Virus record (IMG/VR): IMGVR_UViG_2939127364_000001 | Source of the DNA: a virus | Lineage: Duplodnaviria; Heunggongvirae; Uroviricota; Caudoviricetes | Direction: 5' to 3' (one strand) | Length of the DNA stretch: 64,000 bases | Part shown: positions 1-64,000 of the stretch, one piece after another | Position numbering within the stretch: the stretch's first letter is position 1 | How the letters are laid out: the number at the start of each line of letters is the position of its first letter | The notes under the pieces: model-generated | What the model was told of the DNA's origin: nothing | Database searches by the model: none | What the model saw: only the letters and a program-made list of their open reading frames with translations | Made by a program: the position numbers and the translations under genes

Positions 1-927
1 TTGCGTATAGCTTGCTTTTCACTATCCCACATCATGATCACATTACGTAATCCACGCGCCTTGAGCGTCAGGAACGCGCCCAACTGATCTTCTGCATCCT
101 GAGTGGTGTTACCAGATAGATGCATCCCGAACGTTCCTATCGGTTCCACGTAATCACGTAATGTTTCTTCATCAAAAATAGCTCGTTTAACTCCCATAAC
201 ATCGAACGCCCCCTCACAGACAACTACAGTCTGTTTGCCGACCGCATTATGGCCGTTGTAGAGAAACTTACCTGAAGCTGGAAGCTGCATAGGAAAGAGG
301 TAGCGACGTTCAGCTGTACCGGTAATGTCTCGTCCCTGAAATGTCTTCATTACCCCATCCAGATCGTAAACCGGTATCAGTATTCGCATATCGAATATCT
401 GTCCTTTAACCTGATCTGTATACGGATCTACATAGGCGTGCTTGCCTTCGACGCAGTATCGTAGGTCAAAATACTTTGCCATTTCAGGCGATATGTTTCG
501 TTCAACCAGATAGTCTGGAAGACGGCCATCTATAGGAAGCTCGTAATGACGAGGGAGTGCAACTGGCCCCTCTAACTCGACTGTGCTTGCAAGCACTATC
601 TCTTCTTTCTTTGGTGCCCACCCCTGGGAAAGAAGGGCGTTCTGCACATATTCCTCGAACTGTCGTCGTGATTTGCCGCTGTAGTGCTTGAGGAAGACCA
701 GCTTATTGAACTGAATCTCTTCGGGATGATCACCAGCGAAGCATTTACCGACGCCACTGGTCAGATTGAAATATACCTTCCAGTTGGAGCTGCCGCATAC
801 CGGACACTCCTTGATATTCACTTCACGACCGCGAGCACTCACGCCTCCACGTCGATAAACGATACCTTCAGTGTCCAACCATTGTTCAAAATCTAATTCG
901 GTAATTAGCTCTTTCAGCTCGCTCACG
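1..927 (-). CDS. DNA primase, zinc-finger type (5' part only; gene runs off the window)
   Basis: Reverse-strand translation from GTG at 927 gives VSELKELITELDFEQWLDTEGIVYRRGG...CPVCGSSNWKVYFNLTSGVGKCFAGDHPEE, a CxxC...C zinc-binding primase N-terminus; frame stays open to position 1. Not in the ORF track because it is incomplete. Confidence 0.55.
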
Positions 928-1044
928 ATAATTCCACTTTTAATAGGCAATATTGTGACCAACCTAAATGTTGATATAACATAAAGGCTCATGTGTTTTT
1001 CTTTTGTGGTTTGGCAAAAGAAAAGTTGTTTCACCAATGAATCA

Positions 1045-1077
1045 AGCGTGGAGGCGTTCTCCACGCTTATTTTTTAG
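1045..1077 (+). terminator. Hairpin plus T-run (rho-independent terminator-like) between helicase and primase genes
   Basis: agcgtggag-gcgtt-ctccacgct followed by tatttttt on the + strand; on the - strand the same hairpin directly follows the helicase stop. Confidence 0.4.
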
Positions 1078-2414
1078 GTAACGTCTAAGATTCGCTCAAT
1101 GAAGCGCATTTGTTCGAGGTTTTGTTTAACGCGAATGCTGATCCCTCCCTGCTGGTTACGTGAACCAGCAAAGTAGAGACGAGCCTCTCCTTTCGCTTCT
1201 TCTTCTTCGGTTTTGTTGATCGTTATTACCAGGTCAGCAATACGTACTTTTTCGATGTTGTCGGCAGCGTGCATCATTGTGGCAACTTCTGACGCGCCAC
1301 CTTCACGGTTTGTCTGCGATGCCGTGATACCAGCAACGTTGTGTTTGTCATAAAGAGCACGTAAGTCGGTATAGATACTACGTATGTTGGCGCGATCATC
1401 ACGAAGGTCATAACTGGCACGCATCAAATCTGCATAGTCGACAACAACCATGTCAGGCACCATGCCATTGGCTTTCATGCTGTTAAGCATACGATCCAGA
1501 TCTGCCGGTGACATACTTCCTGACGGACGCTCAACAACCCACAAACTACCAATCCCCTTCGTGGCTCCCAACTCTGCCAACTTACGATGAACCTCATCGC
1601 GCCGTTCCACCAGCTTGGACATTTCTGTCTCCGACAATCTTGCATCAAAACGGTCGGATAAAATGGTGGTGTGAACCTCCAGCGAGAGATACAGAACATT
1701 GTAGCCAGCAAGCGTTGCGTTTATGGAAAACTCACCCATTGCGGTCGATTTACCGGATTTAGCGAACCCCATGAAGAGCACCATTTCACGCTTCGCCCAG
1801 CCTTTTTGGTACAGCAACCTATCGAGCAGAGGGAGTCCAGTTGTAATGCTGTTTGGCACATACTCCTCTGAAGCCTCATATTCACGCGCTTTCAATCGCT
1901 CACTTGCGGAGGTGTAGTAGTCATAGATTCCGGTCGCTTCGTTCGAGCCTATCTGCTGAACCTTGGCCATGATTGCCATCGCCCCCTGAAAGTCGCCCTT
2001 CTCTTTCAGTTCAGCAGCCTTAATCAGAGCATCATCAAACGCTACGCTTTTTGCGAAGGTTGATACCTGGTCAACCATGTACGAGGTATCGGACAATTTT
2101 TCTGCAAGGATGCGCTTAAACGCAGCAACAACATCGGCGAATAGTTCCTCACGGATAGTCTTATCGCGTTTCGCACGCTTAAGCATATCCAGAATTGCAG
2201 ATGAAGAGGGCGCGCTCTTGTACATACGGTAATAGCCCGAAACCATATTAACCAATATGGCATTGGCCGCATTGGCAAATTGGCTAGGTACAACCAGATC
2301 TCCAGCACGAGTAAGAAACTCGTGATCACGACAAAAATAGGCCGTCAATCTGTTCTGAAAATCTTCATCAAACTCTTCGGACAGCCCGCGTCCTGTATGG
2401 CAAAGTTCGGTCAT
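1074..2414 (-). CDS. DnaB-like replicative DNA helicase
   Basis: 446 aa; Walker A GFAKSGKST, DnaB-family C-terminal RecA-like core; AAACAA-N-TTGTTTTCT motif 20 nt upstream of the ATG. Confidence 0.8.
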   Translation of the reverse strand: MTELCHTGRGLSEEFDEDFQNRLTAYFCRDHEFLTRAGDLVVPSQFANAANAILVNMVSGYYRMYKSAPSSSAILDMLKRAKRDKTIREELFADVVAAFKRILAEKLSDTSYMVDQVSTFAKSVAFDDALIKAAELKEKGDFQGAMAIMAKVQQIGSNEATGIYDYYTSASERLKAREYEASEEYVPNSITTGLPLLDRLLYQKGWAKREMVLFMGFAKSGKSTAMGEFSINATLAGYNVLYLSLEVHTTILSDRFDARLSETEMSKLVERRDEVHRKLAELGATKGIGSLWVVERPSGSMSPADLDRMLNSMKANGMVPDMVVVDYADLMRASYDLRDDRANIRSIYTDLRALYDKHNVAGITASQTNREGGASEVATMMHAADNIEKVRIADLVITINKTEEEEAKGEARLYFAGSRNQQGGISIRVKQNLEQMRFIERILDVT

Positions 2415-2433
2415 GTGCTTTCCTTTGTTTTTT

Positions 2434-2449
2434 AAACAAATTGTTTTCT
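2434..2449. promoter_or_regulatory. Motif A (AAACAA-N-TTGTTTTCT) upstream of helicase gene
   Basis: aaacaaattgttttct, 20-35 nt upstream of the helicase start. Confidence 0.4.
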
Positions 2450-2457
2450 AGTATTAG

Positions 2458-3207
2458 TTAATTAGATAGGGGATCAATAAACCGCCGTGCTTCTTCCAGT
2501 TCTTCTGGAAAGTGGGCGGAAATAAGGCGCTCTGGAACGATTTCCATTAGCCAGATAGCGGAGAAAATTGCGCGTATGCGCTTGCTGCGAGGGATGGTGC
2601 GCAAACGCTCCAGAATCCACTCAAAATAGCTTTCCTGAATCGGGTTGAACTGCATGTCTCCCATATGCTTAAAGCTAACGAGAGAGTCATCCAGACGGGT
2701 TGTTGCGCGTCTGGCTAATTTCTCTTCGAATATCTCAATCAGCTCTGGCTGCCATAAATGCTGTGGGCGCGGCAGCTTGTCCCACAGCCGTCGTGCAGCT
2801 GCGGAAAGAACGGTGGAGATAAAGTAGTCGTATGAGCAGCAATAGCGATCCGCAAACTGGCGTGCTTTCCATAGCGACGTTTTGTTGGCAGTCGACAACT
2901 CCTGATAAGGCAGACGTTTTAACCCGGTGGTGAACGGAGCTGTTTCAAAGTGTTCGCGACCGTGCGTCAGCATGATATTTGAGTACTGACGTTTGTATGC
3001 CTCCGTAAAAAGACAGGTGGCCATGAGAGGATGCATGTCGCGGTAATCAAACCACTTCGTCTCGAAGAGTTCAGCCTCGTCTTTACAGCGCGACAAACCA
3101 ATGTTTTCAGCGACCCACTTGTCCATAACAGCGGTATTCCACTCTGTCATGAAGTCGTACTGGTCGTTGTCGATGGTATCGAAAAAGATTTGGCTCATGT
3201 GGCTCAC
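2458..3207 (-). CDS. Hypothetical protein (replication-module associated)
   Basis: 249-aa ORF; track start is GTG at 3207, an ATG at 3198 is an alternative. No recognisable motif. Confidence 0.5.
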   Translation of the reverse strand: MSHMSQIFFDTIDNDQYDFMTEWNTAVMDKWVAENIGLSRCKDEAELFETKWFDYRDMHPLMATCLFTEAYKRQYSNIMLTHGREHFETAPFTTGLKRLPYQELSTANKTSLWKARQFADRYCCSYDYFISTVLSAAARRLWDKLPRPQHLWQPELIEIFEEKLARRATTRLDDSLVSFKHMGDMQFNPIQESYFEWILERLRTIPRSKRIRAIFSAIWLMEIVPERLISAHFPEELEEARRFIDPLSN

Positions 3208-3214
3208 CTGGCAG

Positions 3215-3233
3215 GTAGTTACTTACTTATCAC
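3215..3233. promoter_or_regulatory. Motif B (TACTTA/TAAGTA family) upstream of the 2458..3207 gene
   Basis: gtagttacttacttatcac immediately upstream of the start codon. Confidence 0.3.
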
Positions 3234-3308
3234 AATGAGCGGATGATAGCGACTGGTGGCAGTTTTTGGAAGTGGAAACGGAAGGGAGTTGTTCTGGTGG
3301 TGTCTTTT

Positions 3309-3370
3309 AAAAGACCTGCTTCCGTATATATTTAATAAGTTACTTATTATTTATATATACAGAAACAGGC
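3309..3370. repeat. Palindromic AT-rich element, copy 1 (50 bp identical to 35954..36003)
   Basis: cctgcttccgtatatatttaataagttacttattatttatatatacagaa at 3315..3364 is identical to 35954..36003; the AT-rich core is itself near-palindromic. Confidence 0.6.
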
Positions 3371-3480
3371 ATAACTTGTCGTCTTAGACGCCCAGAAGCT
3401 CTACACTTTGAGCCTGTTAAATTGATTAAAAACTTATGTGTAAAATAGAACGCATTAGTCAGTAGCAAAGAGATGCAATA

Positions 3481-4248
3481 ATGGACGATTTATCGGTATA
3501 CGCGAGATCATTGGATAAGGCTAAATACTATGTTTACTGTCTCTATGATACAGAAGACAAGATGAAAAGACCGTTTTACATAGGAAAAGGCAAATCGACT
3601 CGTTGTCTCGATCACATCAAGTATCCCGATGACTCTCCCAAATCCATGCGGATCAAAGAACTTTTGGCTAATAAAAAATTAGGCATAGATATACTTCGTC
3701 ATGGTATGGATGAAACCACAGCCAAACTTGTTGAGGCGACATGCATCGACCTTATGGGGGTCGGAGAGCTTACGAATAAGGTACGAGGAAGTGGTTCCAT
3801 GATGGGCAGAATATCACTGGACGCCTACCATCACTTAGTGCTGCAAGAGGAAACTGAAATTGCTCCTGAGCACGCCGGTCTTGCCTTCCTGCTAAACAGC
3901 ACCTACAAGTCAGGAATGTCCGCTCTGGCATTATATGAAGCTACGCGTGGCGTATGGGCAAAGGTTCCAAGAGACGAGAATCTCAAATATGCCTACGCTA
4001 CATATGGTGGGCTGATAATGGAAGTTTATCAGATTGAATGCTGGGTCAAAGCCGGTTCTCAGCAGTACTTTACAAGGGATATAGCTCTTGGCCCCGACAC
4101 AAAACGTTATGAATTTGTTGGCAGAATAGCCGATGAGCATATTAGAAAACTGTATGTAGGCAAATTAATCAAGAAGCCACCAAGCTACGGTAGCCCTTTT
4201 GTGAAGGTTGGGGTGGTTAGGACTGAACATAGTGTTAGCGCGGCATAA
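3481..4248 (+). CDS. GIY-YIG domain nuclease (free-standing, possible homing endonuclease)
   Basis: 255 aa; N-terminus YVYCLYD-(10)-PFYIGKGKSTRCLDH matches the GIY...YIG...R signature; own transcription unit on the opposite strand to its neighbours. Confidence 0.6.
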   Translation: MDDLSVYARSLDKAKYYVYCLYDTEDKMKRPFYIGKGKSTRCLDHIKYPDDSPKSMRIKELLANKKLGIDILRHGMDETTAKLVEATCIDLMGVGELTNKVRGSGSMMGRISLDAYHHLVLQEETEIAPEHAGLAFLLNSTYKSGMSALALYEATRGVWAKVPRDENLKYAYATYGGLIMEVYQIECWVKAGSQQYFTRDIALGPDTKRYEFVGRIADEHIRKLYVGKLIKKPPSYGSPFVKVGVVRTEHSVSAA

Positions 4249-4264
4249 AGCTGACACTGTAGTT

Positions 4265-4302
4265 ATGCATTGGCGCAATGTACGCGCCAATGCATGATTT
4301 TT
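4265..4302 (+). terminator. Strong hairpin terminator at convergent junction
   Basis: 12-bp perfect stem atgcattggcgc / gcgccaatgcat with a 7-nt loop, followed by gattttt. Confidence 0.6.
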
Positions 4303-4660
4303 AACCTTTCTTCATCAACTCGCGTTTAATTTCATCGGTACGCATCGTGACATCGGCAGCAGTGATCGCCTCGTTCAGCTTCACGATGTCCTCGATTTCC
4401 TGCGGTGTCTTCTCCGCAAGATGGAAAATAGCAGCACGAATCACATCAGAGCGGGTGAATTTCTCAAAGCGAGGGATGAACTTCATCATCTCCAGCAGTT
4501 CGAAGTATTCGTCTTCCAGTGACATTGTGCGGCTTTTGATTTTCTCTTTGCCACGAGTCGGGCGTCCCTGTGGTCTGACTGGTTGGCGCAAAGGAGTTGT
4601 GTTCTTAGCCGGTGCATCAGGCTCTTTGCGCTTTGCTAGGTCTCCCATTCTCATGGACAT
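4301..4660 (-). CDS. Small partition partner protein (ParG/RHH-like centromere-binding candidate)
   Basis: 119 aa, basic N-terminus, immediately downstream of and overlapping parA by 1 nt. Confidence 0.45.
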   Translation of the reverse strand: MSMRMGDLAKRKEPDAPAKNTTPLRQPVRPQGRPTRGKEKIKSRTMSLEDEYFELLEMMKFIPRFEKFTRSDVIRAAIFHLAEKTPQEIEDIVKLNEAITAADVTMRTDEIKRELMKKG

Positions 4661-5325
4661 TATTCTTCCTCCAGACTCAAGATGTAATCTACAAACTCTT
4701 CGAACTCGGCTTCTGCCTTCTTATCGCGTTCAGCGCCAGTCATTTCAAAGATAGAACGACCTGCCTCTTCCGCATCGTCATAAACGTTACGGTTGTACAG
4801 GTTAACCGGCGCAGCCTCGATGCCGAAAGTTTCGACAATTTCCTTCGCGGCCAGAATACGTGATACCTGGGAAGGCAATGACGGACACTGGTTTATTACC
4901 GCGCGGATCTTAACTTTCTCGTTCACATTGCGAACGTTGTCGATAATCGGGTCGATATCACGCAGAGATTTCAAATCACGACGTTTAGGGCGCAGCGGGA
5001 TGATGATTACATCAGCCATAAGCATCGCCAGACGCTGAATTTCGGAGTCAAAGCCACCAGCATCTACCACTACAAACTCAGCTCTACCCTGAAGCGATTT
5101 TAGGTGCTTAATGATGTCATCCTGAACGTATGCAAAAGGAATCAGCTCAAGGTCTTCGTTCTGTCGACGGTCTTCACACCAGCTCGTTGTCGTGCGCTGA
5201 ATATCTATATCGGTAATATAAACCTTCTTCTTCTTTTTGACTTTCAGGCAAACGGCAATTTGCTGGGCAACGGTGGATTTGCCAGGCCCGCCCTTTGTGC
5301 CGCCAACCACAAAGATCTTGGTCAT
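4660..5325 (-). CDS. parA: ParA-family partition ATPase (small type Ib-like)
   Basis: 221 aa; deviant Walker A GGTKGGPGKST at the N-terminus; motif A 36 nt upstream. Confidence 0.75.
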   Translation of the reverse strand: MTKIFVVGGTKGGPGKSTVAQQIAVCLKVKKKKKVYITDIDIQRTTTSWCEDRRQNEDLELIPFAYVQDDIIKHLKSLQGRAEFVVVDAGGFDSEIQRLAMLMADVIIIPLRPKRRDLKSLRDIDPIIDNVRNVNEKVKIRAVINQCPSLPSQVSRILAAKEIVETFGIEAAPVNLYNRNVYDDAEEAGRSIFEMTGAERDKKAEAEFEEFVDYILSLEEE

Positions 5326-5360
5326 TGGAGAGTTCCCTTTGCGTATATAATTATCGTCTG

Positions 5361-5376
5361 AAACAACTTGTTTTCT
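5361..5376. promoter_or_regulatory. Motif A upstream of parA
   Basis: aaacaacttgttttct. Confidence 0.4.
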
Positions 5377-5604
5377 TATATGTGATATAGCCTAAATGCC
5401 TACGGCTGCGGTGTAAAGGTTAAATGGTAGGTTGTGATTAACAATTGGCAATCATAGCTTGTATTTGTCTGTTGAAAAAAGTAACAATGACCTCTATATT
5501 ACAAGTACGGTGATATGCCGTACACAATTTGATAATGCACACGTAATGGGCTATAGCCTTTTAAAGTAATTTTTGAGTCGAAAACTCAGTTTGAACAGAG
5601 GAGA

Positions 5605-5913
5605 TTGATGGCCTTCCTACATCACGGCCATCAGGAGGAATACATGTCAGCACTAAAAAAGCAGCGCATCGATTTGAGATTAACCGATGACGATAAAAGC
5701 ATCATCGAGGAAGCTGCCGCAATGTCTAACCAGAGCATTACTCAGTTTATGGTTAGCAGTGCATCTGAACGTGCCGTGAAAGTTATAGAGCAACACCGTA
5801 GACTAGTTCTGAATGAAGAATCCTGGAATCTGGTTATGGACGCTATAAGCAATCCTCCGGCACCGAACGACAAGCTGAAACGAGCTGCTGATCGTCTGAA
5901 AAGCATGGAGTAG
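5605..5913 (+). CDS. DUF1778-type RHH antitoxin (AtaR/TacA-like)
   Basis: About 90-102 aa, ...KKQRIDLRLTDDDKSIIEEAA..., directly upstream of and 8 nt from a GNAT toxin-like gene; true start may be the internal ATG near 5644. Confidence 0.6.
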   Translation: MMAFLHHGHQEEYMSALKKQRIDLRLTDDDKSIIEEAAAMSNQSITQFMVSSASERAVKVIEQHRRLVLNEESWNLVMDAISNPPAPNDKLKRAADRLKSME

Positions 5914-5920
5914 TTTACTC

Positions 5921-6442
5921 GTGAGCAATACAACGATAGAGATTTTCTCTGGAGAGAAAGATTATGATCTAAACGGTTTTGATTGCGGCGAAGAGTCACT
6001 AAACGCCTTTTTAGCCAACCACTTAAAAAGGCAGCATGAGGGAAAAATTCTTCGTGCTTATGTGCTTTGCACTCAAGAAGAAAGGCCAAAAGTGTTAGGA
6101 TATTACACTTTGTCAGGTAGTTGTTTTGAAAAGGAGTCCTTACCTTCAAGAAGCAAACAAAAGAAGGTTCCTTATCGGAATGTTCCAAGTGTTACTTTGG
6201 GTAGGCTGGCTTTGGACAAGTCCCTTCAAGGTCAAGGATTTGGCTCAATGCTTGTAACACATGCAATGCGCGTTGTGTACAATGCATCTCTTGCTGTAGG
6301 CATTCATGGACTTTTCGTTGAGGCGTTAAATGACAAAGCCAAGGCGTTTTATAAAAGTTTAGACTTTATCCAGCTGGTTGGTAACAACGAGCGTTCTTTG
6401 TTCTATCCTACAAAATCTATCGAAAAATTGTTCGAAGAATAA
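5921..6442 (+). CDS. GNAT-family acetyltransferase toxin (AtaT/TacT-like)
   Basis: 173 aa, GTG start; GNAT core LGRLALDKSLQGQGFGSMLV; classic antitoxin-then-toxin arrangement. Confidence 0.65.
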   Translation: MSNTTIEIFSGEKDYDLNGFDCGEESLNAFLANHLKRQHEGKILRAYVLCTQEERPKVLGYYTLSGSCFEKESLPSRSKQKKVPYRNVPSVTLGRLALDKSLQGQGFGSMLVTHAMRVVYNASLAVGIHGLFVEALNDKAKAFYKSLDFIQLVGNNERSLFYPTKSIEKLFEE

Positions 6443-6445
6443 TGT

Positions 6446-6467
6446 GTTCCCCTCATTTGAGGGGAAC
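6446..6467. terminator. Bidirectional hairpin between convergent toxin gene and lysis-like cassette
   Basis: gttcccctc-attt-gaggggaac, perfect 9-bp stem. Confidence 0.4.
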
Positions 6468-6610
6468 TTCGACATCACCAACCACAAACCCTCTCTCCCA
6501 TCGTATTGTGAAAAAGGATTTGGCGTTCGGTTTCTTCAGTCATTACATCATTATTGCTGATATAGATAGGCTCAGCCCCATCGCAGAACAACACGCTGGT
6601 GGTTTGTGGT

Positions 6611-6862
6611 TTAATGACGCACCCACTTATCATACAACTCACGATGAACGGCAGAAGCATCTTTCTGACGTATTTTACTGCTCGTCTCATTCACCACTTT
6701 CACTGTGTTTTGAAGTCGTTTTCTGTCTTCCTGTTTTGCCTTCTCTTCCATTGCTCGTCGCGCCGCATTCCCGCCCATCGTGTAAGCGCCGACAAAAACG
6801 AAAAGAACGGCAGCCAGCGTAATCAAAGCAACTTTTAGCTTTGTCATCAGGCTGCCTAGCAT
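6611..6862 (-). CDS. Small membrane protein with N-terminal TM segment and charged coiled-coil tail (spanin/holin-like candidate)
   Basis: 83 aa; hydrophobic LKVALITLAAVLFVFVGAYT followed by KAKQEDRKRLQ. Confidence 0.4.
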   Translation of the reverse strand: MLGSLMTKLKVALITLAAVLFVFVGAYTMGGNAARRAMEEKAKQEDRKRLQNTVKVVNETSSKIRQKDASAVHRELYDKWVRH

Positions 6863-6863
6863 A

Positions 6864-7583
6864 TTAGACCATCCCTTTCTGGTGTCTTCTTACCTGCGAC
6901 CAGGCAATGAATCCGGCCACAACAATAGTGGCAATGCCGAAGATGATGCGTACTGTATCCCCGCTAGAGATATGACCTTGTGCCTTATCCATAGCAGCGG
7001 AAACCTGCGGCATAACATCGGCCAGCTGCGCCAGACCAATACCTGCTGTAACAGTTGCGCCTGCGGTTTCTTTAGTTACAGGAACAGCCTTCACGGTTTT
7101 CACCGGCTTAACAACGCCAGCTCGACGCAGACCTTCCTCAATAACTTCTGCCGCATACCAGGTGTTCAGCGTTTTTAGCGGGCCTCGGCCATTCTCGTGG
7201 CGAATGATTGCCTCAACCAAAGGTCGAAGGATGTCGTAATCATGCAGATCGATGATCATGTCTGCGGTTACACCAACGGCTTTAGACACCTCATTAATGT
7301 AGGCGTCAGTATTGTTTTCATTCGGCGGTGCCCAGCGTTCAATAACTTCACGAATGGTATCGATACTTGTGCCGTCTTTTGCGCGACGTTTATCGTGGTA
7401 GGTAATTAGAGTCACCGCCAGCGCACGAATCCCCCAAACAGGGTCTTTAAACGTGCAAAAGCGCGGTTCGTCTGGATTCGCAACCAGACCTTGCCACGGT
7501 GATCCTTTATCAAGATTACCGGGGTTATTATTACGAATGCCTCTCGGGGTCTTCATCCTTGATCTCCTGTTATTGCAGTCCAC
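6864..7583 (-). CDS. Hypothetical protein with C-terminal TM anchor (possible cell-wall-active or lysis protein; family not recognised)
   Basis: 239 aa; N-terminal RGIRNNNPGNLDKGSPWQG motif, C-terminal hydrophobic IIFGIATIVVAGFIAW; likely true start at internal ATG ~7556. Confidence 0.45.
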   Translation of the reverse strand: MDCNNRRSRMKTPRGIRNNNPGNLDKGSPWQGLVANPDEPRFCTFKDPVWGIRALAVTLITYHDKRRAKDGTSIDTIREVIERWAPPNENNTDAYINEVSKAVGVTADMIIDLHDYDILRPLVEAIIRHENGRGPLKTLNTWYAAEVIEEGLRRAGVVKPVKTVKAVPVTKETAGATVTAGIGLAQLADVMPQVSAAMDKAQGHISSGDTVRIIFGIATIVVAGFIAWSQVRRHQKGMV

Positions 7584-7905
7584 TTTTTACGCCATACGCG
7601 GCTAACCCCAAAAGCAGTGCGGTAATAATGAACGACGTTATTTTAGAAACAATGCCGCCAAAGAACCCACTTGAGATGGAATCTAACCGGTTAAGGAGTT
7701 TGTCCAGATTGGAGTGTTGAATACTATGTTGCGCCGGGGTCATATCACCAAAGTAGGTTTTCAGCTGATCATTGACCTCCTGGCCAATTTCTTCACGTAG
7801 CTCTTTACCTAATTTGCCAACAACCTCCCGAGCAACGATCGCGGCAATACGCTCAACTTGCTCTGTTGTAACGCCCGCCATCTCGTTCGACATGTTTTCC
7901 TCCAT
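7570..7905 (-). CDS. Small protein with C-terminal TM segment (holin-like candidate)
   Basis: 111 aa; C-terminus KITSFIITALLLGLAAYGV. Confidence 0.45.
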   Translation of the reverse strand: MEENMSNEMAGVTTEQVERIAAIVAREVVGKLGKELREEIGQEVNDQLKTYFGDMTPAQHSIQHSNLDKLLNRLDSISSGFFGGIVSKITSFIITALLLGLAAYGVKSGLQ

Positions 7906-7923
7906 GAAAAGTCAAATCGGGAT

Positions 7924-7947
7924 GGCGGTTTTATATCATAAAACGCC
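7924..7947 (-). terminator. Hairpin after the tail fibre genes
   Basis: ggcggtttta-tatca-taaaacgcc; on the - strand followed by a U-rich stretch. Confidence 0.35.
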
Positions 7948-7956
7948 CACACTTGG

Positions 7957-7976
7957 TAGGTAAGTACTTACACATG
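7957..7976. promoter_or_regulatory. Motif B, perfect palindrome GTAAGTACTTAC
   Basis: ggtaggtaagtacttacaca, overlapping the stop of the Gly-rich protein gene. Confidence 0.35.
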
Positions 7977-8813
7977 AGCGCCGTAAATTGCCCCAGCTTT
8001 AGTCCATGTAGGCGCGTTGCCAGTTACGGCTTTACCAGCTGCCCCGCCGCCGTACATTGTCCCCAATCGTCCAGTAGCAGCAGCACCAGCGGCACCTACA
8101 TTACCTCCACTGCCGCATGTGTATTGAACAGCGGTAGAGCCGATCAAATATTGAGCACCAATCCCGGGAGCGGTTAGAGTGCCAGAAGTTGCCGCACGCG
8201 AAGTTGAAGCTGGCGGCCTTGTAGTGTTTGCAACACCAAACGGGCGACCGCCACCACCCATACCACCATCGGCTGAGTTACCGCCGCCACCACCGCCACC
8301 ACCGGCAATAGCGCCGTTATTGGTTATTCTTAAACGAGTCCCAATCCCGTTGTTAATAGCAGTGCCACCGGCAGCACCGCCACCTTTAACGCCACCATTA
8401 CCGCCACGGCCATAGACAGTTACACCTGCGTTGATTACAAGGCTGATATAAGAGTTGGTAAGTGAACTCGGGAAATCTAAACATGGCACGCCGCTACTGG
8501 ACGACACCAGATCCCCTGTAATGGTAACAACGACTGGCGTCGCCCCCTGGGATTTTAAATAGTTGATCAGTGTGTCTTTGTTGTAGTTATGATTCGCACC
8601 GATGCTGTACTGAACTTCTTTAGATCGCCCGGCCATTTGAGACATTGAACCAGCCGCTGGCAGTTGCACCGCCGTTCGAGCCGCACTCATCCATCTCTGG
8701 CCTGTCACACTGACAGCCGAAGACCCAATCCAACCGGGAACACCGACAATTGGCACATCTAATCTCCTTTTTGATGTGAATATCCTGAATTGGTGAGGGT
8801 GGCCCCTCACCAT
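7968..8813 (-). CDS. Glycine-rich tail-fibre-associated protein
   Basis: Gly-rich runs (GGGGGGGG, GGNGGVKGGGAAGG); immediately downstream of the long tail fibre gene; probable GTG start near 8756 after an AGGAG site. Confidence 0.5.
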   Translation of the reverse strand: MVRGHPHQFRIFTSKRRLDVPIVGVPGWIGSSAVSVTGQRWMSAARTAVQLPAAGSMSQMAGRSKEVQYSIGANHNYNKDTLINYLKSQGATPVVVTITGDLVSSSSGVPCLDFPSSLTNSYISLVINAGVTVYGRGGNGGVKGGGAAGGTAINNGIGTRLRITNNGAIAGGGGGGGGNSADGGMGGGGRPFGVANTTRPPASTSRAATSGTLTAPGIGAQYLIGSTAVQYTCGSGGNVGAAGAAATGRLGTMYGGGAAGKAVTGNAPTWTKAGAIYGAHV

Positions 8814-8822
8814 TCACCTTGA

Positions 8823-11800
8823 TTACATTTTTGCCTTCAGTTCGCGCACTTCCTCGCGCAGCTCTTTGACAGCCTCGACCAACATGCCGATAACGCCGTT
8901 GTAGTTAAGACGCAGACGAGGCTCTCCTGACTGATCGTTATGGTCAACCGTTACCAGTTCAGGCTGAACATTCTGGACGTCCTGAGCGATGAGGCCGCCA
9001 GACTGCTCATAACGGCCACAGACCTGAATCTCGTAGAGAACACCTTCGATCTGCTCCAGCTTGTCGAGCGCCCGCTCAATTTTGCGAATATTGCGCTTAC
9101 TACGGCGGTCGGAACGGATGTAAACGTCGTTAAAGCTACCATTCCCACCACAAACCCAAGTGCCGTCATTTTGCAAATAAGCATTAGCATCAGTGCCATT
9201 ATCAGTACGTGAGTTGTTTATCATGTAAAAGCCGAATTGGCTGTTACCTAAACCACCAACAAAAAATTTCCTATCAGCATGGTCTTGTCTTAACAATGCC
9301 TGAGCAGAACTAGTTGATACCTGATTAAGACCAAAAATAACGTTTTGATCTCGCATGCTAATCCAAGAACCTGAGTTGCTGTTAATAGAAAACCTGTTTG
9401 CATATACCCAGGAATTGGTTTTTATATCTCCAGTAACGTTGACAGGCTTATTGCTTTGAACACTCCCACTCGTAAAGCGTAAAACTTGGGTGTTATTGGC
9501 GTAAACATCAAGAATGCCATCTCCATTTTGTTTTAATCCGGTATCGCTATCACCCAGAACAATTGAGTTCCCACCAAGACCATTGACCACACCCAGCCCA
9601 AGACCACCGTCAACAACAGCACCATTGCCCATTGCTACTCTGCCATTAGTGAGATTTACATAAAATGGACGAAGCGAACCTATATCACCATTTTCTCCCT
9701 GGTCTTTTGCTGTCGGGATAAGGTAAAAATTATTTTCGGAACGGCGAAAAATCATCCCGTATGCCGCATCGTAAATGCGCAACCCATCCGTAGAGCGGAT
9801 CTTAAGCTGTCCGGACATCGTACCGCCGCTGTTTTTCATAAATAGCGCATCAATCCAGCCTGCAAATCCCGACTTATTAATGTATAAATTTCCATCATTT
9901 GCCAGAATGCCTCCACCTTGCGTCTTGAGGGGCTGACTCACATTTTGCAGCGTCAGCACACCAGTCATTGTTCCGCCAGAAATCGGTAACGCACCGACAT
10001 CAGCCGCTGTGGGTTTATGAGCAGTGGTATAGACCTGCGCCCAACCAGACCAATTCGCTGTCGAAGTATCACGGCGTGAACGAACATAAACCGGTGCATG
10101 AGCACCATTCGTTCCGCTCCAGCCAATAAGCAACTCGCCCTCACCAGCAGCACTCGCACCTTTCATGTGCAATACGTTGCCATACGTGGTCGGGTAGCTA
10201 TTGTTGTACGCCTCATACATTTGAATGCCAGCAGTGCCTTGAGTAGAGCCACTTAACGCCGTTACGGGCCCGCGTGATACCAATGTATTAATGTTGATAT
10301 CGCCTGAGCCATCAAACTTAACACCATTGATGTTTCTAGCAGTTTGCAACTTCGTAGCTGTTGAAGCATTACCGTTCAAGCTACCATTGATGCCGCCAGT
10401 AACATTGAGTCCATTACCAATGGACACAGCACCGCTGGTATTATTAATTGTAATCGGTCGCAAACCGTTCCATGAACCTAATGTGTCTCCTGATGCTGTT
10501 AGCATGAAATATGTGTTCGACCCATCATTACGGATAAAGAACCCAAAGCTACCGTAAGCAATGCGGAAACCATTTGCATATTTTGAAATGATCTCGCCAG
10601 AAGATGTCAAACCTCCAGATAATGTCCCACCGGTAAGAGGTAATGCACCAACGTCAGATGCTGTTGGTTTATTTTTCGTGTTATATACTCTTCGCCATCC
10701 TGGAGAATAATCTGTGCCATTAAATACATAGATAAACTCCGCATTAGTGAGAGCACCAGAGACACTCGTCGTTGTGGCCGTTGTTATACGGATCGTATAA
10801 TTGTTTGAGCTACTACCGTTATTAAATACCTCTATAACAGCTCCTGCCAATGGAATAACGCCACAACCAGTTTCACTATTTGGTATGGTTGCACTATTGG
10901 CATAGGCCCACGCACATCGAGCAATCCATGACCTTGTGGTAAACGCGCCGTTATTTTGCAATAACGTCACTAACTGTGCTGTTGTTATTGCTCCGCCATT
11001 ACTTCCTGTAGTTAACCAACCAGTAGGAGATGCCGGGCAACCTATATCGGCAGGCCCCAACGATATATTTCTTGTGCCATCAAACGCAATACCGTTGATG
11101 GTTCTTGCGGTTTGCAACTTCGTAGCAGTAGCCGCGTTGCCCGTTGTATTCTGATTACCAGTCGTATTAACACCTGGCAAATTAATATTCGCAGTACCAT
11201 CAAAGCTCACGCCGCCGATAGTTCTTGCCGTCTGAAGTTTTGTAGCAGTTGCAGCATTACCAGTGGTGTTCTGATTACCCGTAGTATTTACACCTGGAAG
11301 GTTGATATTTGCAGAACCGTCGAAACCAACTCCACCGATAGATCTTGCCGTCTGCAATTTCGTTGCTGTACTTGCATTACCATTTAATGTTCCGGTGATC
11401 CCACCAGTAACAGACAACGGACCTGAAACTGTTCCTCCGGTTGTTGGCAGTGCTCCAATATCTAACGGCGTCGGTTTCTGATGTGTGCTATACATCGTAT
11501 AAACAACACCATCGGTAACGCTGGAAGGCTTACTCGCTGAATATGTTGGCGATGTATAAATAGAAACTGTCGCATTTGCAGTACAATCCCAATGGATATT
11601 TACACGAGTCGCATAATTGCCAATCTCAACGTAAATATCATATGTATCGCCGGATGTGTTGATCCAGGCGAAATTCGTTAATCCGACAGCTGTACGCTTC
11701 CACAAAGCACCTGTAATCCCTTTGGGGTTTCCATTGCCTGCTCGTAGAACCAGTTCTGAAATACCTGCCTGATGTGGGGAGCCAACGTTAAACCCTGCGC

Positions 11801-13469
11801 CACCAATCAGGCTTATGTAAACCACGGAACTGGCTTGTGGCATGGTTACAGTTGCCAGCTTGAACCATCCGGCACCACCACTAAAAGACATTGTTATTGA
11901 ATTTAAAGTACCAATATCTTTCGGCGTTAATGTGATATCCGCAGTCAGTGCTTTACCGTTAACTTTTCGGTTAGATGGTACCCTGCCATTCGCATTGTCA
12001 TTGGCTGCTTTAACTGCCTTCGGTGTCGCGGCAAGCGTTTCAGATGTGCTGTTGGTTGCACTACTGAGCTGGACTATCCCCTTTTTCGTCGTGCTCGCAT
12101 CCTCAAGCGCCACGGCGGATGCAATATCCTCTGCCCGTTTTGCCGCTGTCTCAGCGCGCGTTGCTGCGGATTCTGCCGTACTTTTGCTCTGTGCTGCCGC
12201 CGTCGCACTGCCAGCAGCCTCTGTTGCCTTCGTGGATGCCGTCGTGGCGCTGCCCTTCGCTGCTGACGCCTGTCTGGTCGCCTCATCTTTTGAAGCAGAC
12301 GCAGATGATGCCGATGACGCTGCCGAACTGGCGGACGATGCCGCTGCCGTTTTTGAGGATTCTGCACGGGTTTCCGACGCTTTCGCGTTCGTTTCGGATG
12401 TCTTCGCTGCGGAAGCTGACCTCGCTGCTGCGCTGGCCTGTTCAGTGGCTTGGCCAGCCTTCGTTGTGGCTGTTGAAGCAGACGATGCGGCACTTTCTGC
12501 CGATTTTCCGGCGGCGGTGGCACTGGCTGAGGCCTGCCCGGCACTTGTTGACGCGGCACTGGCAGACGACGCAGCCGCTGTTTTTGAGCCTGCCGCAGCC
12601 GAGGCGCTCTGTCCCGCTGCCGTTTCAGAAGACCTGGCGTTCGTCTCGGACGTTTTTGCCGCCTTCGCGGAATTTCCTGCCGCCGTTGCCGAGGAAGCGG
12701 CATTACTGGCGCTCGAGGCTGCGCTCGTTTCTGATGATTTCGCTGCCTCTTTTGAGGCCGCCGCATCCCGGGCTGAGGTGGCAGCTTCTGACGCCTTCGT
12801 GGTCGCGGTGGATGCAGAAGTGGCTGCAGATTTTTGTGACGCTGCAGCATTCGTTTCAGATTTTTTCGCAGCAGTTGCACTCGCACTTGCGGCACTTTGT
12901 GAGGATGCCGCAGCGGATGCACTTTGAGACGCTTGAGAGGCTTTTTCTCCAGCAGTATTGGCGCTTTCTGCTGCTGCGGCAGCACTGGCCGCCGCCTCAC
13001 GAGCTTTGTCGCCAGCAGCATCAATCGCGTCAGTGTTATTTTTATACCACTCAACGTTTTCGTTGTGCTCGTTGACGATCTGCATTAGCGGCTTAACGGT
13101 CACTTCTGTACCGTCTTCACGCTCGATTGTCACCTCATCCAGCGCAGTCAACCAACTGCGTATGGACTTGGAATCAGCCGACATACGCGACATTAGCGCA
13201 GTAAAGCGCGCGCTAAACTGTGTTAAGTCGCCTTCATAGGTCGTAATGATTCGGCACGGAACCTCAGACTGAGTTTCGCCGGTATAAGGTTCTGAGAGAA
13301 CAATATTCGTATCGCTTATTACGCGCTTGATCTCGTACAGCTTATTGTCGGGGCCAATGACGATCATCCCCGGCAACACACCATTAGCTGTTACGTTCCA
13401 GGCTGTCCCTGCCCCAACCAGAGTATTGCTACCCTGTGTAAATGTGATAGTACCTTCCCTGTACCACAT
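8823..13469 (-). CDS. Long side tail fibre (Stf-like) with Ala/Ser-rich region, repeated fibre motifs and a C-terminal chaperone-like domain
   Basis: 1548 aa; long A/S/T-rich low-complexity segment; NASTATKLQTAR...FDG..NI.L repeated at least 4 times; C-terminal SDRRSKRNIRKIERALDKL resembles self-cleaving intramolecular chaperone domains. Confidence 0.8.
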   Translation of the reverse strand: MWYREGTITFTQGSNTLVGAGTAWNVTANGVLPGMIVIGPDNKLYEIKRVISDTNIVLSEPYTGETQSEVPCRIITTYEGDLTQFSARFTALMSRMSADSKSIRSWLTALDEVTIEREDGTEVTVKPLMQIVNEHNENVEWYKNNTDAIDAAGDKAREAAASAAAAAESANTAGEKASQASQSASAAASSQSAASASATAAKKSETNAAASQKSAATSASTATTKASEAATSARDAAASKEAAKSSETSAASSASNAASSATAAGNSAKAAKTSETNARSSETAAGQSASAAAGSKTAAASSASAASTSAGQASASATAAGKSAESAASSASTATTKAGQATEQASAAARSASAAKTSETNAKASETRAESSKTAAASSASSAASSASSASASKDEATRQASAAKGSATTASTKATEAAGSATAAAQSKSTAESAATRAETAAKRAEDIASAVALEDASTTKKGIVQLSSATNSTSETLAATPKAVKAANDNANGRVPSNRKVNGKALTADITLTPKDIGTLNSITMSFSGGAGWFKLATVTMPQASSVVYISLIGGAGFNVGSPHQAGISELVLRAGNGNPKGITGALWKRTAVGLTNFAWINTSGDTYDIYVEIGNYATRVNIHWDCTANATVSIYTSPTYSASKPSSVTDGVVYTMYSTHQKPTPLDIGALPTTGGTVSGPLSVTGGITGTLNGNASTATKLQTARSIGGVGFDGSANINLPGVNTTGNQNTTGNAATATKLQTARTIGGVSFDGTANINLPGVNTTGNQNTTGNAATATKLQTARTINGIAFDGTRNISLGPADIGCPASPTGWLTTGSNGGAITTAQLVTLLQNNGAFTTRSWIARCAWAYANSATIPNSETGCGVIPLAGAVIEVFNNGSSSNNYTIRITTATTTSVSGALTNAEFIYVFNGTDYSPGWRRVYNTKNKPTASDVGALPLTGGTLSGGLTSSGEIISKYANGFRIAYGSFGFFIRNDGSNTYFMLTASGDTLGSWNGLRPITINNTSGAVSIGNGLNVTGGINGSLNGNASTATKLQTARNINGVKFDGSGDININTLVSRGPVTALSGSTQGTAGIQMYEAYNNSYPTTYGNVLHMKGASAAGEGELLIGWSGTNGAHAPVYVRSRRDTSTANWSGWAQVYTTAHKPTAADVGALPISGGTMTGVLTLQNVSQPLKTQGGGILANDGNLYINKSGFAGWIDALFMKNSGGTMSGQLKIRSTDGLRIYDAAYGMIFRRSENNFYLIPTAKDQGENGDIGSLRPFYVNLTNGRVAMGNGAVVDGGLGLGVVNGLGGNSIVLGDSDTGLKQNGDGILDVYANNTQVLRFTSGSVQSNKPVNVTGDIKTNSWVYANRFSINSNSGSWISMRDQNVIFGLNQVSTSSAQALLRQDHADRKFFVGGLGNSQFGFYMINNSRTDNGTDANAYLQNDGTWVCGGNGSFNDVYIRSDRRSKRNIRKIERALDKLEQIEGVLYEIQVCGRYEQSGGLIAQDVQNVQPELVTVDHNDQSGEPRLRLNYNGVIGMLVEAVKELREEVRELKAKM
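10300..11450. repeat. Intragenic direct repeats (~120 bp units) encoding the tail fibre repeat motif
   Basis: Repeated ...ttgcaacttcgtagc... units near 10321, 11090, 11212 and 11332. Confidence 0.5.
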
Positions 13470-13502
13470 GTTGAATATGCTCCTTGATTTGGCGGGTTAT
13501 CC

Positions 13503-13522
13503 TTGCCCGCCATTAAGTAAAT
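13503..13522. promoter_or_regulatory. Motif B-like site between J and tail fibre genes
   Basis: ttaagtaaatgcttacctat, next to hairpin ggcggg-ttatccttg-cccgcc. Confidence 0.3.
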
Positions 13523-13562
13523 GCTTACCTATTTTTACCGATATAAAAATTTTTTTCCACCA

Positions 13563-16500
13563 TCACAGACGGCCAATTCTTACTCGTAAGACGTTGTTAT
13601 CGTCATAAACGTCAATCCGCTGACCATTTATAACCAATCGCCCATTGCCGCCGCTATTACCGTTGATCTCAAGCGTTCCATTTTTGCCGAACCGCCATCC
13701 AGATCTACCGCTAACAAAATTGGTAGATTGCAGATCGCCTACTTTTGCATTGGTGATTGTGCCATCCTTGATATACGCTCCATTCATATAGGCGATACTG
13801 TTTTCGATAACAAATGGCGTTGTGATCTTCCCGTTAACAGAGTTGACCAAACCAAACCTGTCCGCCTGAACCAAAAACTGAGATAGCCCAGTGGTGTCAA
13901 TACCAAGCGCAATACCGGCAACATACTTCTGACCTCCGCTCGTTGAAGTCTCCATTTTCAACGTCCACGCGGTTGACACTTTTTTGTTGGTATCAGCAAT
14001 AGCTGTTGCCTGCTGTTGAATTGTCGCGGTATTTCCATCCACCTCTGCTTTCAGAGTATCGATTCGCCCACTCAGAGCATTATCTGCCTGCGTTCTCGCT
14101 GTCGTTTCAGTTGTTACCGCCGCGGAAATGTTGGCTGCCGTTTGAGACTCTAAGTTTGTGATTTGAGTCGCCAATGCAGCATCTTGGTCTGTACGCGTTT
14201 TCGTTTCGGTTGCTACAGCCGCTTTAATATCCTCTTTGTATTGAGAGGTCAGCTTGGTGATCTGAGACGACAACGCCGAGTCAGCATCAGTTCGAGCCTG
14301 CGTTTCAACTGCAACGGCCGCACTAATATCTTTCGCTGTCTGTGCTTTTAAATTTGAAACCTCTTTTGTTAAAGCGGTATCACCATCTGCACGAGCCGTT
14401 GTTTCTCTGGCAAGAGACGCCTCGAGATCATTAGCTTTTGCTGTAAGAGACGTAATCTGGGTAGACAATGCACTATCGGCATCAGTCCTTGCTTTTGTCT
14501 CTACAGCAACCGCTGCGGCAATATCAGTTCCGGTTTGTGCTCGCAGGCTGTTAATTTCTCGTGAGAGCGCCTGGTCAGCACTTGCTCTGGCCTCCTGCTC
14601 CTGAGTGATGGCAGCGGATATATCACCGTCAACCTTTGACTGAAGCTGGTTTATTTGTTTGGCTAACGCAGAGTCCCCGCTTGCTCGGGCCTCCTGCTCA
14701 CTACGTATTGCAGCAGAAATATCATCATCAACCTTTGCCTGAAGTTGGGTGATCTGGCTTGCCAGAGCCGAATCTTCCGTTGCTCGGGCTTCTTGCTCTT
14801 CCTTAATAGCTGCGACGATATCGTTGCTTACTTTCGACTCAAGCTGAGTGATCTGTGTCGTCAGAGCTTCATCGGCAGATGTACGAGCCTCCTGCTCTGT
14901 ACTAATCGCCGCGCTGATATCTCCTTCAAACTTAGATTGCAGCTGAGTGACACGCTTTGCCAACGCTTCATCGCCATCGGCACGAGCGGTGGACTCTTCC
15001 AGAATACTGGCCTTAATGTCTTCGCCAATTTCTACGCGAATTTCCTCAACCTTCGTGGCCATTGCAGACATATCATCAGCAAAGGTTTTCTGTGTTGTTG
15101 CGATCTTCGCGTTATTGACCATCTGCTTGTGCTGGTCTTCATCTTGACGAAGAGCCAGGTCAATATTTGTTTTGGCTAACGCCTCAATGTTCGTAGTCAG
15201 TTCTGCACTTGCACGATCGACCTCTGCAACCGTCTTTTTCATTTCTTCAACGGCAGCGGAGCTTTCCTCTACCGTTGACTGCAACACTTCCAGTTGTTTA
15301 GCGTTTGCAGCATCGCCTTCAACACGAGCCTCGCTTTCCTTAGCAATAAGAGCCGCCGCTTCATCTCTTGCAGCCTTTATTGCCTCGACTGTATTAGCGA
15401 GAGCTTTATCGTGTTCAGATACGGTGTTTTCGATTTCAACAATTGCAGCATCAGTAGCATCAATTTTTTCAAACGCTTCATTGACCTTGTCGATCGTTGC
15501 CGAAACCTCACCTTTAAGCTCGGTTTGTGCGTTCTCCAAAGCATCGCTACGCTCGTTGAATTTTATTTCAAAATCCGCGAGGTTATCGCTGAACTGCTTA
15601 TCTAATTCAGCTATATCTTCCTTAACGTCGTTTACCGCCCCCTCCAAAGATTCGACGCTCTGGTTGATATGCTCATTTAACTCGTCAACTGCTTCTTGAG
15701 AGGCTTTGCTGTTGATGTCCTCAAGCAGAGCCTGACCAAGCTCGGAAGATGTAATTTTGCCAGTCAGGAACGACAGTACATCGCGAGTTGTCGCCTCTGT
15801 ACCCAAGTTTGAGTTCGGAGGACTTAACATACCTCGCTTGTTCGATGCTCGAACCCAGTAATACCACGTTTCACTATCCCCAAGACCAGCATGTGTAAAG
15901 GTGGTGCTTGCAGACTCTGCGATCAGTTTCGCCGTATCCAGATTGTTGGTCTGGGATGCGTAAACATTAATGTGATCAAGGTCTACCGAATCTGGATTAA
16001 CCCAATTCAGTATCACATTACGATAGTCTCCAACGGCCGTTAATGACGTTGGTGCATCCGGCGGTGTCATTGTGCCCAGCACCTGATAAACGGTACTGAT
16101 AATTTCTGTTTTTTTACCGTTGAATGAAACCGCATACAGTTGGAAGTCGTAGCGTCCATTCTCCGCGACATTAACAATTTCGTATTGCTCTTCGGTTACA
16201 CGCGCCGATTGCCAGTTCGATATATTGTTTTCATCAGAACGTCGCCAACTGATCCAATACTCTGGAGATTTCCCTTCCCATGTTGCAGTCAGTTTTACTG
16301 ACAGGTTGCCAGGGCTTGAGAGATAAGTCCCTTCGGTGATTTGCAAATTAGACGGCTTGGAGTAAGTCGGGTCCAATACCGTCGTATTCTGCGGGATAAG
16401 CGTTGCACCATTGTCGATCGCCTCATATTTAGACGGATTGTTCTCAACAGCGGTGATGTCAAAGCTACCCGGCGTTTCCCCCTGCGCGATGTTAACGATG

Positions 16501-18296
16501 CGAACGCGCATAGGTTCGAGATCTGGTTCTGTAATTGTCCAGACACCGTTCAAAACAGGCGTTTCCGCTGACGACAGGGCTTTTGAAAACGTAACTTTTG
16601 TTATATTTTCGCCAGTTTCAAGAACATCGCGTTCAACGATTTTGCCTTCCTGATTCAGTATTCGAATAAAGCAGCCGCCTTTGGCTAACGACACAGGCGC
16701 ATCGAGTGTGACGCTGTTTTTGGTAAACGCCACAATTCGACCTGAGTTACGTTTGCCTGCGCGATATTTGTTCTGAATCAGAACGGTTTCACCAGGCATC
16801 AGAAATGACGCGTCTAAGCCAGCAGTAAATGTAATTACATCCGACTCCATTCTGGCGGTATATAAAAGCCACAAACCAACTCGGTGAGCCTGCCCTCGGC
16901 TTGTACAGCCAAATGCTACGACTTCTGTTTTACGCTCACCATAACGGCGCATTGCGTCCTGATCTTCGACGTACTCGATGTTTTGCTTATAACCGTCCTC
17001 CTTGTTGTTGTAGGTTACGAGCGCAACGGATGGGCGATCTTTACGCGCAGAACCTTTATAGGTAAACAATCCATCTTTGACGTTAGAGTTGGTAAACATC
17101 ATTACCGGATCTGATGGGCTATCCTGCATGATGTTGACCATCCCACCAGCCCAAAACACCATGCCGCGGAATGCTCCGGCAATATCCTGAATTAGCCGGT
17201 ATGCGTCCTGTCGACTGGTGATCTGCGTATTGATTGCAAAGCGTTTCTCTTTGCCACCAAAGCCATCATCGACCTCTTCGTCACAATATCGACCAATCTG
17301 GTACAACTGGCCAAGGTCAATCATAGATTCCGACACATACTGACCAAGGCCATATCGAGCATTGGTCAGCAAATCAAAGAGAATCCACGCGGGGTTCGAA
17401 GAAGACAACAGCTTAAAAGTGCCATCCCATACCCCAGCGTAAGTGTTACTGGACTCGTTATAGTTTGAAGGTACTCGAATTTTTAGGCCACGCACCAGAT
17501 AAGAGCGAGATGGCATGGTGCTGCCGAATTGCTCAGAGTTTACCTTCAATCCAACCAAAACAGAGTTTGGATAGTTCATCGGTGTATCGACAATTTCCCC
17601 GATTGAATCCACCCATGTATCGTTATAGAGATACTGGCTACTGTTATCATCGGTAATACGGACCACACGAACCTTGTATGCGCGTCCAGGCTTAGGCAGC
17701 TTCAGCTCGTAGCTACGGTAATAAACGCCGGTCTTCTTTGCTGTTAGCTTAATGCCAACGCTTTTTTCACCTTCCGCGACCACATCTACAAATGTTGAGT
17801 CGCCATTTGCTATCTGGAACTTGTACTCAACAGTCGTACCGTTCGTGTCACCAGTTTTTTTATCTATGCTTCGCAAAGAAGGAAACTTCATGATGACACG
17901 AACCCGATCAGCTTCATCGTTATCGATTGAAACCGTTACATAATGTGTTTTTTTTAACTGGATATTGACGGATTTAGGCGTTTCAACGAAATCAAAGCCA
18001 GACATTGGAGTCTGGTCTTGTGAACCGTCGCGAAAATCCCATGTGATTCCGCTGAAGTTGGAGGAACCGTCTTCATTTACAATCGGCAGATCGTCGATAA
18101 AAATAGATCTTGCGCCATTTACTAAGCCGCCAATTACCCCTTCCCCAAGAAGATCGAGGATAGCGGCCATTGCACGAGAATTTACGGTATCGTCGGCTTC
18201 AACCGGTGTACGGCTGGAGCTTTTGCTGCTTTTTTTACCACCCGCACCGGCAATAAACAGCGGTAGCTTTTTCTTCTTGAACTGTTCCATGTTCAA
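13563..18296 (-). CDS. Tail tip / host-specificity protein (lambda J-like) with a long central coiled-coil repeat region
   Basis: 1577 aa; N-terminus resembles J-family proteins; position immediately after the I-like gene; central ~33-aa repeats. Confidence 0.85.
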   Translation of the reverse strand: MNMEQFKKKKLPLFIAGAGGKKSSKSSSRTPVEADDTVNSRAMAAILDLLGEGVIGGLVNGARSIFIDDLPIVNEDGSSNFSGITWDFRDGSQDQTPMSGFDFVETPKSVNIQLKKTHYVTVSIDNDEADRVRVIMKFPSLRSIDKKTGDTNGTTVEYKFQIANGDSTFVDVVAEGEKSVGIKLTAKKTGVYYRSYELKLPKPGRAYKVRVVRITDDNSSQYLYNDTWVDSIGEIVDTPMNYPNSVLVGLKVNSEQFGSTMPSRSYLVRGLKIRVPSNYNESSNTYAGVWDGTFKLLSSSNPAWILFDLLTNARYGLGQYVSESMIDLGQLYQIGRYCDEEVDDGFGGKEKRFAINTQITSRQDAYRLIQDIAGAFRGMVFWAGGMVNIMQDSPSDPVMMFTNSNVKDGLFTYKGSARKDRPSVALVTYNNKEDGYKQNIEYVEDQDAMRRYGERKTEVVAFGCTSRGQAHRVGLWLLYTARMESDVITFTAGLDASFLMPGETVLIQNKYRAGKRNSGRIVAFTKNSVTLDAPVSLAKGGCFIRILNQEGKIVERDVLETGENITKVTFSKALSSAETPVLNGVWTITEPDLEPMRVRIVNIAQGETPGSFDITAVENNPSKYEAIDNGATLIPQNTTVLDPTYSKPSNLQITEGTYLSSPGNLSVKLTATWEGKSPEYWISWRRSDENNISNWQSARVTEEQYEIVNVAENGRYDFQLYAVSFNGKKTEIISTVYQVLGTMTPPDAPTSLTAVGDYRNVILNWVNPDSVDLDHINVYASQTNNLDTAKLIAESASTTFTHAGLGDSETWYYWVRASNKRGMLSPPNSNLGTEATTRDVLSFLTGKITSSELGQALLEDINSKASQEAVDELNEHINQSVESLEGAVNDVKEDIAELDKQFSDNLADFEIKFNERSDALENAQTELKGEVSATIDKVNEAFEKIDATDAAIVEIENTVSEHDKALANTVEAIKAARDEAAALIAKESEARVEGDAANAKQLEVLQSTVEESSAAVEEMKKTVAEVDRASAELTTNIEALAKTNIDLALRQDEDQHKQMVNNAKIATTQKTFADDMSAMATKVEEIRVEIGEDIKASILEESTARADGDEALAKRVTQLQSKFEGDISAAISTEQEARTSADEALTTQITQLESKVSNDIVAAIKEEQEARATEDSALASQITQLQAKVDDDISAAIRSEQEARASGDSALAKQINQLQSKVDGDISAAITQEQEARASADQALSREINSLRAQTGTDIAAAVAVETKARTDADSALSTQITSLTAKANDLEASLARETTARADGDTALTKEVSNLKAQTAKDISAAVAVETQARTDADSALSSQITKLTSQYKEDIKAAVATETKTRTDQDAALATQITNLESQTAANISAAVTTETTARTQADNALSGRIDTLKAEVDGNTATIQQQATAIADTNKKVSTAWTLKMETSTSGGQKYVAGIALGIDTTGLSQFLVQADRFGLVNSVNGKITTPFVIENSIAYMNGAYIKDGTITNAKVGDLQSTNFVSGRSGWRFGKNGTLEINGNSGGNGRLVINGQRIDVYDDNNVLRVRIGRL
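14000..15010. repeat. Tandem ~99-bp (33-aa) degenerate repeats inside the J-like gene
   Basis: About 10 repeats of ALxxQITxLxxKVxxDIxAAIxxEQEARxxxD in protein; visible DNA periodicity. Confidence 0.6.
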
Positions 18297-18307
18297 AAAA
18301 TCCTTGT

Positions 18308-18901
18308 TTACATTAGCTGGTCAATCGTGATTGAAGAACTCACAACCTGTGAGCCAACCAGAATTTCCTCGCCATAGATAAGTTGTACTGGGTTGCCCTG
18401 GTTTTCTGTATTTTGAGGGCCGTCGAAATAATAAGAGTTCGAGTTATCTGCCTGTCTCACACTTTCGTTAGTGGCTTGCGGCGATATGATTTGTGATATG
18501 CCGCCCATCATCAGTGACAAACCGAGAGGTGCTAAAGCAGGCATCACTACCGCCGATACAACCAACAAAGCGGCCCCTACTACCGTCTGAAACCACCCAA
18601 AAGCAGATCCACCGCTTCCTCGCGGAACAGGTGTAATGCGGATTTTGGCAATGTTGTCAGACTGCCCCATCATCTGATATTCACTTTCGTCAACAGACCA
18701 CTTGTGGCCCTGTTTATTGGTGATCTGGATGTGGTAACGGTCATAGGTTTTGATATTGCGCTTCATCCATGCTTTAAACCCAGGCTTGTTGGCCTCAATT
18801 AAATCCAGAGCCTGTTTTGTATTGCGCACCTTTAGATGCCAGTGGCGGCCAAAATGTTTGGCCATAGGGCCGCCAAGCTGCACATGAACTAACTCAGACA
18901 C
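18308..18901 (-). CDS. Tail assembly protein (lambda I-like)
   Basis: 197 aa with hydrophobic C-terminal region; conserved I-K-L-M order. Confidence 0.7.
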   Translation of the reverse strand: MSELVHVQLGGPMAKHFGRHWHLKVRNTKQALDLIEANKPGFKAWMKRNIKTYDRYHIQITNKQGHKWSVDESEYQMMGQSDNIAKIRITPVPRGSGGSAFGWFQTVVGAALLVVSAVVMPALAPLGLSLMMGGISQIISPQATNESVRQADNSNSYYFDGPQNTENQGNPVQLIYGEEILVGSQVVSSSITIDQLM

Positions 18902-19713
18902 GTCTCATCTCCCTTGAGCAAGTCTCTGTGACGCAAGTGATGCGTCGTATGTTTCTGATACATTCCGCCGTAATAAGCACGACAACTAAGACGGTCGATC
19001 TGGTGATGAAGAATCATTCCATCGCCGATATAAACCGCGCAGTGATCTGGCATTTTCCCGTATTGAATAAAGAAGACGTCCCCACGTTGAGGCTCTGTTC
19101 CAGGCGCAAGCCGTACCAATCCTTCGTTTCGGTAGTTCTGGTCGAGAATGTCGTTATCGCCGGTGTACCACGATGGAATATGCAGGTGTGCGTTCGGGTT
19201 TAGTTCGACGTTAAACTCACGCTTCAAATAGTCCCGACACAACATCCAGCAATCGAATACGCCAAATACATACGGTCTGCCCAGGTATGGCATTTCGAAA
19301 CCATCAGGTGTGATCACATTCATCTCGCTAAAATGGAAAGGGGCATCTCCCTCAACATTCTTGCGAATAGCCAGAATCATCCACGGAACTTCCGTCGCTT
19401 CGCAGCCTGCACGATCGGCATCAGATGCTTCTGCTGATTCATCAGTATGTGAATGCCAGATTGCGATAACATCACCCGCATCCTCTGCCGCCATAATGTC
19501 GTCAACGTGCATTACAAAAGTGTTCTGCGGGTTCTCCGAAACATTCCGCGCTTCCATAAAGCGATATTTGTCGCCATTAGTTCTAACCAGAAAGCCACAC
19601 GCTTCATTAGGGTAGCGATTTATGGCGCAGAGATAGATTTGCTGCATAACGTCAGAGCCAAGCTCAGGGATTGCTTTATTACCCATACCGCGTAGCTCCA
19701 ATAAATCCGCCAA
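18889..19713 (-). CDS. Tail tip assembly protein (lambda K-like; JAB/MPN plus NlpC/P60 domains)
   Basis: EACGFL...HSHTDE JAMM-like motif and a C-terminal Cys/His NlpC-like region (DCWMLCRDY...H). Confidence 0.8.
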   Translation of the reverse strand: MADLLELRGMGNKAIPELGSDVMQQIYLCAINRYPNEACGFLVRTNGDKYRFMEARNVSENPQNTFVMHVDDIMAAEDAGDVIAIWHSHTDESAEASDADRAGCEATEVPWMILAIRKNVEGDAPFHFSEMNVITPDGFEMPYLGRPYVFGVFDCWMLCRDYLKREFNVELNPNAHLHIPSWYTGDNDILDQNYRNEGLVRLAPGTEPQRGDVFFIQYGKMPDHCAVYIGDGMILHHQIDRLSCRAYYGGMYQKHTTHHLRHRDLLKGDETCLS

Positions 19714-20410
19714 AATGGATCACACCGTCGGCAAAATAATTCCGACGCGCATTACAGGCGTCATAACGTTTTGTGCAGTAATCCGCACCAGACATAGACG
19801 TCTGCTGGTTATTTTTGTCGAAATATGGACCGGTATAGCCGCATTCTGGCCCTCGGTATTTCCACGGGCAGGTGTTTTTAATGATCTGACGATACGGCAG
19901 TTGCACCCCCATCAAATCGAACACACTGGACAATTCAAACTCGACAACCTGATGAGTTTCGAGAGTTTTCTGTTCGATAAACCACATTTCATCCGGGAAA
20001 TGTTGGTTTGGATCTGCTGTTGGGTTGCCGTCTTTAAAATTAACGGCATCGAGGAAGCGAGCCAGCGTCATCTTGCGAATAATGCGGCAGCCAACAAGAT
20101 CGTCGTTTGCCTGAACTTCCGCAGAGACAGTTCCGGCAAAGTTCGATACCTGAATTTTTGGACGTGGCAACGTTCCCTGGCCAGTTTTGTCAAAGCCTGA
20201 TGCTTTGATTGGCCACGGCTCGTATGTCACTCCTTGCCAGACGACCGGTTGCATCAGTTCGTTTGTTCCGGCGTGGAAGAATAGCTTCCCCCCTGAAGTT
20301 GTGTTCGACATATCCAGTACGAACAACTCAATGAGTGCAGAGGGAGATAAGCTCTGAATATCAGCTTTAATTCCCATTGTTTCATCCTTGAAATAAGTAG
20401 GCGCTAACAT
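19679..20410 (-). CDS. Minor tail protein (lambda L-like)
   Basis: Conserved FLDAVNF and cysteine cluster CPWKYRGPECGY...C; true start possibly the internal ATG at 20377. Confidence 0.85.
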   Translation of the reverse strand: MLAPTYFKDETMGIKADIQSLSPSALIELFVLDMSNTTSGGKLFFHAGTNELMQPVVWQGVTYEPWPIKASGFDKTGQGTLPRPKIQVSNFAGTVSAEVQANDDLVGCRIIRKMTLARFLDAVNFKDGNPTADPNQHFPDEMWFIEQKTLETHQVVEFELSSVFDLMGVQLPYRQIIKNTCPWKYRGPECGYTGPYFDKNNQQTSMSGADYCTKRYDACNARRNYFADGVIHFGGFIGATRYG

Positions 20411-20430
20411 CCTGTCAGCGCCACAATGAT

Positions 20431-20464
20431 AGTAAATTAGTACTTACTTATCTAGATACTTAAG
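20431..20464. promoter_or_regulatory. Motif B cluster between M-like and L-like genes
   Basis: agtaaattagtacttacttatctagatacttaag. Confidence 0.3.
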
Positions 20465-20795
20465 CCTCAAATACTTGTCTGAATGTAGCTGTTAAGACAC
20501 AGTACCCCTGATATCGCTTGACCGTATGACTGTCACATACAACTACAATCCGTTTTCCTCTTGGATTAACCCAATAGAACGACTCAACGCCTGCTCGCTC
20601 AGTCAGGAAGTCATCGATTGCATTAATTTCGTTGTATGATCTGGTAAAGGTTAACGACCATTCTTCTTTAATACGATTAAGACCTTGAGCCTGTCGCTGC
20701 TCGTAGTCATCACCAAAATTAAGTACCGTTACATTCGGTTTTACGCTTTTTTCAGATTCGTAATCTGGATACCAATTAAACGTTTGTCTTTCCAT
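20460..20795 (-). CDS. Minor tail protein (lambda M-like)
   Basis: 111 aa; size and order as lambda M, with ...FGDDYEQRQ... Confidence 0.75.
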   Translation of the reverse strand: MERQTFNWYPDYESEKSVKPNVTVLNFGDDYEQRQAQGLNRIKEEWSLTFTRSYNEINAIDDFLTERAGVESFYWVNPRGKRIVVVCDSHTVKRYQGYCVLTATFRQVFEA

Positions 20796-20837
20796 CTCAC
20801 ATCCTTGTGAGACTGCCCCGGTCGGGGCAGTCGATAG

Positions 20838-23800
20838 TTAGTTACGTTGAGTGTTTGGGTTGAGTGATCCGCCAGGGCGTTTCTCTTGAGCGATAGTCTC
20901 AAGCGCGATTGCTTTCATCCGTTGAGCGGCATTGTTCCATATGCTTTCTGTATCGCCGGATTCAGTTGTGCTACCGTCACTATGGACGTTGATCTCAATT
21001 GATACCGGAGAAAGAACATTTCCTCCTCCACTCATACCATCGGTACTGAGCGTTACAGGGATTGTTCGACCATCAGGCAATGGAACATACGCCTCATTCA
21101 TATCGCCTTCCCCAAACAACGCCAATTGAGGTGAGTTGGCGATACCGCCTTTCTGGTATGCCCGGAGCGGGATCACGCCGTCTTTTCCGAATATGCCACC
21201 ATTTGCAAACTTCGGAATTGCAGGAATACCATTCGTGCCATCGGCAGCAGAACTGGTCAGATTGTTGAACCCGGAAGTTGAGCCAGAAGAACCGGACATC
21301 AATCCATCGAATCCACCACCAGCCCATACTGAAACCAAACCAGATGCAACTGTTGCGCCGAAATTCAACCACTTATTACCAGAGCCGGAAGCATTAGCTC
21401 CAAGCATTGCAAACGCGGCAGACAGCGCGCCGGTAACAGAACTGAGGTTCTGCATCGAGAAGATGGAGTCCTTCACGGCTTTTGTCTCGGCATCTTTGGC
21501 TTCAGTGCTATCAAATAGCCCTGATACCCAGCTACCAATCGCATTTGTTGCAGTGCCAATTGCGCTGGTGGTCTGCTGTGTTGTTTGCCCCAATCCAGTT
21601 ACCGAACTGGACGTCTCCTTCGTGGCTTCTCCTACCGACTTGTCGCCATTAACAGTGTTGCTTATGCGCACACCTTGATTGGCAACGGCGGAAGCAACCC
21701 CGGTGAGCAAATTACCACTCTGTGAACTACCAGCTGCGGTGGTTCCCATCCCCAACATGTTCATTAGAGGCAGCGTGATCTGCGACTTCACGACCATATT
21801 GGTGATATCTTTCAAAATGGACTGAGACAGGCTGGAGAAGCTCATCTTCCCGTTAATAACGAAATCAGTCAGGACATCAGTTAAGCCACTAAACAAATCA
21901 GTCCAGGTGCTTTCGATCTGCTCTGCCAGGTTTTCGTATTCCAGTGCCAACTTCTGCGTCGCAGTCCCCGTCTCTTTAATAAGCGCGGTATTGCCAGCAG
22001 CAATAAGTTGATTGATCTTTTTATCGAACAACTCAATCTGGCTTTGTGAGGCTGTGCCTGACTCAATCGCAGCTTTACGTAAATCCATCAACGCTTTAAG
22101 GTTGCGATTATAGGTTTCTTCGAAATCAGCAACTTTCTCTTCACGAGACGGCGTATAGCCAGCACTAATAATGGAATCCGCCTCCGGTGCCCAAGTGGAG
22201 ATCATCTGCTCAACATTGCGGCGATTAAACATCTCGCGATATTCAGGTGTCGCATTTTTGAGGTCTTCAAGACGTTTTTTCGCCTTGTCGATCATCTCTT
22301 GAGTGATGAACTCGTTAGGAACCGCATTAGCCAAATCTGTCAGCGATTTCGTTGTATCGCGAAGAGACTGATCAAACGATACCGTAGCCTTAGAGCTTTC
22401 ACCCATTTGCCCCATAAGCTGATCGGCTTTGTCCAGAGCCTTCTGATATCCGGCCGCCAGTTTCTGTTGCGCTGCCTGTTCTTTCTTTGCTGCTCTCTCG
22501 GCTGCTTTTGCGGTACGGTTTGCTGCCTTATCTGCTGCTTCTGCATCAAGTTCACGAGCTTTTGTCAGAGTCTTAATTACTGCGATGCGGTCATTTTCTG
22601 ACAACTGCTCTAATTTCACATCACCGTAAATTTTCTTCTGTCTTAATTGCTCCTTGAGTTGTCGAGGCCCAACAACAGGTTGACCTTGTAAGTCGTATAA
22701 TGCGGTACCATCGAGATTGACTCTTTGATACCTTTTAGAGTCCATCTGCTGTTTCCAAAAACCAGTCATAGTTTTGGAATTAGCATCAACTGGTGTGCTT
22801 GAAAACTCACCAATTTTACCGCCATTAATAGAAACCAAGCCGTCCCCAGCTTTCACGCTAAGACTGATTTCAAGGTTCTCCATCCCCTCTTTTACAATCT
22901 TCAAAGCCTCGGTGGTGGCGTCTATCTTTGTCTGGGCTTCTTTTTGCCCCTGCATATCGTTCGACTCTTGGGTCTTTTTGAGCTCTTCAGAGTATGTGGC
23001 GAGTTCACCAAGCCCCTTCTCATAACGAGCTTTATACCCTTTGAGTTTTTGCTCGTCGGCCTGGGCGTACAAACGTCCAAGTTCTGCGTTGTTTTCTGCC
23101 CTTAATTTGCTTTTTTCGTGGTCGGACAAGTCCGACCGCGCGGCAATTTTCTCATTGCTTTTGGTGAGTCTTTCTATCTCTTTGGCGACTGAGGCTATTA
23201 ATGCATTCCCTTTCTGGTTGACCGCATCAATATCCTCTCTATATTTCTTAGTAATGCTTTGTTTGATGGTTTCGGCTATGCCGCCATCAAGAGCTTTGGC
23301 GACTTCCTCTCTTTCTTTTCGCGCTTTTTCCAGTTTCTTTTTGCTGTCGTCAACATCGACACCAACTTCGTACGGTCCCGTGTATGCTGAAAAATGCAAG
23401 GTTTTGCCAGTCTCGACTTCTTTTTCCAGTCTGGAGATCTCTCGATCTTTCTTGCTCAGTTCGCTTTCCAGCATCGCGCGATCTGCCTGCGTCATCGCTT
23501 CAGGGATTTCTCTGACTTTGTTTACAACGTCTTCGACTTTCTTCCTCAGACTGCTCATGTGCCAGATCAGCGTCGAAACCGCCGTTACCGCAGCAGTAAA
23601 GAAGAACCCTATAGGGTTTGCAGCCATGAACGCAGTCAAGCCAGCAAATGCATTGCGAATAGCAAAAATCAATGCAGGGATGGTAGATAGTCCCATGCGT
23701 GAGGCTCGATTGAAGCGTTTAACGGCTGTCGTCGCAAGATCAAATGTCCCCTGTATTGTGGTGGATACCGTAGCAAAGGTGCTGATCATGCTATTAGCAG

Positions 23801-25421
23801 TGCCAATGACACCAGAAATCCCCGATTTGAGGAGTCTGAAGGCCATCGTGACAGCGACGGCTTTGCCGAAAGTGACAACAAGCTCCTGGTTTTTAATCAG
23901 CCATTTCGCCAGGTCACGCAAACCATCAATAGCCGTCGTCAATCCGCTTCCCAACGAGTGAGCAAAAGATGTACCCTCTGCGCTATTCATCAGGGAGGTG
24001 AGTTCTTTCATTCCCTCTCTTAAAGAAGACAAATAACCAGTCTGGCCTACTTTGTCCGCGAACAGCGTAAAGGCTGTCTTCATTTGCGCCAACGTACCGG
24101 TAAATGTGTTCATCATTTCGGACGCAGCTCCCTCGTTCTGCATCTTCAACTCTTTGAACATAAGTGCCAGTGCGTTTTTGGCTTCTACCGTTCCAGATGC
24201 TACAGCTTTAGTTAACTCGCCCATTGTCAGACCAGCAGCCTTGGCCATTGCGTTCATTGCTGTCGGAATCGCCTCACCTAATTGCTGGCGAAGCTCTTCC
24301 ATCGATACAACACCCTTACCAGACATCTGCTGAACAGCAATGGATGCACGCTTCAGAAGTTCGCTATCACCACCAAAACGAGCAACGGAGTCCACCAGCG
24401 CCTTCAGAGAACCATCGGTTGGATCTAAGCCAGCAGAACGAAACTTCACGAAGGAGTCTGTTAACGCCTGCATCGCGAACGGCGCATTTTGAGCCATGTC
24501 TACGATGTACTTCATATCATCAGCGGCAGCCTGGCCCGGGTTGGACTTCTCCTTATTCAACCCTCGAAGCATCACCCGCATACGTTCCATTTCGGCCGCA
24601 GCTTCAACAATAGGCTTCTGCCACCCAAACATGATGTCAGTAACCGTTCTGGCTGCATCTCCGATCTCGCCAAGCAGGAAAATGTTGCCACGAAGGCCAG
24701 AGAACATACCTCCTTCGTTACTTTTACCGCTATGGCCAGAAGCGCCGCTACGCCGCCCGCTACCACCATCGCCACTTCCAGATGTACGAACGCGTACCGG
24801 CTTGCTAATCAGTTGCTGACGTCCGATAACTTCGTCCATCTGCTCACGAACCTTTTTCAGTCCCTCGGCAGCCTGACTCGTTGTGACACCCCAATTACTG
24901 AGTCGCTTCGTCGTGGTATTAAGGCGCGTATTCATGCCACTCACGGACGCAGAGGCTTCTTTGACCTCCGTACCAAAGCGGCTTGCGCTTTTGCTTGCAT
25001 AGGTCGCCCAATCAGAGAAATCATTTAGCTCTGATTGCACTTTACGTAATGACGCGGTGAGTTTATCTACTGAAGAAGTTGTCGTATCGACGCGCTCAAT
25101 CAGGGCTTTAAGACCAGAATTGAGGCTGGTGATGTTGCCACGCATTTTACGCGTAGCATCTGAAGCAAGCTCAAAACCGGCAGCTACATCCTGTAGTTTA
25201 TCTGCCGTAGAATCGAGCTTGCTTTCCAGAACGCCAATGATACGGGCGACCGAACCCAAAGAGCGTTCAAAGGTTTGGATTTTTTGAGCAGGCTTTGTTA
25301 CCTGCTCACCAAATCGAGTAAGCAGTTTCCCCGCACGATCGATTGACGCTGTAAACTGTTTGTCTTCCAGCGACAGGATAAACTCTACGTTTTGTGACAT
25401 TCCCTTGTCATCCTCTGCCAA
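20838..25421 (-). CDS. Tail tape measure protein
   Basis: 1527 aa, highly alpha-helical and Ala-rich with Gly-rich C-terminal region; located between the G/T chaperone and M. Confidence 0.85.
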   Translation of the reverse strand: MAEDDKGMSQNVEFILSLEDKQFTASIDRAGKLLTRFGEQVTKPAQKIQTFERSLGSVARIIGVLESKLDSTADKLQDVAAGFELASDATRKMRGNITSLNSGLKALIERVDTTTSSVDKLTASLRKVQSELNDFSDWATYASKSASRFGTEVKEASASVSGMNTRLNTTTKRLSNWGVTTSQAAEGLKKVREQMDEVIGRQQLISKPVRVRTSGSGDGGSGRRSGASGHSGKSNEGGMFSGLRGNIFLLGEIGDAARTVTDIMFGWQKPIVEAAAEMERMRVMLRGLNKEKSNPGQAAADDMKYIVDMAQNAPFAMQALTDSFVKFRSAGLDPTDGSLKALVDSVARFGGDSELLKRASIAVQQMSGKGVVSMEELRQQLGEAIPTAMNAMAKAAGLTMGELTKAVASGTVEAKNALALMFKELKMQNEGAASEMMNTFTGTLAQMKTAFTLFADKVGQTGYLSSLREGMKELTSLMNSAEGTSFAHSLGSGLTTAIDGLRDLAKWLIKNQELVVTFGKAVAVTMAFRLLKSGISGVIGTANSMISTFATVSTTIQGTFDLATTAVKRFNRASRMGLSTIPALIFAIRNAFAGLTAFMAANPIGFFFTAAVTAVSTLIWHMSSLRKKVEDVVNKVREIPEAMTQADRAMLESELSKKDREISRLEKEVETGKTLHFSAYTGPYEVGVDVDDSKKKLEKARKEREEVAKALDGGIAETIKQSITKKYREDIDAVNQKGNALIASVAKEIERLTKSNEKIAARSDLSDHEKSKLRAENNAELGRLYAQADEQKLKGYKARYEKGLGELATYSEELKKTQESNDMQGQKEAQTKIDATTEALKIVKEGMENLEISLSVKAGDGLVSINGGKIGEFSSTPVDANSKTMTGFWKQQMDSKRYQRVNLDGTALYDLQGQPVVGPRQLKEQLRQKKIYGDVKLEQLSENDRIAVIKTLTKARELDAEAADKAANRTAKAAERAAKKEQAAQQKLAAGYQKALDKADQLMGQMGESSKATVSFDQSLRDTTKSLTDLANAVPNEFITQEMIDKAKKRLEDLKNATPEYREMFNRRNVEQMISTWAPEADSIISAGYTPSREEKVADFEETYNRNLKALMDLRKAAIESGTASQSQIELFDKKINQLIAAGNTALIKETGTATQKLALEYENLAEQIESTWTDLFSGLTDVLTDFVINGKMSFSSLSQSILKDITNMVVKSQITLPLMNMLGMGTTAAGSSQSGNLLTGVASAVANQGVRISNTVNGDKSVGEATKETSSSVTGLGQTTQQTTSAIGTATNAIGSWVSGLFDSTEAKDAETKAVKDSIFSMQNLSSVTGALSAAFAMLGANASGSGNKWLNFGATVASGLVSVWAGGGFDGLMSGSSGSTSGFNNLTSSAADGTNGIPAIPKFANGGIFGKDGVIPLRAYQKGGIANSPQLALFGEGDMNEAYVPLPDGRTIPVTLSTDGMSGGGNVLSPVSIEINVHSDGSTTESGDTESIWNNAAQRMKAIALETIAQEKRPGGSLNPNTQRN

Positions 25422-25677
25422 ATATTTGCATCAGTTGCTCTTTGGCGTCAGGGTCTGCCTTATCCTGGCTTGGATCGTAGACTTTATCTGTTACGACTGG
25501 TCTTCCAATCCTGAGTTGCAAACCCTCCATGAACGCCTTCACAGCCTCGCCATCCGCCTGGGACGCACGAGCGACTTGTAAGTTGCGGACATCCTCTTCC
25601 GCACGCAGACGGTCTATATTGCGACTGAGCATCCAGAACATCGTGAGAGGAACGTTCAGTAGCTCTAATGGCGACAC
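25408..25677 (-). CDS. Tail assembly chaperone T segment (expressed as G-T fusion by -1 frameshift)
   Basis: The -1 frame relative to the upstream G-like gene is open from within its 3' end through to 25408 with no stop; arrangement as in lambda G/GT. Confidence 0.5.
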   Translation of the reverse strand: MSPLELLNVPLTMFWMLSRNIDRLRAEEDVRNLQVARASQADGEAVKAFMEGLQLRIGRPVVTDKVYDPSQDKADPDAKEQLMQIFGRG

Positions 25678-25757
25678 GGCGTAGTGAGCAACTACACGAC
25701 TGAAATAGAATCCGAGATCTATTGAGACGGTCCTTGTCCCGGATTCATCGCGGGAAA

Positions 25758-26075
25758 TTACTTTGCCCCTTCGCCAGCCGCTTTTTCGTTTTCTTCATCA
25801 ATCACTTCCATAGCGAAGGTGAAGATCTGCTGGAGTTGCGGAACAGTCAGTTTTTCAAGAACTTCGTCAGGTACTGAAGGGATAACCTTACGAACCAGAT
25901 CTGCATAAGCTGTCACTTGCTCAACAGGAGACATGTTCATGAGATCTTTGCCTTCCATCTGCTTGATGGAAACAAAGAGGCCGACGGTCATTTCAACGAT
26001 GGGATATTCTTTGCCACCAAATTTGATGCTTTTTTTCGGCGGCAGAATGGAGTCGAGATCGAGTAATTTGGTCAT
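25758..26075 (-). CDS. Tail assembly chaperone (lambda G-like)
   Basis: 105 aa, acidic C-terminus; between major tail protein and tape measure. Confidence 0.6.
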   Translation of the reverse strand: MTKLLDLDSILPPKKSIKFGGKEYPIVEMTVGLFVSIKQMEGKDLMNMSPVEQVTAYADLVRKVIPSVPDEVLEKLTVPQLQQIFTFAMEVIDEENEKAAGEGAK

Positions 26076-26100
26076 GGTTTAAATCCTTTTAAACTCATAC

Positions 26101-26122
26101 AGAGGCCCATCCATGGGCCTCT
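26101..26122 (-). terminator. Hairpin after major tail protein gene
   Basis: agaggccca-tcca-tgggcctct, 9-bp stem; weak U-tract. Confidence 0.35.
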
Positions 26123-26136
26123 TGGGTTATCACAAT

Positions 26137-26883
26137 TTAGCTTGCGGCAGTTACAGAGACGGCTTTGGTCGCCTTCTTGGCACCGTCATTAGTTGTGAAG
26201 GTGATATTGGCTGAACCGACAGCTTTACCAGTTACCAGTCCGTTCTGATCTACGGTCGCTTTATCAGTCGCATCAGAGCTCCACACGCCAGTCTTATTGG
26301 TTGCATCGGCCGGGGTGAAGGTTGCGCTCAATTGAACTTTAGTGCCCACTTTTACGGTCGGTGAAGACGGGGTCAGCGTGACGCTCTCAACCGGCTTTGG
26401 GAGGCTCATTTTCCCCAACACGCCAGCGTCGTCCGGGTAAGCGGAAAACTCAACTGAGAACACGCGAACGTCGTCAGACTGGTAGGTCATGGTGAAGTTA
26501 CCCGCGGTTGCTGCTTTAGGGATGGTCAGAACATAATCCGTCGCATCCTGCGGGGTCAGCACCAACTCTTTCGCAACGTCGATCAGGTTCACTCCCTGCG
26601 CAGACGTGATGGTTACGGTATCTTCGCCAGAACTCAGCGTGGAACCTGGCATCAGATCGACCATGTTTTTCAACACGGATTCAGCCAGCGGCGCAGTAAT
26701 GGTGATGTTGCGGCCCTGGATCAGCTCGGAGATCGTGGTCTGGCCCAGCTGGTCTACGGTCACTTTCAGCGTTTCGGTTGCGATTTCAACCTGAACACCA
26801 CCTTTGGTGTAACCCAAATCCACACCACCAAACGACACCTTACAGGCACCAAGTTTGATGTTTTTTACATGGGTATTAGACAT
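26137..26883 (-). CDS. Major tail (tube) protein with C-terminal Ig-like domain
   Basis: ATG at 26883 preceded by AAAGGAG (the track start at 26919 is probably too long); C-terminal ~80 aa resembles bacterial Ig-like folds. Confidence 0.7.
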   Translation of the reverse strand: MSNTHVKNIKLGACKVSFGGVDLGYTKGGVQVEIATETLKVTVDQLGQTTISELIQGRNITITAPLAESVLKNMVDLMPGSTLSSGEDTVTITSAQGVNLIDVAKELVLTPQDATDYVLTIPKAATAGNFTMTYQSDDVRVFSVEFSAYPDDAGVLGKMSLPKPVESVTLTPSSPTVKVGTKVQLSATFTPADATNKTGVWSSDATDKATVDQNGLVTGKAVGSANITFTTNDGAKKATKAVSVTAAS

Positions 26884-26923
26884 TGATGGAAAACTCCTTT
26901 TTCCGTTAATTCTACGCATTCAT

Positions 26924-26940
26924 TGCGCTAATAGTAAGTA
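26924..26940. promoter_or_regulatory. Motif B, perfect palindrome TAAGTATATACTTA
   Basis: agtaagtatatacttac, ~45 nt upstream of the major tail gene start. Confidence 0.35.
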
Positions 26941-26957
26941 TATACTTACCAATTGAG

Positions 26958-27314
26958 TTAATTCAATAAGTAGCCAGCAAATTCAACAGGAATGCCTGCT
27001 TCTATTAATGCCCCATCATTTTTGGGATAAATGATTGGCATCGCCATCGGTCGTACAAGTCGAAAATACACACCACCAGATTCCGTTTCCTCTACTGGAA
27101 ACATCTCAATGATTTTATTGGCTTTCTCAACCGTCGTAGTAATTGACGAACCACGCACAATGATTGTGAATGATTCGTGATAAAAGCCCTGTAGCTCATG
27201 ATCGATGCTGATGCCGGTATTTGGATTAATAAGCAGGACGCCAGATTTCACATTGGCAGGCAAGTAGTGACAGAAAATGTCAGTCCCGACCGTGCCAATC
27301 TTTGCCTTCTGCAT
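26958..27314 (-). CDS. Small structural/tail completion protein (hypothetical)
   Basis: ORF 26958..27464 in track; start placed at the internal ATG 27314 to limit overlap with the upstream gene. Confidence 0.4.
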   Translation of the reverse strand: MQKAKIGTVGTDIFCHYLPANVKSGVLLINPNTGISIDHELQGFYHESFTIIVRGSSITTTVEKANKIIEMFPVEETESGGVYFRLVRPMAMPIIYPKNDGALIEAGIPVEFAGYLLN

Positions 27315-27342
27315 CAAACTTGCAAACGCTTCAATAAACACA

Positions 27343-27816
27343 TTAACCTCTCGTAAATCCGGCTTTTCTGGCAGCCTCAAGAATCGCTTCTGAGAACTGC
27401 TTCTCGCTAATTTCCACCGCTCTTTCCAGAAAGTGTGGCCCAACACGGGGTTTAACACCGGCAATTGGTGGGTTTGTCACGTTCTTCATTCGAGAAAGAT
27501 AACCGAGTCGGTATTTACCCAGCTCCATGTACTTAGCATAGTCACCTACTTCTACACCCGGATGCCCCTGACGTGGTTTTGCTCCAGACACAGAAAGCTC
27601 AATGCGCAGCCCTGAATAACCTTCTTTAATCACCCTGGCAAAGATAGCTGTCTCCAGAGATCCGGTTTCCAGCGGGGCCATTGCACGGCTGAGGCGCTCA
27701 ACCAAACGCGCCAGCTTTTCCATGTCCCGAATAAGATATCGCTTAAATGCTTTCTGGCTGTTGTTGAGTCTATTCCCCGCACGTTTGAACTGATGCGCAT
27801 CGTATTTCAGACCCAT
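27343..27816 (-). CDS. Head-tail joining or tail terminator-type protein (hypothetical)
   Basis: 157 aa, position between the head and tail modules. Confidence 0.45.
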   Translation of the reverse strand: MGLKYDAHQFKRAGNRLNNSQKAFKRYLIRDMEKLARLVERLSRAMAPLETGSLETAIFARVIKEGYSGLRIELSVSGAKPRQGHPGVEVGDYAKYMELGKYRLGYLSRMKNVTNPPIAGVKPRVGPHFLERAVEISEKQFSEAILEAARKAGFTRG

Positions 27817-28247
27817 ATATTCGCCCCTACTTCAAGATGCCCAGGTCTTCCTCGTAGCCCCCAGCGGCGATGAACACTGGACACCTTTAATTTTTGACCT
27901 TCAAGGATCAGTACATCATCAAGTTGTACAGCCGCTTCTAAAGGGACAACTAACACAGCATCAAACAGCTCCAGACTCGCCTTACCACGACTACCAGAGC
28001 TATCAGCACGAACTGACGATTTCTCATTACTCTGTTCGAACTTAACCACGCCGACATTCGTCTTCCTGACGAATTGTAATTGCGCCTCACCGTAAACGTT
28101 CTTTGCGCCAAAGCGGTAGATCGCAATTTCTGTTTGCCATGAAATATTCATGCTCTCTCCCTGTTGTTGTCGGTCGCTCTCATTACTGGCCAAAAACCCT
28201 TTAGACCAAAAGTAAATAATGCGACTGGCGTTACGCACGGCGAACAA
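27807..28247 (-). CDS. Hypothetical structural protein
   Basis: 146-aa ORF; alternative start at the internal ATG ~28151. Confidence 0.4.
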   Translation of the reverse strand: MFAVRNASRIIYFWSKGFLASNESDRQQQGESMNISWQTEIAIYRFGAKNVYGEAQLQFVRKTNVGVVKFEQSNEKSSVRADSSGSRGKASLELFDAVLVVPLEAAVQLDDVLILEGQKLKVSSVHRRWGLRGRPGHLEVGANIWV

Positions 28248-29064
28248 TCATACGGTTGTTGATGTAACTGACCAGCAAGCGCCAGGTGCTACGAGCCACA
28301 TGCACGTTTGCAGCTTTACCGGTACGGTACATGTTGGTTGTTTCACCGATTGACTCTGACAAAATGCCATCCTCTCGTGCTGCGGCAACATCATTGCCAT
28401 TTGCGATCTCACACGCTTCGTTGACAACGGCAAGCATCAACGCTTCTTTGAAGTAGTCAGGGAACTCTTCAAACTTCTCCTGCGTCATCTTTTCCCAATC
28501 GACTAAATCATGCCGGTACGCTCCATCTGCTCCCCACGGAATGTCATACACATTCAGCATATTTTGAGGGCGATCGTATCGGTCAAAGTCGATACGTAGA
28601 ATTTTGCGGATTGAGAACGGTAAAGTTTTAATTCGTCTGGTAGCCTCAATGAGACGCTTGCGCATTAAGCCTTCACCATCCGACAGCAAAGTGTCCCCAT
28701 TCAGCATATCGATCGCCTGCATTTGAGCATCAGCGACAGTTGCAAACGACTGTTCTGGTATCGACAGTTCAAAACTATTCAGCAGAACATACATTTGCCG
28801 CTCTTCATGCGTCAGACCCGATGCAACAGCCTTCACAATGACGTACCGCAGATCGCGTTCTTTCTCAGAGAGCTGGTTATATTCAGCCGACACGACAACC
28901 GGAATCGACATTTGACCGCTGGTAATTTCTAGCGGCTCGCCATCAACGAGAATAGCCCCGGTGCTGTCCTTTACTGTGTAGGTAGCAGATTCGATATCCA
29001 GCACGTTGAAGGCAAATGAAAGGGAAACAGCTTCACCGCTACGATACGAGTCGATCTGCGCCAT
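28231..29064 (-). CDS. Hypothetical structural protein
   Basis: 277 aa; within the late structural operon. Confidence 0.45.
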   Translation of the reverse strand: MAQIDSYRSGEAVSLSFAFNVLDIESATYTVKDSTGAILVDGEPLEITSGQMSIPVVVSAEYNQLSEKERDLRYVIVKAVASGLTHEERQMYVLLNSFELSIPEQSFATVADAQMQAIDMLNGDTLLSDGEGLMRKRLIEATRRIKTLPFSIRKILRIDFDRYDRPQNMLNVYDIPWGADGAYRHDLVDWEKMTQEKFEEFPDYFKEALMLAVVNEACEIANGNDVAAAREDGILSESIGETTNMYRTGKAANVHVARSTWRLLVSYINNRMIVRRA

Positions 29065-29498
29065 TACTCACCGCCTTGTGCTTTCAGGATGCCTTCAATC
29101 ATCTCGACAATTCCTTTCGCTTTGACACCAACCTGATTACCAATCACACGTAGACCGGCAATGCCTTCATTGTCTGCAATTGACTCCAACTCTTCTCGTG
29201 TGAAAGTCTGGATCTGTTTGGCCGGTTCATCTGGTGTCCCACGTTTCATTGGCACAATGTCAGGTGCTGCTGGCTCGGTAATCAGGTCTGCGGTCAACTC
29301 GCCACGATCACTGTATGCGGCAGACGGAGAAACATTTTTGCCCTCGACTGTTGATGCTCGCATTGAGGCACAAATCCTTTGCTGATCGATAAAAGGCAAC
29401 TCCGCTACGGACACCCCGTTCTCGAACTGAACGCCGCACAACATTCCCGAATAACCGGAAAATTGCGGTTCTAATAAAACAATTTTTGCTGGTTTCAT
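29064..29498 (-). CDS. Hypothetical structural protein
   Basis: 144 aa; 1-nt overlap with the downstream gene. Confidence 0.45.
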   Translation of the reverse strand: MKPAKIVLLEPQFSGYSGMLCGVQFENGVSVAELPFIDQQRICASMRASTVEGKNVSPSAAYSDRGELTADLITEPAAPDIVPMKRGTPDEPAKQIQTFTREELESIADNEGIAGLRVIGNQVGVKAKGIVEMIEGILKAQGGE

Positions 29499-29542
29499 AA
29501 CGCATTCTCTCTACATGGGCGGCTTTCGCCGCCCAATATTGA

Positions 29543-30463
29543 TTATTCCTGTGCAGCAGTGACTTCTACGGTCGCTGTCGCTTTGTGGCTACCATCTTGG
29601 GTAGTAACCTCGATTGTGGCAGTACCAGCCGCAACGCCAGTTACAACACCGGTTTCGCTATCCACCGTTGCAAACTCGGTATTTTTGGATTCCCAAGTAA
29701 CGGTTTTATTTGTTGCTCCTGCCGGCTCGACATTTGCGGTCAGCTGAACAGTTTTGTTTGCCTCAACGGTTGTGCTATTTGGGTCGATTTCGACGCCGGT
29801 AACAGCCACAACAGGCGCAGTTACTTCCACCGTTGCAGTTCCCTTTTTGCTGCCATCTTGGGAAACGATCTCAATCGTCGCAGTGCCAACTTCTACACCA
29901 GTAACGTTCCCGCTCTGGTCCACCGTTGCCTTGTCTTCATTTTTGGAAGACCAGGTAACTGCCTTATTCGTCGCATTTGACGGCTGAACATTCGCTTTCA
30001 GACTGACTGATTTCCCTTTCTCAACAGAGGTTGAGTCTGGCGTTACCGTTACGGATTGAACGGCTACCGGATTTACGGTGACTTCCACTGACGCGGAAAG
30101 CTGGGTCTCCTGATCAGTTGCGGTAATTTTCACTTTGCCTGGTGCTACGCCAGTTACTAATCCAGTGCCGTTGACGGTTGCAATTTGATCATTGGCTGAC
30201 TTCCAGGTGAATGAACTGGCACTCTTACCCATAGTAATACCTGCACTAAGTTGAACAGTTTTCCCAACCAAAACTGATGGTGAAGCCGGAGTTATGTTTA
30301 CGGATTGGGAGAAGGGAACCGCCTGCAAACAAGCAGATAGCTGACTTTGTTGCCGCTCGGTTAAAGGTTCATCGGAGATAGAATTGGTAAATCCGGCGCG
30401 GCACATATGCCCCGTAAAATCCGAAAATGCCTCTTCCGTAATCTTCATCTTTTGTTCTGGCAT
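29543..30463 (-). CDS. Ig-like domain head decoration / accessory protein
   Basis: 306 aa; three tandem ~80-aa repeats (VTxxxxTxxVxKxxxLxAxV...WSS...ATVD..G.VTG) typical of Ig-like domains; directly downstream of the capsid gene. Confidence 0.6.
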   Translation of the reverse strand: MPEQKMKITEEAFSDFTGHMCRAGFTNSISDEPLTERQQSQLSACLQAVPFSQSVNITPASPSVLVGKTVQLSAGITMGKSASSFTWKSANDQIATVNGTGLVTGVAPGKVKITATDQETQLSASVEVTVNPVAVQSVTVTPDSTSVEKGKSVSLKANVQPSNATNKAVTWSSKNEDKATVDQSGNVTGVEVGTATIEIVSQDGSKKGTATVEVTAPVVAVTGVEIDPNSTTVEANKTVQLTANVEPAGATNKTVTWESKNTEFATVDSETGVVTGVAAGTATIEVTTQDGSHKATATVEVTAAQE

Positions 30464-30473
30464 TTCTCGCTCC

Positions 30474-30505
30474 TACAAAAAGGGTGGGCGTATAGCCCAC
30501 CCTTT
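30474..30505 (-). terminator. Rho-independent terminator after major capsid gene (probably leaky)
   Basis: aagggtgggc-tatac-gcccaccctt followed by TTTTTG in - sense; the next gene's SD and ATG follow immediately. Confidence 0.55.
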
Positions 30506-30510
30506 AACAT

Positions 30511-30526
30511 AGATAATTACTTATCT
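30511..30526. promoter_or_regulatory. Motif B-like palindrome between capsid stop and terminator
   Basis: agataattacttatct. Confidence 0.3.
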
Positions 30527-30536
30527 ACTGCACTGA

Positions 30537-31412
30537 TTAAATTTTTACATTGGTCAGTGCAGCGATAGCCTTATCGTGCTTATTCGCCAGAGAGCAGTAC
30601 CACTTCACACGGGTACGTACTGCGTCTTTGTTCTGTACAGTGCCAATGTTTTCAACAACGATACCTGCGTTGTCGCCGCCATACAGACCAGTAACGCCGT
30701 TCTCTTCTGACAGATGCAGGCAGTAGATGCTTGCTTTGCCAGAATCGGTCGGGATGAAGTCGTTGATGATGAACGGAACGCCGTTATGACACAGCATCGG
30801 ACGACCGAAGTTCTCCATCATGATTTCAGACGGGCCTACGTTTACTGTACGCAGCAGCGCACGGTAAGCACGCAGGTGCTCTGAACGCATCATGATGCAG
30901 TCAGCACCAAGATCTTTCACCGCATCGACCAGTTCGTCGAACATAGAGAAAGTCATAGATGCACCGGCGATATCGATCTTCTGATCTGCGTGCATCAGGC
31001 GTGGAATGCCGTCAAACGCCTTGTTGTTGGAGCTGGAGTCACCCAAAATCAGGTTGCGACGGAACGCACGAGCCAGACCTTTAACTTTCTGACGAACCTG
31101 AATAGCCAACTGGTTGTTGGTGTCGGCCATAGTGGTCGCCAGGAATTTATCAACGTCTACGTCACCAGCCAGAATACGCAGTTTCGCAACGCATTCTTCG
31201 AAGGTTGCTGCACCTTCAGGGATGGTGTCGTTAACGTCGATGAAGGTAGCTTCACTCAGCGTTTTTTCACGGTTGTACAGATATGCCTTTGAATTAATTT
31301 TCATAAAAGGCAGGATGGCAAACAGGTCATCGCGATCAATGATAGTTTCGATCACACCCTGTTCGAGTTCGTTGTTAGACAGCTTTTCAGCTTCTTCACG
31401 CAGTAATGGCAT
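30537..31412 (-). CDS. Major capsid protein (candidate)
   Basis: 291 aa, follows the scaffold-like gene and precedes a terminator; size and context. Confidence 0.6.
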   Translation of the reverse strand: MPLLREEAEKLSNNELEQGVIETIIDRDDLFAILPFMKINSKAYLYNREKTLSEATFIDVNDTIPEGAATFEECVAKLRILAGDVDVDKFLATTMADTNNQLAIQVRQKVKGLARAFRRNLILGDSSSNNKAFDGIPRLMHADQKIDIAGASMTFSMFDELVDAVKDLGADCIMMRSEHLRAYRALLRTVNVGPSEIMMENFGRPMLCHNGVPFIINDFIPTDSGKASIYCLHLSEENGVTGLYGGDNAGIVVENIGTVQNKDAVRTRVKWYCSLANKHDKAIAALTNVKI

Positions 31413-31437
31413 CTATCAATTCCCTTTGATTTAGATG

Positions 31438-32325
31438 TTACTTAAGTCCAATTTTCCCCAGACCGGAGGCCAACTTATCCATAGTCGACTTGTTCTTCGG
31501 TTGGGATATTGTGTAGGTCGATTTGGAATGTGAGCCTACACCCTGCTTGGCTTCGCTACGCATCAATGCGTCAGCTTCCGGATCTGCCCGCACAATGCGT
31601 TCAATCGCGGATTCAAACGGCAACGGCTTACCTTCACCGTCAACCAGAACAGTTCGTTCTTTATGACCTGCCGGTTTGTCATAACCCACTACGCTACCGT
31701 CTTCACCCACTTCAAAATGAGAACCGTAGATCACGCGGGCTTTTGCCGGAGTCATCAGAACTTTGTCACGTAGGAAGAGAGAGTTACTGAAGGAAGCGCC
31801 CACGGTCATCTCGACTAATTGAGATTTCAGTGATGCGTTTTCACTTTCCAGTGCTGCATAACGTTCGTCACGCTGTGCCAGCTCTGCCTGGTGTGCTTCG
31901 ATCATCTGTTTTTTAACAGCATCGAACTCACCACGACGCTCCAGTTCAGCTTGCTCCGCCTCACGACGTGCGTTTTCTGCGGCCTGTTCAGCTTCTAAAA
32001 GCTGGCGAGCACGCGCCGGGTCGATGTCACCGTACTGAGCAAGCTGATCGGTCAATGTGCGCTCTTTCTCTTTGCGCTTCATGTTCTCTTTCAGCAGTTC
32101 AGCACCAGCTTTCTTGGTTTTGCGAAGTTCGGCCAGTAACTCTTCATGAGTCATGCCAGCGTATTCGTCATCACCCTTCGGCTGCTCTTTTTGTTCACCC
32201 TGTTTGTCAGGATCTTGTGTACTCTGCTCATTATCAGCAGCTACACCGCCAGCGCCTCCACGCTCATGCGCTTCAGCAACATCCATCAGACCACGACGGG
32301 CCAAAAGCATTTGCCACAGTTGCAT
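31438..32325 (-). CDS. Scaffold protein (candidate)
   Basis: 295 aa, highly charged coiled-coil (...ELLKENMKRKEKERTLTDQLAQ...AEQAAENARREAEQAELERR...), between portal and capsid genes. Confidence 0.55.
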   Translation of the reverse strand: MQLWQMLLARRGLMDVAEAHERGGAGGVAADNEQSTQDPDKQGEQKEQPKGDDEYAGMTHEELLAELRKTKKAGAELLKENMKRKEKERTLTDQLAQYGDIDPARARQLLEAEQAAENARREAEQAELERRGEFDAVKKQMIEAHQAELAQRDERYAALESENASLKSQLVEMTVGASFSNSLFLRDKVLMTPAKARVIYGSHFEVGEDGSVVGYDKPAGHKERTVLVDGEGKPLPFESAIERIVRADPEADALMRSEAKQGVGSHSKSTYTISQPKNKSTMDKLASGLGKIGLK

Positions 32326-32346
32326 AAAAATTCCCTTTGTTACTTA

Positions 32347-33921
32347 TCACTCGTTCTCTTGAGTAGATGAGTCCCCATTCCCTCGGGGTTGATCTTGCCC
32401 GCTTTCTTGGGCTGCACCTTGATCATAAGTAAGCACTGACTTATTTTCAAGGGTATTTAGATCATTTTTTGGCGGAAAATTCAAGAGATCTTTATCAAAT
32501 TCCTTTTTCATCGCCTCAGTAATGTTCGGGAAAATCTTCTCAATAAGCATTTCCATCTGGTGACGACGTACAGAGTCCGGTGCCTGAAGTAATGACAGTT
32601 TCTCGGCAACAGAAAATTCATCTGTAAGGCCACGAATATCGAAACTTTCTGGATACGCAATTAAAGAGTGGTCTTCGTCCAGATCTGCCCCCATCCATTT
32701 CGCAACCAGTAGCATGATTTGGCGTTCAGCCCTTTCCAGACGCTCTGCTTTTGTGACAAGCAAGCTATTTACACGCTGGAAGTCATACATTTTTGCGGCA
32801 CCAGATGAATTATCGATTCCCTGTGCGTTGTCCTGCTTCGTTCGCTCACCAGCTACACCAACTGAATGGTAGATTTCGTTAATCACCGTCTTAATCGTAG
32901 TGATGATCATCTGAGCTTGTTTCGGGTCTGGTGACAGATAAAACGGCTGGTTTCCACCTTCAGAATCGTAGGTGAAGACTCGCTTTGTGCCCATTTCAAG
33001 CACTTTAGTGTGGTTTTCATCACCAGGTAAAAGCGACTGTACCGGTATAGCCAACTGGCTAAATGTCTGATCCTGAATAATGGCATCAAGGTTTGACAGA
33101 TAGTTTGCAACCGCACGATCAAGATAAGCGATATCATCGATCAACGATGGGCTGAAATACGGTGATTCACTTTCTCCAATACAATCAACAGGAAACACAG
33201 GAACTACGCCGAGATTATGCTCACCGCTATCCTCTAAAATAACTTTTGCCTGACGGCGACCTGCTCCACCAGCGCCCTTCTTCACTTCCTCACGGAACAG
33301 ATACCACTCGTTTTGTGTCCACAGACGATAACGTTGGTATTCCTGACCTGTAGAAGTAAAAGGATCTGCGTCATCACGAGCGACTTCCACAATTAACGCC
33401 CACAACATATTCCCGTCGTCGTCCCATGCCACATCCAGCATTTGCTGAGGTGAAATCCAGTAGGCGTAGGCGCGAGCATCTTTCTTTTTCTCGTCAGCTA
33501 CTGACTCAACATCACCACTCATCGTGCTATCGACAACAACCCATATGCGACCGTAAATAGACGACTGCAAATCAATAGCGGCCATAAATGAGTCAATAGA
33601 GGCATTCTGGCGAGTCGCACGTTTCCAGAAATTGCGGATCTGCTCTGGTGCCTCTTCGATATTTCTATGAATGTCTTCTTTAAAGAGATATTTGTTGATG
33701 AGGTTTACCACCTCACGAGTGTGGTTGAAGCGATAAGCACGTTCAACTCGCTCCTTAAACTCCTGATCTCCCTCTTTAAAGTAACGAAAGATATTGTCTG
33801 TAAACCAACCACGCCCGCCAGCGTAAGTGCTGGCGAGGAAGTCCCAATGTTCTTTTTTCTTTTCGTATTCCGGGTGGCGTCGCGCCACCAGATCCTTAAT
33901 TTGTTTGTCGTTCAATTCCAT
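32347..33921 (-). CDS. Portal protein
   Basis: 524 aa, immediately downstream of the large terminase. Confidence 0.75.
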   Translation of the reverse strand: MELNDKQIKDLVARRHPEYEKKKEHWDFLASTYAGGRGWFTDNIFRYFKEGDQEFKERVERAYRFNHTREVVNLINKYLFKEDIHRNIEEAPEQIRNFWKRATRQNASIDSFMAAIDLQSSIYGRIWVVVDSTMSGDVESVADEKKKDARAYAYWISPQQMLDVAWDDDGNMLWALIVEVARDDADPFTSTGQEYQRYRLWTQNEWYLFREEVKKGAGGAGRRQAKVILEDSGEHNLGVVPVFPVDCIGESESPYFSPSLIDDIAYLDRAVANYLSNLDAIIQDQTFSQLAIPVQSLLPGDENHTKVLEMGTKRVFTYDSEGGNQPFYLSPDPKQAQMIITTIKTVINEIYHSVGVAGERTKQDNAQGIDNSSGAAKMYDFQRVNSLLVTKAERLERAERQIMLLVAKWMGADLDEDHSLIAYPESFDIRGLTDEFSVAEKLSLLQAPDSVRRHQMEMLIEKIFPNITEAMKKEFDKDLLNFPPKNDLNTLENKSVLTYDQGAAQESGQDQPRGNGDSSTQENE

Positions 33922-33932
33922 TTGAATAACCT

Positions 33933-33952
33933 TAGATAATTACTTACCTATC
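33933..33952. promoter_or_regulatory. Motif B-like site at the terminase/portal junction
   Basis: tagataattacttacctatc, overlapping the terL stop and the portal SD. Confidence 0.3.
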
Positions 33953-35204
33953 GAGAACCACCAAGAATAACACGGTTTTTGACTGGATACCTACGATGTA
34001 CTGGATAGCCCAATGCGTCTGCACTATGCTCAATGCCACCTGTCTTATCCATATCTCGTGTTCCAGGCTTGTAGATGACTTTTTCCAGTGAATCAATCAA
34101 ATGCTTGCACTTCGGATCGATATACAGCCGGATATCTCCAGATGCGGTCATCAGCATTCGGTTAACAGCATTAACACGATCCGCAATTGGCGGGTGCTTT
34201 TTCGAATAATCGACACGTAAGAATCCCTTCTCTTTGAATATGTCGACGTCAGACTCCCCGCGAGCATGTTGGCGATAAGCACCTGCCGGATCTGGAAATA
34301 CCGTTATCTGTGATTTCCAGCGCCAGAAGCGTCTCTCAAGCTCATCACAAACCTCTGCCGTGTTAGAGGAAAAGAGCACCAATTCATCAATTGCCCATAG
34401 CTCACCATTTGGCTGAGGTTGCAAAATTACTGAAGACATCGGGTCAATGTTGAAGTCCTGCCCTACCCATATAGGCAACCGAGGGTTGAACTGAAGCGGT
34501 TTTACATGCACGTTACGATCGAACGGGTAGTAAACGCGCCCGGACATGTTCTCAAAGCTCGCCAGGTACTCCTGAGCGAACGATTTCGGGTCCATATCGT
34601 TCTTAGCAGCTTCAATTTCCGCCGTAGGTACAAACGGAGAATCGGCAGTTACAAACTGCCAGCTCTTCCACTGTCCCTTTCTTTGCAGCTCTACGTTCTG
34701 GCCTATCGTCCACAGTTTGTGAAATTCCGAGAAGCCTTTTGGCGTACCAATGATCAGTGCACCGCCGCGTGTCGATGAAAGAGTAGGTCGTAACACCTTG
34801 TACCAGGTGTCAGCCTTCATATCCTGAAATTCATCAAGCACTACAAAATGCAACGCTACGCCGCGCAGAGTGTCAGGCTTATCAGCACCTTTGAGGGCGA
34901 TCTCCGAACCGTTCTTCAACACGATTGTCATCGTGGTGTCGTTCTTTTTCCTAACCCACTTACGAGGCAGAACTTCCTGTAGATCGTCCCACAAAATCTG
35001 GCGAGCCATCTGGTAAGTAGGAGCGACATACCAGACCCTTTGCTTTTTTTCCTTTGCCGCCGCACGAATAATAGTGGAGATCGACAACCGGGATTTTCCC
35101 CAGCGTCGACCAGCACAAACAACTTTAAATCGATGCGGAGACTGGAAGACTTTCATCTGTCCAGAATGCAGTTGCACAAGACTGAGCGAGGACGGGATTG
35201 CCAT
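33948..35204 (-). CDS. Terminase large subunit
   Basis: 418 aa; N-terminal Walker A VVCAGRRWGKS; C-terminal acidic nuclease-like region. Confidence 0.85.
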   Translation of the reverse strand: MAIPSSLSLVQLHSGQMKVFQSPHRFKVVCAGRRWGKSRLSISTIIRAAAKEKKQRVWYVAPTYQMARQILWDDLQEVLPRKWVRKKNDTTMTIVLKNGSEIALKGADKPDTLRGVALHFVVLDEFQDMKADTWYKVLRPTLSSTRGGALIIGTPKGFSEFHKLWTIGQNVELQRKGQWKSWQFVTADSPFVPTAEIEAAKNDMDPKSFAQEYLASFENMSGRVYYPFDRNVHVKPLQFNPRLPIWVGQDFNIDPMSSVILQPQPNGELWAIDELVLFSSNTAEVCDELERRFWRWKSQITVFPDPAGAYRQHARGESDVDIFKEKGFLRVDYSKKHPPIADRVNAVNRMLMTASGDIRLYIDPKCKHLIDSLEKVIYKPGTRDMDKTGGIEHSADALGYPVHRRYPVKNRVILGGSR

Positions 35205-35836
35205 TATTCGTCCTCCCCTTCACTTCCATCATCTGTCGCATCAAATTCGCTTAGAGCTTCTTCTTCCAACGTCTCAAGCAATTCGTCATCGATGATTTCA
35301 GGCTCGTCGTCTTCCTGACGTAATTTCGCCACCTGGGAAGGCGTAAGCTCACCAAATACCAGGTTCGGAATTTCTTCCTCGTCATTTTCCGCATGATCCA
35401 TGCCCAATGCTTTGGACGAAACTTCAAAGCATTTTGCAAGGGTATTACTGGCTCTCTGTAAGCTCTTGAGAGAATCCTCAATCGCCCCTAAAGGCTTACC
35501 CTCACGTTTGGCCGTAGTGACTTCGACCATCACCATCTGCCCCAACGCATACGCCCAGCCGTCATAACGTGTACGACGTTCTTCTATCTTTTCCGCACGG
35601 GCTTTAGCGCGAAGCTCTGCGTCAGATTTAAGAGACTCACGAACCATCTTCCCAACAGAGTCCGCGCCTTTCTCTAATCCTCGCTTTTTGAAATGTCTGG
35701 AGAGTGTTTCACGACGAATGCCGTACTCTTCCTCCAGCTTTGAGAGTGTATATTCGCCTGACGTCCATTTGGCTTCAGCTTCGGCCCACTCCGCTGGTGT
35801 CAGGCGAGTTTTTACCTCGTCTTTTTCGACCGTCAT
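35204..35836 (-). CDS. Terminase small subunit (candidate)
   Basis: 210 aa; N-terminal HTH-like YTLSKLEEEYGIRRETLSRHFKKRG, highly acidic C-terminus; overlaps terL by 1 nt. Confidence 0.55.
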   Translation of the reverse strand: MTVEKDEVKTRLTPAEWAEAEAKWTSGEYTLSKLEEEYGIRRETLSRHFKKRGLEKGADSVGKMVRESLKSDAELRAKARAEKIEERRTRYDGWAYALGQMVMVEVTTAKREGKPLGAIEDSLKSLQRASNTLAKCFEVSSKALGMDHAENDEEEIPNLVFGELTPSQVAKLRQEDDEPEIIDDELLETLEEEALSEFDATDDGSEGEDE

Positions 35837-35876
35837 AGATCCCTCTAAAACACACAGAGCGCGTCCATGCGCTCTA

Positions 35877-35917
35877 AAACAACTTGTTTACTGCATCTGC
35901 TAACCAACTTGTTTTCT
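35877..35917. promoter_or_regulatory. Two copies of motif A upstream of terS
   Basis: aaaacaacttgttta and aaccaacttgttttct; adjacent hairpin agagcgc-gtccat-gcgctct. Confidence 0.4.
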
Positions 35918-35950
35918 AGGTTGTTTAATTAGGTCTGGGCATGTCTTATT

Positions 35951-36013
35951 AAGCCTGCTTCCGTATATATTTAATAAGTTACTTATTATTTATATATACA
36001 GAAGCAGGTCTTT
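35951..36013. repeat. Palindromic AT-rich element, copy 2
   Basis: 35954..36003 identical to 3315..3364; flanked by a perfect 8-bp inverted repeat cctgcttc / gaagcagg. Confidence 0.6.
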
Positions 36014-36032
36014 AAATAAGCTCCCAGACCGA

Positions 36033-36299
36033 TTACATCACCAGTAACTTCGCTTTGGCTCGACCTAAAGTGGTTAACCCAAGAGTTCGGCGGTGATAGC
36101 GATTGTCACTGCGTTGGCGCGTATGCCCTTTCTCCACCAGCCCCTTTTTTATCAGAGCGCGAATTGAGAACTGGATACTTTGCTTGGTTGTCTTGTACGG
36201 CAAAACTTCAAGCAATTCGTCCAGATCAAGTAAATGACCTCGCTCATAACCGAGATTGAGCGTTTTGATAATGTCCTTTTGTTTATCGGTTAACGTCAT
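36033..36299 (-). CDS. Small winged-helix-like DNA-binding protein (hypothetical)
   Basis: 88 aa, basic C-terminus; 10 nt downstream of the GNAT-like gene. Confidence 0.4.
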   Translation of the reverse strand: MTLTDKQKDIIKTLNLGYERGHLLDLDELLEVLPYKTTKQSIQFSIRALIKKGLVEKGHTRQRSDNRYHRRTLGLTTLGRAKAKLLVM

Positions 36300-36308
36300 G
36301 GCAAATCC

Positions 36309-37208
36309 TTATGCCGGTAAAGCAATTTCTAACGGTTTATCCAAAGGTTGTTTGTCGAATGCCAGCAGTGGCAGCGTGTCAGGCAGCCGACGACCAAAGT
36401 CAGGGTTTCGGTACACACCATACAACGGAGACGTAAAGCTCAGGTTGTGAATGTCCTTGAGCAGCTTCACAATGCTGGCCTCGTCCACCAGACTGTCGGC
36501 AATGTCCTGAATCGTCGTGCCACGATTCCGCCCAGCTTTTGCCAGGGAACTGTTCTTGTGGTAGTCCGCTACCAGATCACGCAGTGCACGGCGACGACGA
36601 GACTCGCTCATTGCGAACAACTCTTTGACGATCGCCTCGTTATCACCCGGGTCGGAACGGAAATGGCGCTGGAATACACGCAGTGCACTTTCATAGCTCT
36701 TCGGTCGCTCAGGGCGGATGAACTTAAACCCTGCTTTCATGGCGAAGGGATTGTATTTGCTCATCGAGGACTGGATCTCAATGATTGGCCGGTCGTGCAT
36801 CCTGCTAACCAGGTTAATCATTCGATAGGAGACGCCGACACCGCGGTACTGAGTGTCCACAACGGAACGGCTGATCACCGCAAAGTTGTTGTTCACGTAC
36901 CGCCCCCAATACTGGTTGGCCACGGTGGTATTGGTGGTTGGCTTCAGCTTAGGAAACATGCGATGGCGAGGCGCCAGCAGCAGTTTCGGGTAAGCCATAA
37001 CCACGACGCCCACCAGCCGGTCGTCCAGTTCGCAGCGATAATACGTTGGCGCAAACGGCTTACCATCCGTCTTGTAGTGCAGCGACTTCAGCGCGTGCCA
37101 GTCTTCAACCGTGCCTTTGGTAACGGTCATACGCTCCAGAAAGTCCAGATGACGCGGGAACTCTTCCGGGCGGTAGCGTTTGATGATGATGCCTGTCATG
37201 TCGATCAC
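36309..37208 (-). CDS. GNAT-domain protein with C-terminal extension (hypothetical)
   Basis: 299 aa; GNAT motif-A-like VVDTQYRGVGVSYRMINLV and motif-B-like NPFAMKAGFKF; 4-nt overlap with the upstream 84-aa gene. Confidence 0.5.
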   Translation of the reverse strand: MIDMTGIIIKRYRPEEFPRHLDFLERMTVTKGTVEDWHALKSLHYKTDGKPFAPTYYRCELDDRLVGVVVMAYPKLLLAPRHRMFPKLKPTTNTTVANQYWGRYVNNNFAVISRSVVDTQYRGVGVSYRMINLVSRMHDRPIIEIQSSMSKYNPFAMKAGFKFIRPERPKSYESALRVFQRHFRSDPGDNEAIVKELFAMSESRRRRALRDLVADYHKNSSLAKAGRNRGTTIQDIADSLVDEASIVKLLKDIHNLSFTSPLYGVYRNPDFGRRLPDTLPLLAFDKQPLDKPLEIALPA

Positions 37209-37459
37209 CTACGCTCGATATTGGCATTGATGAAGTCCAGGCGAAGCGATTCCATCGCCCCAACCATGACGTATGGACGCCCACCGTTATGCCAGCAATC
37301 CAGCACACTGCCGTCGTTGTTGATCATCAGCAGTGCCAGGCTCTGGCTTTTGCCTTCTCTGGCGTACTGGAGTGCTTCTTCCAGCAGGCGGATGACTTCA
37401 ACGTTGTTGTTGTCAGCCTCTTTCGATGGCTTCAGCTCTACGATCTTCAAATCAGGCAT
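37205..37459 (-). CDS. Small hypothetical protein (operon member)
   Basis: 84 aa; overlaps both neighbours (translational coupling). Confidence 0.4.
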   Translation of the reverse strand: MPDLKIVELKPSKEADNNNVEVIRLLEEALQYAREGKSQSLALLMINNDGSVLDCWHNGGRPYVMVGAMESLRLDFINANIERR

Positions 37460-38090
37460 ATTCCACCTTCACGCGTTCTTTGTAGTGCTTGGTGATCTGC
37501 ATATCCGGGCGCAGCGCGTTCTTCAGGTCTTCGTGAGTCGTCGCCACCATTACCGTCGCACCAACCTTTCGAGCGGCACGCTGGAGGTTAGATGCCACAA
37601 CCTGAGCGGTTACACGGTCGAGAACAGCGCCGAACTCGTCAGCAGCCCACACTTTAGCGCCTGACTCAATCAGTTTGGCAATCTTGAGACGATATTTCTG
37701 ACCGTCTGACATTTCAGAAGGCTTGCGAACAAACAGATATGCATCGTTCAGACCAGCCATAGATAACAACCCAAGCGCATCACTGGTAGTTTTGCCCAGT
37801 TGGTCAATGACGTTAACCTCATTATCGAAGGTAAAATCATCGATGGAGGCTACAGACAGCCCTTCATCCTTCATCTGTCGTTGCAACTCGCGCAGCACAA
37901 CGGATTTGCCGGATCCGGATTGGCCGGTGATGTACACCACATCGCCCTGCTTCACTTCCAGCTCCAGATTGTCGTAAAGCGTCCACTCTTTTTCGTCCAG
38001 ACCAAGCCCGAACGACTCAGCGATTTCCAACGTGCGCGTGGTTTTATTTACGCGTGTCTGAAACGATACGTTGATGATGTATTTGCTCAT
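37452..38090 (-). CDS. Small ABC-type ATPase (nucleotide-binding domain only)
   Basis: 212 aa; Walker A GQSGSGKS, signature-like SDGQKYR, Walker B VWAADEFG, H-loop TTHE. Confidence 0.6.
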   Translation of the reverse strand: MSKYIINVSFQTRVNKTTRTLEIAESFGLGLDEKEWTLYDNLELEVKQGDVVYITGQSGSGKSVVLRELQRQMKDEGLSVASIDDFTFDNEVNVIDQLGKTTSDALGLLSMAGLNDAYLFVRKPSEMSDGQKYRLKIAKLIESGAKVWAADEFGAVLDRVTAQVVASNLQRAARKVGATVMVATTHEDLKNALRPDMQITKHYKERVKVEYA

Positions 38091-38755
38091 GCAGCCATCT
38101 CCCCGGAAGAGATCTTCTCCGCATATGCCACAAATGCGTCTACCCCGCTTTCTCCTGTCATTTCTTCCATGTGGGCAAGCAAATCACCAACAACAATGGC
38201 AGAGCCAGCAGGGAGCGTTTTAAAGCCCAATACGTCGACAACACGTACTTCTTCCGCTGCAACTTCACGACTGATCTCGGTGTGTTCATCCTTCTGTCGT
38301 TTAGTTTCTTCGCCAAGATCGATAACTAGCGAGTCGGTGTCCATTTCTTCTGTCATGCTGCCAACGAGAACATTCAACTCACGCTCTTCAAAGCCGAAAA
38401 CCTCGATATCGTCCAGAACAAGCGACTCAAGCTCTTTTTGTAGCTTAATTGCATCGTAATCAATGCTGGCAAGTCGGTTATCTTCAAGACGCTTCGCACG
38501 AACCTCGTCATCACTGAGATCATCGCGAACAATAACCGGTACGCGCTCAAGTCCAGCAAAAATTGCAGCCTCACGGCGGCCGTGGCCAGTAATAATTACG
38601 TCGTTCTTATCGACCGTAATTGGCTGGTCAAATCCGCGCTTTTTAATGGCTGCGGCCAGATCTCGGATCTGCTGTTCATCATGCTTTTTGGCATTCATCT
38701 CATAGGGAATAAGATCTGCCGGGTCGCGATATACGATTTCAAACTTTTTGGTCAT
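38087..38755 (-). CDS. ParB N-terminal-domain protein 2
   Basis: ParB-type box ...ITGHGRREAA...ERVPVIV; start placed at ATG 38755, which overlaps the upstream stop as TAATG (the track ORF extends to 38788). Confidence 0.6.
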   Translation of the reverse strand: MTKKFEIVYRDPADLIPYEMNAKKHDEQQIRDLAAAIKKRGFDQPITVDKNDVIITGHGRREAAIFAGLERVPVIVRDDLSDDEVRAKRLEDNRLASIDYDAIKLQKELESLVLDDIEVFGFEERELNVLVGSMTEEMDTDSLVIDLGEETKRQKDEHTEISREVAAEEVRVVDVLGFKTLPAGSAIVVGDLLAHMEEMTGESGVDAFVAYAEKISSGEMAA

Positions 38756-39453
38756 TACATACGCTCCTTGTAGTAGTCGACCAGCCATACCAGAGCCTCA
38801 CCAGCGTTCTCCATTTCATTACCGGTGTTAATAGCCTGCTCTTTGATGATGTTTTTTATGGTTTCTGCAACACGATCTGACGCATCGAAAGTTACTTTGA
38901 AGCGCATGGTCTGATGTTCCGCACCCACACGTTCGGTTTTCTCTCGTTTGTCGGTATCGACAGGCTCATCACTACCACGAGACAACGCCTCCAGTGCTTC
39001 AAGGTCGATTGCCGCCTCTTTTGCTAAAACCATCGAGATTTCGTCGTCATACGGGGCGATTTCAGACAGTTGATAGTCAAGTTCTGACTGAATTTCTTCA
39101 ATGAAGCGTTGCAATGCGATTTGGTCGTCTTCACCGTATCGCTCGTTGTCCACCAGTGACATCTGTTTAGCTACGACATCGCTAATTTTGCCCACAGAAA
39201 GCACCGGAACCGTTGAAATTCCTTGCTCAATAGCAGCACGCCAGCGATGTTCGCCGCCGAGGATTTCAAAAAATCCATCTTCAAGTTCACGAGCCAAAAT
39301 TGGCTTAAAAAAGCCCAATTTTTCGATAGAACCTTTCAGTTTTTCAAAATTCTGCGCACCAACCGAATTGGTGTTCCAGGTATTCGGGCGAAGGTTGGCA
39401 ACATCAACCTGCAAAATCGTGATTTTTACATCCATTTTATTGCTACAATCCAC
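38755..39453 (-). CDS. ParB N-terminal-domain protein 1
   Basis: 232 aa; ParB box GGEHRWRAA...VPVLSV; first gene of the coupled operon. Confidence 0.6.
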   Translation of the reverse strand: MDCSNKMDVKITILQVDVANLRPNTWNTNSVGAQNFEKLKGSIEKLGFFKPILARELEDGFFEILGGEHRWRAAIEQGISTVPVLSVGKISDVVAKQMSLVDNERYGEDDQIALQRFIEEIQSELDYQLSEIAPYDDEISMVLAKEAAIDLEALEALSRGSDEPVDTDKREKTERVGAEHQTMRFKVTFDASDRVAETIKNIIKEQAINTGNEMENAGEALVWLVDYYKERM

Positions 39454-39471
39454 TAAGTAATCACTTACTTA
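39452..39471. promoter_or_regulatory. Motif B in divergent region between ParB-like operon and SF2 helicase
   Basis: ctaagtaatcacttacttat. Confidence 0.3.
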
Positions 39472-39517
39472 TTATAATAGCCAAATAACATACAAAAGGC
39501 ACTAAGGAAAGAGGTTT

Positions 39518-41077
39518 ATGACTGTTCGGATTGTATCTAACGCAGTTAATGCGCTTATTTCTGGCGCAGATGACAAGGTAAAGCAAATGGTGCAACAGAT
39601 GTTGAGCTACGAAGTCGAGACTGGCGACTGGAAGGGCACAAGCACGATGTTCAACTGGAGTAAAAACTCGTTCCCTGCTGGCTTTGCCAAGCCTGTAGCG
39701 GCGAACTTGAACAAGGCGGGCATCAAATGTGTTCATATCCGCAAAGACAAAGCCCCGGCGCTTGGTAAACCAAATCCGGCGGTTAACCCATTCCCATACA
39801 ATCCTGATTATGCGTATCAGGATCAGACTGTGGAAACACTGGTTCGAGAGGGAATGATGATTGCGCAGATCGCTACTGGTGGCGGGAAATCTAACGTTGC
39901 CTGCAAAGCAGCTGCACGTATCGGTCGAATGACATTATTTTTAACAACCCGCTCTGTTCTGATGTTTCAAATGGCCGAAAACTTCCAGAGATCCATCGAC
40001 TACCGCGCCGAAAATGGCGAACCGTGGTTAAAAGACCAAAAGGTTGGAGTCATTGGCTCTGGTGAGTTCCAGGTATCACGACATATCAACGTCGCTACAG
40101 TTCAAACTCTGGCAAGTTTCCTTGAAGAACCACCACGCGATGCAACTCCAGATAAGAAGAGCTACCACCTCAAACGTCGGGACTTGGTGAAACGCTTCCT
40201 TTCAAGTGTGTCTCTGCTTATTCTGGAAGAGGCGCATGAGTCTTCAGGTTCTAATTTCTATGACATTGCCAGATTATGTGTGAACGCAGACTATCGTCTG
40301 GCACTTACGGCCACGCCGTTCATGAAGGATTCTACAGAAGCCAACATGCGTCTGATGGCTGTGGCTGGGCGAATTGAAATCAAAGTCACAGAAAAGTACC
40401 TGATTGATCGAGGCATTCTGGCAAAACCGTACTTCCTTTATCATAAAGTTGCCTACAAGCCAGACGAGGTCAGAATAAAGGCGGAACTTGCCAACAAACA
40501 CCTCAATTTTAGAGTAGGTATGAGCACAGCCTACCAAAAGGCTTATCAGTTGGGCATCGTGTATAATTTGGGACGTAATGAGGCCATTGTTCGCGAAGCA
40601 TTGCTCTATAAGCAACATTCTCTCAATTGTATGACTCTGGTTCGTCTTAAACGCCACGGGAAAATCCTGATGGAAATGATGAAAGAGTCCGGCCTTAGAG
40701 TTGACTTCATTTATGGGGAATCGAACCAGTCGACAAGGCAAGCAAAGCTGAACAGTTTAGCGTCTGGTGAAATAGATGTTTTAATAGGCTCGACTATTCT
40801 GGATGTTGGTGTTGATGTGCCAAGCGTTGGTGCGGTCATTCTTGCTGGTGGTGGGAAAGCAGAAGTTGAAATGAGACAGCGTGTCGGTCGTGGCTTACGA
40901 GCCAAGAAGAATCAGGCAAACGTGTGTTTTATCACTGATTTCATTGACATTAGCAACAAATACCTGTTGTCTCACTCTTATGAGCGAAAACACATCATCG
41001 ACACCACACCTGGCTTTGCAGAAGGTGTATTGCCTATTGATGGCGCATTCGATTTTGGAGTTCTGAAACGAGATTAG
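39518..41077 (+). CDS. Superfamily 2 DEAD/DEAH-like helicase
   Basis: 519 aa; motif I ATGGGKSNV, motif II LILEEAHE, motif III TATP, motif VI QRVGRGLR. Confidence 0.75.
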   Translation: MTVRIVSNAVNALISGADDKVKQMVQQMLSYEVETGDWKGTSTMFNWSKNSFPAGFAKPVAANLNKAGIKCVHIRKDKAPALGKPNPAVNPFPYNPDYAYQDQTVETLVREGMMIAQIATGGGKSNVACKAAARIGRMTLFLTTRSVLMFQMAENFQRSIDYRAENGEPWLKDQKVGVIGSGEFQVSRHINVATVQTLASFLEEPPRDATPDKKSYHLKRRDLVKRFLSSVSLLILEEAHESSGSNFYDIARLCVNADYRLALTATPFMKDSTEANMRLMAVAGRIEIKVTEKYLIDRGILAKPYFLYHKVAYKPDEVRIKAELANKHLNFRVGMSTAYQKAYQLGIVYNLGRNEAIVREALLYKQHSLNCMTLVRLKRHGKILMEMMKESGLRVDFIYGESNQSTRQAKLNSLASGEIDVLIGSTILDVGVDVPSVGAVILAGGGKAEVEMRQRVGRGLRAKKNQANVCFITDFIDISNKYLLSHSYERKHIIDTTPGFAEGVLPIDGAFDFGVLKRD

Positions 41078-41079
41078 TT

Positions 41080-41358
41080 ATGAGCGAAAAGAAAACAACT
41101 TATTGCCAAGTGGCATTGTCTGATAAGGCCAATGAAAAACTTGGAAAATTTCAAATAAAACTCAAAGAGAAAAAAATCAAGATGTCTAAGGCTGAAGTTA
41201 TCAATGCCATTCTGGAGACGATGACTATGGCTGAATTTGACAAAGTCACATCTGCTGTTGGGGTTTCCGCTAAGACGCGTGAGAAAATCATGCGCATCTA
41301 TGAAAACTCCAATATGACAAAAAAAGATTTAGAGGAAATACTGAGCAGGTTGCCGTAA
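41080..41358 (+). CDS. Small hypothetical protein
   Basis: 92 aa, starts 3 nt after the helicase stop. Confidence 0.45.
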   Translation: MSEKKTTYCQVALSDKANEKLGKFQIKLKEKKIKMSKAEVINAILETMTMAEFDKVTSAVGVSAKTREKIMRIYENSNMTKKDLEEILSRLP

Positions 41359-41423
41359 CATTTCATATTTACCCCCTATCTACTAATTCTATGATGTGCT
41401 CACTTGTTAGAAAGGAGCACATC

Positions 41424-41990
41424 ATGAGTTGGTTAAAAGAATTATCATTTGTTGACACCACTGGCGCTAAGAAAAATCATTCTTTCTGGAAAGTCAGCGA
41501 TCCTTCTGATTTTCTTGTTGGTGCTAATGCTGCTTTTGAATTGCTTAACTTTTATCAACGTTATCCAGAAATGAAACACAGTCCACTCCTGTACAGAATA
41601 ACAAACGATATGAATAGGTCTGGTTTATTATCAAGTGAGTCAGCGAAAGGCTTTTTTAGCAAAATTACGCCTCACATATCATTCGATGCAACAAACGAAA
41701 TTGATTATCTATCCACGAAATCTCAAGAACAATTATCTGTACCACCTGAGAAAAAAGAAAGACGAATTGCCAGCATTGAAAATATATCGAAAGAGCTTCG
41801 CACAACAACGTTGAGGCTGCTGAACTTTCTTACGCTGCTTAATTGGATAGATGATCAAACATTGATTCCATCAACAGATGCGTTGGATAACAGAGTCCTT
41901 AGGCTGAACAAAAAATCGCAATTTGGTTTTGTGTTCACCAAAAAAGGTGAAGATTTAATCAAAAGAAAATATAGATTATTGAATGATTAA
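41424..41990 (+). CDS. Hypothetical protein (AT-rich moron gene 1)
   Basis: Track ORF 41391..41990; ATG at 41424 follows GAAAGGAG; low GC; a 9-bp inverted repeat gatgtgctc/gagcacatc spans the SD. Confidence 0.5.
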   Translation: MSWLKELSFVDTTGAKKNHSFWKVSDPSDFLVGANAAFELLNFYQRYPEMKHSPLLYRITNDMNRSGLLSSESAKGFFSKITPHISFDATNEIDYLSTKSQEQLSVPPEKKERRIASIENISKELRTTTLRLLNFLTLLNWIDDQTLIPSTDALDNRVLRLNKKSQFGFVFTKKGEDLIKRKYRLLND

Positions 41991-42130
41991 TAGTCTACAT
42001 GCAGGTGTATGAGAGCACCTGCATGTGACATTCGTCACGTTTTTTGAAACATATACCTCCGGCTGAAAAAAGATCTTGATTGGCTGAACGATATTTGTAG
42101 GCTTACCTATGTTTAGAACCGGAGGCATGA

Positions 42131-42679
42131 ATGGGTCACTTACCTTTTGATAAGAGATTTTTAAGTGCAAAGGAAATAAAGGACTGTGTGGATTTTTATC
42201 ATAAAAAAAATAAACAGAAATCTTGCTTAGAAAACCCTAGACACCTAACTTCTTCTCAAAAAGAAGAGCACAAACTAATACAATACAGGTTAAAGACTTC
42301 ACGTAAAGATCGTTATGAACACTATATATACGTGAAAGATATTGAAGGCACCAGGACAAATTGCGGAGTAGTCTTTTATCCTTTTGATATAACAAAAATG
42401 TTCGCTATTATGGACTCCTGTGATGGCGTGGCCCCTGGAAAATTGGAGTTGCATTCAAATTTATACACTTATCCCAGTGCTCGGAAATGGATAAGAGATA
42501 GCACGTCACCCTATGGTTTTTCTTTTCTTTTCAAAAATCATCTGGCATTAAAAAATTTTATCGAAAAATACAACAACTGCATATCATCAGGTGAATTAAG
42601 TTTCGACAAAGTCTGTAAAAACATAAAAAGATATGACCTCTTAAAAGATATTTACAACAGAACTCAGAAGAGCATGTAG
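42131..42679 (+). CDS. Hypothetical protein (AT-rich moron gene 2)
   Basis: 182 aa; low GC; no recognisable motif. Confidence 0.5.
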   Translation: MGHLPFDKRFLSAKEIKDCVDFYHKKNKQKSCLENPRHLTSSQKEEHKLIQYRLKTSRKDRYEHYIYVKDIEGTRTNCGVVFYPFDITKMFAIMDSCDGVAPGKLELHSNLYTYPSARKWIRDSTSPYGFSFLFKNHLALKNFIEKYNNCISSGELSFDKVCKNIKRYDLLKDIYNRTQKSM

Positions 42680-42706
42680 CCACTCACTAATCATAGTCAA
42701 TCAAAT

Positions 42707-43126
42707 ATGAAAGCAAAAAACTTAATGATTCTAATGCTAACCACGTCACTAATTGGGTGTTCGTCTTCGTCTATATCTATTTCAAAGGCAAAGGATGCAC
42801 CTCAAAGCAGAATATTTAAATATCAAACACCACATGAGTCTAGTCTAACAATAGTTCGAGACAAAGGGCTGGTTGGTTCTGCATGTAACGCTTCCATTTT
42901 CATCAATGGAGAAACGGCTGCAAAGCTAGAACCTGGTGAAAAAGCAACTTTCTACCTTAACGAAGGAGAGTGGATCGTTGGGACATCAATTGAAAGTTCA
43001 GGTCTTTGCGCATTTAACCCCTCCAGGATGGAACGAGAAATAAAGCTAAAGCAGGGCGACTCGAAAACATATCGGGTTTTCACTACCTGGGATGGTACAA
43101 TGGACATATTGCCAACCACTTTATAA
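42707..43126 (+). CDS. Lipoprotein (superinfection-exclusion candidate)
   Basis: 139 aa; signal peptide with lipobox LTTSLIGCSSS. Confidence 0.6.
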   Translation: MKAKNLMILMLTTSLIGCSSSSISISKAKDAPQSRIFKYQTPHESSLTIVRDKGLVGSACNASIFINGETAAKLEPGEKATFYLNEGEWIVGTSIESSGLCAFNPSRMEREIKLKQGDSKTYRVFTTWDGTMDILPTTL

Positions 43127-43130
43127 TGAT

Positions 43131-43652
43131 ATGACGACGAAAGACATCACCTACGGCATACCGGCTGAAGTCTGGCCGCGAGACTACGAACATGCAGAGC
43201 GCACCTTGCTCTTCTGGCGGAGTGCAAAATTTCCTGTAAGAGTCACTCTCGAAGACGGCCAAGTGTTTTGCATGTATGTCTACGGGCTATTGAGCGCAAG
43301 AAATAAGCTGAACCTCACACCAGATCCGCTTAGCAACACAAATCGTATAAGGCTCCCTCTTGAGCGCATTAGCACAATTGAGTCGGGCATAGAAGAGGTT
43401 GACACTTCATTCACAGGTCGACTAACGCTAAACAATGAACAGATGGTTAATCAGCCATCACGTCGTGACTTTTTTAAGATATGTCGTCAGGCTTACCAAA
43501 ACGGCAAATCTATAAGGGTCTACATGGCAGACGGTCGCGAAATTGAGGGAACGTCAGATGGCGTTGACGCCTGTCTAGTCACACTTAAGTTGGAAGACGG
43601 TAGAAAAATACTTATTTTCTTCGATTGGGTTGAACGAATCCTTCCGTTTTAA
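43131..43652 (+). CDS. Hypothetical protein
   Basis: Track ORF 43092..43652; start set at ATG 43131, just after the lipoprotein stop. Confidence 0.4.
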   Translation: MTTKDITYGIPAEVWPRDYEHAERTLLFWRSAKFPVRVTLEDGQVFCMYVYGLLSARNKLNLTPDPLSNTNRIRLPLERISTIESGIEEVDTSFTGRLTLNNEQMVNQPSRRDFFKICRQAYQNGKSIRVYMADGREIEGTSDGVDACLVTLKLEDGRKILIFFDWVERILPF

Positions 43653-43665
43653 TTTCTATAAGGGT

Positions 43666-43696
43666 AATAACCGGCTAAGTCCGGTTATTATTTTAC
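43666..43696 (+). terminator. Rho-independent terminator
   Basis: aataaccgg-ctaagt-ccggttatt followed by attttac. Confidence 0.55.
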
Positions 43697-43949
43697 ATGC
43701 CATTCGTTTAACACTCATTCAATTCTCCCCCGTATAAATATATAAGGTCAAAAGCCGGAATTTATTATTTATTTAGGGAACACCTTCGACGATCTCGCTT
43801 TTATTTCTAAGACTTTCATCCCTGCAAAAAAACTTAAAAAAACACTTGCAATCTTTTTTCGCGTATCGATAATTGAACGCATCAGGAACGAGTGCAAAAC
43901 ACTTTCTTTCTTGAGTTAAATTTTAATATTTATACTAAGGAATAAAATC

Positions 43950-44600
43950 ATGGCTAACATTATCATTTCTAAAAAATCCATCATTGAAGCTGCTGCCATT
44001 GTATCCGACGAGCTGCGCGAAAAAGCAGATCTGGCAACTCAAACATATAACGAACATTATAAAAATGGTACGCACACAAAAGCAGACAAAGCAAACATGC
44101 AAGCTGCGACCACTAAACTTGCTTACTTCATCAACAACGTTGTGAACGCAGTAGAAGACGAAAAATTATGCTCTGTTTTCTACTATGCGATCAAAGCAAG
44201 CAAACAAGCGCCAGAAGTATTTTTCCGTGATGCAATGACTAATAGTTATTCACTGGAAAAACTGGTCTATCTGGTCAAATCAATTAAAGCTGGAAAGTGT
44301 GTTTATTCCGTCGCTGATATGTCCGGATCTCGTGTATTCGCATTAATCGATATGATTAACGACGAGATCGACACGTTCACCAATGGCGCTGTTTTCGATT
44401 TAATGAATGAAGCGAAAAAAGCGTGCGAAATTAAATTGGACGCTGGCTATACTCAAGCCAACCAGTTGATCAATCTTTGCGAACGTCTTGGACTTGTTGA
44501 AAAAGTCAAAGGAGCTGGGAGCGCGAAAGCTGGTACTCAGCAATATCGCTTCATTAAAAATGATTTCTATAACTATCTGGCTGATGCTTTCAAAGCGTAA
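43950..44600 (+). CDS. Hypothetical protein (insulated single-gene unit)
   Basis: 216 aa; long AT-rich upstream region; RBS AAGGAA; terminator immediately downstream. Confidence 0.55.
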   Translation: MANIIISKKSIIEAAAIVSDELREKADLATQTYNEHYKNGTHTKADKANMQAATTKLAYFINNVVNAVEDEKLCSVFYYAIKASKQAPEVFFRDAMTNSYSLEKLVYLVKSIKAGKCVYSVADMSGSRVFALIDMINDEIDTFTNGAVFDLMNEAKKACEIKLDAGYTQANQLINLCERLGLVEKVKGAGSAKAGTQQYRFIKNDFYNYLADAFKA

Positions 44601-44613
44601 TTAATGGAATCTT

Positions 44614-44634
44614 GCGCCCACTATGGGCGCTTTT
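44614..44634 (+). terminator. Terminator hairpin GCGCCCACTATGGGCGC, copy 1
   Basis: gcgccca-cta-tgggcgc followed by tttt. Confidence 0.6.
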
Positions 44635-44647
44635 AAGGAGCTTAATC

Positions 44648-44878
44648 ATGTTTATTCTTATCGCTGGCGTTAACGTGCGCAATGAATATTTTGTTAATCG
44701 CATCGCTGGGATCGCTGGTTACGCTGGGCGCGCAGTCGAGCTTATAAATGAAACAACGCGCAAAATTGACTTATTGAGCGACCAGGAGCGAAAAAAAGCA
44801 GACGTGAACGACGCTGATATTTTTTTAATGTTAAAAGCGTTTGTAGAAATGGGATTTAAAATCAGTTTACACAAATAA
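44648..44878 (+). CDS. Small hypothetical protein (76 aa) flanked by duplicated terminator
   Basis: ATG at 44648 preceded by AAGGAG; the track start at 44612 lies inside the terminator hairpin. Confidence 0.45.
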   Translation: MFILIAGVNVRNEYFVNRIAGIAGYAGRAVELINETTRKIDLLSDQERKKADVNDADIFLMLKAFVEMGFKISLHK

Positions 44879-44884
44879 AATCGA

Positions 44885-44907
44885 GCGCCCACTATGGGCG
44901 CTTTTTT
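44885..44907 (+). terminator. Terminator hairpin GCGCCCACTATGGGCGC, copy 2
   Basis: Identical 17-bp hairpin followed by tttttt. Confidence 0.6.
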
Positions 44908-44931
44908 CGTTTCCAATACTTCCACCATAAC

Positions 44932-44954
44932 GCGCCAATGATGGCGCTTTTTTT
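44932..44954 (+). terminator. Third tandem terminator
   Basis: gcgcca-atga-tggcgc followed by ttttttt. Confidence 0.55.
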
Positions 44955-45330
44955 ATTGTCTTTGACTCACACCAACAACATAAAAATAAGCGCCAAAATA
45001 ACGCCATAGACGTGCTTTTATATCCTTACCAGTACATACCCATTACTTAGCGCATTAACGCGCTTAAATCGCGTTATATTGCGTTATGGTGTATGGTTAA
45101 TCATTGGCTTTTATTCTTGCTATGTGATCCGCGTTTAATTGTCGGCGCGGATCGACATTTTGTTTTGTTCCGTATCCGCTCGCGTATTATGTGCGCGTGA
45201 TTTTTCACATAATCACACCACTTAATCACATATGTGATTACGCTACGAAAGAAATCTGGATGTCTCAGGCGACGAAAGTCATCATAATTTTCCCCGCTCA
45301 CCTGTCCGACAACCGCTGGTTGGATTCCAC

Positions 45331-45491
45331 CAGCTTCCCGATGTTTTTTCTACATAAAGGCGAATGCAGCCGTTTCCCGAAAAAATCCTGGCCGTTTCCC
45401 GTCGGCTCATGAATACGTTCCTTGCCGTTTCTGAAAATTTCCCTGCGGCAGCTGGTGGCTATAGAGAAAGGGCCGTTTCTGGCCCTCTTCT
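45331..45491. repeat. Iteron-like cluster 1 (GCCGTTTC(C/T) repeats)
   Basis: 4-5 direct copies (cagccgtttcccg, ggccgtttcccg, tgccgtttctg, ggccgtttctgg), first two 22 bp apart; contains GCTGGTGG. Confidence 0.5.
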
Positions 45492-45494
45492 CAG

Positions 45495-45977
45495 TTACAC
45501 GCCATCAAGGATGTGGATGCGGTTGCTTGCGTATACATTCAGCATAAAGTTAGCGCAAAACAGTTTCCATGTATCAACGCCAGCGGTATACGTAATGTTT
45601 TTGCATTTAATTGCATTGTTGGCGATCCGCATCCCCTGCGATACTGCTTCATCGTCGGAAAATTTGAACGACGATTGAGTTTTAATCCAGACAGAAATCT
45701 GCGTAGCGAACTCAATCAGCTTGGACTGGCAGAATCGCCCGGAGCGCACCGGAAAGACGAACGTTCCGAATCCAGAATTTACCACATACGCTTTCTCAAA
45801 TACCCGCGAGTAACGACGATTGCAAATGATGTCGCGTGCAATAATGCATTTTTCTTGTGCTGACAGTTCTACCGTCTCATTGTCGCGCCATGCACCAAGT
45901 ACTCGTTTTTCAATGTCAGAGAACGTTACAGCGATATTGCCATGTGCGGGTGCGTTTACAGTAGCGATAAAATTCAT
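45495..45977 (-). CDS. Hypothetical early protein
   Basis: 160 aa; motif A 20 nt upstream of the ATG. Confidence 0.5.
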   Translation of the reverse strand: MNFIATVNAPAHGNIAVTFSDIEKRVLGAWRDNETVELSAQEKCIIARDIICNRRYSRVFEKAYVVNSGFGTFVFPVRSGRFCQSKLIEFATQISVWIKTQSSFKFSDDEAVSQGMRIANNAIKCKNITYTAGVDTWKLFCANFMLNVYASNRIHILDGV

Positions 45978-45996
45978 GATTAATTCCTTATCGTAA

Positions 45997-46013
45997 ATAA
46001 CAAATTGTTTTCT
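45997..46013. promoter_or_regulatory. Motif A upstream of 45495..45977
   Basis: ataacaaattgttttct. Confidence 0.4.
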
Positions 46014-46186
46014 TGTTGGCGTTAATTATCGTTGTACGAATAAGGCGTCAAAGTGGAAAGTTGCGGTAGCCGGACGGGAACAGGTGGGTTTGTCGGTTGC
46101 CTGGAGGTAAGAGGTTGGTGTTTTTAGCCTGCGGGAAACAGGATGGTCATTTAAGGCCACCAGCGTTAACTGGTGGCGTTTATCTC

Positions 46187-46777
46187 TCAGCGAGCAGATG
46201 AATAATATCCTTGAATTAGCTTTTCATCCACATACGGATACAGGAAGCGACGCGGGTTAGTTTGTCTGTGATTAAAAAAGTCTCTGTCATCGAAATATTG
46301 GGCACAATGATCATGGAATCCATGAATTGCATTAACAGCTAGTTCGCGGATGTCTTCATCTGTCTTGTCTGGTTTTGAATTGTACACATATATAGTAGGA
46401 TCAAGATCATACTCATTAATTGAGACTTCGACAAGTGCGTCTGGCTCTTCGCCAAACTGCTCAAGCCAAAAAAATCTTGTCATTTTCTCGTTGTGTAAAG
46501 ATGCCACTCCATAAAAATCCATTGGGAAACGAGTTTTAAGATCGCCATTCAGAATCTCTTCATCTGGCTCTTTTTCTACAATGTAAACATCCTTAGTTTT
46601 GATATACTCCACCATAGGATTAACCATTTTTAATTTTGCGTTCCAAAAATCTTCTTCTTTTTTGCGCATTTCTTCTTCTGCTTGCTGAAACTCTGCTTCT
46701 GCGGATTTCATTTCTTTCATAGTCTGTCCATATACTTCGTACAGTTCATTGGTTTTTTTCTCTAAATCAATGCTCAT
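46187..46777 (-). CDS. Hypothetical early protein
   Basis: 196 aa, acidic, coiled-coil N-terminus; half-site TTGTTTTC upstream. Confidence 0.5.
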   Translation of the reverse strand: MSIDLEKKTNELYEVYGQTMKEMKSAEAEFQQAEEEMRKKEEDFWNAKLKMVNPMVEYIKTKDVYIVEKEPDEEILNGDLKTRFPMDFYGVASLHNEKMTRFFWLEQFGEEPDALVEVSINEYDLDPTIYVYNSKPDKTDEDIRELAVNAIHGFHDHCAQYFDDRDFFNHRQTNPRRFLYPYVDEKLIQGYYSSAR

Positions 46778-47060
46778 TTTTAATTCCTCGTTTGTTTTCG
46801 ATGTGATAATTATCGCTGAATGAAATAGGCTAAAAAGAAGATTTATAAGGCTACTATCTGGAAGTAAGGCAAAGTGTTGTCATTTAAGGCCACCAATGCT
46901 GATGGCCTTAATAATTATCGCACGATTACGCTAAGGATCTTTTCCTCAACTGATTTGTTGTTGCGACTAAACTGCCTTGCGTATCTGATGACAGAAGAGG
47001 CGTTTTGCTTTCTGACCATCTCGGCTCTTTCCTTCAGGCGTTTCTTGAAATCGCCCATAT

Positions 47061-47477
47061 TTACCACCAGGCGCAGAAGGTCAGTCTGTTATTGTGAAAG
47101 TCGTGGTTCTTAATCAGATCTTCCACAAGCTCTTTCAACTGCCCCACATCATGCCAGTAACCTTCATCGTACTCCTGACTGCCGAAGAAAAAACCTTCCC
47201 GGGTAGGCAAGTACTCTTCGCAATTACTTTCGTTTATGTGCATCAAATGAGCCTTCAGAAAACAAATGTCATTCATCGTTAATTCTAAAAGCTCACAATT
47301 TTCGACTTCACCTACGTTGCGCTCCATCCACCCAACGAGCGCATTGAACTTACGGAAGTAAGCAACCTGCTTTCTGGATGCCTCGTTATTCAGATCGTTT
47401 TTAGGCTGTGTCTCGATATAGATATCAAGTCCCATGATGGTTTCCTTATTAAGTTGCTTCAGTGAAATCATTTTCAC
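47061..47477 (-). CDS. Hypothetical early protein
   Basis: 138 aa, GTG start; motif A 15 nt upstream. Confidence 0.5.
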   Translation of the reverse strand: MKMISLKQLNKETIMGLDIYIETQPKNDLNNEASRKQVAYFRKFNALVGWMERNVGEVENCELLELTMNDICFLKAHLMHINESNCEEYLPTREGFFFGSQEYDEGYWHDVGQLKELVEDLIKNHDFHNNRLTFCAWW

Positions 47478-47491
47478 AAATCAGATAAGGC

Positions 47492-47508
47492 AGAAAACAA
47501 ATTGTTAT
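47492..47508. promoter_or_regulatory. Motif A upstream of 47061..47477
   Basis: agaaaacaaattgttat. Confidence 0.4.
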
Positions 47509-47552
47509 CGGGCATAAGAAAATGGCGCGGTTTACGCGCCATTCAAAGAGGA

Positions 47553-47948
47553 TTAAGCGAATACGCTTTCAGGGATTAAGGTGTCAGCAGGAATGCCGGA
47601 GGTAATGCGCAGGCCGTACTGACCAATCCAGGTAGTGTTGGTATTCAGGTTGGAGGCGAATACGGTGTTAACCATATTCATCATTGGTTCAAACACCTCT
47701 TCATCAACCTGGCGGAAGTAGTTCTCGATTTTCAGCAGCAGCGGGTCAGTTGCATCGAAAATAGACTGGTATTGAGTCGCGTACTCGCCGTCGGAGTCAT
47801 CACCTTTACGCACGATCGTACTGGCCTGTACTTCGGCGCCAGTTTCGGTGTTGTACGTAACAACGGTGATTTTTGCCACATTCTTACCTTCGGCGGTTTC
47901 AGAGGCATAGTAAACATCAACTGTCAGTTTTTCGCGTTTAATGGTCAT
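47553..47948 (-). CDS. Hypothetical protein
   Basis: Track ORF extends to 48014; ATG at 47948 is preceded by GGAGAG and lies downstream of a terminator and motif B. Confidence 0.45.
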   Translation of the reverse strand: MTIKREKLTVDVYYASETAEGKNVAKITVVTYNTETGAEVQASTIVRKGDDSDGEYATQYQSIFDATDPLLLKIENYFRQVDEEVFEPMMNMVNTVFASNLNTNTTWIGQYGLRITSGIPADTLIPESVFA

Positions 47949-47990
47949 TTCACTCTCCGTAGTGTATTGGTTATTTTTATATTCTATGAT

Positions 47991-48008
47991 CGTAAGTATG
48001 TACTTACA
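47991..48008. promoter_or_regulatory. Motif B near-palindrome
   Basis: cgtaagtatgtacttaca. Confidence 0.35.
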
Positions 48009-48011
48009 ATA

Positions 48012-48040
48012 CAAAAAAGCCCCGTAAGGATGGCGGGGCT
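48012..48040 (-). terminator. Rho-independent terminator (- strand)
   Basis: agccccg-...-cggggct followed by TTTTTT in - sense. Confidence 0.55.
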
Positions 48041-48074
48041 GTCGTACTGTCGACTAATTACCACTTGCACATTA

Positions 48075-48386
48075 TCAGGCTATTGCCATCACTGATGCTC
48101 TCTGAATCTCTTGCTGGGCCACGCGGTTAACTTCCATCAAAGCCAGTTCGAGCTGATGTTCCGGCCACATTCTTTGAAATGCCATCCAGCCTTTTCCACG
48201 CTGGCGACGAACATTCATTACATAACGAGTAAAGGTGTTTTTATCGAAAGACACCGCTGTTTCACGGAACAGACGAATAGAAGTTCCATTGGCAACGATG
48301 TCCAGGAAAGTTAATTGAGCAACCAGTGCAGGCTTCTCTTTTCTCTTCTGGTCTTTGTCCAGACCAAGAACCAATGATTTTTTCAT
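48075..48386 (-). CDS. Hypothetical early protein
   Basis: Track ORF begins with TTG at 48416 inside motif A; the ATG at 48386 is preceded by GGAG and by motif A. Confidence 0.5.
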   Translation of the reverse strand: MKKSLVLGLDKDQKRKEKPALVAQLTFLDIVANGTSIRLFRETAVSFDKNTFTRYVMNVRRQRGKGWMAFQRMWPEHQLELALMEVNRVAQQEIQRASVMAIA

Positions 48387-48396
48387 TACAACTCCG

Positions 48397-48413
48397 TAAA
48401 CGACTTGTTTTCT
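48397..48413. promoter_or_regulatory. Motif A upstream of 48075..48386
   Basis: taaacgacttgttttct. Confidence 0.4.
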
Positions 48414-48499
48414 CAATGGCGTAAATAATACCAGTAAGAAAACGGCTACAAAGCATATTGATCAGGTGCATGAGCGATATGCAGGTTCCTCCCTGCGGC

Positions 48500-48529
48500 T
48501 ATAGAGAAATTAAGCCAGCAATGCTGGCT
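48500..48529 (-). terminator. Terminator after 48540..48869 gene
   Basis: agccagc-aat-gctggct followed by a U-rich stretch in - sense. Confidence 0.45.
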
Positions 48530-48539
48530 TTGGTTAGGT

Positions 48540-48869
48540 TTACTCGAATACTTCAAGAAACTCCTGAACGTCCCAGTGCTGGACGAGGTGAAGATAGACC
48601 TTAGAAATAACGTCATTTTCGCTATCGCATGTGAAGTAGTACTTCTGGCTGCGGTTGTATGTGTCCACACAAAATTCGCTCATATCCATAAAGTCAGCAT
48701 CTTCACCCATGTCGCAAATCATCAAAGCAGGTGCGTCATCACGAGTCATCAGCTCAAGCACCCACCGCGAATTGATCAGAGTGGAAGACCAACCTTCCAG
48801 CTCATAGAACTGGTCAAACTCTTTTTGAGTCAATTTCTTGATTTGGTTGATGTCGATATTTGCAAACAT
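48540..48869 (-). CDS. Hypothetical early protein
   Basis: Track start 48890 overlaps motif A; the internal ATG at 48869 is more plausible. Confidence 0.5.
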   Translation of the reverse strand: MFANIDINQIKKLTQKEFDQFYELEGWSSTLINSRWVLELMTRDDAPALMICDMGEDADFMDMSEFCVDTYNRSQKYYFTCDSENDVISKVYLHLVQHWDVQEFLEVFE

Positions 48870-48880
48870 AAAGCAATCCT

Positions 48881-48897
48881 TAAACAACATGTTTTCT
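48881..48897. promoter_or_regulatory. Motif A upstream of 48540..48869
   Basis: taaacaacatgttttct. Confidence 0.4.
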
Positions 48898-49230
48898 TGA
48901 TGGTGTTATTATCGCAATAACGCACAGGCGAAAAAGGATTTTATTCCGGTGAATGTGGTTTTGGCAGTGAGTTTTCAGGTTCAGTACCGAGTACACTTTT
49001 TACATTATTCTGATTTAGTGGCCGAAGGTGGCTGGTGGGCAGAATAATCCTCTCCCCGAAAACCTACTGAAATCGATTGTGACCCGTTGGCTGTCTGGCA
49101 CAATTACGCTGTAACTGGGCATTCAGAGGGAATCCAGCGGTAAGTAAGTTCGCCTGCACGTGAGCGCCTCTCTTCTTCCCGCACATTACAGGTGGGTAGC
49201 CGCAACTCTCCCTATCGCTATACCGGTACG

Positions 49231-49372
49231 CCGCCGTTCCTGAACCGGCATCGAGCCTTTTCCCGAAATCCACACAGGCAACTCGACCGTTTCCCTGAAA
49301 ATCCCCAGCCGTTCCCCGAAGGCAACCCAGCCGTTTCTGTAGCGGGATGCAGCCTTTTCCCTGTATGGACCG
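49231..49372. repeat. Iteron-like cluster 2: six direct repeats at ~22-bp spacing
   Basis: Units starting near 49233, 49254, 49286, 49308, 49329 and 49351 (gccgttcc, agccttttcc, accgtttcc, agccgttcc, agccgtttc, agccttttcc); intervals 21, 32, 22, 21, 22. Confidence 0.55.
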
Positions 49373-49479
49373 AAGGCTAACCGTAGGGGTGTTACGGGGG
49401 ATAAAATCAGGAGTTGAATAAATACGAAAAAGGAGGCGACACCCCTCCTTCCCTCCCCACTTATACATACCTGTCTTGT

Positions 49480-50330
49480 TCGCTATACATGTTGTGTTTT
49501 CTTCGTGTTTTATCTGTCTCAACCTCTCTATAGGCGTTAATGCTCACTCCTTCCAGAATGTTCTATACGGCGACTATTTCTGTTGGTGAATTGGGTGTGT
49601 CGTTCTCTCTGTCGGTGTAAATGGTTTCGTTCGTTTTGCGGTGGTTCTTCTGTGGGGTGTTCTCGTCGTTTTGGTGATTGTTCTTCTCCGTCTATGGAGT
49701 AATGGCAGGTGGGCGATTCCTTTCGTTATTGTGTTTGAGTTGTTTGTCTGGAGTGTGTGAAAGGCTTTTGTAGTTATTCGTGTATTGGGTAATGGCGTTT
49801 CCCGTGATTGTTATGTTTCGTGTCTTTTGGGATTGAGAGAAACCTTGCGGTTACAGGCTTCGTTGGGGTTTCAGTGATTCTGGTGTTTCTTCGCTGTTTG
49901 GGTAATGGCGTGTCGTGGGTATCGCGCGTATGAATGTTTTCGGATTGCCTGTGAAAGTTAGGTTGGTTGTCCGGTAGCCTGGGAAGAAGAGGTGGGTCTT
50001 TTCGGTAGCCTGCCATAAAGAGGTTGGTTGTTTTGGGGAATGACATGTGTGTTATTTAGTTGTTTTGTTATGCCTGAAAATAAGTTGTTTATATGGTTGT
50101 GTAACGCAACGGGAACGATTTTGAGCGTGTGTTTTTGTTGGTAGTGTGTTGGATCGTCTGTGGTGAAAATTGGACGCTGTGGCGCTGTCTGCTGCGTAGA
50201 ATTACGGGTATAAGCAGTGATGTGTGAAAACGTCAATTTTTTAGACCAAATCGGGTGAAAGCGTTGATGTTTCGTTGATCTGTTATTCAGTTGTTTTCTT
50301 ATTGGTATAAACAACTATAACCTATTGATA
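49480..50330. other. GT-rich strand-asymmetric, apparently non-coding tract (~0.85 kb)
   Basis: + strand G+T about 80% by eye; no credible ORF on either strand; internal direct repeats (cggtagcctg... at 49972 and 50002; gtaatggc three times). Confidence 0.5.
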
Positions 50331-50433
50331 TTTAAGGATGTGATTGCAGGTATAGAATGGGGGTAGTGGCGATCAACGGATTCTTATAGAAAAGAATCAA
50401 ATTGTGACCGCCATTATCAATGAGTTGCAACCG

Positions 50434-51003
50434 TTAGTTGTTCAGATAAACATTTGGAACACGGACGTAGAAGTTCCTGTCGCCGGTAAGTTCCAGAGTA
50501 ATGTTAATGTCATTACCATTGTCTAGTGTAGCCGTTGCTCTATAGAACTTATCCGTCACCTTGTCCTCTATTGTCACCTTCATACATTTTGGTGCAGTCG
50601 AACCGTTATTCTCTTTCAGAATGGTCGTTACGAGAGGACAAGCCGCTTCTTCAAGAGCAACCTCTTTCTGGTGTGGGATACCGATGAAGATGTTACCAGC
50701 AAGCAACGCGACGATTACGATAAAAGGAAGTCGACTGCCTTTTGTAACGGTGGCACGTTTCCAGAGATAGACCGGAAGGAGAAATACTCCCCACAGGATG
50801 GCCGGTGGTTCATACCCTGCATCAGACAATGCCATTCTGTCAGCCACCAGAAAGCCGAGTCCAGCGACTCCACCTATCACTATTGCATAATTCAAATACT
50901 CATCTGGCGGCGCTCCAAAGAAGAGAGGCAGTAAAGCTAGAAGCCACGCATAAGCATTATTCAGAGGTTTTGTTTGTTGGTTCTGGGTTTCCATCACATC
51001 CAT
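50434..51003 (-). CDS. Integral membrane protein (hypothetical)
   Basis: 189 aa; 3-4 hydrophobic segments in the N-terminal half and a soluble C-terminal domain. Confidence 0.5.
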   Translation of the reverse strand: MDVMETQNQQTKPLNNAYAWLLALLPLFFGAPPDEYLNYAIVIGGVAGLGFLVADRMALSDAGYEPPAILWGVFLLPVYLWKRATVTKGSRLPFIVIVALLAGNIFIGIPHQKEVALEEAACPLVTTILKENNGSTAPKCMKVTIEDKVTDKFYRATATLDNGNDINITLELTGDRNFYVRVPNVYLNN

Positions 51004-51155
51004 TCCATCACATAAAAATCGCGTTTATATATTATCAATTTTCTCACTTGTATAACCTAAATACGCATCCGTTTATCAATCCACCTTCCACAAACATCAG
51101 CTTTAGCTATGAAAAATAACAATCTCAAAGTGAAAACCATTATCATAGGAAACGA

Positions 51156-51341
51156 TTAGATGAGATGGTCTAATTCATCATCTATCATTGCTTTAACACT
51201 TGAATCATTAACCCCGTATTGATTTATGAACCGTTTCAGCTCCGGTGAAAACTGAAGGTAGATATCGTGAGCGTTTTTCACTGTAGGTTCAACGCCACGC
51301 ATTTCAAGCGCCTTTAGTAGATATGAGTCTTCTTTAAGCAT
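51156..51341 (-). CDS. Small hypothetical protein
   Basis: 61-aa ORF in the same operon. Confidence 0.35.
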   Translation of the reverse strand: MLKEDSYLLKALEMRGVEPTVKNAHDIYLQFSPELKRFINQYGVNDSSVKAMIDDELDHLI

Positions 51342-51377
51342 AAATTCTCCGTTGTCTAGTATGAAGCGATTGCCGGA

Positions 51378-51677
51378 TTACCATTGCCAGCACTCTAGCC
51401 CTTCAACGACCGGTGCACCACAATCAAAATGTACAGAGTCAAAGCCTACATCAAGTACTTTCTGAATGTTAGCAATCGCGCCTTCGGATATACCATATCG
51501 ACGCAAGTCCTCTTTCCAGACATCATCCTGTAACCCGGCGTGGACAATACAACCGCCATCAATTTGTGAAACCCAATCCAGCTCATTGCTTGCGATCATG
51601 AATCGGCGAGCATCTTCCTCTGATGTATGAGATGAACTGATCAATGCCACCTGGTAGGCTTGGGTAATGTTCAACAT
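51378..51677 (-). CDS. Hypothetical protein (first gene of right-end operon)
   Basis: 99 aa; two copies of motif A upstream. Confidence 0.5.
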   Translation of the reverse strand: MLNITQAYQVALISSSHTSEEDARRFMIASNELDWVSQIDGGCIVHAGLQDDVWKEDLRRYGISEGAIANIQKVLDVGFDSVHFDCGAPVVEGLECWQW

Positions 51678-51690
51678 TTCAACAACTCCG

Positions 51691-51756
51691 AAACAATTTG
51701 TTTTCTTATGTGGCTTATTATCTCAATCAACAAAAGGTAGAAAACAAATTGTTTTA
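51691..51756. promoter_or_regulatory. Two copies of motif A at the right prophage end
   Basis: aaacaatttgttttct (51691..51706) and agaaaacaaattgtttta (51739..51756). Confidence 0.4.
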
Positions 51757-51794
51757 GGGTTTGTTAAAGTCAGAAGGGGTTGTGTCTATATGAA

Positions 51795-51822
51795 AATGCC
51801 CAGCGTGTTGCCGGGCATTGCG
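51795..51822 (-). terminator. metG rho-independent terminator
   Basis: aatgcccggc-aacac-gctgggcatt followed by TTTCAT in - sense, directly after the metG stop. Confidence 0.6.
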
Positions 51823-51838
51823 AACAGAGGTTGTTTAA

Positions 51839-53872
51839 TTACTTAACCTGGTGGCCTGGTTTAGCACCAGCATCCGGGCTTAACAGGAAGATATCTTTCC
51901 CGCCGGGGCCAGCAGCCATCACCATGCCTTCGGAGATACCGAAGCGCATTTTACGCGGAGCCAGGTTAGCCACCATAATGGTGTGACGACCAATCAGTGC
52001 CTGTGGGTCTGGATAAGCAGAACGGATGCCTGAGAAGACATTACGCTTTTCACCACCGAGATCCAGTGTCAGACGCAGCAGTTTGTCAGAACCTTCGACA
52101 AACTCCGCGTTTTCAATCAGCGCCACACGCAGGTCAACTTTGGCGAAGTCGTCAAAGGTGATGGTTTCCTGAATCGGGTCGTCAGCCAGTGGGCCAGTTA
52201 CCGGTGCAGCTGTGGCTTTCACTTCTTCTTTGGATGCTTCCACCAGTGCTTCCACCTGTTTCATATCGATACGGTTATACAATGCCTTGAACGGATTCAC
52301 TTTATGGCCCAGCAGCGGTTGCTGGATACCATCCCAGGTCAGTTCTGTATTCAGGAATGCTTCTGCACGTTCAGTCAGTTTCGGCAGTACCGGTTTCAAG
52401 TACGTCATCAGCACGCGGAACAGGTTAATGCCCATAGAGCAAATCGCCTGCAGATCGGCATCGCGTCCTTCCTGCTTCGCCACCACCCACGGAGCCTGTT
52501 CATCGACATATCGGTTAGCCAGGTCAGCCAATGCCATGATTTCACGGATAGCTTTACCAAATTCGCGGCTTTCCCATGCTTCGCCAATCACTTCAGCGGC
52601 ATCAGTAAAGGTTTTGTACAGTTGCGGGTCAGCCAGTTCGCTTGCCAGCACGCCGTCAAAACGCTTGTTGATAAAGCCTGCATTACGGGAGGCCAGGTTA
52701 ACCACTTTGTTCACGATATCGGCATTCACGCGCTGAACGAAATCCTCCAGGTTGAGATCGATATCATCAATGCGCGAAGAGAGTTTCGCAGTGTAGTAGT
52801 AACGCAGGCTGTCGGCGTCAAAATGATTCAGCCAGGTGCTGGCTTTAATAAAGGTGCCGCGAGACTTGGACATCTTCGCGCCGTTCACCGTCACATAGCC
52901 GTGAACAAACAGGTTGGTCGGCTTGCGGAAGTTGCTGCCTTCCAGCATGGCAGGCCAGAACAGGCTGTGGAAGTAAACAATATCTTTACCGATGAAGTGG
53001 TACAGCTCGGCTGTGGAGTCTTTCTTCCAGTATTCATCGAAGCTGGTGGTATCGCCGCGCTTGTCGCACAGATTCTTGAAGGAACCCATGTAGCCAATCG
53101 GCGCGTCCAGCCAGACGTAGAAATATTTGCCCGGCGCGTTCGGAATTTCAAAACCGAAGTAAGGCGCATCGCGGGAGATATCCCACTGTTGCAGGCCGGA
53201 TTCAAACCACTCCTGCATTTTGTTCGCCACCTGCTCCTGCAACGCACCGCTGCGGGTCCATGCCTGCAACATTTCGCTGAAAGAGGGCAGATCAAAGAAG
53301 AAGTGTTCGGAATCACGCATTACCGGGGTAGCGCCAGAAACCACCGATTTCGGCTCGATCAATTCAGTCGGGCTATATGTTGCGCCGCAGACTTCACAGT
53401 TATCGCCGTATTGATCTGGCGCTTTACATTTCGGGCAGGTGCCTTTCACAAAACGATCCGGCAGGAACATGCCTTTTTCCGGGTCGTACAACTGAGAGAT
53501 AGTGCGGTTTTTAATAAAACCGTTCTCTTTCAGGCGAGTATAGATAAGCTCAGACAGCTGGCGGTTCTCTTCGCTGTGCGTCGAGTGATAGTTGTCATAG
53601 CTGATGTTAAAGCCTGCGAAATCAGTCTGGTGTTCCTGACTCATTTCGCCAATCATCTGCTCCGGTGTGATACCAAGCTGCTGTGCTTTCAGCATGATCG
53701 GCGTACCGTGGGCATCGTCGGCACAGATGAAATTAACCTCGTGGCCGCGCATTCGCTGGTAACGAACCCAGACATCAGCCTGGATGTGCTCCAGCATATG
53801 GCCGAGGTGGATTGAGCCGTTAGCGTACGGCAGCGCGCACGTCACCAGAATTTTCTTCGCGACTTGGGTCAT
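51839..53872 (-). CDS. metG: Methionyl-tRNA synthetase
   Basis: 677 aa from [26 protein letters not shown] (HIGH-type motif), KMSKS present, C-terminal ...KPGHQVK; start set at ATG 53872 rather than the upstream-extended track ORF. Confidence 0.95.
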
Positions 53873-54029
53873 AGTAGGCATTACTTCTTTGTAGTGAAAA
53901 GGGGCTTGATAGTAACAAAATGGCCTTATGTCTGCCATGTGATAACAGCATTTCTCATAAATGATTAAATGTCGTAGCTGGAGTACACTACAAGGCGACA
54001 ATTGCGCAAATTAAAATAAAGGAGACGGG

Positions 54030-55130
54030 ATGAGCGAGTCCAAATCGCCGGATGCCCTGAGAGCAATGGTAGCCGGTACGCTGGCTAATTTTCAGCACCC
54101 AACCCTGAAACACAACCTGACTACGCTTAAAGCGTTACACCATGTTGCGTTGATGGATGACACACTGCATGTCGAACTAATCATGCCTTTCGTGTGGAAT
54201 AAGCCTTTTGAAGACCTGAAAGAGCAATGTAGTGGTGATCTGCTCCGTATCACTGGCGCAAAGGCTATTGACTGGAAGCTGTCGTACAACATTGCCACGC
54301 TTAAGCGCGTCAAAAACCAACCAGGCATTAATGGCGTTAAGAACATTATCGCCGTCAGCTCAGGCAAGGGCGGCGTGGGTAAATCCTCCACGGCGGTAAA
54401 CCTGGCACTGGCGTTGGCTGCTGAAGGTGCGAAAGTTGGTATTTTGGATGCCGATATCTATGGTCCATCAATTCCAACCATGCTGGGCGCGGAAAACCAA
54501 CGTCCAACCTCACCTGACGGTACTCACATGGCACCTATCATGTCTCATGGCCTGGCAACCAACTCTATTGGTTATCTGGTCACCGACGACAATGCAATGG
54601 TGTGGCGTGGACCGATGGCCAGCAAGGCGCTGATGCAGATGTTGCAGGAAACTCTATGGCCTGATCTGGACTATCTCGTTCTCGATATGCCGCCGGGCAC
54701 TGGTGATATTCAGTTGACGCTGGCGCAGAACATTCCTGTAACTGGTGCGGTTGTGGTAACTACGCCGCAAGACATCGCGCTGATCGATGCGAAGAAAGGC
54801 ATTGTGATGTTCGAAAAAGTCGAAGTGCCGGTACTGGGTATCGTCGAAAACATGAGTGTGCATATTTGCAGTAACTGCGGTCATCACGAGCCAATTTTTG
54901 GCACCGGTGGCGCACAGAAACTGGCCGAGAAATACAACACGCAGTTGTTAGGCCAAATGCCACTTCATATCTCTCTTCGTGAAGATCTGGATAACGGAAC
55001 ACCAACCGTTATTAGTCGTCCAGATAGCGAATTTACGGCTATTTATCGTGACCTCGCAGATCGCGTTGCCGCCCAAATGTATTGGCAAGGTGAAGTAATA
55101 CCTGGCGAAATCGCATTCCGCGCAGTGTGA
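54030..55130 (+). CDS. apbC: Fe-S cluster carrier ATPase ApbC/Mrp
   Basis: 366 aa; P-loop SGKGGVGKSS; CxxC motif ICSNCGHH; divergent from metG as in E. coli. Confidence 0.9.
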   Translation: MSESKSPDALRAMVAGTLANFQHPTLKHNLTTLKALHHVALMDDTLHVELIMPFVWNKPFEDLKEQCSGDLLRITGAKAIDWKLSYNIATLKRVKNQPGINGVKNIIAVSSGKGGVGKSSTAVNLALALAAEGAKVGILDADIYGPSIPTMLGAENQRPTSPDGTHMAPIMSHGLATNSIGYLVTDDNAMVWRGPMASKALMQMLQETLWPDLDYLVLDMPPGTGDIQLTLAQNIPVTGAVVVTTPQDIALIDAKKGIVMFEKVEVPVLGIVENMSVHICSNCGHHEPIFGTGGAQKLAEKYNTQLLGQMPLHISLREDLDNGTPTVISRPDSEFTAIYRDLADRVAAQMYWQGEVIPGEIAFRAV

Positions 55131-55166
55131 TAAAAGGCGGTGCATTGCACCGCCTAATCAGTTCTC

Positions 55167-55556
55167 CTACATCACGGGACAATCATCAAACTCGCCACTT
55201 CTTGCGTCGTTGATAATGTGAGTGATCACACCAAACACGGCATTGCTGCCCGTGCATCCATCGTCATCCTTTGGCAATGCTTCCTTCTTACCGGTTCTTA
55301 AATCCTCCAGATGCTGACGTGGGTACTTCCGGTATCTTTTTACGCGATATTCCCCATCCAGAGCGCATACAAGCAGAGAACCATCAACCGGGGTAAGTGA
55401 GGAATCGACCACCAGCAATGCACCCTGTAATATTCCCTCACGATGATGACTATCAGCTGCCCTCATGAAGTAGGTCGCTGAAGGATGTCTAATTATCTGC
55501 TGATCAAGAGAAATACGGCTCTCAGCATAATCCGCCGCAGGAGAAGGGAAGCCCAT
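55167..55556 (-). CDS. UmuD'-like S24 peptidase domain protein (lacks the N-terminal arm and cleavage site)
   Basis: 129 aa beginning MGFPSPAADY...HPSATYF...LLVVDS...DGEYRVKRY, aligning with UmuD from its Gly25 onward; convergent with apbC. Confidence 0.7.
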   Translation of the reverse strand: MGFPSPAADYAESRISLDQQIIRHPSATYFMRAADSHHREGILQGALLVVDSSLTPVDGSLLVCALDGEYRVKRYRKYPRQHLEDLRTGKKEALPKDDDGCTGSNAVFGVITHIINDARSGEFDDCPVM

Positions 55557-55574
55557 AGCGTTTTCACCTCAGAG

Positions 55575-55594
55575 TACTGTTTATCCATACAGTA
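55575..55594. promoter_or_regulatory. LexA (SOS) box
   Basis: tactgtttatccatacagta = CTGT-N8-ACAG, 20 nt upstream of the UmuD'-like start. Confidence 0.65.
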
Positions 55595-55654
55595 TACATT
55601 AAAGATGCTTGAAGTGTGCAATAGCGCGATGCTTTGCGCTCGTCTGGTGGCGCG

Positions 55655-55906
55655 TTATTTTTTGGCTATATCTTCTTTCTGATATACCGGATCGTTTCCT
55701 TTTGGCAGCAGGAGGCTTAACTGCCGGTAGTGCCGTAGCCGTTCCATGAAATAGGTGCGCAGGTTCTCAGGTTGCTCACGGGCTACCTGTTCCGCTATGA
55801 CGGGTATGTTCAATCGCTCTTTGTAGGCAACCCCCCTGGCAGCCAGGTCAACGTTAACTTTATTCCTTTCTTCCTGGCTTTTGGCTGCTATGTTCCAGTT
55901 GCTCAT
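55655..55906 (-). CDS. Small hypothetical protein
   Basis: 83-aa ORF upstream of the UmuD'-like gene, separated from it by ~100 bp containing the LexA box. Confidence 0.4.
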
Positions 55907-56258
55907 GTTTAAGGCTCACATTTCCAGATGGTATTCTGAACACCCGTACCAGGCGCAAGATGAGGGTTAGCGTTCGCGCTATGCAGATATACAGCTTTAG
56001 ACTTTCCGTATTGCTGACAGGCTTTATCTGCGTTTTTTGGCAGGCTATCCAAGCCAATACCAGCCATCGAACTGGATGCTAACCTTTTCACCGTCATTGT
56101 ATTGCACCATCGCACACCCAGACATAGCTAAAATCGCACCGACAATACCGCTTTTCCAAAAAGCTCTAATTAGGTCATTCGTTACCTAATGTCCGAACTG
56201 CTAAAGCATCCAAGTTGCTGTAGAATCACATCCAATTACTTAAACCTGAAATAAGTGG

Positions 56259-57821
56259 ATGAAAATGACAAGTATTCAACAACGTGCAGAGCTTCATCGC
56301 CAGATCTGGCAAATTGCTAACGATGTCAGGGGTTCAGTCGATGGATGGGATTTTAAGCAGTACGTTTTGGGCGCGCTTTTTTACCGTTTTATCAGCGAAA
56401 ATTTTTCCAGTTATATTGAAGCCGGTGATGACAGTATCTGTTATGCGAAACTGGATGACAGCGTAATTACTGATGACATTAAAGACGATGCCATCAAAAC
56501 TAAAGGCTACTTCATCTACCCCAGTCAGCTTTTCTGCAACGTAGCTGCGAAAGCAAATACTAATGACAGACTGAATGCAGATTTAAACAGCATCTTCGTT
56601 GCTATCGAAAGTTCTGCTTACGGTTATCCTTCAGAAGCTGACATCAAAGGTTTGTTTGCTGATTTCGATACCACCAGTAACCGCCTGGGTAACACCGTTA
56701 AAGATAAAAATGCCCGCTTGGCTGCGGTTCTGAAAGGGGTTGAAGGGCTAAAACTTGGTGACTTCCATGAACATCAGATTGACCTGTTCGGTGACGCCTA
56801 TGAGTTCCTGATTTCTAACTATGCGGCGAATGCCGGTAAGTCCGGCGGCGAGTTCTTTACACCGCAGCACGTCTCTAAGCTGATTGCACAACTGGCTATG
56901 CACGGGCAGACCCACGTTAACAAAATCTACGACCCGGCAGCAGGCTCCGGTTCGCTGTTGTTGCAGGCGAAAAAACAGTTTGATGACCATATCATCGAAG
57001 AAGGTTTTTTTGGTCAGGAAATCAACCATACGACCTATAACCTGGCGCGTATGAACATGTTTTTGCACAACATCAACTACGACAAGTTTGATATCAAGCT
57101 GGGTAATACACTGACTGAGCCGCACTTCAGAGATGAAAAACCGTTTGATGCCATCGTTTCTAACCCGCCGTATTCGGTGAAATGGATTGGCAGCGATGAC
57201 CCGACGCTGATTAACGATGAACGTTTTGCCCCGGCTGGCGTTCTGGCCCCCAAATCCAAAGCTGACTTTGCGTTTGTATTACATGCGCTGAACTATCTTT
57301 CGGCCAAAGGTCGCGCTGCGATTGTCTGCTTCCCAGGCATTTTTTACCGTGGCGGCGCGGAGCAGAAAATCCGTCAGTATCTGGTCGACAATAACTATGT
57401 CGAAACCGTGATTTCACTGGCACCGAATCTGTTCTTTGGCACCACTATTGCCGTCAATATTCTGGTGCTGTCTAAACATAAAACGGATACCAAAGTTCAG
57501 TTTATTGATGCCAGCGAACTGTTCAAAAAAGAGACTAACAACAACATTCTGACCGATGCTCATATCGAACAGATTATGCAGGTATTTGCCAGCAAGAAAG
57601 ATGTTGCTCATCTGGCGAAATCTGTTGCGTTTGAGACTGTTGTCGCGAATGACTATAACCTGTCGGTGAGCAGCTATGTGGAAGCGAAAGATACTCGCGA
57701 AATTATCGATATCGCTGAGCTGAATGCTGAGCTGAAAACCACGGTCAGCAAAATCGACCAGTTGCGTAAAGATATTGATGCGATTGTTGCTGAGATTGAA
57801 GGTAGCGAGGTACAGGCATGA
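56259..57821 (+). CDS. hsdM: Type I restriction-modification system methyltransferase subunit
   Basis: 520 aa; N6-adenine MTase motif [12 protein letters not shown]; SAM-binding region; N-terminus [17 protein letters not shown]. Confidence 0.9.
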
Positions 57822-59137
57822 GCGAGCTGAGTTATCTGGAAAAACTGCTGGATGGGGCTGAGGTTGAGTGGGTAGCATTAAATAAATTAGCAACTTTTTT
57901 AAAAGGGAAGTCTTTACCTAAAGAAAAAATAACTCCAGATGGCAATAGATATTGTATTCATTACGGTGAGCTTTTCACTCATTATGGTCCCATAATTGAC
58001 AAAGTATGCTCAAAAACAAACCAAGCAATCAATGAGTCAATTCTATCTGAAAAAAATGATGTTCTAATGCCAACGTCAGACGTTACACCAAGAGGTTTGG
58101 CTACAGCTAGTTGCATTCAAGAAAGTGGCGTTATTTTAGGCGGCGATATTTTGATTATTAGATGCTCTGGTGTTGATGGTAGATATCTAAGTAATTTCAT
58201 AATAAATAACAAAAAAAAGATATTGCAAATGGTTAAAGGTTCTACTGTTTATCATTTGTATGCTAAAGATATAGGTAAATTACTTATCCCCATCCCTTGC
58301 CCCAACAACCCGGAAAAGTCGCTGGCTATCCAGTCTGAAATCGTCAGGATTCTGGATAAATTTACTGCACTTACCGCTGAGCTTACCGCTGAGCTTAGCA
58401 TGCGTAAAAAACAATACAACTACTATCGCGACCAGTTGTTGAGTTTTGATGATGAGCAGGAAAAACCTATTTATCTGGAAAAATTGCTGGATGGGGTTGA
58501 GGTTGAGTGGTTGCCATTGGGGAAACTAGGTGAATTAGTTCGTGGAAATGGATTGCCTAAGTCTGATTTTACCGAATCTGGGGTTCCTGCCATACACTAT
58601 GGTCAGATATATACTTTTTACGGATTATCTACTGAAACAACAAAGTCATTTGTTTCCCATGAAACGGCGAAGAAGCTTAAAAAGGTTAACTCTGGTGATG
58701 TTGTTATTACTAACACAAGCGAAAATTTTACTGATGTTGGTAAGGCGCTTGTTTATCTAGGTAAAGAGCAAGCTGTTACTGGTGGCCATGCAACTATTTT
58801 TAAGCCAAATAGCACTATTATTGGGAAATACTTTGCCTATTTCACGCAAACGGATTCTTTTGCAAATGGGAAAAGGAAATACTCCAAGGGAACTAAAGTA
58901 ATTGATGTGTCTGCATCGGATATGGCGAAAATTATTATCCCTATCCCCTGTCCGGAAAATCCGGAAAAATCCCTTGCCATTCAGTCTGAAATCGTTCGGA
59001 TTCTGGATAAATTCGACACCCTGACTAACTCCATCACCGAAGGTCTCCCGCGTGAAATCGAGTTGCGCCAGAAACAATACGAATACTACCGTGATTTACT
59101 GTTCAGTTTCCCAAAACCTGAAACTGTCAGTAATTAA
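57818..59137 (+). CDS. hsdS: Type I restriction-modification specificity subunit (type IC-like architecture)
   Basis: 439 aa; two AT-rich target-recognition regions separated by GC-richer conserved repeats ([23 protein letters not shown]... and [23 protein letters not shown]...); central TAELTAEL. Confidence 0.9.
58370..58396 (+). repeat. Tandem 12-bp repeat (cttaccgctgag x2) in hsdS central conserved region
   Basis: Encodes TAEL-TAEL; copy number of this repeat distinguishes EcoR124I from EcoR124II specificity. Confidence 0.7.
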
Positions 59138-59258
59138 TTGACCATTGCTACCGACCGGGCCACCTTAACACCCGGTCAGTATATAGACTATTTTTTTACG
59201 CGCCGGAAGCCCCCTTAACTCCCTTCCGGCCCTTGCCAGACGGCACAAAGGATGCGCT

Positions 59259-62200
59259 ATGACTCATCAAACACATACCATTGCTGAATCCAATAACTTT
59301 ATCGTTCTTGATAAGTACATCAAAGCTGAGCCAACAGGCGACAGCTACCAGAGCGAATCGGACCTGGAACGTGAACTGATTCAAGACCTGCGGAATCAGG
59401 GCTATGAATTTATTTCGGTAAAATCACAGTCAGCGATGCTGACCAACGTTCGGGAACAGCTTCAGAGCCTCAATGGTGTGGTGTTTAATGACAGCGAGTG
59501 GCGGCGTTTCACGGAGCAGTATCTGGACAACCCGAGCGATGGCATTCTGGATAAGACCCGTAAAATCCATATCGACTATATTTGCGACTTTATTTTTGAT
59601 GACGAGCGACTTGAGAACATCTATTTGATAGATAAAAAGAATCTCATGCGCAATAAGGTGCAGATTATCCAGCAGTTTGAACAGACGGGTTCTCATGCTA
59701 ACCGTTATGACGTCACGATCCTGGTTAATGGCTTACCACTGGTACAAATCGAACTGAAAAAGCGCGGCGTGGCGATTCGTGAGGCTTTCAACCAGATACA
59801 TCGTTACAGTAAAGAGAGTTTTAACAGCGAAAACTCCCTGTTTAAGTATCTGCAACTGTTTGTCATTTCTAACGGCACCGATACCCGTTATTTTGCCAAC
59901 ACAACAAAGCGCGATAAAAACAGTTTTGACTTCACCATGAACTGGGCGAAATCAGACAACACGCTGATTAAAGACCTCAAAGATTTTACCGCTACCTTTT
60001 TCCAGAAACATACTCTGCTTAATGTTCTGGTGAACTACAGCGTTTTTGACAGCAGTCAGACGCTACTGGTGATGCGACCGTACCAGATTGCTGCCACCGA
60101 GCGCATTCTGTGGAAAATTAAGAGCTCCTTTACAGCGAAGAACTGGTCAAAACCGGAAAGCGGAGGGTATATCTGGCACACTACCGGTTCTGGTAAAACC
60201 CTCACCAGCTTTAAAGCCGCGCGTCTGGCAACAGAGCTGGACTTTATTGATAAAGTCTTCTTCGTGGTCGACAGGAAAGACCTCGATTACCAGACCATGA
60301 AGGAATATCAGCGTTTTTCGCCAGACAGCGTCAACGGCTCGGAAAATACCGCAGGCCTTAAACGAAATCTGGATAAGGACGATAACAAAATTATCGTCAC
60401 CACTATTCAGAAACTTAATAACCTGATGAAAGCAGAAAGCGACCTGCCTGTATACAATCAGCAAGTGGTGTTTATATTTGATGAATGTCACCGCAGCCAG
60501 TTTGGAGAAGCGCAGAAAAACCTGAAGAAGAAATTCAAACGCTATTATCAGTTTGGTTTTACCGGCACACCTATTTTCCCGGAAAACGCCTTAGGCTCAG
60601 AAACGACCGCCAGCGTATTTGGTCGTGAATTGCATTCGTATGTAATTACCGATGCGATTCGTGATGAAAAAGTGCTCAAATTCAAGGTGGACTACAACGA
60701 TGTGCGGCCACAGTTTAAATCTTTAGAGACAGAAACCGACGAGAAAAAACTGAGTGCGGCTGAAAATCAGCAGGCATTTCTTCATCCCATGCGTATACAG
60801 GAAATTACGCAATATATTCTGAATAACTTCCGCCAGAAGACCCACCGTACTTTCCCAGGTTCCAAAGGCTTTAATGCCATGCTGGCAGTGAGTAGCGTGG
60901 ATGCCGCGAAAGCCTATTACGCGACGTTTAAACGGTTACAAGAGGAAGCAGCTAATAAATCGGCTACCTATAAACCGCTGCGTGTTGCAACAATCTTCTC
61001 CTTTGCCGCCAATGAAGAACAAAATGCCATTGGTGAAATTTCCGATGAAACTTTTGATACCAGCGCAATGGACAGCAGTGCTAAAGAGTTTCTTGACGCT
61101 GCAATTCGTGAGTATAACAGCTATTTTAAAACTAACTTCAGCACCGACAGTAACGGTTTTCAGAACTACTATCGTGATTTAGCCCAACGGGTTAAAAATC
61201 AGGATATCGATCTGTTAATTGTCGTTGGGATGTTTTTAACCGGCTTCGACGCTCCAACATTGAACACGCTATTCGTCGATAAAAACTTGCGTTTTCACGG
61301 CCTGATGCAGGCATTCTCCCGTACCAACCGCATTTATGACGCTACTAAAACCTTCGGTAACATCGTCACTTTTCGGGATCTGGAACGCTCAACCATTGAT
61401 GCCATAACGCTGTTTGGTGATAAAAATACTAAAAATGTGGTGTTAGAAAAGAGTTATGCTGAGTATATGGAAGGCTTTACAGATGCTGCCACTGGTGAAG
61501 CTAAACGCGGCTTTATGGCAGTAGTTTCAGAACTGGAACAACGGTTCCCTGACCCTGCCAGTATTGAAAGTGAAAAAGAGAAGAAAGACTTCGTAAAACT
61601 GTTTGGTGAATACCTGCGTGCCGAGAACATCCTGCAAAACTATGATGAATTTGCCACGCTGAAAGCCCTGCAACAAATCGATCTTAGCGATCCTGTTGCG
61701 GTAGAAAAATTCAAAGCAGAACATTATGTGGATGATGAAAAGTTCGCTGAATTGCAAACAATTCGTCTCCCTGCTGAACGCAAGATTCAGGATTATCGTT
61801 CTGCCTATAACGATATTCGCGACTGGCAGCGCCGTGAGAAAGAAGCTGAGAAAAAAGAGAAATCAACCACTGACTGGGATGACGTAGTTTTTGAGGTCGA
61901 TTTGCTGAAGTCTCAGGAAATAAACCTGGATTATATCCTTGGACTGATTTTCGAACACAACAGACAAAATAAAGGCAAGGGCGAAATGATCGAAGAGGTC
62001 AAACGCTTAATTCGTTCAAGCCTGGGGAACCGGGCGAAAGAGGGCCTGGTGGTCGATTTTATTCAGCAAACGAACCTGGATGATTTACCAGACAAAGCCA
62101 GTATCATTGAGGCATTCTTTACGTTTGCTCAACGCGAACAGCAACGTGAAGCAGAAGCATTGATAAAAGAAGAAAATCTCAATGAAGAGGCGGCGAAACG

Positions 62201-62375
62201 CTATATTCGCACGTCTTTAAAACGCGAATACGCCACCGAAAATGGCACAGAATTAAACGAGACATTACCAAAACTTAGTCCGTTAAACCCGCAATATAAA
62301 ACGAAAAAACAGACCGTTTTCCAGAAAATCGTCACGTTTATTGAAAAGTTCAAAGGAGTAGGTGGGCAGATATAG
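59259..62375 (+). CDS. hsdR: Type I restriction enzyme endonuclease/translocase subunit
   Basis: 1038 aa; helicase motifs TGSGKT and DECHRSQ; own transcription unit 120 bp after hsdS; M-S-R gene order as in type IC systems. Confidence 0.9.
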
Positions 62376-62433
62376 TGTATTAATCTGAACCAGATCTGGC
62401 AGACATCTGTGCAAATTGCAGATAGCTGTCAGA

Positions 62434-62910
62434 TCAAACCATCGTAGGGATGTTTGTATCCACTTTGAACTCAGGTACACCAACGAACTCTTTAACCTTC
62501 ATCTGGTAGCCGGTTCTGTCAGTTTTGATGACTTCCTGTTTGCCCTCTATAAACTGCTCACGCCACTCGTCGCGACGGGAAGCTGGCATGATCAGCAAAA
62601 CGTTAGTCATATCCGTGACCTTCCTCCAGTACTCGGCCCAAATATTCTGTTTCACCCATTCCAGATCGACTTTATCCAGCCAAGCTCGATTCAAACGTGA
62701 GCGTTCTTCATCTGGTCGATGGTTCAGTTGCAGCAGGCGATTAATCATGTTGTGGCGTTCGTCGCCATAAACGAAGTCGTGAACCTGATACATGAAGGCG
62801 ATCTCTTTCTCGCACTCGGCTACGATTTCGTGGATGACGTTCATTTCCTGACGATAATCGATAGCAGTGTTTGAGTTGGTATCGTCGATGATGGAAAGAG
62901 CTGTATTCAT
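62434..62910 (-). CDS. Hypothetical protein
   Basis: 158-aa ORF convergent with hsdR; no recognised motif. Confidence 0.45.
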   Translation of the reverse strand: MNTALSIIDDTNSNTAIDYRQEMNVIHEIVAECEKEIAFMYQVHDFVYGDERHNMINRLLQLNHRPDEERSRLNRAWLDKVDLEWVKQNIWAEYWRKVTDMTNVLLIMPASRRDEWREQFIEGKQEVIKTDRTGYQMKVKEFVGVPEFKVDTNIPTMV

Positions 62911-63013
62911 AATTGCACCATTAAGAAAAGATTTGTTTAATAGTGCAATTATTTCAAAAATGAAAAGGTGCTAAATAGAAATTAACAGGCAATCCTTTAA
63001 ATAAAGGTATTTG

Positions 63014-63912
63014 CTAATCATACTTTGAGGTATTTATAACCAGGATTTTGTTTGTATAAATCTTCTTAATATCCCATGTGACATTACCGGAATACCATTG
63101 ACCGTTATATACTTGGTTTCCAGTTGCACCGGTCATAGTTACATAGACAGGTCTGTCGTAATCGGTTCGTCTATAGTTATAAACCCCAACCATAGCAGGC
63201 ATTACCGCACACGGATACCCCACATCTATGGTAAATTGAGGGTCCAAAATAGTGATAAGTTTCGCATCAAGGGGCATCATCTCACCGTGATACACCATTG
63301 CGCCTGCGCTGTTATACATGGCAATGCCATAGCCAGAATGTGGTAACACCATATCAGAAAAAGCATAAACTGTTATTGTTCCGGGGCTACCATTTACCTG
63401 ATGCAATCTGAGAGCATTGTATCCGTTACTATGTTCATGAATAAACATCATGTTCGCCTTATTACTGCTTTTTATGAAGAAAAAGCATGATTTGTTTGAT
63501 GGGATTGATGTTTTAAAAACAGAACCTTTAGATGCAGACATTGTCCCTTTATTAATCAGATTTTGCGGAGTAAATTCTGGACTCATCCACAAACTTCCAT
63601 CTGATTGAGTAATTGACATCCCGAACATAATTATCCCCAATATGTGTATATGTAAGAACCAAGCCCCGTATATAAATTTGACCAACTAACCGTATTTCCA
63701 TTAATAGTAACTTTTGGAACAGGTAAATTGATGTAGTTGTCGTTGTTAAGAGGCATCAATGACCACACGGCATGAAGTGATTTACCCGGTGGCGGATTAG
63801 AGTACGTCTTAGAGCCTGATGACGCCGTAAATCGATCAAGAAAAAAAATAGGTGTAAGGAAGCCAGTAACGTTAATTCCTTTATTGTTGTAAATCCCTGT
63901 ACCGTATGCCAT
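63014..63912 (-). pseudogene. Possible frameshifted gene (two overlapping ORFs in different frames), AT-rich
   Basis: ORFs 63631..63912 and 63014..63685 overlap by 55 nt on the same strand; low GC. Confidence 0.3.
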
Positions 63913-64000
63913 TTTTCACCCTTGTTTTTATCAACACAATATGGCCGATCATGCGGCCATATCAGATCAATTAGAGCTTTGAAAGACTTTGTGTGGTTGT

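Follow-up and report, generated by a model that had tools for sequence, protein, structure and literature searches.

A four-gene block in an SSU5-like phage-plasmid is a probable lysis module with an Enc34/M4Lys-type endolysin, a spanin pair and a tail-anchored phrog_5093 protein

The endolysin family considered here is known from ORF39 of Hafnia phage Enc34 and from M4Lys of Salmonella phage BSPM4, and papers of 2020-2022 describe its muralytic activity, its cleavage products and a crystal structure (PMC7143992, PMC8943055). The catalytic domain of Enc34 ORF39 (PDB 7Q47; NCBI domain PHA02564) lyses outer-membrane-permeabilised E. coli, P. aeruginosa and H. alvei; it is all-helical and resembles a permuted alpha-lobe of lysozyme, with Glu131 superimposing on the catalytic glutamate of GH73 and GH23 enzymes and with Trp79 and Tyr95 lying in the groove (PMC8943055). 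The catalytic domain of M4Lys degrades purified peptidoglycan and removes GlcNAc from muropeptides, and full-length M4Lys alone lyses E. coli without a holin or the adjacent small gene, without Sec and despite azide; this lysis is lost on removal of the C-terminal transmembrane (TM) domain or even of the last 13 residues (PMC7143992). Lysis by M4Lys independent of a holin was seen only under strong over-expression, and the first gene of the Chi-type cassette, which is unrelated to the first gene described below, was dispensable and slightly slowed lysis (PMC7143992).

We analysed a stretch of 64,000 nucleotides (the window), in which a preliminary description had noticed three membrane-associated proteins resembling a holin, an endolysin and a spanin. 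Positions 6300-8900 are 99% identical to Escherichia phage Cyrano and 82% identical to Salmonella phage SSU5, and for the first 25 kb matches at 96-97% come from numerous plasmids of E. coli, each about 110 kb long; judged by these DNA matches, the window is part of an E. coli SSU5-like phage-plasmid. The three consecutive minus-strand open reading frames are all present, at 7570-7905 (111 aa), 6864-7583 (239 aa, GTG start) and 6611-6862 (83 aa). A Kyte-Doolittle scan gave one hydrophobic segment for each product, and the membrane features proposed earlier were recovered, namely a C-terminal TM segment in the 111-aa protein, a C-terminal anchor besides an N-terminal motif in the 239-aa protein, and an N-terminal TM segment in the 83-aa protein. 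Their position after the tail fibre genes was likewise described correctly: 5' of the cassette lie a gp38-type adhesin gene (7968-8813, minus strand; Pfam GP38, E 8e-70) and, 5' of the adhesin, the gene of a tail fibre of 1548 aa (8823-13469, minus strand).

While the length of 83 aa stands, the two other reading frames had been over-extended. For the first gene ATG 7893 is the most likely start, giving 107 rather than 111 aa, because GGAGGA is found five bases 5' of this ATG. By the same reasoning, with AGGAG seven bases 5' of ATG 7556, the product of the second gene most likely comprises 230 and not 239 aa. Cyrano and SSU5 annotate the same two lengths. A lambda-like dual-start motif in the first gene (MEENMSNEM) was considered but is not relied on, as its first ATG falls within the Shine-Dalgarno sequence serving the second and a long distance separates the N-terminus from the TM segment.

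The cassette consists of four genes, all on the minus strand and placed after the adhesin and tail fibre genes: the first gene, an endolysin gene, an i-spanin gene and an o-spanin gene. The last of these (6475-6690) reaches beyond the left boundary drawn in the preliminary description and had been missed. The block is contiguous and kept in 80 IMG/VR loci of the SSU5 group, with substitutions and no disruption, so that its reading frames are real genes and not chance occurrences. The endolysin gene directly follows the first gene in all 80 loci, and both spanins were detected after the endolysin in 77 of them; two of the exceptions (L040, L068) end just after or within the endolysin gene, and in the third (L032) the o-spanin only was detected. 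Eight nucleotides past the o-spanin stop codon a terminator-like hairpin with a match to the consensus (6446-6467, minus strand; 9-bp stem with 6 G-C pairs) sits between the cassette and a convergent toxin gene, which belongs to a TacA/GNAT toxin-antitoxin pair located beyond the cassette, as in Cyrano.

The same four genes occur in the same order in Cyrano (CYRAN_22-25) and SSU5 (SSU5_026-030), where they are labelled holin, endolysin, Rz and Rz1; the cassette is already known and annotated. SSU5 differs from the window by three extra genes (Cor, a membrane protein and an outer membrane protein) between adhesin and cassette, and by two other genes after the cassette where the window and Cyrano carry the TacA/GNAT pair. 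The Rz1 call in Cyrano (120 nt) begins 3' of the lipobox and is probably too short. Literature searches found no experiments on SSU5-type lysis genes. We regard the block, with a probability of about 0.9, as a late-expressed lysis module of four genes in an SSU5-like phage-plasmid, equipped with an Enc34/M4Lys-type glycosidase, a spanin pair and a first gene whose product most likely controls the membrane step. None of our observations speaks against a lysis module.

The central protein (6864-7556, minus strand; 230 aa) is, by its sequence, a member of the known and characterised Enc34/M4Lys (PHA02564) endolysin family. The preliminary description had considered that it may be an unrecognised wall-active enzyme, and the enzyme could not be placed at that time because Pfam has no model for its catalytic domain. 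Searches of Pfam and NCBIfam indeed returned nothing significant for this protein; we rejected novelty on this ground, as the missing match reflects a gap in those libraries, and PHROGs and PDB identify an endolysin. The profile searches suggested earlier assign the central protein to phrog_873 ('endolysin', E 9e-89) and the 83-aa protein to phrog_1026, while the search of PDB sequences gave 7Q47 ('Endolysin', E 4e-54 over residues 10-160 of the 239-aa reading frame), and the protein is 99.6% identical to the 'Endolysin' of Cyrano. The cassette reveals no new wall-active enzyme. The family assignment is based on identities of 58.6% to the Enc34 ORF39 catalytic domain (BLASTP) and of 55.6% to the endolysin of the Chi-like phage FSL SP-088, the latter over the full length including the membrane domain, and on the retention of the groove and catalytic residues: Trp79, Tyr95 and Glu131 of Enc34 align with W75 (7332-7334), Y86 (7299-7301) and the predicted catalytic E121 (7194-7196) of the window endolysin (minus strand, 230-aa numbering).

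According to the alignment to the 7Q47 sequence, the catalytic domain covers residues 1-151 (7104-7556, minus strand) and includes the RGIRNNNPGN motif; the reading frame of 239 aa carries RGIRNNNPGNLDKGSPWQG near its N-terminus. The Kyte-Doolittle scan places a C-terminal membrane domain at 6891-7064 (minus strand). Its proximal helix (about residues 165-189; 6990-7064) is weakly hydrophobic and its distal TM helix (about residues 204-222 of 230; 6891-6947) strongly so, and the latter leads into the basic tail RRHQKGMV. The motif SSGD-VRI of the membrane domain is common to the window and the Chi-like endolysins. Since the N-terminus is hydrophilic and the sole strong hydrophobic stretch is C-terminal, the protein has neither an N-terminal signal nor a signal-arrest-release (SAR) helix. 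The window endolysin thus shares with Enc34 ORF39 and M4Lys the RGIRNNNPGN-type N-terminal motif, the Trp, Tyr and catalytic Glu, the two-part C-terminal membrane domain with basic tail and the location of its gene between a small membrane protein and the spanins. It differs in that it belongs to a phage-plasmid of about 110 kb and not to a Chi-like siphovirus of about 60 kb, and in that the two short Enc34 loops KKNGV and SPEDYD are absent. By homology with Enc34 ORF39 and M4Lys, the window endolysin would degrade peptidoglycan, and lysis would depend on its membrane domain.

The two genes downstream are predicted to encode a two-component spanin of overlapped architecture. The i-spanin (6611-6862, minus strand; 83 aa) matches the Rz-like spanins of phrog_1026 (E 2e-24) and is called 'Rz spanin' in the Cyrano annotation; its N-terminal TM segment (about residues 8-28, Kyte-Doolittle) is followed by a remainder rich in K, R and E, a charged helical periplasmic domain. 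The o-spanin gene (6475-6690, minus strand), which is read in a different frame, shares sequence with the 3' end of the i-spanin gene, and the same overlap is seen in the IMG/VR loci. It encodes an Rz1-like lipoprotein of 71 aa, or of 61 aa if translation starts from ATG 6660, which matches phrog_1275 (E 5e-25) and is 40.6% identical to the Chi-like o-spanin (E 1e-17). Its lipobox is I-S-G-C24 (...MLLPFIVSCMISG-C-VIKPQ...; Cys24 codon 6619-6621), and the mature protein has 48 aa with two further Cys. Directly behind Cys24 stands Val and not Asp, the residue that causes retention in the inner membrane; by the Lol +2 rule this is consistent with sorting of the predicted lipoprotein to the outer membrane. 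Kongari et al. 2018 (PMC6139136) placed the SSU5 o-spanin in a 'Chi' family and listed the SSU5 i-spanin as a singleton.

The Chi-like cassettes (Chivirus phages such as FSL SP-088, Enc34 and BSPM4) have a homologous endolysin and o-spanin, the same gene order and the same placement after virion genes, and their i-spanin is of the same size as that of the window with weak similarity. They differ in the first gene, which encodes a protein of 113 aa with a central or N-proximal TM segment in the Chi-like phages and the 107-aa phrog_5093 protein with its C-terminal TM segment in the window; no similarity was found between the two. In its overall logic the block resembles lambda S-R-Rz-Rz1 and the SAR-endolysin systems of phages P1 (Lyz) and 21 (R): a trigger in the membrane is combined with a wall hydrolase and a two-component spanin. 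The spanin genes of the window overlap and are not embedded. With the SAR endolysins P1 Lyz and phage 21 R the window-type endolysin has in common that the enzyme is tethered to the membrane and can lyse without a large-hole holin (discussed in PMC8943055). In contrast to the lambda and SAR systems, the anchor is C-terminal instead of an N-terminal signal-arrest-release helix, export is apparently Sec-independent, as seen for M4Lys (PMC7143992), and the catalytic fold is a permuted variant of lysozyme that lacks the beta-lobe.

The resemblance to a holin/endolysin/spanin arrangement noted earlier is borne out for the endolysin and the i-spanin, while the holin is its least supported part. The first gene (7570-7893, minus strand, in the reading frame extending to 7905) encodes a tail-anchored membrane protein of 107 aa, the only PHROGs family of which is phrog_5093 (E 2e-68), annotated as 'unknown function'. 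Pfam and NCBIfam gave no match, and no homology to any characterised holin was found in Pfam, NCBIfam or PHROGs; the label 'holin' in Cyrano and SSU5 was given by position alone. The single hydrophobic stretch is C-terminal (about residues 80-103 of 107) and is followed by five residues only, KSGLQ. A highly charged hydrophilic C-terminal tail past the last TM segment is a typical feature of holins, and the protein has no such tail.

A word-indexed search with the 107-aa protein returned close SSU5-like relatives only, all 'hypothetical', and a tblastn search of deposited phages with distant family members led again to the SSU5 group and nothing beyond. The profile search of 1.84 billion representative proteins yielded 55 proteins, all of them small members of the same uncharacterised family, and most of the full-length ones measure 94-143 aa. 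The 25 relatives retrieved have one architecture, in which an Ala-rich N-terminal helix with many charged residues is followed by a turn and by a second helix that leads into the C-terminal TM segment. This second helix opens with FGDMTxxQHxxQHxR...D, and G49, H56 and H60 do not vary at all across the alignment of 26 sequences (25% mean identity), in which D71 is nearly invariant. All 26 aligned sequences match phrog_5093 and no Pfam family. With this alignment AlphaFold2 predicted two long helices, at residues 10-48 and 53-103 (pLDDT 86).

Outside the SSU5 group the family was found in other lysis cassettes. In two loci (L007, L090) the phrog_5093 member is followed by a Peptidase_M15_3 endolysin (Pfam E 1e-15; phrog_894 E 2e-26) and a small hydrophobic protein, while in four others (L088 from an alphaproteobacterial MAG, and L091-L093) it precedes, in this order, a three-TM protein, an SLT-like endolysin (phrog_669, E 2e-21), an i-spanin and an o-spanin. 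In locus L006 two small membrane proteins come after the family member, and there is no endolysin within 3.5 kb. Genome and metagenome scans for relatives of the first gene gave one locus each, one of which (L089) ends right after the gene; the locus search with sub-alignment A6 of the family gave no loci. Because the family heads cassettes with Enc34-type, M15 peptidase and SLT-like endolysins, its link to endolysins of three unrelated kinds speaks for a function in lysis. Another small hydrophobic protein is part of the cassette in all five arrangements outside the SSU5 group, and for this reason both a holin and an antiholin or regulator come into consideration; the first-gene product may be a holin or a regulator of lysis or its timing.

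It is rather unlikely, but has to be weighed seriously, that the block is a lysis module in which the 107-aa protein acts as an antiholin or lysis-timing regulator or as a partner of the endolysin membrane domain, and in which the membrane lesion would arise from the C-terminal TM domain of the endolysin itself. The small hydrophobic proteins that accompany distant phrog_5093 members are possible holins in such a scheme, and the three-TM protein of the L088/L091 type indeed has a weak match to the holin family phrog_8226 (E 1e-3). The missing charged tail of the 107-aa protein points in the same direction, as does the most conserved feature of its soluble part, the H-x3-H motif. This motif lies on the N-terminal side of the TM segment, which would be cytoplasmic if the protein is tail-anchored with its N-terminus inside, and its position and conservation suggest a role in binding or sensing. 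The lysis of cells by M4Lys alone and the dispensability of the Chi-type first gene fit as well, but M4Lys did so only when strongly over-expressed (PMC7143992). Against this scheme, the cassette of SSU5-like elements has no small membrane protein besides the 107-aa protein, which occupies the canonical holin position there, and its TM segment is its best-conserved part within the SSU5 group. Somewhat short of an even chance, we tentatively consider phrog_5093 an undescribed class of lysis-cassette proteins, either holins of a new type or regulators of lysis timing, defined by a tail-anchored two-helix architecture with G...H-x3-H...D N-terminal of the TM segment and by its place at the head of cassettes with three unrelated endolysin types. 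In SSU5-like elements its product could be the gate for membrane passage of the C-terminally anchored endolysin.

For the lysis module as we read it, with the first-gene product controlling the membrane step, we propose the following course. As the gene order suggests, late transcription would run from the tail fibre genes into the cassette, and the newly made endolysin would be held in the inner membrane by its C-terminal anchor. At the time of lysis the catalytic domain would gain access to the wall, a step for which the anchor is needed in M4Lys (PMC7143992). From its position, the 107-aa protein most likely would trigger or time this membrane step, either as a holin- or pinholin-like protein or as a modulator of the endolysin membrane domain. 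The glycosidase would then cut the glycan strands via E121, as its homology implies, and a complex of the inner-membrane i-spanin and the outer-membrane lipoprotein o-spanin, by family membership, would disrupt the outer membrane.

It is very improbable that the 230-aa protein is instead a virion-associated peptidoglycan hydrolase that serves entry and not release. The tblastn search found the catalytic domain in 793 deposited phage genomes, in 182 of which a single match spans 80% or more of the query, and among the matches listed the full-length ones belong to SSU5-like and Chi-like phages. Elsewhere the domain is found in free-standing endolysins, but also inside internal virion, tape-measure and other structural proteins (phrog_7182, phrog_2276, phrog_992; PDB 9vvp Gp29), and the older NCBI name of the PHA02564 domain is 'virion protein' (PMC7143992). 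The window protein, however, is free-standing, has a C-terminal TM anchor and is encoded by a gene flanked by those of a small membrane protein and of two spanins, and the orthologous architecture of BSPM4 lyses cells from within (PMC7143992). Lysis genes elsewhere in the phage, which would have spoken against the earlier proposal, did not come to light: no further endolysin or holin is annotated in SSU5 (RefSeq annotation, positions 1-100,000 of 103,299), and no second copy of any of the four cassette genes is present within the 64-kb window. Related plasmids encode a 'C40 family peptidase', which we do not count as a rival endolysin because C40 peptidases at such a position in the tail module are usually lambda gpK-like tail proteins. 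Also very improbable is an inactive remnant on a plasmid-like element that no longer lyses its host. In its favour, the entries for most relatives in the plasmid collection merely say non-mobilizable plasmid; against it, the window's copy has four intact reading frames in which no frameshift or stop codon was seen, Shine-Dalgarno sequences precede the first two genes, the block is undisrupted across the 80 loci, and SSU5 and Cyrano were deposited with the same cassette as phage genomes.

For this well-known group of phage-plasmids the cassette would be the lysis module to be expected, with an enzyme of a characterised family. Despite its presence in 793 genomes the PHA02564 endolysin domain will keep being missed by Pfam-based annotation, because there is no Pfam model for it. 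The phrog_5093 family is conserved and linked to several endolysin types and could define a new class of holins or antiholins. It could also help to explain how C-terminally anchored endolysins reach the wall, a question left by the work on Enc34 and M4Lys (PMC8943055, PMC7143992).

The spanin genes are mosaic with respect to the rest of the lysis cassette, as seen in the 80 IMG/VR loci that carry an SSU5-group cassette (L008-L087). Some of these loci share 67% identity with the window in the i-spanin and 96% in the o-spanin, while others show 88% and 63%, respectively. The first gene and the endolysin are retained at 88-100% identity in the loci with mosaic spanins. This pattern suggests recombination within the overlapped spanin pair. 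Two loci, L019 and L020, belong to a divergent SSU5-like lineage, with 60% identity for the first gene and 66% for the endolysin. Both contain ∼1.3 kb of DNA inserted between endolysin and spanin genes (about 4522-5874).

The gene next to the cassette encodes a T-even-type gp38 adhesin (window 7968-8813, - strand; Pfam GP38, E 8e-70, together with Gp38_N), which has glycine-rich motifs and is carried here by a siphovirus-like phage-plasmid. Because the Pfam match begins at residue 22, the start of this ORF may be over-extended. Adhesin identity is highly variable among otherwise near-identical IMG/VR loci, amounting to 49-80% or giving no match. In the window the cassette follows directly after the adhesin (7906-7967), whereas in the SSU5 locus (L002 5400-6650) three additional genes separate the tail-fibre adhesin from the lysis cassette: one codes for an outer-membrane protein, one for a membrane-associated protein and one for a Cor superinfection-exclusion protein. 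With three genes in SSU5 and none in the window, the junction of adhesin and cassette is a variable spot. In the adjacent tail fibre of 1548 aa (window 8823-13469, - strand), residues ∼150-440 make up a very long stretch of low complexity that is rich in Ala and Ser. A motif like 'GNASTATKLQTAR.I.GV.FDG..NI' recurs several times in this protein, and its C-terminus has an intramolecular chaperone-like segment.

On the other side of the cassette, and convergent to it, the + strand (window 5605-6442) encodes a TacA-like antitoxin, which matches Pfam TacA1 at E 9e-26, together with a GNAT acetyltransferase toxin; the two genes are placed between the cassette and parA, the gene of a ParA-type partition ATPase (window 4660-5325, - strand). 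The same pair is present in Escherichia phage Cyrano, annotated as 'KacT', but in SSU5 this place is taken by two hypothetical genes unrelated to the pair. From window position ∼40000 onward, G+C amounts to about 0.39-0.45, down from about 0.47-0.52, and the GC skew, consistently negative before, flattens near the same position, which is probably the border between the - strand virion/lysis module and another module.

The PHA02564 domain of the endolysin (window 6864-7556) is not covered by a Pfam-A model, and tblastn detected it in 793 deposited phage genomes. Its labels among deposited phages vary, including endolysin, structural protein, capsid and scaffold protein, internal virion protein D, protein P5 and hypothetical. 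In PDB entry 9vvp the domain makes up the N-terminal part of Gp29, a chain of 1295 residues. A further SSU5 gene, SSU5_101 (NC_018843 86898-87596, corresponding to 36898-37596 of record part L005), is annotated as 'lysozyme inhibitor LprI family protein'.

The first gene of the cassette (window 7570-7893) belongs to phrog_5093, a family with a mean identity of only 25%, in which G49, H56 and H60 are invariant and D71 is near-invariant. These residues lie in the motif FGDMTxxQHxxQHxR...D (residues 49-71), with the i/i+4 histidines at the beginning of a helix that runs on into the TM segment. The histidine pair may mark a metal- or partner-binding site.

Follow-up and report, generated by a model that had tools for sequence, protein, structure and literature searches.

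The fibre locus of the 64,000-nucleotide stretch of viral DNA analysed here (the window) is a host-recognition module that joins a long mosaic tail fibre to a gp38 tip adhesin, both from known families and largely ordinary. By its closest matches and gene order, the element that carries the locus is a siphoviral E. coli phage-plasmid of the SSU5-like type and not an integrated prophage. We regard the architecture and mechanism proposed below as a whole, comprising a trimeric mosaic fibre, S74 self-removal, a gp38 cap and three modes of specificity change, as very probably right.

The closest DNA matches of the window are circular E. coli plasmids of 105-120 kb, led by pCPF6-IncFIB (116 kb; 95.4% identity at 96% coverage). 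The gene order in the window is J, fibre, (adhesin), holin, endolysin, spanin, toxin/antitoxin and ParA, as in SSU5-like elements, and its nearest relatives are circular plasmids and phages of roughly 100-120 kb. The locus is syntenic with SSU5 and Cyrano, both of which keep the holin-endolysin-spanin cassette in identical order and with identical annotation, and the head, tail and lysis modules are complete within the window. A preliminary description of this DNA had proposed a composite tail fibre locus and referred to related prophages; the composite nature of the locus is borne out, but the circular plasmid relatives and the SSU5-like synteny speak against an integrated prophage. The neighbours of the locus are:

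13563-18296, minus strand: GpJ-like central tail tip protein of 1577 aa, upstream (Pfam Phage_Tail_Tip, Phage-tail_3 and FNIII-A_GpJ)
6611-7905, minus strand: lysis cassette, downstream, with holin-like (7570-7905), endolysin-like (6864-7583) and Rz-like spanin (6611-6862) genes, from PHROG matches

By homology, the 1548-aa protein of the locus is the mosaic side or long tail fibre of an SSU5-like phage-plasmid, in which we distinguish the following parts:

8823-13469, minus strand: tail fibre gene, 1548 aa plus stop (open reading frame; PHROG tail-fibre families; Pfam Gp34_trimer and Peptidase_S74)
13020-13469, minus strand: N-terminal domain, aa 1-150, presumed tail-tip anchor, retained by SSU5, by Cyrano and by every plasmid relative
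12069-13019, minus strand: Ala/Ser/Thr-rich heptad coiled-coil rod, aa 151-467 (composition, periodicity, AF2 helix)
11842-13075, both strands: span of three spurious out-of-frame or antisense ORFs (11842-12927, plus; 12074-13054, minus; 12119-13075, plus)
9585-12068, minus strand: modular shaft, aa 468-1295 (SSATNSTSETLAATPKAVK motif, T4 gp34-like trimerisation domains, KPTxxDVGALP linkers)
11034-11387, minus strand: three tandem 40-aa repeats GNA[S/A]TATKLQTAR..FDG..NI, aa 695-812 (motif search and Tandem Repeats Finder)
10275-10379, minus strand: fourth, isolated repeat copy, aa 1031-1065 (motif search)
9114-9584, minus strand: distal tip, aa 1296-1452, with the GDSDTGLKQNGDG motif and a Mu-S/P1-S-like domain, ending in ..NDVYIR
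8826-9113, minus strand: Peptidase_S74 intramolecular chaperone, aa 1453-1548 (Pfam PF13884; alignment to 6f45_A)

The first 150 residues lie outside the DNA segment common to lambdoid Stf genes, and this domain is specific to the SSU5-like lineage, presumably attaching the fibre to the tail tip. In the rod, Ala, Ser and Thr make up 70-78% of each 50-aa block of residues 151-450, compared to 8-40% elsewhere in the fibre; autocorrelation peaks at 7, 14, 21, 28 and 35 residues, the Fourier peak falls at 3.5, and the AF2 model predicts helix at aa 139-460. We read these roughly 317 residues as a coiled-coil rod built on heptads and some 45-50 nm long. All relatives have a rod of this length, and at the DNA level it shares about 92% identity with the matching stretch of lambdoid Stf genes. 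The long low-complexity segment described earlier is indeed rich in Ala, Ser and Thr at residues 151-467, but it is a coiled coil that keeps its length in relatives and no low-complexity tract of variable size.

The same DNA yields long spurious ORFs, as the preliminary description had anticipated: all three (361 aa, plus; 326 aa, minus; 318 aa, plus) lie inside the Ala/Ser-coding stretch, and a plus-strand one matches, at 98% identity, a ‘hypothetical protein’ that RefSeq records for relatives in which it annotates a truncated fibre. In several relatives the RefSeq entry for the fibre is split, truncated or given as a pseudogene. The reading frame is unbroken and co-linear in nine related plasmids, and re-translation gives a single intact MWYR...KAKM frame of 1548-1718 aa in 9/9 plasmids examined; read in this way, the ‘pseudogenes’ are misannotations caused by the Ala/Ser DNA.

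The SSATNSTSETLAATPKAVK motif of the shaft is Stf-like, Pfam Gp34_trimer matches the shaft in two stretches (E = 1.2e-30) and its PDB matches are gp34 and Mu S. At least four copies of a repeat of about 40 aa had been noted here, and a search for [AS]T[AS]TKLQTAR finds exactly four, three of them in tandem at a 40-aa spacing (aa 700, 740 and 780) and one at aa 1036; in the DNA, Tandem Repeats Finder places the array at 11097-11382 (period 120, 2.4 copies, score 306). Four near-identical copies of a 13-aa motif in one fibre are far beyond chance. Homology of the shaft with relatives is mosaic. It breaks at aa ~762 and ~798, within the tandem repeats, and breaks or resumes at aa 1037 and 1061, within the fourth copy. 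Breakpoints inside repeats thus number four of eight, an enrichment that is only suggestive because breakpoints defined as BLAST HSP ends are prone to extend into any conserved repeat. Relatives do exchange shaft modules, and their breakpoints coincide with the repeats and with other conserved linkers.

The distal tip aligns with Mu S (PDB 5yvq) and S16 gp37 (6f45_A), and what follows it was correctly described beforehand as a self-cleaving chaperone type of segment. A profile search places Peptidase_S74 (PF13884) at aa 1453-1507 of 1548 with E = 5e-11 and 43.2 bits, compared to a curated Pfam cutoff of 22 bits; the match starts at SDRRSKRNIRK (aa 1453-1463), and the fibre C-terminus aligns to the chaperone region of S16 gp37 (6f45_A) with E = 1.1e-12. 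In S74 proteins such as endosialidase and T5 pb1, the catalytic dyad is a Ser at the cleavage site and a Lys five residues on. In the window, S1453-D-R-R-S-K1458 matches S-D-R-R-I-K of S16 column for column, with the S-x4-K spacing. The known S16 gp37 site is DLNVS^SDRRIKK (PMC7917993) and the T2-like one DVYIR^SDGRLKI; the DVYIR-to-SDRRSK junction of the fibre aligns with both, and DVYIR^SD is kept in Bas45 gp37 and in two prophage fibres. The S74 domain is therefore predicted, by homology, to cleave itself off between R1452 and S1453, and ..NDVYIR at aa 1452 is predicted to become the new C-terminus of the fibre and the docking end for gp38.

Directly downstream of this chaperone-ended fibre, after a 66-nt gap between its stop (8823-8825) and GTG 8756, lies the glycine-rich gene:

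7968-8756, minus strand: gp38-type receptor-recognising adhesin, 262 aa from GTG 8756 (Pfam, PDB, AF2/Foldseek)
8764-8769, minus strand: AAGGAG Shine-Dalgarno sequence, with a 7-nt spacer to the GTG (read from the sequence)
8622-8756, minus strand: N-terminal attachment domain, aa 1-45 (Pfam Gp38_N), a phage-plasmid-specific variant
7971-8396, minus strand: polyglycine-sandwich region, aa 121-262, with the ‘type A’ (CC31-like) loop set (conservation profile, plasmid alignment)

The preliminary description had pointed to a protein of 262-281 aa with poly-Gly runs; the gene is real, the runs are present (G8, G4 and two of G3, with 21.8% Gly overall) and a search for homologues finds them in 757 phage records and 148 protein clusters. 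Both outcomes named beforehand as refuting the description, a missing S74-type domain and a Gly-rich ORF unsupported by homologues, are thereby contradicted. The identity of the protein as a gp38 adhesin had been missed in that description. The longer version begins at the first ATG (7968-8813, minus strand, 281 aa), but GTG 8756 agrees with the N-termini of homologues and is the likely start; the ATG 8813 version is probably not used. Pfam GP38 matches with E = 8.4e-70 and 235 bits over profile positions 1-217 of 218, Gp38_N matches with E = 1.2e-14 and 54.5 bits, and the best PDB hits are S16 gp38 (6F45_D, 4e-43) and PP01 gp38 (9v85, 1e-32). The AF2 model (pLDDT 91.2, pTM 0.84) has only two significant Foldseek matches, 6f45_D (E = 1.4e-19; TM 0.77/0.81) and 9v85 (E = 4e-18). 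Taken on homology and predicted fold, the protein is a T2/S16-type gp38 receptor-recognising adhesin and the actual host-range determinant of the locus.

We infer the mechanism of the locus by homology to S16 and T2, including autocleavage, the presence of gp38 in virions and receptor binding. The fibre would be a homotrimer made of a lineage-specific anchor, a rod shared with Stf, a beta-structured modular shaft, a tip like Mu/P1 S and T2-type gp37, and the C-terminal S74 domain, with exchangeable shaft modules linked by the conserved 40-aa TKLQTAR repeats and KPTxxDVGALP linkers. Folding of the trimer would be nucleated by the S74 domain, which would then remove itself by Ser1453/Lys1458 autoproteolysis after ..NDVYIR1452; one copy of the 262-aa gp38 would cap the exposed end through its N-terminal helical domain, and five variable loops on its polyglycine-II sandwich would bind the receptor, an outer-membrane protein or LPS. 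Specificity would evolve along three routes: exchange of gp38 loop cassettes, exchange of whole tips, and recombination of shaft modules at the conserved repeats.

The closest structural precedent is the S16/T2-type tip (PDB 6F45), which has the same succession of S74-ended fibre and gp38, the same SD(R/x)RxK cleavage motif and the same gp38 domain plan of N-terminal attachment helix bundle, beta-helix and polyglycine-II sandwich with its Gly motifs and hypervariable loops. Whereas S16 and T2 are contractile-tailed Straboviridae phages, the carrier here, a phage-plasmid, is temperate and siphoviral and has a GpJ-type tail tip, and a single 1548-aa protein stands in place of the T-even gp34-37 chain. 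Docking may differ as well. Two of the attachment Trp ‘prongs’ of gp38 are present (W9 and W22), but the third is Ser36 (AGSM), as opposed to PFW in S16 and PGW in T2. This position is Ser or Asn in all phage-plasmid copies and Tyr in RB49-like phages, and CC31 gp38 has none of the three Trp residues; the prongs are therefore not universal in the family. Since, in addition, the residues leading up to the cleavage site are closer to Mu S than to S16 gp37, the geometry of gp38-gp37-type docking may depart from that of S16.

Within the same element family, SSU5 encodes a fibre (SSU5_021) and, directly downstream, a separate ‘tail fiber adhesin’ (SSU5_022). The tip and S74 domain of its fibre are 87% identical to those of the window over the last ~250 aa, but it has no TKLQTAR repeats, and its 178-aa adhesin resembles that of the window in the Gp38_N attachment domain, with no relationship past aa ~45 and no Gly-rich sandwich; SSU5 also carries genes for 84-aa and 188-aa proteins and for Cor, none of which the element studied here has. 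Two sipho-prophages, in the chromosomes of E. coli and Enterobacter kobei, likewise have a Gp34_trimer and Peptidase_S74 fibre immediately upstream of a Gp38_N and GP38 gene, with the same junction of NDVYIR and SD.RLK, but their cassette lies between head and tail genes instead of after J, and their fibres are shorter (1095-1179 aa) and have no Ala/Ser rod. Lambdoid Stf and Tfa systems (Escherichia phage PhiR30_1, mEp460) have in common with the window the rod DNA, the SSATNSTSETLAATPKAVK motif and the position downstream of J; they differ in having a separate Tfa chaperone, a receptor-binding domain within the fibre, another N-terminal anchor and neither S74 nor gp38. We rejected a lambda-type Stf/Tfa fibre, as the downstream gene is of the GP38 family and the coiled-coil rod is chiefly what Stf shares; no Tfa family appeared in the Pfam or PHROG output for the locus. 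The invertible S/U system of Mu and P1 was also rejected, as only a domain of ~100 aa is shared: fibre aa 1357-1452 align to residues 340-440 of Mu S (PDB 5yvq; E = 3e-35), and the variable parts of P1/P7 S are 37-45% identical to the fibre. Where the receptor-binding end of Mu S begins, at FDSRYVRDVR, the window fibre runs into its S74 chaperone, and the ORF list around the fibre holds no inverted S'/U' genes, invertible segment, U gene or invertase/recombinase.

The nine plasmid gp38 proteins vary only in five segments that lie between invariant Gly motifs, and they group into two sets of alleles. Conservation drops to 0-20% at aa ~123-131, 160-167, 175-191, 197-214 and 224-234, and in an alignment of 42 gp38 sequences Gly occupies 28 of the 45 invariant columns. 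The loop region of the window is 81% identical to that of Karamvirus CC31, and that of the other set, from related plasmids, 94% identical to that of the OmpA-dependent Tequatrovirus Bas45. In these comparisons the N-terminal domains reach just 58-64% identity, far below the loop regions; overall, this domain is 91% identical among phage-plasmids and 58-67% identical to T-even gp38. Alternative whole tips are present in relatives. Repeat-driven recombination had been proposed as a possible switch of host range, and this holds only in part; shaft breakpoints do coincide with repeats and conserved linkers, but a change of specificity through gp38 loop cassettes or whole tip modules appears more plausible than one through shaft repeats.

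These results bear on several other readings of the locus. The downstream protein could be purely an assembly chaperone in the manner of T4 gp38 or lambda Tfa, staying outside the virion and leaving receptor binding to the fibre's own tip, given that lambdoid phages, Mu and P1 have Tfa-type chaperones at the equivalent position and that in some database records T2-type gp38 still goes under the name ‘distal long tail fiber assembly catalyst’. We consider this highly improbable: the protein belongs to an adhesin family and not to Tfa, its fold is that of S16 and PP01 gp38, both seen at the tip of the fibre in solved complexes, the fibre already has an intramolecular chaperone, and variation is focused in surface loops, as expected of a receptor binder. 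That the glycine-rich ORF arose by chance from GC-rich low-complexity DNA, for which its composition and short DNA repeats at 8280-8304 and 8378-8407 could be cited, is refuted by its many homologues, full-length Pfam and PDB matches and a confident model matching solved gp38, and deserves virtually no credence. A decaying remnant, its fibre, its adhesin or both unexpressed or unassembled in an element persisting only as a plasmid, would fit the truncated RefSeq annotations, and many phage-plasmids are thought to be defective; with the frame intact in every plasmid examined, gp38 intact with Shine-Dalgarno sequence and start codon, complete virion and lysis modules, and the same layout in SSU5 and Cyrano, which are isolated infective phages, we judge it improbable, if slightly less so than the chaperone.

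An adhesin-capped fibre also leaves room for a different receptor, in that this gp38 allele might recognise LPS (core or O-antigen) instead of an outer-membrane protein, which we hold to be rather unlikely but a serious contender. SSU5 is described as core-LPS specific, but its adhesin shares only the attachment domain with that of the window, and its specificity is therefore uninformative here. The closest T-even loop set is that of CC31, for which we found no receptor, and the long-tail-fibre adhesin of the related Karamvirus Pet-CM3-4 has been tied to LPS core or O-antigen and not to a porin. Against this, characterised gp38 adhesins mostly bind porins (Tsx, OmpA, OmpC, OmpF, FadL and OmpW), and the sister allele is the one resembling OmpA-dependent Bas45.

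Although gp38 adhesins are as a rule ascribed to the Straboviridae, the cassette occurs in temperate siphoviruses too. We tentatively suggest, at somewhat less than even confidence, that temperate elements, both SSU5-like phage-plasmids and sipho-prophages in chromosomes, and virulent T-even phages share one pool of gp38 loop cassettes grafted onto lineage-specific N-terminal adaptors, each adaptor fitting the fibre tip of its own lineage. The loop identities to CC31 and Bas45, set beside the lower identities of the adaptors, are what suggests this. The cassette DNA is 70-82% identical to that of T-even phages and has a GC content of 54% compared to 44-48%; loop exchanges would therefore not be recent. 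If such a pool exists, a resident phage-plasmid could donate receptor specificity to, or receive it from, a superinfecting T-even phage, and gp38 adhesins would be a general currency of enterobacterial phages and not a trait of the Straboviridae.

The adhesin of this locus lies immediately downstream of the tail fibre. The preliminary description had reported a 1548-aa fibre with an Ala/Ser-rich region and, after it, a 262–281-aa protein with poly-Gly runs, and both genes stand as described.

Features of the fibre locus
8823..13469, minus strand: tail fibre ORF, uninterrupted, 1548 aa
11097-11382, minus strand: tandem DNA array of TKLQTAR repeats, period 120
7968..8813, minus strand: Gly-rich downstream ORF, 281 aa from the first ATG

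The Gly-rich protein (21.8% Gly, one G8 run) matches Pfam GP38 over its full length (E = 8e-70) together with Gp38_N (E = 1e-14), and two solved adhesins, from S16 (6F45_D, E = 4e-43) and PP01 (9v85, E = 1e-32). An AlphaFold2 model built on an alignment of 42 homologues (pLDDT 91.2) finds only the S16 and PP01 adhesins in the PDB (TM 0.77–0.85). Taken together, the family matches, the solved structures and the predicted fold identify it as a T2/S16-type receptor-recognising adhesin, gp38; a chance Gly-rich ORF and a Tfa-type chaperone were both considered for it and rejected. Its most likely start is GTG 8756 (262 aa), with AAGGAG 7 nt upstream; homologues start at the equivalent M(P/A)IVGVPGW, and RefSeq takes the same start in relatives. 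A promoter and terminator scan returned no more sites than shuffled sequence, with no convincing terminator 3′ of gp38.

The fibre, for its part, ends in a Peptidase_S74 domain (aa 1453–1507; Pfam, E = 5e-11) that opens with SDRRSKRNIRK, the segment previously taken for a self-cleaving chaperone; the profile search bears that reading out, with cleavage itself being a prediction. The final 113 residues align with the C-terminus of S16 gp37 (E = 1.1e-12), SDRRSK standing opposite SDRRIK. In S16 gp37 the last 113 residues form an intramolecular chaperone whose autocleavage at DLNVS^SDRRIKK uncovers the gp38 docking surface, and T2-like phages have DVYIR^SDGRLKI at the equivalent site (PMC7917993). 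The window fibre reads NDVYIR/SDRRSK, a junction found also in Bas45 gp37 and two prophage fibres. Because the S16 and T2-like sites align with it and the junction is common to these proteins, we predict cleavage between R1452 and S1453, which would free 96 residues. On the adhesin side, Ser36 (AGSM; window 8649-8651) stands where S16/T2 gp38 has its third docking tryptophan; every phage-plasmid copy has Ser or Asn here and RB49-like phages have Tyr, CC31 lacks all three tryptophans, and the third position probably co-varies with the fibre tip.

Ala, Ser and Thr make up 70–78% of every 50-residue block of fibre aa 151–450 by composition count. Ala and Ser/Thr positions are autocorrelated at 7, 14, 21, 28 and 35 residues (r = 0.3–0.43), the Fourier spectrum peaks at 3.5 residues, and a single-sequence AF2 model of aa 1–520, used for rod secondary structure only (its N-terminal domain is poor, pLDDT 31–63), predicts helix at aa 139–460. 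A disordered tract of variable length was rejected, as the length of the tract (aa 151–467) does not vary among the relatives examined. It is best read as a trimeric heptad coiled-coil rod, which at 0.15 nm per residue would extend about 47 nm. Its DNA (window 11992-12945) is ~92% identical to the Stf (side tail fibre) genes of many lambdoid phages, which is probably why part of the query is matched in 4169 of 5426 complete E. coli genomes, and through this segment phage-plasmids could recombine with chromosomal prophages.

The same DNA misleads gene callers. Long spurious ORFs had been described in it, and three, out of frame or on the opposite strand, were found, all within Ala/Ser-coding DNA at 11842..13075. 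In related plasmids RefSeq/PGAP often splits or truncates the fibre, marking part of it as a pseudogene, and instead predicts, in the Ala/Ser DNA, a 684-bp gene on the plus strand for a ‘hypothetical protein’ (WP_060588921.1 and similar), 98% identical to the antisense ORF of the window.

Mis-annotated fibre loci in related plasmids, equivalent to window 11842-12927, plus strand
L001: 4917-9287
L007: 6060-6743
L011: 6355-7038
L012: 6331-7014

Re-translation recovered one intact fibre frame in every case. Automated annotation routinely breaks this fibre gene and puts an antisense artefact in its stead, which could bias pangenome and ‘defective phage’ calls.

Beyond the rod come, in order, a Stf-like SSATNSTSETLAATPKAVK motif, the TKLQTAR repeats, T4 gp34-like domains and a Mu-S-like domain. 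The repeat motif, [AS]T[AS]TKLQTAR, is present in four copies, three of them in tandem with a 40-aa period (aa 700, 740 and 780) and one at aa 1036, in keeping with the at least four ~40-aa copies described earlier. Pfam recognises Gp34_trimer in two stretches of the shaft (E = 1e-30), the T4 gp34-like domains match PDB 4uxe and 5nxf, and the fibre matches many tail-fibre families in PHROGs. A ~100-aa domain is very like Mu S (PDB 5yvq, E = 3e-35); whereas in Mu S the phage’s own receptor-binding end follows this domain, the window fibre has its S74 domain at that exact point. An invertible fibre of the Mu/P1 type was considered and rejected.

DNA similarity and gene order place the element among SSU5-like phage-plasmids. 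At the DNA level it is closest to circular E. coli plasmids of 105–120 kb (pCPF6-IncFIB at 96% coverage and 95.4% identity), and the phages CMS-2020a, Cyrano and SSU5 match as well; the order J-like tip, fibre, adhesin, holin, endolysin, spanin, toxin–antitoxin, ParA is shared with SSU5 and Cyrano, and the window further encodes a tape measure, major tail protein, portal and large terminase. Pfam found no match in the three lysis neighbours (holin-, endolysin- and spanin-like), which PHROGs named. The endolysin-like protein (6864-7583, minus strand, 239 aa; PHROG 873) has a hydrophobic C-terminal segment, and its RefSeq homologues are called ‘membrane protein’. Between the lysis cassette and ParA lie a TacA-like antitoxin (5605-5913, plus strand) and a GNAT acetyltransferase toxin of the TacT/KacT type (5921-6442, plus strand), a pair annotated in relatives too. 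The GpJ-like tail tip protein (13563-18296, minus strand) carries at aa ~830–1400 a long run of ~37-aa repeats (for example ITQLQSKV.GDISAAI followed by EQEARASADSAL) that look like a further coiled-coil segment, inserted after the fn3 region and ahead of the C-terminal Phage_Tail_Tip domain. After the helicase gene (39518-41077), G+C at 41000-48000 is 36–44%, against ~47–50% in the structural region, and this block is probably accessory or plasmid-side cargo.

Among nine plasmids, gp38 differs only in five segments between invariant Gly-rich motifs, giving two allele sets.

gp38 loop alleles and their T-even counterparts (identity)
Type A: window, MB53, EP91B, NT1F31; window versus Karamvirus CC31 gp38, loop half 81%, attachment domain (aa 1-45) 58%
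Type B: CPF6, CMS-2020a, LCP22S3, NT1F34, AMPD1; CPF6 versus Tequatrovirus Bas45 gp38, loop half 94%, attachment domain (aa 1-45) 64%

Although the fibres of CPF6 and the window are 97% identical, CPF6 carries a type B gp38, which shows that the adhesin cassette reassorts separately from the fibre. DNA identities are 70–82% and GC content is unequal, so the exchanges are old. In a large protein database many gp38 clusters are 97–100% identical across the N-terminal ~55% only, which is the same cassette pattern. Bas45 is OmpA-dependent (PMC8594841), and loop identity predicts OmpA use for the type B allele. For CC31, among the closest T-even adhesins, the open-access literature yielded no receptor; a related Karamvirus adhesin has been tied to LPS.

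Repeat-driven recombination had been proposed to switch host range. Across nine plasmid or phage loci, re-translation gave a single intact fibre frame each (1548–1718 aa), with three to five TKLQTAR repeats in relatives that have them and none in SSU5. Along the fibre, homology to the window is lost or regained at aa ~495, 762, 798, 1037, 1061, 1146, 1296 and 1388; four of these eight points fall inside TKLQTAR units, which make up ~10% of the protein, and the others at conserved linkers (KPTAADVGALP, GDSDTGLKQNGDG and the Mu-S-like core). Because breakpoints were taken from BLAST HSP ends, which favour conserved repeats, this pattern is only suggestive of shaft modules being shuffled at conserved joints. 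Tips vary too: STEC409-type plasmids have a different S74-ended tip without gp38, accompanied by 84-aa, 188-aa and Cor genes, and the Cyrano fibre has neither chaperone nor adhesin. The SSU5 tip matches that of the window at 87% identity, whereas its 178-aa adhesin, SSU5_022 (SSU5 locus L003, 5765-6301), has nothing in common with gp38 adhesins but the ~45-aa Gp38_N attachment domain (58% identity over aa 8–45), the body being unrelated; at least two different receptor-binding bodies are therefore mounted on the same fibre tip through one docking adaptor. Swaps of adhesin loops or tips are a likelier source of host-range change than altered repeat number. The preliminary reading is supported overall, with four refinements: the gp38 identity of the Gly-rich protein, the coiled-coil reading of the rod, the phage-plasmid assignment and this loop- or tip-swap route to host range.

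In the papers found, gp38 adhesins are treated as a feature of Straboviridae, and our search of the open-access literature found none describing the arrangement in SSU5-like elements or phage-plasmids. E. coli and Enterobacter kobei also have chromosomal sipho-prophages in which a Gp34_trimer and S74 fibre is followed by a Gp38_N and GP38 gene, and RefSeq names such gp38 genes ‘receptor-recognizing protein’. RefSeq annotation thus covers the arrangement in temperate elements, but we saw no discussion of it; gp38 adhesins are widespread in temperate siphoviruses. In these prophages the cassette (L014, 3763-8777; L016, 4714-8810) sits between head genes (S78 protease–capsid fusion) and tail genes, an unusual place for a fibre module. 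Both protein families and the mechanism are already well known, and only the lineage context and the loop cassettes shared with virulent T-even phages are mildly new. Receptor predictors that have been trained on the gp38 loops of T-even phages might also work for temperate elements. The fibre–gp38 locus probably sets which bacteria the phage-plasmid can enter; E. coli from livestock and humans commonly carry SSU5-like phage-plasmids, and since some members carry resistance genes (PMC9600943), their host range affects gene spread.

Follow-up and report, generated by a model that had tools for sequence, protein, structure and literature searches.

The energy source that allows non-contractile tails to breach the bacterial envelope is a long-standing question, and not until 2026 was a switch from coiled coil to β-prism put forward as a solution, and then solely for a pyocin. 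In the preprint of He et al. (2026; PMC12874032) this fold switch was demonstrated solely for the central fibre of the F7 pyocin, the case for phages resting on AlphaFold predictions. The motif SxSxxMxxLxS, running in alternating directions, with Glu at the M position and Arg at i+4, was defined there for the F7 pyocin and 24 phage fibres, and the residues that occupy prism corners, which are exposed while the shaft is a coil, are buried once it is a prism. The words repeat, heptad and SSU5 are absent from that preprint. A further fibre, that of the F2 pyocin (PA0641), has been described (PMC13455828; bioRxiv 10.64898/2026.02.24.707460; PDB 25vf). Prior to firing, F-pyocin fibres are coiled coils by cryo-EM, and their side fibres dock on the coiled-coil shaft at one short acidic kink. 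Related phage proteins include lambda gpJ (PDB 8iyk, 8xcj) and T1 gp33 (PDB 9l9p; PMC11945409), a J-like protein of 1172 amino acids whose C-terminal 352 residues were too flexible to be resolved and were modelled by AlphaFold3 as a 37-nm extension.

The J-like protein and its relatives

The window, that is, the whole 64,000-nucleotide stretch analysed (IMG/VR record IMGVR_UViG_2939127364_000001), is an SSU5-like phage-plasmid, a siphovirus kept as a plasmid in E. coli. About 4% of complete E. coli genomes (222/5426) contain an SSU5-like phage-plasmid, and the group has been discussed in the literature as a carrier of resistance genes. The gene for the J-like central tail fibre, or tail tip protein, lies at 13563..18290 on the minus strand and encodes 1575 amino acids plus a stop. 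The program-listed ORF spans 13563..18296 (minus), and an initial annotation gave the product 1577 residues; the 1575-residue orthologues begin at MEQF, corresponding to the ATG at 18290, and the length was revised to match. The protein is 99.6% identical to the 'tail host specificity protein J' of Escherichia phage Cyrano (pLF82) and 73.8% identical to the tail protein of Salmonella phage SSU5. It sits in a tail-tip operon, with ORFs for Phage_min_tail, Phage_tail_L and NlpC/JAB (K) upstream (M, L and K), together with a 1527-aa ORF at 20838-25421, and a side fibre gene of 1548 aa follows directly. The near-identical Cyrano record is annotated TMP-M-L-K-I-J, and the order M-L-K-I-J is common to lambda.

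The hub, or body, of the protein contains FNIII-A_GpJ (aa 102-236, Pfam E=1.5e-29), Phage-tail_3 (aa 358-521, E=7e-34) and fn3 (aa 745-824) domains, together at 15819..17987 (minus). It aligns with lambda J 3-837 (phmmer E=2.5e-124), a body of about 840 residues, and also with T1 gp33 and the F2 pyocin fibre. At the distal end is a beta-rich Phage_Tail_Tip domain (PF09327, aa 1423-1557, 13620..14024, minus; Pfam E=1.4e-41), predicted as all-beta by AF2, for which Foldseek returned the SU10 tail tip fibre and the lambda gpJ central fibre. These domains and the upstream genes bear out the original description of the protein as J-like. The NCBIfam model lambda_TipJ, which is specific to lambda J itself and has a cut-off of 1950 bits, matched just aa 23-908, at 529.5 bits; by this measure the protein is related to lambda J without being its equivalent.

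Lambda J 3-837 and 839-971 align to residues 19-861 and 1418-1547, the latter segment corresponding to the Phage_Tail_Tip domain. Lambda J passes from residue 837 to 839 without a shaft; at this point the present protein has an insertion of about 556 residues, predicted to be helical. Beyond residue 971 lambda J runs on into its own LamB-binding end, which is missing here. The claim of a long fibrous extension with no lambda counterpart thus holds as regards lambda J, but the extension is not peculiar to this phage. Residues 1240-1547 align directly, across shaft and tip, to residues 882-1193 of the F2 pyocin fibre (phmmer E=1.5e-24; the pyocin compared is F2, not F7), with which this protein also has in common a J-like hub body, a long helical shaft (trimeric in the pyocin) and a PF09327 beta-prism tip domain. 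Residues 1167-1293 align to the repeats of T1 gp33 at 890-1016 (i-E=6e-9), a protein that ends in a closely similar tip domain. The near-identical 33-aa units of gp33 (ALSREIDQLKAQIGDDIQASLTDIREVIATETE) align with units 3-6 of the array described below, although gp33 has only about three units as against ten here.

An array of 33-residue units

Ten tandem units of 33 amino acids, one of them of 32, occupy aa 1074-1402 (window 14085-15071), followed by a degenerate eleventh at aa 1403-1432. Identity at a lag of 33 residues was 47.5%, compared with 9.7 ± 1.6% (maximum 14.6%) in 1000 shuffles, and DNA identity at a lag of 99 was 52.5%, compared with 29.2 ± 1.4% in codon shuffles, the next-ranked lags being 198 and 297. 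Degenerate tandem repeats with a DNA periodicity of about 99 bp had been noted in the initial annotation, along with a repeat consensus that column conservation proved correct. The array placed there at 14000-15010 is the same one, displaced by about 60-85 bases, and its position is in the C-terminal third rather than the centre of the protein. Invariant or near-invariant columns are A3, L4, I/V8, L11, D18, I19, A21, I/V23, E26, A29 and R30. Tandem Repeats Finder picked up just the closest-matching pair of units (14581-14798, period 99, 76% matches, 2.2 copies); it understates the array because DNA identity between units is just 44-75%.

All units lie on the minus strand and are numbered from the hub outwards. 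Unit 0 (aa 1074-1106, 14973..15071; MSAMATKVEEIRVEIGEDIKASILEESTARADG) is the most degenerate of the ten and precedes unit 1 (aa 1107-1139, 14874..14972; DEALAKRVTQLQSKFEGDISAAISTEQEARTSA) and unit 2 (aa 1140-1172, 14775..14873; DEALTTQITQLESKVSNDIVAAIKEEQEARATE). Unit 3 (aa 1173-1205, 14676..14774; DSALASQITQLQAKVDDDISAAIRSEQEARASG) and unit 4 (aa 1206-1238, 14577..14675; DSALAKQINQLQSKVDGDISAAITQEQEARASA) form the top pair, with 75% DNA identity, and are fused to one another in the 9-unit variants. Then follow unit 5 (aa 1239-1271, 14478..14576; DQALSREINSLRAQTGTDIAAAVAVETKARTDA), the 32-residue unit 6 (aa 1272-1303, 14382..14477; DSALSTQITSLTAKANDLEASLARETTARADG), unit 7 (aa 1304-1336, 14283..14381; DTALTKEVSNLKAQTAKDISAAVAVETQARTDA), unit 8 (aa 1337-1369, 14184..14282; DSALSSQITKLTSQYKEDIKAAVATETKTRTDQ) and unit 9 (aa 1370-1402, 14085..14183; DAALATQITNLESQTAANISAAVTTETTARTQA). 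The eleventh unit (aa 1403-1432, 13995..14084; DNALSGRIDTLKAEVDGNTATIQQQATAIA) lies at the boundary between helix and beta structure, and the unit HMM matches aa 1403-1420. It retains the forward motif (at 1405), while in its reverse half Gln and Ile replace the Glu26/Arg30 pair, and AF2 placed strands at aa 1410-1417 and 1420-1432 with low to moderate confidence. An interpretation of this unit as a constitutive seed of the prism was withdrawn, the F2 pyocin alignment putting the equivalent segment possibly inside the switching coiled coil.

No Pfam entry matched the repeat and NCBIfam gave no named family for it; in PHROGs the C-terminal half of J matched nothing but generic tail-fibre families, with no named repeat family. 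Literature searches for earlier descriptions of 33-aa repeats in SSU5-like J proteins yielded nothing relevant.

Close orthologues carry 4, 5, 6, 7, 8, 9 or 10 units, differing by whole-unit steps, and contain chimeric junction units that show in-register recombination. The initial annotation had suggested that repeat number may vary, as was found, and had named a uniform lack of repeats among orthologues as evidence to the contrary, which was not seen.

Motif content and predicted fold of the shaft

On a single chain, AF2 predicted helix from aa 851 to 1406 and then strands, the helix being uninterrupted over aa 1240-1402 (pLDDT 82-95) and beta structure starting at aa 1410. This was a monomer prediction, which cannot test a trimeric prism, made with a diverse alignment of 74 sequences aimed at eliciting a beta conformation; helix was still returned for units 5-9. 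No proline occurs between aa 862 and 1420. The coiled-coil repeats proposed at the outset therefore agree with one long, proline-free predicted helix, but not with a canonical heptad coiled coil, since the hydrophobicity of the array peaks at a period of 3.66 (33/9, a value that the repeat length of 33 residues in part dictates) and has almost no power at 3.5.

The non-repetitive upstream part of the predicted shaft (aa 851-1073, 15072..15740, minus) has a hydrophobic period of 3.56 and bears alternating forward and reverse motifs within aa 921-1022 (at 921, 948, 963, 980, 995 and 1012). It is interrupted by a candidate kink at aa 1044-1062 (15105..15161, minus; DLALRQDEDQHKQMVNNAK), an acidic segment where pLDDT falls below 50 and the AF2 helix is broken twice, at aa 1047-1048 and at 1058; a motif scan of aa 1023-1075 yielded no match. 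As an acidic kink docks the side fibres on F-pyocin shafts, this segment may, speculatively, be a docking site. That the repeats themselves are multiple docking sites for side fibres or accessory proteins, with copy number setting the load, is very improbable. Side-fibre docking on the pyocin shaft and the position of the 1548-aa side fibre gene directly after J would suit such a platform, but docking in the pyocin needs one short kink and no repeats, and the sole kink-like segment here lies upstream of the array. Moreover, the N-terminus of the side fibre matches no solved pyocin side fibre in sequence: compared with solved structures, the protein matched only from about aa 800 (P1/Mu S, T4 gp34/gp37), with no pyocin anchor, so that docking on the shaft cannot be supported.

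The forward SxSxxMxxLxS motif is present at unit positions 3-13 in all ten units and in the eleventh, and the reverse motif at positions 21-31 in all ten, giving an alternation of direction with a fixed 18/15 spacing. A permissive regular expression matched 33 times within aa 862-1420, whereas shuffles gave 7.4 ± 2.6 matches and never more than 20. Glu26, at the M position, and Arg30, at i+4, are invariant in 10/10 units. Both are likewise invariant in 474 units from 107 proteins, each from a separate 50%-identity cluster, in which positions 3, 5, 13, 21, 29 and 31 are 97-100% small residues; these units were picked by an HMM built on the present array, which inflates the conservation, especially the 100% for Glu26/Arg30. 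An i,i+4 Glu/Arg salt bridge fits a helix, whereas strictly small residues at those positions fit prism corners. In this wider family 32 aa is the commonest unit length, and units of 32 or 33 aa precede Phage_Tail_Tip in the diverse fibre proteins examined, numbering up to 21. The published F7 positions (prism corners A987/A995; salt bridge E1039-R1043) fit a 32-residue forward/reverse unit, from which we calculate that the 163-residue F7 switch corresponds to about five units. The proportion of serine and threonine climbs towards the tip, from 11.7% upstream through 17.6% (units 0-4) to 25.6% (units 5-9), as does that of beta-branched residues; the array overall has 21.6% Ser+Thr and 23% beta-branched residues.

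One account, implied by the initial annotation, is a stable trimeric coiled coil that sets the distance from hub to tip without refolding, the number of units perhaps tuning reach through O-antigen or capsule or matching the length of the side fibres. The continuous high-confidence helix, the amphipathic 3.66 periodicity without proline, the invariant i,i+4 pair and the whole-unit changes in copy number are all compatible with it, and lambda and T5 do not use a switch of this kind (PMC12874032, discussion). It leaves unexplained both the small residues retained at six positions across very divergent proteins and the alternating motif with its fixed spacing; the Ser+Thr and beta-branched content is unusual for a stable coiled coil, and the homologous pyocin shaft does refold. 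We consider it a possible but rather unlikely explanation. At the other extreme, the array might never be helical in the virion, each unit being a permanent hairpin rung of a rigid β-prism or β-helix spike. For 30% of related phage fibres the AlphaFold3 model was a prism and not a coiled coil (PMC12874032), the motif fits prism strands and the eleventh unit is already in strands in the AF2 model, yet such a spike is improbable given the helix returned for units 5-9 even with the diverse alignment, a hydrophobic period of 3.66 instead of about 2, an i,i+4 pair with no obvious role in a strand, and the coiled-coil state of F-pyocin fibres before firing. By its sequence signature, the array is probably a further case of the recently described fold-switching shaft type, and this locus places that signature in SSU5-like phage-plasmids.

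A proposed refolding shaft and its unit number

Our preferred reading, to which we give a probability of roughly 60%, is that the array forms the distal shaft of a trimeric central fibre, metastable in the virion and refolding to a β-prism on receptor contact. Before infection the shaft would most likely be a long three-stranded alpha-helical coiled coil in which each 33-residue unit makes nine helical turns, or about 4.9 nm. Ten units would thus measure approximately 49 nm, and the predicted helix in its entirety (aa 851-1406) approximately 82 nm, keeping the Phage_Tail_Tip domain away from the tail hub. That it is probably metastable, and would refold, is suggested by the forward and reverse copies of the motif in every unit, a motif that forms strands in the triangular post-ejection prism of the F7 pyocin. 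Upon receptor engagement the coiled coil would be converted one unit at a time, starting next to the beta-rich tip domain and moving up the shaft, each unit becoming one hairpin of about 1 nm. The fibre would become about five-fold shorter, with the hub pulled and remodelled and the tape-measure protein and DNA released. The trimeric state of the coiled coil, the assignment of two strands to each unit, the occurrence of the switch and any relation of unit number to the host envelope are our inferences. An analogy with influenza HA2 was drawn by the pyocin authors (PMC12874032) and is functional only: a metastable trimer whose triggered refolding would do mechanical work without ATP. HA2 is not homologous, is not made of copy-number-variable repeats and refolds in the opposite direction, from loop to coiled coil, compared with the coiled coil to β-prism proposed here.

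This system also departs from the pyocins in several respects. It belongs to a phage that delivers DNA, whereas the pyocin is a tailocin, and its shaft is much longer, with about 556 helical residues and 10-11 recognisable units compared with the 163-residue switch of some five units in F7. Its units have 33 residues and a period of 3.66, as against 32 residues in a mainly heptad-based pyocin shaft, and for this reason packing of the array may differ. In mEp043 and KS9 two small genes follow J, likely counterparts of PyoF11/PyoF12 as judged only by position and size; none is present at this locus, and the trigger may accordingly differ.

Under the refolding proposal, reach, stroke length and stored energy would all be fixed by the number of units, which would change by in-register recombination between them. 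The earlier idea that repeat number tunes fibre length is thus supported as to variation in number, but length alone is probably an incomplete function because the units carry the fold-switching shaft signature of F-type pyocin central fibres. The data suggest that the region proposed to switch consists of hairpin units that can be counted and that vary in number among alleles which are otherwise nearly identical. This natural series of 4 to 10 units is suited to asking whether infection depends on stroke length or stored energy. A more tentative extension, which we think doubtful, is that the shaft is a modular mechanical actuator, each unit a quantum of refolding energy and stroke (about 4 nm of shortening), with the number matched to the thickness or toughness of the envelope. 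If so, SSU5-like plasmids with 4 to 10 units, and proteins with up to 21 elsewhere, would represent an evolved dose series of a protein spring.

On this model, fibre length could be predicted from sequence as the unit count multiplied by about 4.9 nm. Electron microscopy of Cyrano, in which the fibre was not resolved, gave a tail of 259 nm compared with 228 nm expected from the tape measure. The repeats also explain the truncation at contig ends of many database copies of these genes.

The repeat array and its gene

Translation from the start codon used in orthologues (ATG at 18290) of the open reading frame at 13563..18296 (-) gives a J-like central tail fibre protein of 1575 aa. When set in 33-residue rows, aa 1074-1402 (window 14085-15071) form ten units, numbered 0-9, of which only unit 6 is exceptional in having 32 residues; beyond them, aa 1403-1432 make up an eleventh, degenerate unit. 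Amino acid identity at lag 33 within the array was 47.5%, against 9.7 ± 1.6% in 1000 shuffles. The array of about ten 33-aa repeats described in the initial annotation is thus real, with slightly shifted coordinates, and the ~99-bp periodicity claimed for the DNA was recovered as 52.5% identity at lag 99 compared with 29.2 ± 1.4% in codon shuffles, the next-ranked lags being 198 and 297. Pairwise DNA identity between units is only 44-75%, highest for units 3 and 4 (75%), and Tandem Repeats Finder consequently reported just 2.2 copies in the window, at 14581-14798. On the strand opposite the shaft-coding region, ORFs of 103-175 aa occur at 14745-15179, 15172-15699 and 15294-15605 (+). The biased composition of this region most likely accounts for them, and they are probably not genes.

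Pfam domains were assigned to FNIII-A_GpJ (aa 102-236), Phage-tail_3 (aa 358-521), fn3 (aa 745-824) and Phage_Tail_Tip PF09327 (aa 1423-1557), with no Pfam domain found between aa 830 and 1420. Residues 3-837 of lambda J align to 19-861 of the J-like protein and residues 839-971 to 1418-1547. This leaves 862-1417 unmatched, and an insertion of ~556 residues therefore separates the hub body from the tip domain, in keeping with the extension absent from lambda J that had been noted at the outset.

Homologues of K, L and M and a tape-measure-sized ORF of 1527 aa lie upstream, and a side fibre of 1548 aa (Gp34_trimer, Peptidase_S74) and a gp38-type adhesin downstream. Identity of the J-like protein is 99.6% to protein J of phage Cyrano of Escherichia, the element also known as plasmid pLF82 in strain LF82, and 73.8% to the counterpart in Salmonella phage SSU5. 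Published work characterises Cyrano as an SSU5-like phage-plasmid that is inducible and has siphovirus morphology. Among 5426 complete E. coli genomes, an SSU5-like J N-terminus was present in 222, plasmid-borne in every case, and the array at ≥95% DNA identity in 164-167. The gene is already annotated as a tail tip fibre protein in hundreds of plasmids.

Predicted shaft structure and relation to pyocin fibres

A monomer AF2 model of aa 1239-1575, computed with 73 diverse homologues, showed aa 1240-1402 as a single unbroken helix; block-mean pLDDT was 82-95 along most of the helix and below 50 at its C-terminal end. A beta-rich tip domain began at aa 1410. A second model (aa 826-1575), of lower confidence, placed helix at aa 851-1406 with low-confidence breaks at aa 1044-1062 and 1200-1205, the latter probably produced by the model bending a long helix back on itself. 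The former (window 15105-15161 (-)) lies just upstream of the array in an acidic, motif-free segment, DLALRQDEDQHKQMVNNAK, which includes RQDEDQH. This segment resembles, by position and charge, the acidic kink of F-pyocin shafts at which, according to two papers, side fibres dock. Proline is absent throughout aa 862-1420. At 0.148 nm per residue, the predicted helix would measure ~4.9 nm per unit, ~49 nm for ten units and ~82 nm in full. Hydrophobic residues in the array recur with a period of 3.66 (33/9), and there is no power at 3.5; in the upstream shaft the period is 3.56. The array is hendecad-like and not a canonical heptad coiled coil, the value of 3.66 being partly set by the repeat length.

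A sequence search of solved structures aligned residues 882-1193 of the F2 pyocin tail fibre (25vf) to 1240-1547 of the J-like protein (E=1.5e-24), and residues 890-1016 of phage T1 gp33 (9l9p), which has near-identical 33-aa repeats, to 1167-1293. In the F7 pyocin, a switch in the fibre opens the tip and the tape measure is ejected; each prism strand carries SxSxxMxxLxS, in alternating direction, the M position may be Asp or Glu, often paired with Arg four residues off, and replacement of small prism-corner residues by Gln abolishes killing with assembly unaffected (PMC12874032, a 2026 preprint). The motif was found in all ten units of the array both forward, at unit positions 3-13 (e.g. ALASQITQLQA), and in reverse, at positions 21-31 (e.g. 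AAIRSEQEARA), and Glu26 and Arg30 are invariant. Across aa 862-1420 there were 33 matches, compared with 7.4 ± 2.6 in shuffles. Weaker alternating matches with 15/17 spacing occur upstream at aa 921-1022, and none at aa 1023-1075, a gap that includes the predicted kink.

In a family profile covering 474 units, taken from 107 proteins of separate 50%-identity clusters, positions 3, 5, 13, 21, 29 and 31 were 97-100% small, positions 8, 11 and 23 were 97-100% hydrophobic (Leu/Ile/Val-type) and Glu26 and Arg30 each reached 100%, figures inflated because the units were selected with an HMM of the array itself. The published F7 corner residues A987 and A995 and salt bridge E1039-R1043 (PMC12874032) fit, by arithmetic on their numbers, the forward and reverse motif spacing of a 32-residue unit, and the 163-residue F7 switch would equal about five units.

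The best-supported reading of these comparisons is that the array gives the central fibre a probably metastable shaft built from repeats, a homologue of the shaft that switches fold in F-type pyocins. One unit would pass from nine helical turns before firing to one beta hairpin after, and the number of units would set reach, stroke and stored energy. Three features support selection of the shaft sequence for two conformations: the conserved i,i+4 Glu-Arg pairs are suited to a helix, the restriction of fixed positions to small residues is suited to prism corners, and the pyocin shaft is a direct homologue. For the J-like protein the switch, the trimer and the two strands per unit are inferred, the monomer AF2 prediction having returned helix; a purely static spacer is the main rival, unlikely though with an appreciable chance of being correct. 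Ser+Thr content climbs toward the tip: it is 11.7% upstream, and units 0-4 and 5-9 have 17.6% and 25.6%, respectively. The eleventh unit, which lacks the Glu/Arg pair and is placed in strands by AF2 at low confidence, may belong either to the switching part or to a constitutive prism base. That the whole array, with its Glu-Arg pairs and predicted helix, is a constitutive prism is less likely, as is a role as a docking platform.

This class of mechanism was already described in 2026. No description was found in the literature searched, including PMC12874032, of the tandem 32/33-residue organisation of the switch region, of unit copy-number polymorphism with in-register recombination, or of a double-length switch region in SSU5-like phage-plasmids.

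Unit copy number and the wider family

The unit HMM was run on the 120 closest homologues. Four units were counted in P0116 (1353 aa), five in proteins of 1385-1386 aa (95 of 120 clusters, a length shared by the SSU5 gene at about 1385 aa), six in those of 1425-1426 aa, seven in P0005, eight in P0003 and P0004, nine to ten in P0007 and P0008, where the count includes one 32-aa unit under the HMM threshold, and ten in the query. The units at the junctions are in-register chimeras: in P0003 units 2-4 are fused with 66 aa lost (DEALTTQITQL|QAKVDGDISAAITQEQEARASA), P0116 has lost 33 aa (DESLAQQITTLKSQTGKDI|NAAITSEATVRTNA) and P0006 carries a duplication of unit 3. Two complete plasmids, pPEC178_2 and one of strain CT01, have nine units through fusions of units 3 and 4 whose junctions differ, indicating independent origins. 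The repeat-number variation suggested earlier is therefore real and recurrent, spanning 4-10 units. In the homologue lists, a large share of shaft-plus-tip matches are labelled 'partial' and lie on contigs of a few kb. The repeats possibly break short-read assemblies of these genes, and assemblies of that kind would not give reliable unit counts.

When aa 1074-1575 were searched against 1.84 billion representative proteins, 3304 representatives matched at E ≤ 0.001. The best 145 of these had 0 to 21 units, the maximum being in P0361 (J-like, 2138 aa), and spacing of 32 residues (160 cases) was more frequent than 33 (62). PF09327 followed the array in all five top representatives tested. Burkholderia phage KS9 gp19 also has 32-aa units, and J of phage mEp043 (L002 8884-9171, aa 986-1081) contains three perfectly identical ones (ATARSLLSLQTDVNGNKASINSLNQTFSDYQQ), which indicates very recent duplication in a lambdoid phage. 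The module is therefore widespread, and ten units is not an extreme number. In the search of solved structures, a fibre protein of DEV, an N4-like Pseudomonas podovirus (9ze4 chain N; PMC12892993), also aligned, matching units 0-3 and the final 63 residues of the query, so that the shaft-plus-tip module is not confined to siphoviruses.

Side fibre and downstream genes

Two small genes of ~100 and ~225-238 aa follow J in mEp043 (L002 9705-10681) and KS9 (L003 8825-9849), and by position and size are likely counterparts of pyocin PyoF11 and PyoF12, which are believed to attach to the end of the fibre. No such pair follows the J-like gene in the window, where a gap of 93 bases (13470-13562) precedes the large side fibre gene. 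The latter is mosaic (window 8823-13469 (-); L001, the Cyrano record, 16822-20847): it matches the Cyrano fibre at 89% identity over the first ~1060 aa, and the distal end is swapped, being T4 gp34/gp37-like with a Peptidase_S74 chaperone domain here, alongside a separate gp38-type adhesin gene (window 7968-8813 (-)), and P1 S-like in Cyrano. J itself shows 99.6% identity between the two elements. Residues ~140-450 of the side fibre (window ~12120-13050 (-)) form a low-complexity stretch of ~300 residues rich in Ala, Ser, Thr, Glu and Lys (…AAASAAAAAESANTAGEKASQASQSASAAASSQSAAS…), opposite which lie several long spurious ORFs (11842-12927, 12119-13075).

What the first reader, a model, noticed from the sequence alone, without database searches (positions are those of the whole stretch)
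25408..26075. Predicted -1 programmed frameshift joining the tail chaperone G-like and T-like frames
The -1 frame is open from within the 3' end of the G-like gene through to the stop at 25408, so a -1 shift near 25760-25800 would yield a G-T fusion as in lambda. I could not identify a canonical X_XXY_YYZ heptamer; a GAAAAAG stretch is present but not in classic register.
Basis: partly seen in the sequence, partly recalled or inferred. Interest (0 to 1): 0.35.

Follow-up and report, generated by a model that had tools for sequence, protein, structure and literature searches.

The report
Tail chaperone G-T frameshift, non-canonical site
This SSU5-type phage-plasmid almost certainly makes its tail-assembly chaperone in a short and a long form by a -1 ribosomal slip on the last codon of the short gene; the trick is well known from phage lambda, but here it is unannotated and uses a minimal A_AAG-stop signal instead of the usual seven-base slippery site.

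Summary
On the minus strand, a 105-codon gene (26075..25758) lies between the major tail gene and the tape-measure gene. Its -1 frame is open from 25794 to the stop at 25410..25408.

The interpretation, a lambda-like G/GT programmed -1 frameshift, is strongly supported by comparison but has not been tested by experiment.
- T is in the -1 frame of G in more than 100 SSU5-clade loci and in 14 of 14 distant lineages.
- The 81 nt after the G stop have no conserved start codon, yet evolve as T-frame coding sequence.
- In many relatives a -1-frame TGA lies 10 nt before the G stop. This confines the shift to the last three codons.

The only invariant element there is NNA_AAG followed directly by TAA or TAG (window 25764..25758). 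It is an in-register A_AAG tetramer, and it sits where distant relatives carry canonical G_GGA_AAG, G_GGA_AAC, C_CCA_AAG or A_AAA_AAA. The GAAAAAG run is not the conserved site.

The predicted products are G (105 aa, 11.7 kDa) and GT (222 aa, 24.8 kDa). A partly covarying hairpin follows the site, but its role is unproven.

Verdict: an ordinary kind of feature and a new, unannotated member with a degenerate signal. Interest is low to moderate.

The parts
26137..26919 (-). Major tail protein gene with a C-terminal Ig-like (Big_2) domain. It is the upstream neighbour of G.
   Evidence: ORF. PF02368 Big_2, 4.9e-23; phrog_1280 plus several 'major tail protein' PHROGs.
25758..26075 (-). G-like tail assembly chaperone gene: 105 aa, 11.7 kDa, pI 4.7, with an acidic C-terminal tail ...EENEKAAGEGAK.
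   Evidence: phrog_893, unknown function. No Pfam or NCBIfam hit. AlphaFold2 model at pLDDT 72; its best BFVD match is 'Tail assembly chaperone', E 7.5e-4, and 10 TAC-named proteins are among the top 50.
25758..25764 (-). Proposed shift site A_AAG followed by UAA. AAG is 25763..25761 and the stop is 25760..25758. After the slip the ribosome reads AAA (25764..25762) and then GUA (25761..25759).
   Evidence: NNA AAG TA(A/G) is present in 88 of 88 fetched loci and in 27 of 27 distinct junctions. A -1-frame TGA 10 nt upstream of the G stop in SSU5, pMT1 and others confines the shift to this point. L110 has G_GGA_AAG TAA at the same place.
25761..25767 (-). Degenerate heptamer G_GCA_AAG, which is the canonical G_GGA_AAG with one mismatch in the P-site codon.
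   Evidence: The first base and the P-site codon vary across the clade (G/A/C; GCA/GTA), so only A_AAG is conserved.
25408..25761 (-). T-like part, read only after the shift: 117 codons (VISRDESG...IFGRG) plus TGA. The GT fusion is 222 aa, 24.8 kDa.
   Evidence: phrog_1131. tblastn shows homology across the whole T frame in Nickievirus, Rhizobium and Stenotrophomonas phages. Coding signature in the start-less part.
25678..25760 (-). Start-less stretch between the G stop and the first T-frame start codon. It encodes the conserved motif VSIDLGFYFSRV.
   Evidence: variable columns by T-frame codon position are 14/7/24; the T frame has 37 synonymous versus 27 amino-acid changes and no stops, whereas the other two frames have 15/50 and 9/54 and contain stops. 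D15 and F18 are invariant across 7 lineages.
25781..25787 (-). It is out of register as a heptamer and contains the weak in-register tetramer A_AAA (25785..25782). It is not the conserved site.
   Evidence: In SSU5, pMT1 and about 40% of clade loci a -1-frame TGA lies between this run and T.
25708..25746 (-). Conserved hairpin: GAAUCCGGGA (25746..25737) pairs with UCUCGGAUUC (25717..25708), with a 19-nt loop. It begins 14 nt after AAG.
   Evidence: RNAalifold finds it on its own. 96.7% of cells are paired, 3 pairs show compensatory changes, 0 of 500 shuffles reach the observed pairing or covariation score, and the slid controls peak sharply at 0. Energy is -11.9 kcal/mol here and -13 to -17 (z -3 to -4) in Photorhabdus and Xenorhabdus.
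25695..25752 (-). Possible outer extension of the hairpin: CGCGAU (25752..25747) with GUCGUG (25700..25695). It would bring the base of the structure to 8 nt after AAG.
   Evidence: -16.9 kcal/mol, z -1.5. 88.9% paired but no covariation, equal to the shuffles. Weak.
25737..25755 (-). Alternative small hairpin UCCCG/CGGGA, 5 nt after AAG. It competes with the conserved helix or could form an H-type pseudoknot with it.
   Evidence: -7.3 kcal/mol, z -2.1. No covariation, and the outer pairs are only 70% paired.
20838..25400 (-). Tape measure protein gene. ATG 25400 is the start used in RefSeq relatives; the longest ORF begins at TTG 25421. It begins 7 nt after the T stop.
   Evidence: PF20155 TMP_3 5.3e-26 and PF09718 Tape_meas_lam_C 6.1e-13. 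Annotation of relatives.

Best explanation
The window is the tail module of an SSU5-type phage-plasmid, with the gene order major tail protein, G, T, tape measure.

**Proposed mechanism**
- Most ribosomes translate the 105-codon G gene and terminate at UAA (25760..25758). This yields the 11.7-kDa chaperone.
- A minority slip back one base on the last sense codon. Lysyl-tRNA(UUU) decoding AAG (25763..25761) re-pairs with AAA (25764..25762).
- The next codon read is then GUA, and translation continues for 117 more codons to TGA 25410..25408.
- The result is a 222-aa (24.8 kDa) G-T fusion. T has no start codon of its own and is made only in this way.

**Nature of the signal**
- It is an in-register A_AAG tetramer (a Z_ZZ.N-type motif) placed directly against the stop codon.
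- It is the degenerate descendant or counterpart of the G_GGA_AAG heptamer that relatives carry at the same position.
- The slip may occur with AAG in the A site (tetramer mode) or with AAG in the P site while the A site waits on the stop ('shifty stop' mode). Both give the same protein.
- A conserved hairpin downstream may enhance the slip.

**Expected function**
By analogy with lambda G/GT, the G moiety would bind the tape-measure protein and the T moiety would recruit the major tail protein, with the G:GT ratio set by the shift frequency.

**Shown here by computation:** the frames; the absence of a start; coding conservation in the T frame; confinement of the shift to the last three codons; invariance of A_AAG plus stop; canonical heptamers in relatives.

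**Inferred, not shown:** that the slip happens; its frequency; which tRNA site is involved; the role of the hairpin; the protein functions.
For: 1. **Synteny:** the order major tail (Big_2), G, T, tape measure (TMP_3, Tape_meas_lam_C) is present.
2. **Frame:** T is the -1 frame of G here, in 88 of 88 SSU5-clade loci, in 9 plasmid or phage relatives, and in 14 of 14 distant lineages: L002-L006 and L106-L114.
3. **No own start:** the first T-frame start codon wanders (+26, +83, +101, +113, +131 nt after the G stop), while the peptide VISRDESG..VSIDLGFYFSR is conserved. There is no SD-like sequence before GTG 25677 or ATG 25632.
4. **Coding signature in the start-less 81 nt:** variable columns by codon position are 14/7/24. 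Synonymous versus amino-acid changes are 37/27 in the T frame, against 15/50 and 9/54 (with stops) in the other frames.
5. **Confinement of the site:** a -1-frame TGA 10 nt before the G stop in SSU5, Y. pestis pMT1 and others leaves only GGG GCA AAG as possible shift codons.
6. **Invariance of the junction:** it is (GCA|GTA) AAG TA(A|G) in 27 of 27 distinct sequences, down to 49% T identity, while the preceding codon varies (GGG/GAG/GAA/GAC). GCA is only 26% of Ala codons and GTA only 24% of Val codons in these genes.
7. **Canonical heptamers at the homologous place in relatives:** L110 G_GGA_AAG TAA; L106 G_GGA_AAG; L109, L112, L107 and RHEph10 G_GGA_AAC; V1VFA-S G_GGA_AAG; Nickievirus C_CCA_AAG; L111, L113 and ANB28 A_AAA_AAA.
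8. **Motif precedent:** A_AA.G is by far the most shift-prone tetramer in E. coli, reaching 5.6% with a strong 3' stimulator, and it is used by IS elements (PMC4066793). Lambda needs only a G:GT ratio of about 30:1 (PMC5009743).
9. **Fold:** the G model resembles proteins named tail assembly chaperone.
10. **Downstream hairpin:** it is conserved and partly covarying.
Against: - There are no experimental data of any kind.
- No canonical heptamer is present. In E. coli reporters, tetramers without a stimulator were barely above background.
- The only helix with covariation starts 14 nt after AAG, outside the usual 4-10 nt. The nearer pairings (5 nt and 8 nt) show no covariation.
- For the helix, the two more robust covariation measures are not significant (70/500 and 110/500 shuffles). 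Its energy in this window is unremarkable (z -1.4).
- No conserved upstream SD-like element was found.
- G and T match no Pfam or NCBIfam family. The G model has no PDB match.
- No natural in-frame G-T fusion was found among the best 150 of 411 homologues.
Confidence: 0.82

Rival explanations
1. T is an independent small protein translated from an internal start (GTG 25677, or ATG 25632 as in RefSeq/GenBank records). The sequence between the G stop and that start would be non-coding.
For: Public records annotate it this way: 74-77 aa 'hypothetical protein'. Many distant T homologues are called with an N-terminal 'Met' 1-4 residues before the ID(F/L)GF motif. One relative (L107) has an ATGA overlap and ANB28 has TAATG.
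Against: The annotated start lies inside the conserved PLxxFWMLSRN motif, and conserved residues D15 and F18 lie upstream of every candidate start. The start position is not conserved. The upstream 81 nt evolve as coding sequence in the T frame. There is no SD-like sequence. In 7 of 9 looked-up relatives the called 'Met' is a GTG that is the conserved Val codon of V-S-I-D, and homology continues upstream of it.
Confidence: 0.05
2. T is made by termination-reinitiation. Ribosomes finishing G at UAA restart on the overlapping AUU (UAAUU, at the place of AUG in the common UAAUG coupling), giving a free 116-aa T.
For: AUU, AUA or AUC overlaps the stop in most clade members. The UAAUG and AUGA couplings seen in ANB28 and L107 also put the downstream gene in the -1 frame.
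Against: In 4 of 27 distinct junctions the stop is UAG and the next codon is GUU, which is not a start. AUA and AUC are very poor starts. Distant relatives place canonical heptamers 3-27 nt upstream of the G stop, with T-frame homology and no start codon nearby. This rival does not explain why the third base of codon 104 is always A.
Confidence: 0.05
3. In this particular window the shift happens mainly upstream, at the in-register A_AAA inside GAAAAAG (25785..25782) or at A_AAC (25791..25788). The product would then be ...EENEK-SGWRRGKVISRD....
For: The -1 frame is open from 25794 in this window and in 47 of 88 loci. A_AA.A is one of the six tetramers above background in E. coli.
Against: The other 41 of the 88 clade loci have a -1-frame stop downstream of this run (a TGA 10 nt before the G stop in 36 of them, including SSU5 and pMT1), so it cannot be the conserved site. 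A_AA.A is the weakest of the active tetramers and A_AA.C is inactive. L008 and L009 lack the run altogether (GAA GCC).
Confidence: 0.05
4. The long form arises by transcriptional slippage (RNA polymerase adding or removing an A), not by ribosomal slippage.
For: Some relatives have long A runs at the site: A8-A9 in ANB28, L111 and L113.
Against: In this window the site has only three consecutive A. From general knowledge, efficient transcriptional slippage needs roughly 7 or more identical bases. Most relatives use G_GGA_AAN.
Confidence: 0.02

Closest known systems
Phage lambda G / GT tail assembly chaperone frameshift (Levin et al. 1993; Xu, Hendrix & Duda 2004, 2013, 2014; as summarised in PMC5009743)
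   Same: Two overlapping ORFs lie between the major tail gene and the tape-measure gene. The second ORF is in the -1 frame and has no start codon. The shift occurs near the 3' end of G on a Lys codon (AAG). A low-frequency fusion is expected. The G protein is small and acidic.
   Different: Lambda uses the canonical heptamer G_GGA_AAG. Here the P-site codon is GCA or GTA, so only the tetramer A_AAG can re-pair well, and the G stop follows the shift codon immediately. There is no detectable sequence similarity to Pfam TAC families. Nothing has been tested experimentally.
Distant members of the same G/T family with canonical heptamers (metagenomic L110 G_GGA_AAG-TAA; L106; L109/L112; Rhizobium phages RHEph10 and V1VFA-S; Pseudomonas Nickievirus)
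   Same: The G and T proteins are homologous, the gene order is the same, T is in the -1 frame, and the slip codon lies in the same C-terminal tail of G. L110 and L111 also have the slip site abutting the stop.
   Different: They keep a full X_XXY_YYZ heptamer. The SSU5 clade (and, independently, L108 with C_GCA_AAC) has lost P-site re-pairing.
Z_ZZ.N tetramer -1 frameshift signals of IS1/IS3-family elements, A_AA.G type (Sharma et al. 2014, PMC4066793)
   Same: An in-register A_AAG serves as the sole slippery element. It relies on the shiftiness of lysyl-tRNA(UUU) in enterobacteria. Efficiencies are in the low per-cent range.
   Different: The gene system is different (transposase versus tail chaperone). 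IS tetramers are paired with strong hairpins or pseudoknots 4-10 nt downstream. Here the supported helix lies 14 nt away.
Bacillus subtilis cdd -1 frameshift at CGA AAG (Mejlhede, Atkins & Neuhard 1999, cited in PMC5009743), and 'shifty stops' (Weiss et al. 1987)
   Same: The site is of the NNA_AAG type without P-site re-pairing. In the shifty-stop concept, an adjacent stop codon could act as the pause (the content of these two papers is from my own knowledge; only the citations were seen).
   Different: cdd uses an upstream SD-like stimulator, and none is conserved here. A contribution of the stop codon is untested.

Membership tests
Phage tail assembly chaperone G/GT programmed -1 frameshift (Xu et al. 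2004 class) | Two ORFs lie immediately between the major tail protein gene and the tape-measure gene. | tested here: met
   Big_2/major-tail PHROGs upstream, TMP_3 plus Tape_meas_lam_C downstream.
Phage tail assembly chaperone G/GT programmed -1 frameshift (Xu et al. 2004 class) | The second ORF overlaps the 3' end of the first in the -1 frame and lacks its own start codon and RBS. | tested here: met
   34-nt overlap, first start 83 nt downstream, no SD.
Phage tail assembly chaperone G/GT programmed -1 frameshift (Xu et al. 2004 class) | The two-frame arrangement is conserved across diverged relatives. | tested here: met
   more than 100 loci in the clade; 14 of 14 distant lineages in the -1 frame.
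Phage tail assembly chaperone G/GT programmed -1 frameshift (Xu et al. 2004 class) | A canonical slippery heptamer X_XXY_YYZ lies in the overlap. | tested here: not met
   none in this window, only tetramers. It is met in distant relatives. This is usual for the class but not strictly defining, because non-canonical sites are known (PMC10885494).
Phage tail assembly chaperone G/GT programmed -1 frameshift (Xu et al. 2004 class) | The G protein belongs to a recognised TAC sequence family or fold. | tested here: inconclusive
   No Pfam or NCBIfam hit. PHROG families are of unknown function. No PDB match by Foldseek or by profile. The BFVD best hit is named TAC at E 7.5e-4, TM about 0.5, with 10 TAC-named proteins in the top 50. 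The model pLDDT is only 72.
Phage tail assembly chaperone G/GT programmed -1 frameshift (Xu et al. 2004 class) | The fusion protein is detected at a few per cent of G and is required for tail assembly. | not testable with these tools
   Needs western blot or mass spectrometry and genetics. No paper in the library links SSU5 to a frameshift or to its tail chaperone.
Z_ZZ.N tetramer -1 frameshift signal (Sharma et al. 2014) | The tetramer is in register: Z is the last base of the 0-frame codon and ZZN is the next 0-frame codon. | tested here: met
   GC[A_AAG] at 25764..25761.
Z_ZZ.N tetramer -1 frameshift signal (Sharma et al. 2014) | Reduced variability at the synonymous sites of the motif. | tested here: met
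   The third base of codon 104 is A in 27 of 27 distinct junctions, and AAG in 27 of 27. In the adjacent T-frame coding stretch, 24 of 27 third positions vary.
Z_ZZ.N tetramer -1 frameshift signal (Sharma et al. 2014) | A stimulatory RNA structure starts 4-10 nt downstream, or an SD-like element lies 6-17 nt upstream. | tested here: inconclusive
   The helix with covariation starts at +15, that is after a 14-nt spacer. Candidate pairings with 5-nt and 8-nt spacers lack covariation. There is no conserved SD.

The most novel reading that the evidence does not exclude
The SSU5 clade has replaced the family's ancestral G_GGA_AAG heptamer with a minimal 'A_AAG plus adjacent stop' signal. This signal would work by single-tRNA (P-site) slippage while the ribosome waits on the termination codon. 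It would be tuned by a conserved hairpin placed unusually far downstream (14 nt), just outside the paused ribosome. That would be a distinct, termination-coupled regime of tail-chaperone frameshifting, not a weak copy of the lambda mechanism. The stop is never UGA, although that change is silent in both frames, which would fit a role for the stop codon.
Probability: 0.3. Interest if true: 0.45.

Novelty: new member of a known kind. Interest (0 to 1): 0.3.

Why it matters
**Annotation.** The same locus is present in at least 784 PLSDB plasmids and 12 phage records, including Salmonella phage SSU5 and Yersinia pestis pMT1. In every row inspected it is annotated as two unrelated 'hypothetical proteins', with T truncated inside a conserved motif. 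Recognising the G/GT pair gives both genes a function and corrects the T product from about 75 aa to a 222-aa fusion.

**Method.** This is a clean natural example of a frameshift site that heptamer-based predictors miss. The PRFect motif list has no tetramer class. The -1-frame stop codons in relatives act as a natural deletion series that pins the site to three codons.

**Mechanism.** The family offers matched pairs, G_GGA_AAG-TAA versus G_GCA_AAG-TAA. These could be used to measure how much P-site re-pairing, an adjacent stop and a distal hairpin each contribute in enterobacteria.

It does not change what is known about tail assembly.

Tried and rejected
- **Family searches for G and T:** Pfam and NCBIfam gave no family. 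PHROGs gave only families of unknown function.
- **Rfam** on 25350..26150: no match.
- **Foldseek of the G model against PDB, and a profile search against PDB sequences:** nothing significant.
- **The search for homologous proteins with the 222-aa fusion:** only 6 odd, chimeric or error-ridden ORFs. P0001 is a G ORF shifted into T by an apparent 1-nt deletion in the A run and then shifted out again. It was treated as a sequencing artefact and not used as evidence.
- **Search for a natural in-frame G-T fusion** (HMMER against 1.84 billion representatives): none in the top 150.
- **The search for related loci with the 7-lineage T alignment:** It was repeated with a 4-sequence alignment.
- **GAAAAAG as the shift site:** rejected as the conserved site because of the -1-frame TGA in relatives.
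- **Upstream SD-like stimulator:** AGGGG directly precedes the site in this window, but it is replaced by GAAGAA, GAAGAG or GAAGAC in relatives and is too close. It was rejected as a conserved element.
- **Small hairpin UCCCG/CGGGA and outer stem CGCGAU/GUCGUG:** no covariation, indistinguishable from shuffles. They are kept only as possibilities.
- **Whole-region folding energy:** not different from shuffles (z -0.6 and -0.3).
- **Terminator and promoter scan of 25300..26300:** nothing relevant.
- **'Met' near the ID motif in distant T proteins:** examined as evidence for independent translation and rejected. The codon is mostly GTG, the conserved Val.


Full report
**What the window is.**
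The region is 90-97% identical in DNA to Salmonella phage SSU5, Escherichia phages CMS-2020a and Cyrano, and Klebsiella phage-plasmids. It is 100% identical to an E. coli plasmid. In total 784 PLSDB plasmids carry the locus, among them Yersinia pestis pMT1.

All the genes involved lie on the minus strand:
- a major tail protein with a C-terminal Big_2 domain (26919..26137);
- a 105-codon ORF (26075..25758), here called G;
- an ORF ending at 25408, here called T;
- a 1520-aa tape-measure protein carrying TMP_3 and Tape_meas_lam_C domains.

Public records call G and T 'hypothetical protein'. They start T at an internal ATG or another internal codon, giving 74-77 aa.

**Check of the observation.**
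- The frame that ends at TGA 25410..25408 is the -1 frame of G.
- It is open for 128 codons from 25794, so it overlaps the last 34 nt of G.
- Its first ATG/GTG/TTG is GTG 25677, 83 nt beyond the G stop.
- The overlap holds no in-register X_XXY_YYZ heptamer.
It does contain the weak in-register tetramer A_AAA.
- The last two sense codons of G, GCA AAG, form an in-register A_AAG tetramer directly followed by TAA (25764..25758).

**Is T really translated from the G stop onward?**
Four lines of evidence say yes.
- A tblastn search with the whole 128-codon T frame found Pseudomonas (Nickievirus), Rhizobium and Stenotrophomonas phages. Their matches span the annotated upstream gene's end and the downstream ORF, so the homology covers the part that has no start codon.
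- In an alignment of seven lineages, the invariant residues D15 and F18 (motif IDLGFYFSR) lie upstream of every candidate start.
- Among SSU5-clade plasmids at 70-91% DNA identity, the first T-frame start codon sits at +26, +83, +101, +113 or +131 nt after the G stop, while the peptide VISRDESG..VSIDLGFYFSRV is kept.
- Over 23 distinct sequences, the 81 nt following the G stop vary at T-frame codon positions 1/2/3 in 14/7/24 columns. The T frame shows 37 synonymous against 27 amino-acid changes and no stop. The other two frames show 15/50 and 9/54 and contain stops.

Neither GTG 25677 nor ATG 25632 is preceded by an SD-like sequence. The stretch is therefore coding, in the T frame, without a start of its own.

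**Where the shift must occur.**
- In SSU5 itself, in pMT1 and in roughly 40% of 88 further loci from IMG/VR and GTDB genomes, a synonymous GGC to GGT change in G creates a TGA in the -1 frame 10 nt before the G stop.
- In those genomes a ribosome can enter the T frame only within GGG GCA AAG. This excludes the GAAAAAG run as the conserved site.
- Across 27 distinct junction sequences, the junction is always (GCA|GTA) AAG TA(A|G) T. These sequences reach Photorhabdus, Morganella and Xenorhabdus plasmids with only 49-69% T identity.
- The codon before it is GGG, GAG, GAA or GAC.
- The third base of codon 104 is silent in G and untranslated in T, yet it is A in every case. GCA and GTA make up only 26% and 24% of Ala and Val codons in these genes.

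The conserved element is thus A_AAG plus the stop, not a heptamer.

**The wider family.**
A HMMER search of 1.84 billion representatives with the predicted fusion found 411 homologues. All were either G-only or T-only. I fetched DNA for nine of them and five annotated phages. In 14 of 14 lineages T is in the -1 frame of G, and a slippery motif sits in the acidic C-terminal tail of G:
- G_GGA_AAG directly before TAA (L110);
- G_GGA_AAG one codon before the stop (L106);
- G_GGA_AAC (L107, L109, L112, RHEph10);
- G_GGA_AAG (V1VFA-S);
- C_CCA_AAG (Nickievirus);
- A_AAA_AAA (L111, directly before TAA, with the -1 frame opening only 7 nt earlier; also L113 and ANB28);
- the degenerate C_GCA_AAC (L108);
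- GCA AAG TAG (L114, SSU5-type).

L106 reads ...K-GITRNESGEVVAIDLGFY after its heptamer, against K-VISRDESGTRTVSIDLGFY here. The AAG of this window is therefore the homologue of the AAG of a textbook G_GGA_AAG.

Many T homologues are called with a 'Met' 1-4 residues before the ID motif. This first looked like evidence for independent translation. In 7 of 9 cases the codon is GTG, the conserved Val of V-S-I-D, with homology continuing upstream. I read this as a gene-caller artefact.

**Mechanism proposed.**
- Lysyl-tRNA(UUU) on AAG (25763..25761) re-pairs with AAA (25764..25762).
- GUA (25761..25759) is read next, and translation runs to 25408.
- The products are G (105 aa, 11.7 kDa) and GT (222 aa, 24.8 kDa).
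- In E. coli reporters A_AA.G is far the best of the 16 tetramers. It reaches 5.6% with a strong 3' pseudoknot but is near background alone, and it is used by IS elements (PMC4066793).
- Lambda needs only a G:GT ratio of about 30:1 (PMC5009743).

The slip could occur with AAG in the A site, or in the P site while the A site holds the stop. The second is the 'shifty stop' of Weiss et al. 1987. Only the citation was seen; its content is from my own knowledge. Both routes give the same protein, and I cannot distinguish them.

**Downstream RNA structure.**
- RNAalifold on the 27 junctions predicts one helix: GAAUCCGG(GA) at 25746..25737 pairing with (UC)UCGGAUUC at 25717..25708.
- On the 10-pair version, 96.7% of cells are paired and three pairs show compensatory changes. 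One pair is U-A in 22 sequences, G-C in 3 and A-U in 1.
- None of 500 shuffles reaches the observed pairing or covariation score, and sliding the 3' arm destroys the signal.
- The two more robust measures are not significant (70/500 and 110/500). The sequences are related, so the support is moderate, not decisive.
- The helix is stronger in Photorhabdus and Xenorhabdus (-13 to -17 kcal/mol, z -3 to -4) than here (-11.9, z -1.4).
- It starts 14 nt after AAG, beyond the usual 4-10 nt.
- Two nearer pairings exist in this window: a 5-bp hairpin 5 nt after AAG, and an outer 6-bp stem that would bring the composite structure to 8 nt. Neither shows covariation.
- No upstream SD-like element is conserved.

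The stimulator question stays open.

**Identity of G.**
- G and T hit only PHROG families of unknown function, and no Pfam, NCBIfam or PDB sequence.
- An AlphaFold2 model from a 15-sequence alignment (pLDDT 72; a beta-hairpin plus four helices) has no PDB match by Foldseek.
- In BFVD its best match is a protein named 'Tail assembly chaperone' (E 7.5e-4), and ten of the top fifty carry that name.

Together with position, size and acidity, this supports a chaperone role. Membership of a known TAC sequence family is not shown.

**Rivals.**
- Independent initiation of T, about 0.05. See above for the evidence against it.
- Reinitiation on the AUU that overlaps UAA, about 0.05. The codon is GUU in four distinct junctions, and this rival does not explain the invariant A of codon 104.
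- A shift at the upstream A_AAA in this window, about 0.05 as the main site. A minor contribution in this lineage cannot be excluded.
- Transcriptional slippage, about 0.02. Only three consecutive A are present.

**Comparison and novelty.**
This works like lambda G/GT and is a member of that class by synteny, frame relation, lack of a start and conservation. It fails one usual feature, the canonical heptamer. In that respect it resembles A_AAG tetramer sites of IS elements and the CGA_AAG site of B. subtilis cdd. I found no paper that links SSU5-type elements to a frameshift or names their tail chaperone.

I rate it a new, unannotated member of a known kind. Its signal is degenerate and could be of modest interest to people who study recoding. 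Its practical value is for annotating a very widespread plasmid-prophage family.

Noticed in passing
window 26101..26122, minus strand (between the major tail gene stop at 26137 and the G start at 26075): There is a perfect 9-bp GC-rich hairpin, AGAGGCCCA-UGGA-UGGGCCUCU. The 76-nt intergenic region folds at -24.4 kcal/mol with z -3.7. No T-run follows and no terminator was called. A second hairpin puts G's SD (AGGA) in its loop and pairs the AUG. This could be an attenuator or RNA-stability element that sets G/T/TMP expression below that of the major tail protein.
   Followed up: partly
window 26030..26036, minus strand (G codons 14-16): A run of seven A (CCG AAA AAA AGC) contains an in-register A_AAA early in G. 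It may be prone to slippage or sequencing error. One database ORF (P0001) appears to be shifted by an indel in the other A run, near codon 98.
   Followed up: no
window 25759, minus strand (second base of the G stop): The stop after A_AAG is TAA or TAG and never TGA in 27 distinct SSU5-clade junctions. An A-to-G change at this base would be silent in both frames (TAA/TGA stop; GTA/GTG Val). A GTG there would create a start codon for T, or UGA may be disfavoured for the shift. This is unexplained.
   Followed up: partly
window 25708..25746, minus strand: The only helix with covariation begins 14 nt after the slip codon. That is too far for a classical -1 stimulator but close to the 3' edge of a ribosome paused on the stop. 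Its function is unexplained.
   Followed up: partly
protein P0043: A 3150-aa database protein matches the T part of the query in 13 separate stretches (best stretch: query 98-190, 26% identity). It could be a repeat protein or a compositional artefact.
   Followed up: no
L010 (Y. pestis CO92 pMT1, 17976-19290) and other RefSeq plasmids L007-L014: PGAP starts T at an ATG inside the conserved PLxxFWMLSRN motif and calls both genes 'hypothetical protein'. The same mis-annotation appears in every row inspected, out of 784 plasmids carrying the locus.
   Followed up: yes
L108 (Logan SRR28386220 contig), G/T junction: A second, independent lineage has a degenerate site with the same P-site codon (C_GCA_AAC, where its close relative L107 has G_GGA_AAC). 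GGA to GCA degeneration of the heptamer may therefore be recurrent in this family.
   Followed up: partly
window 25398..25421, minus strand: The T stop (TGA 25410..25408) lies 7 nt before the tape-measure ATG (25400), with AAGGGA as its SD. The longest TMP ORF (TTG 25421) would overlap T. The start used by RefSeq relatives is the ATG.
   Followed up: partly
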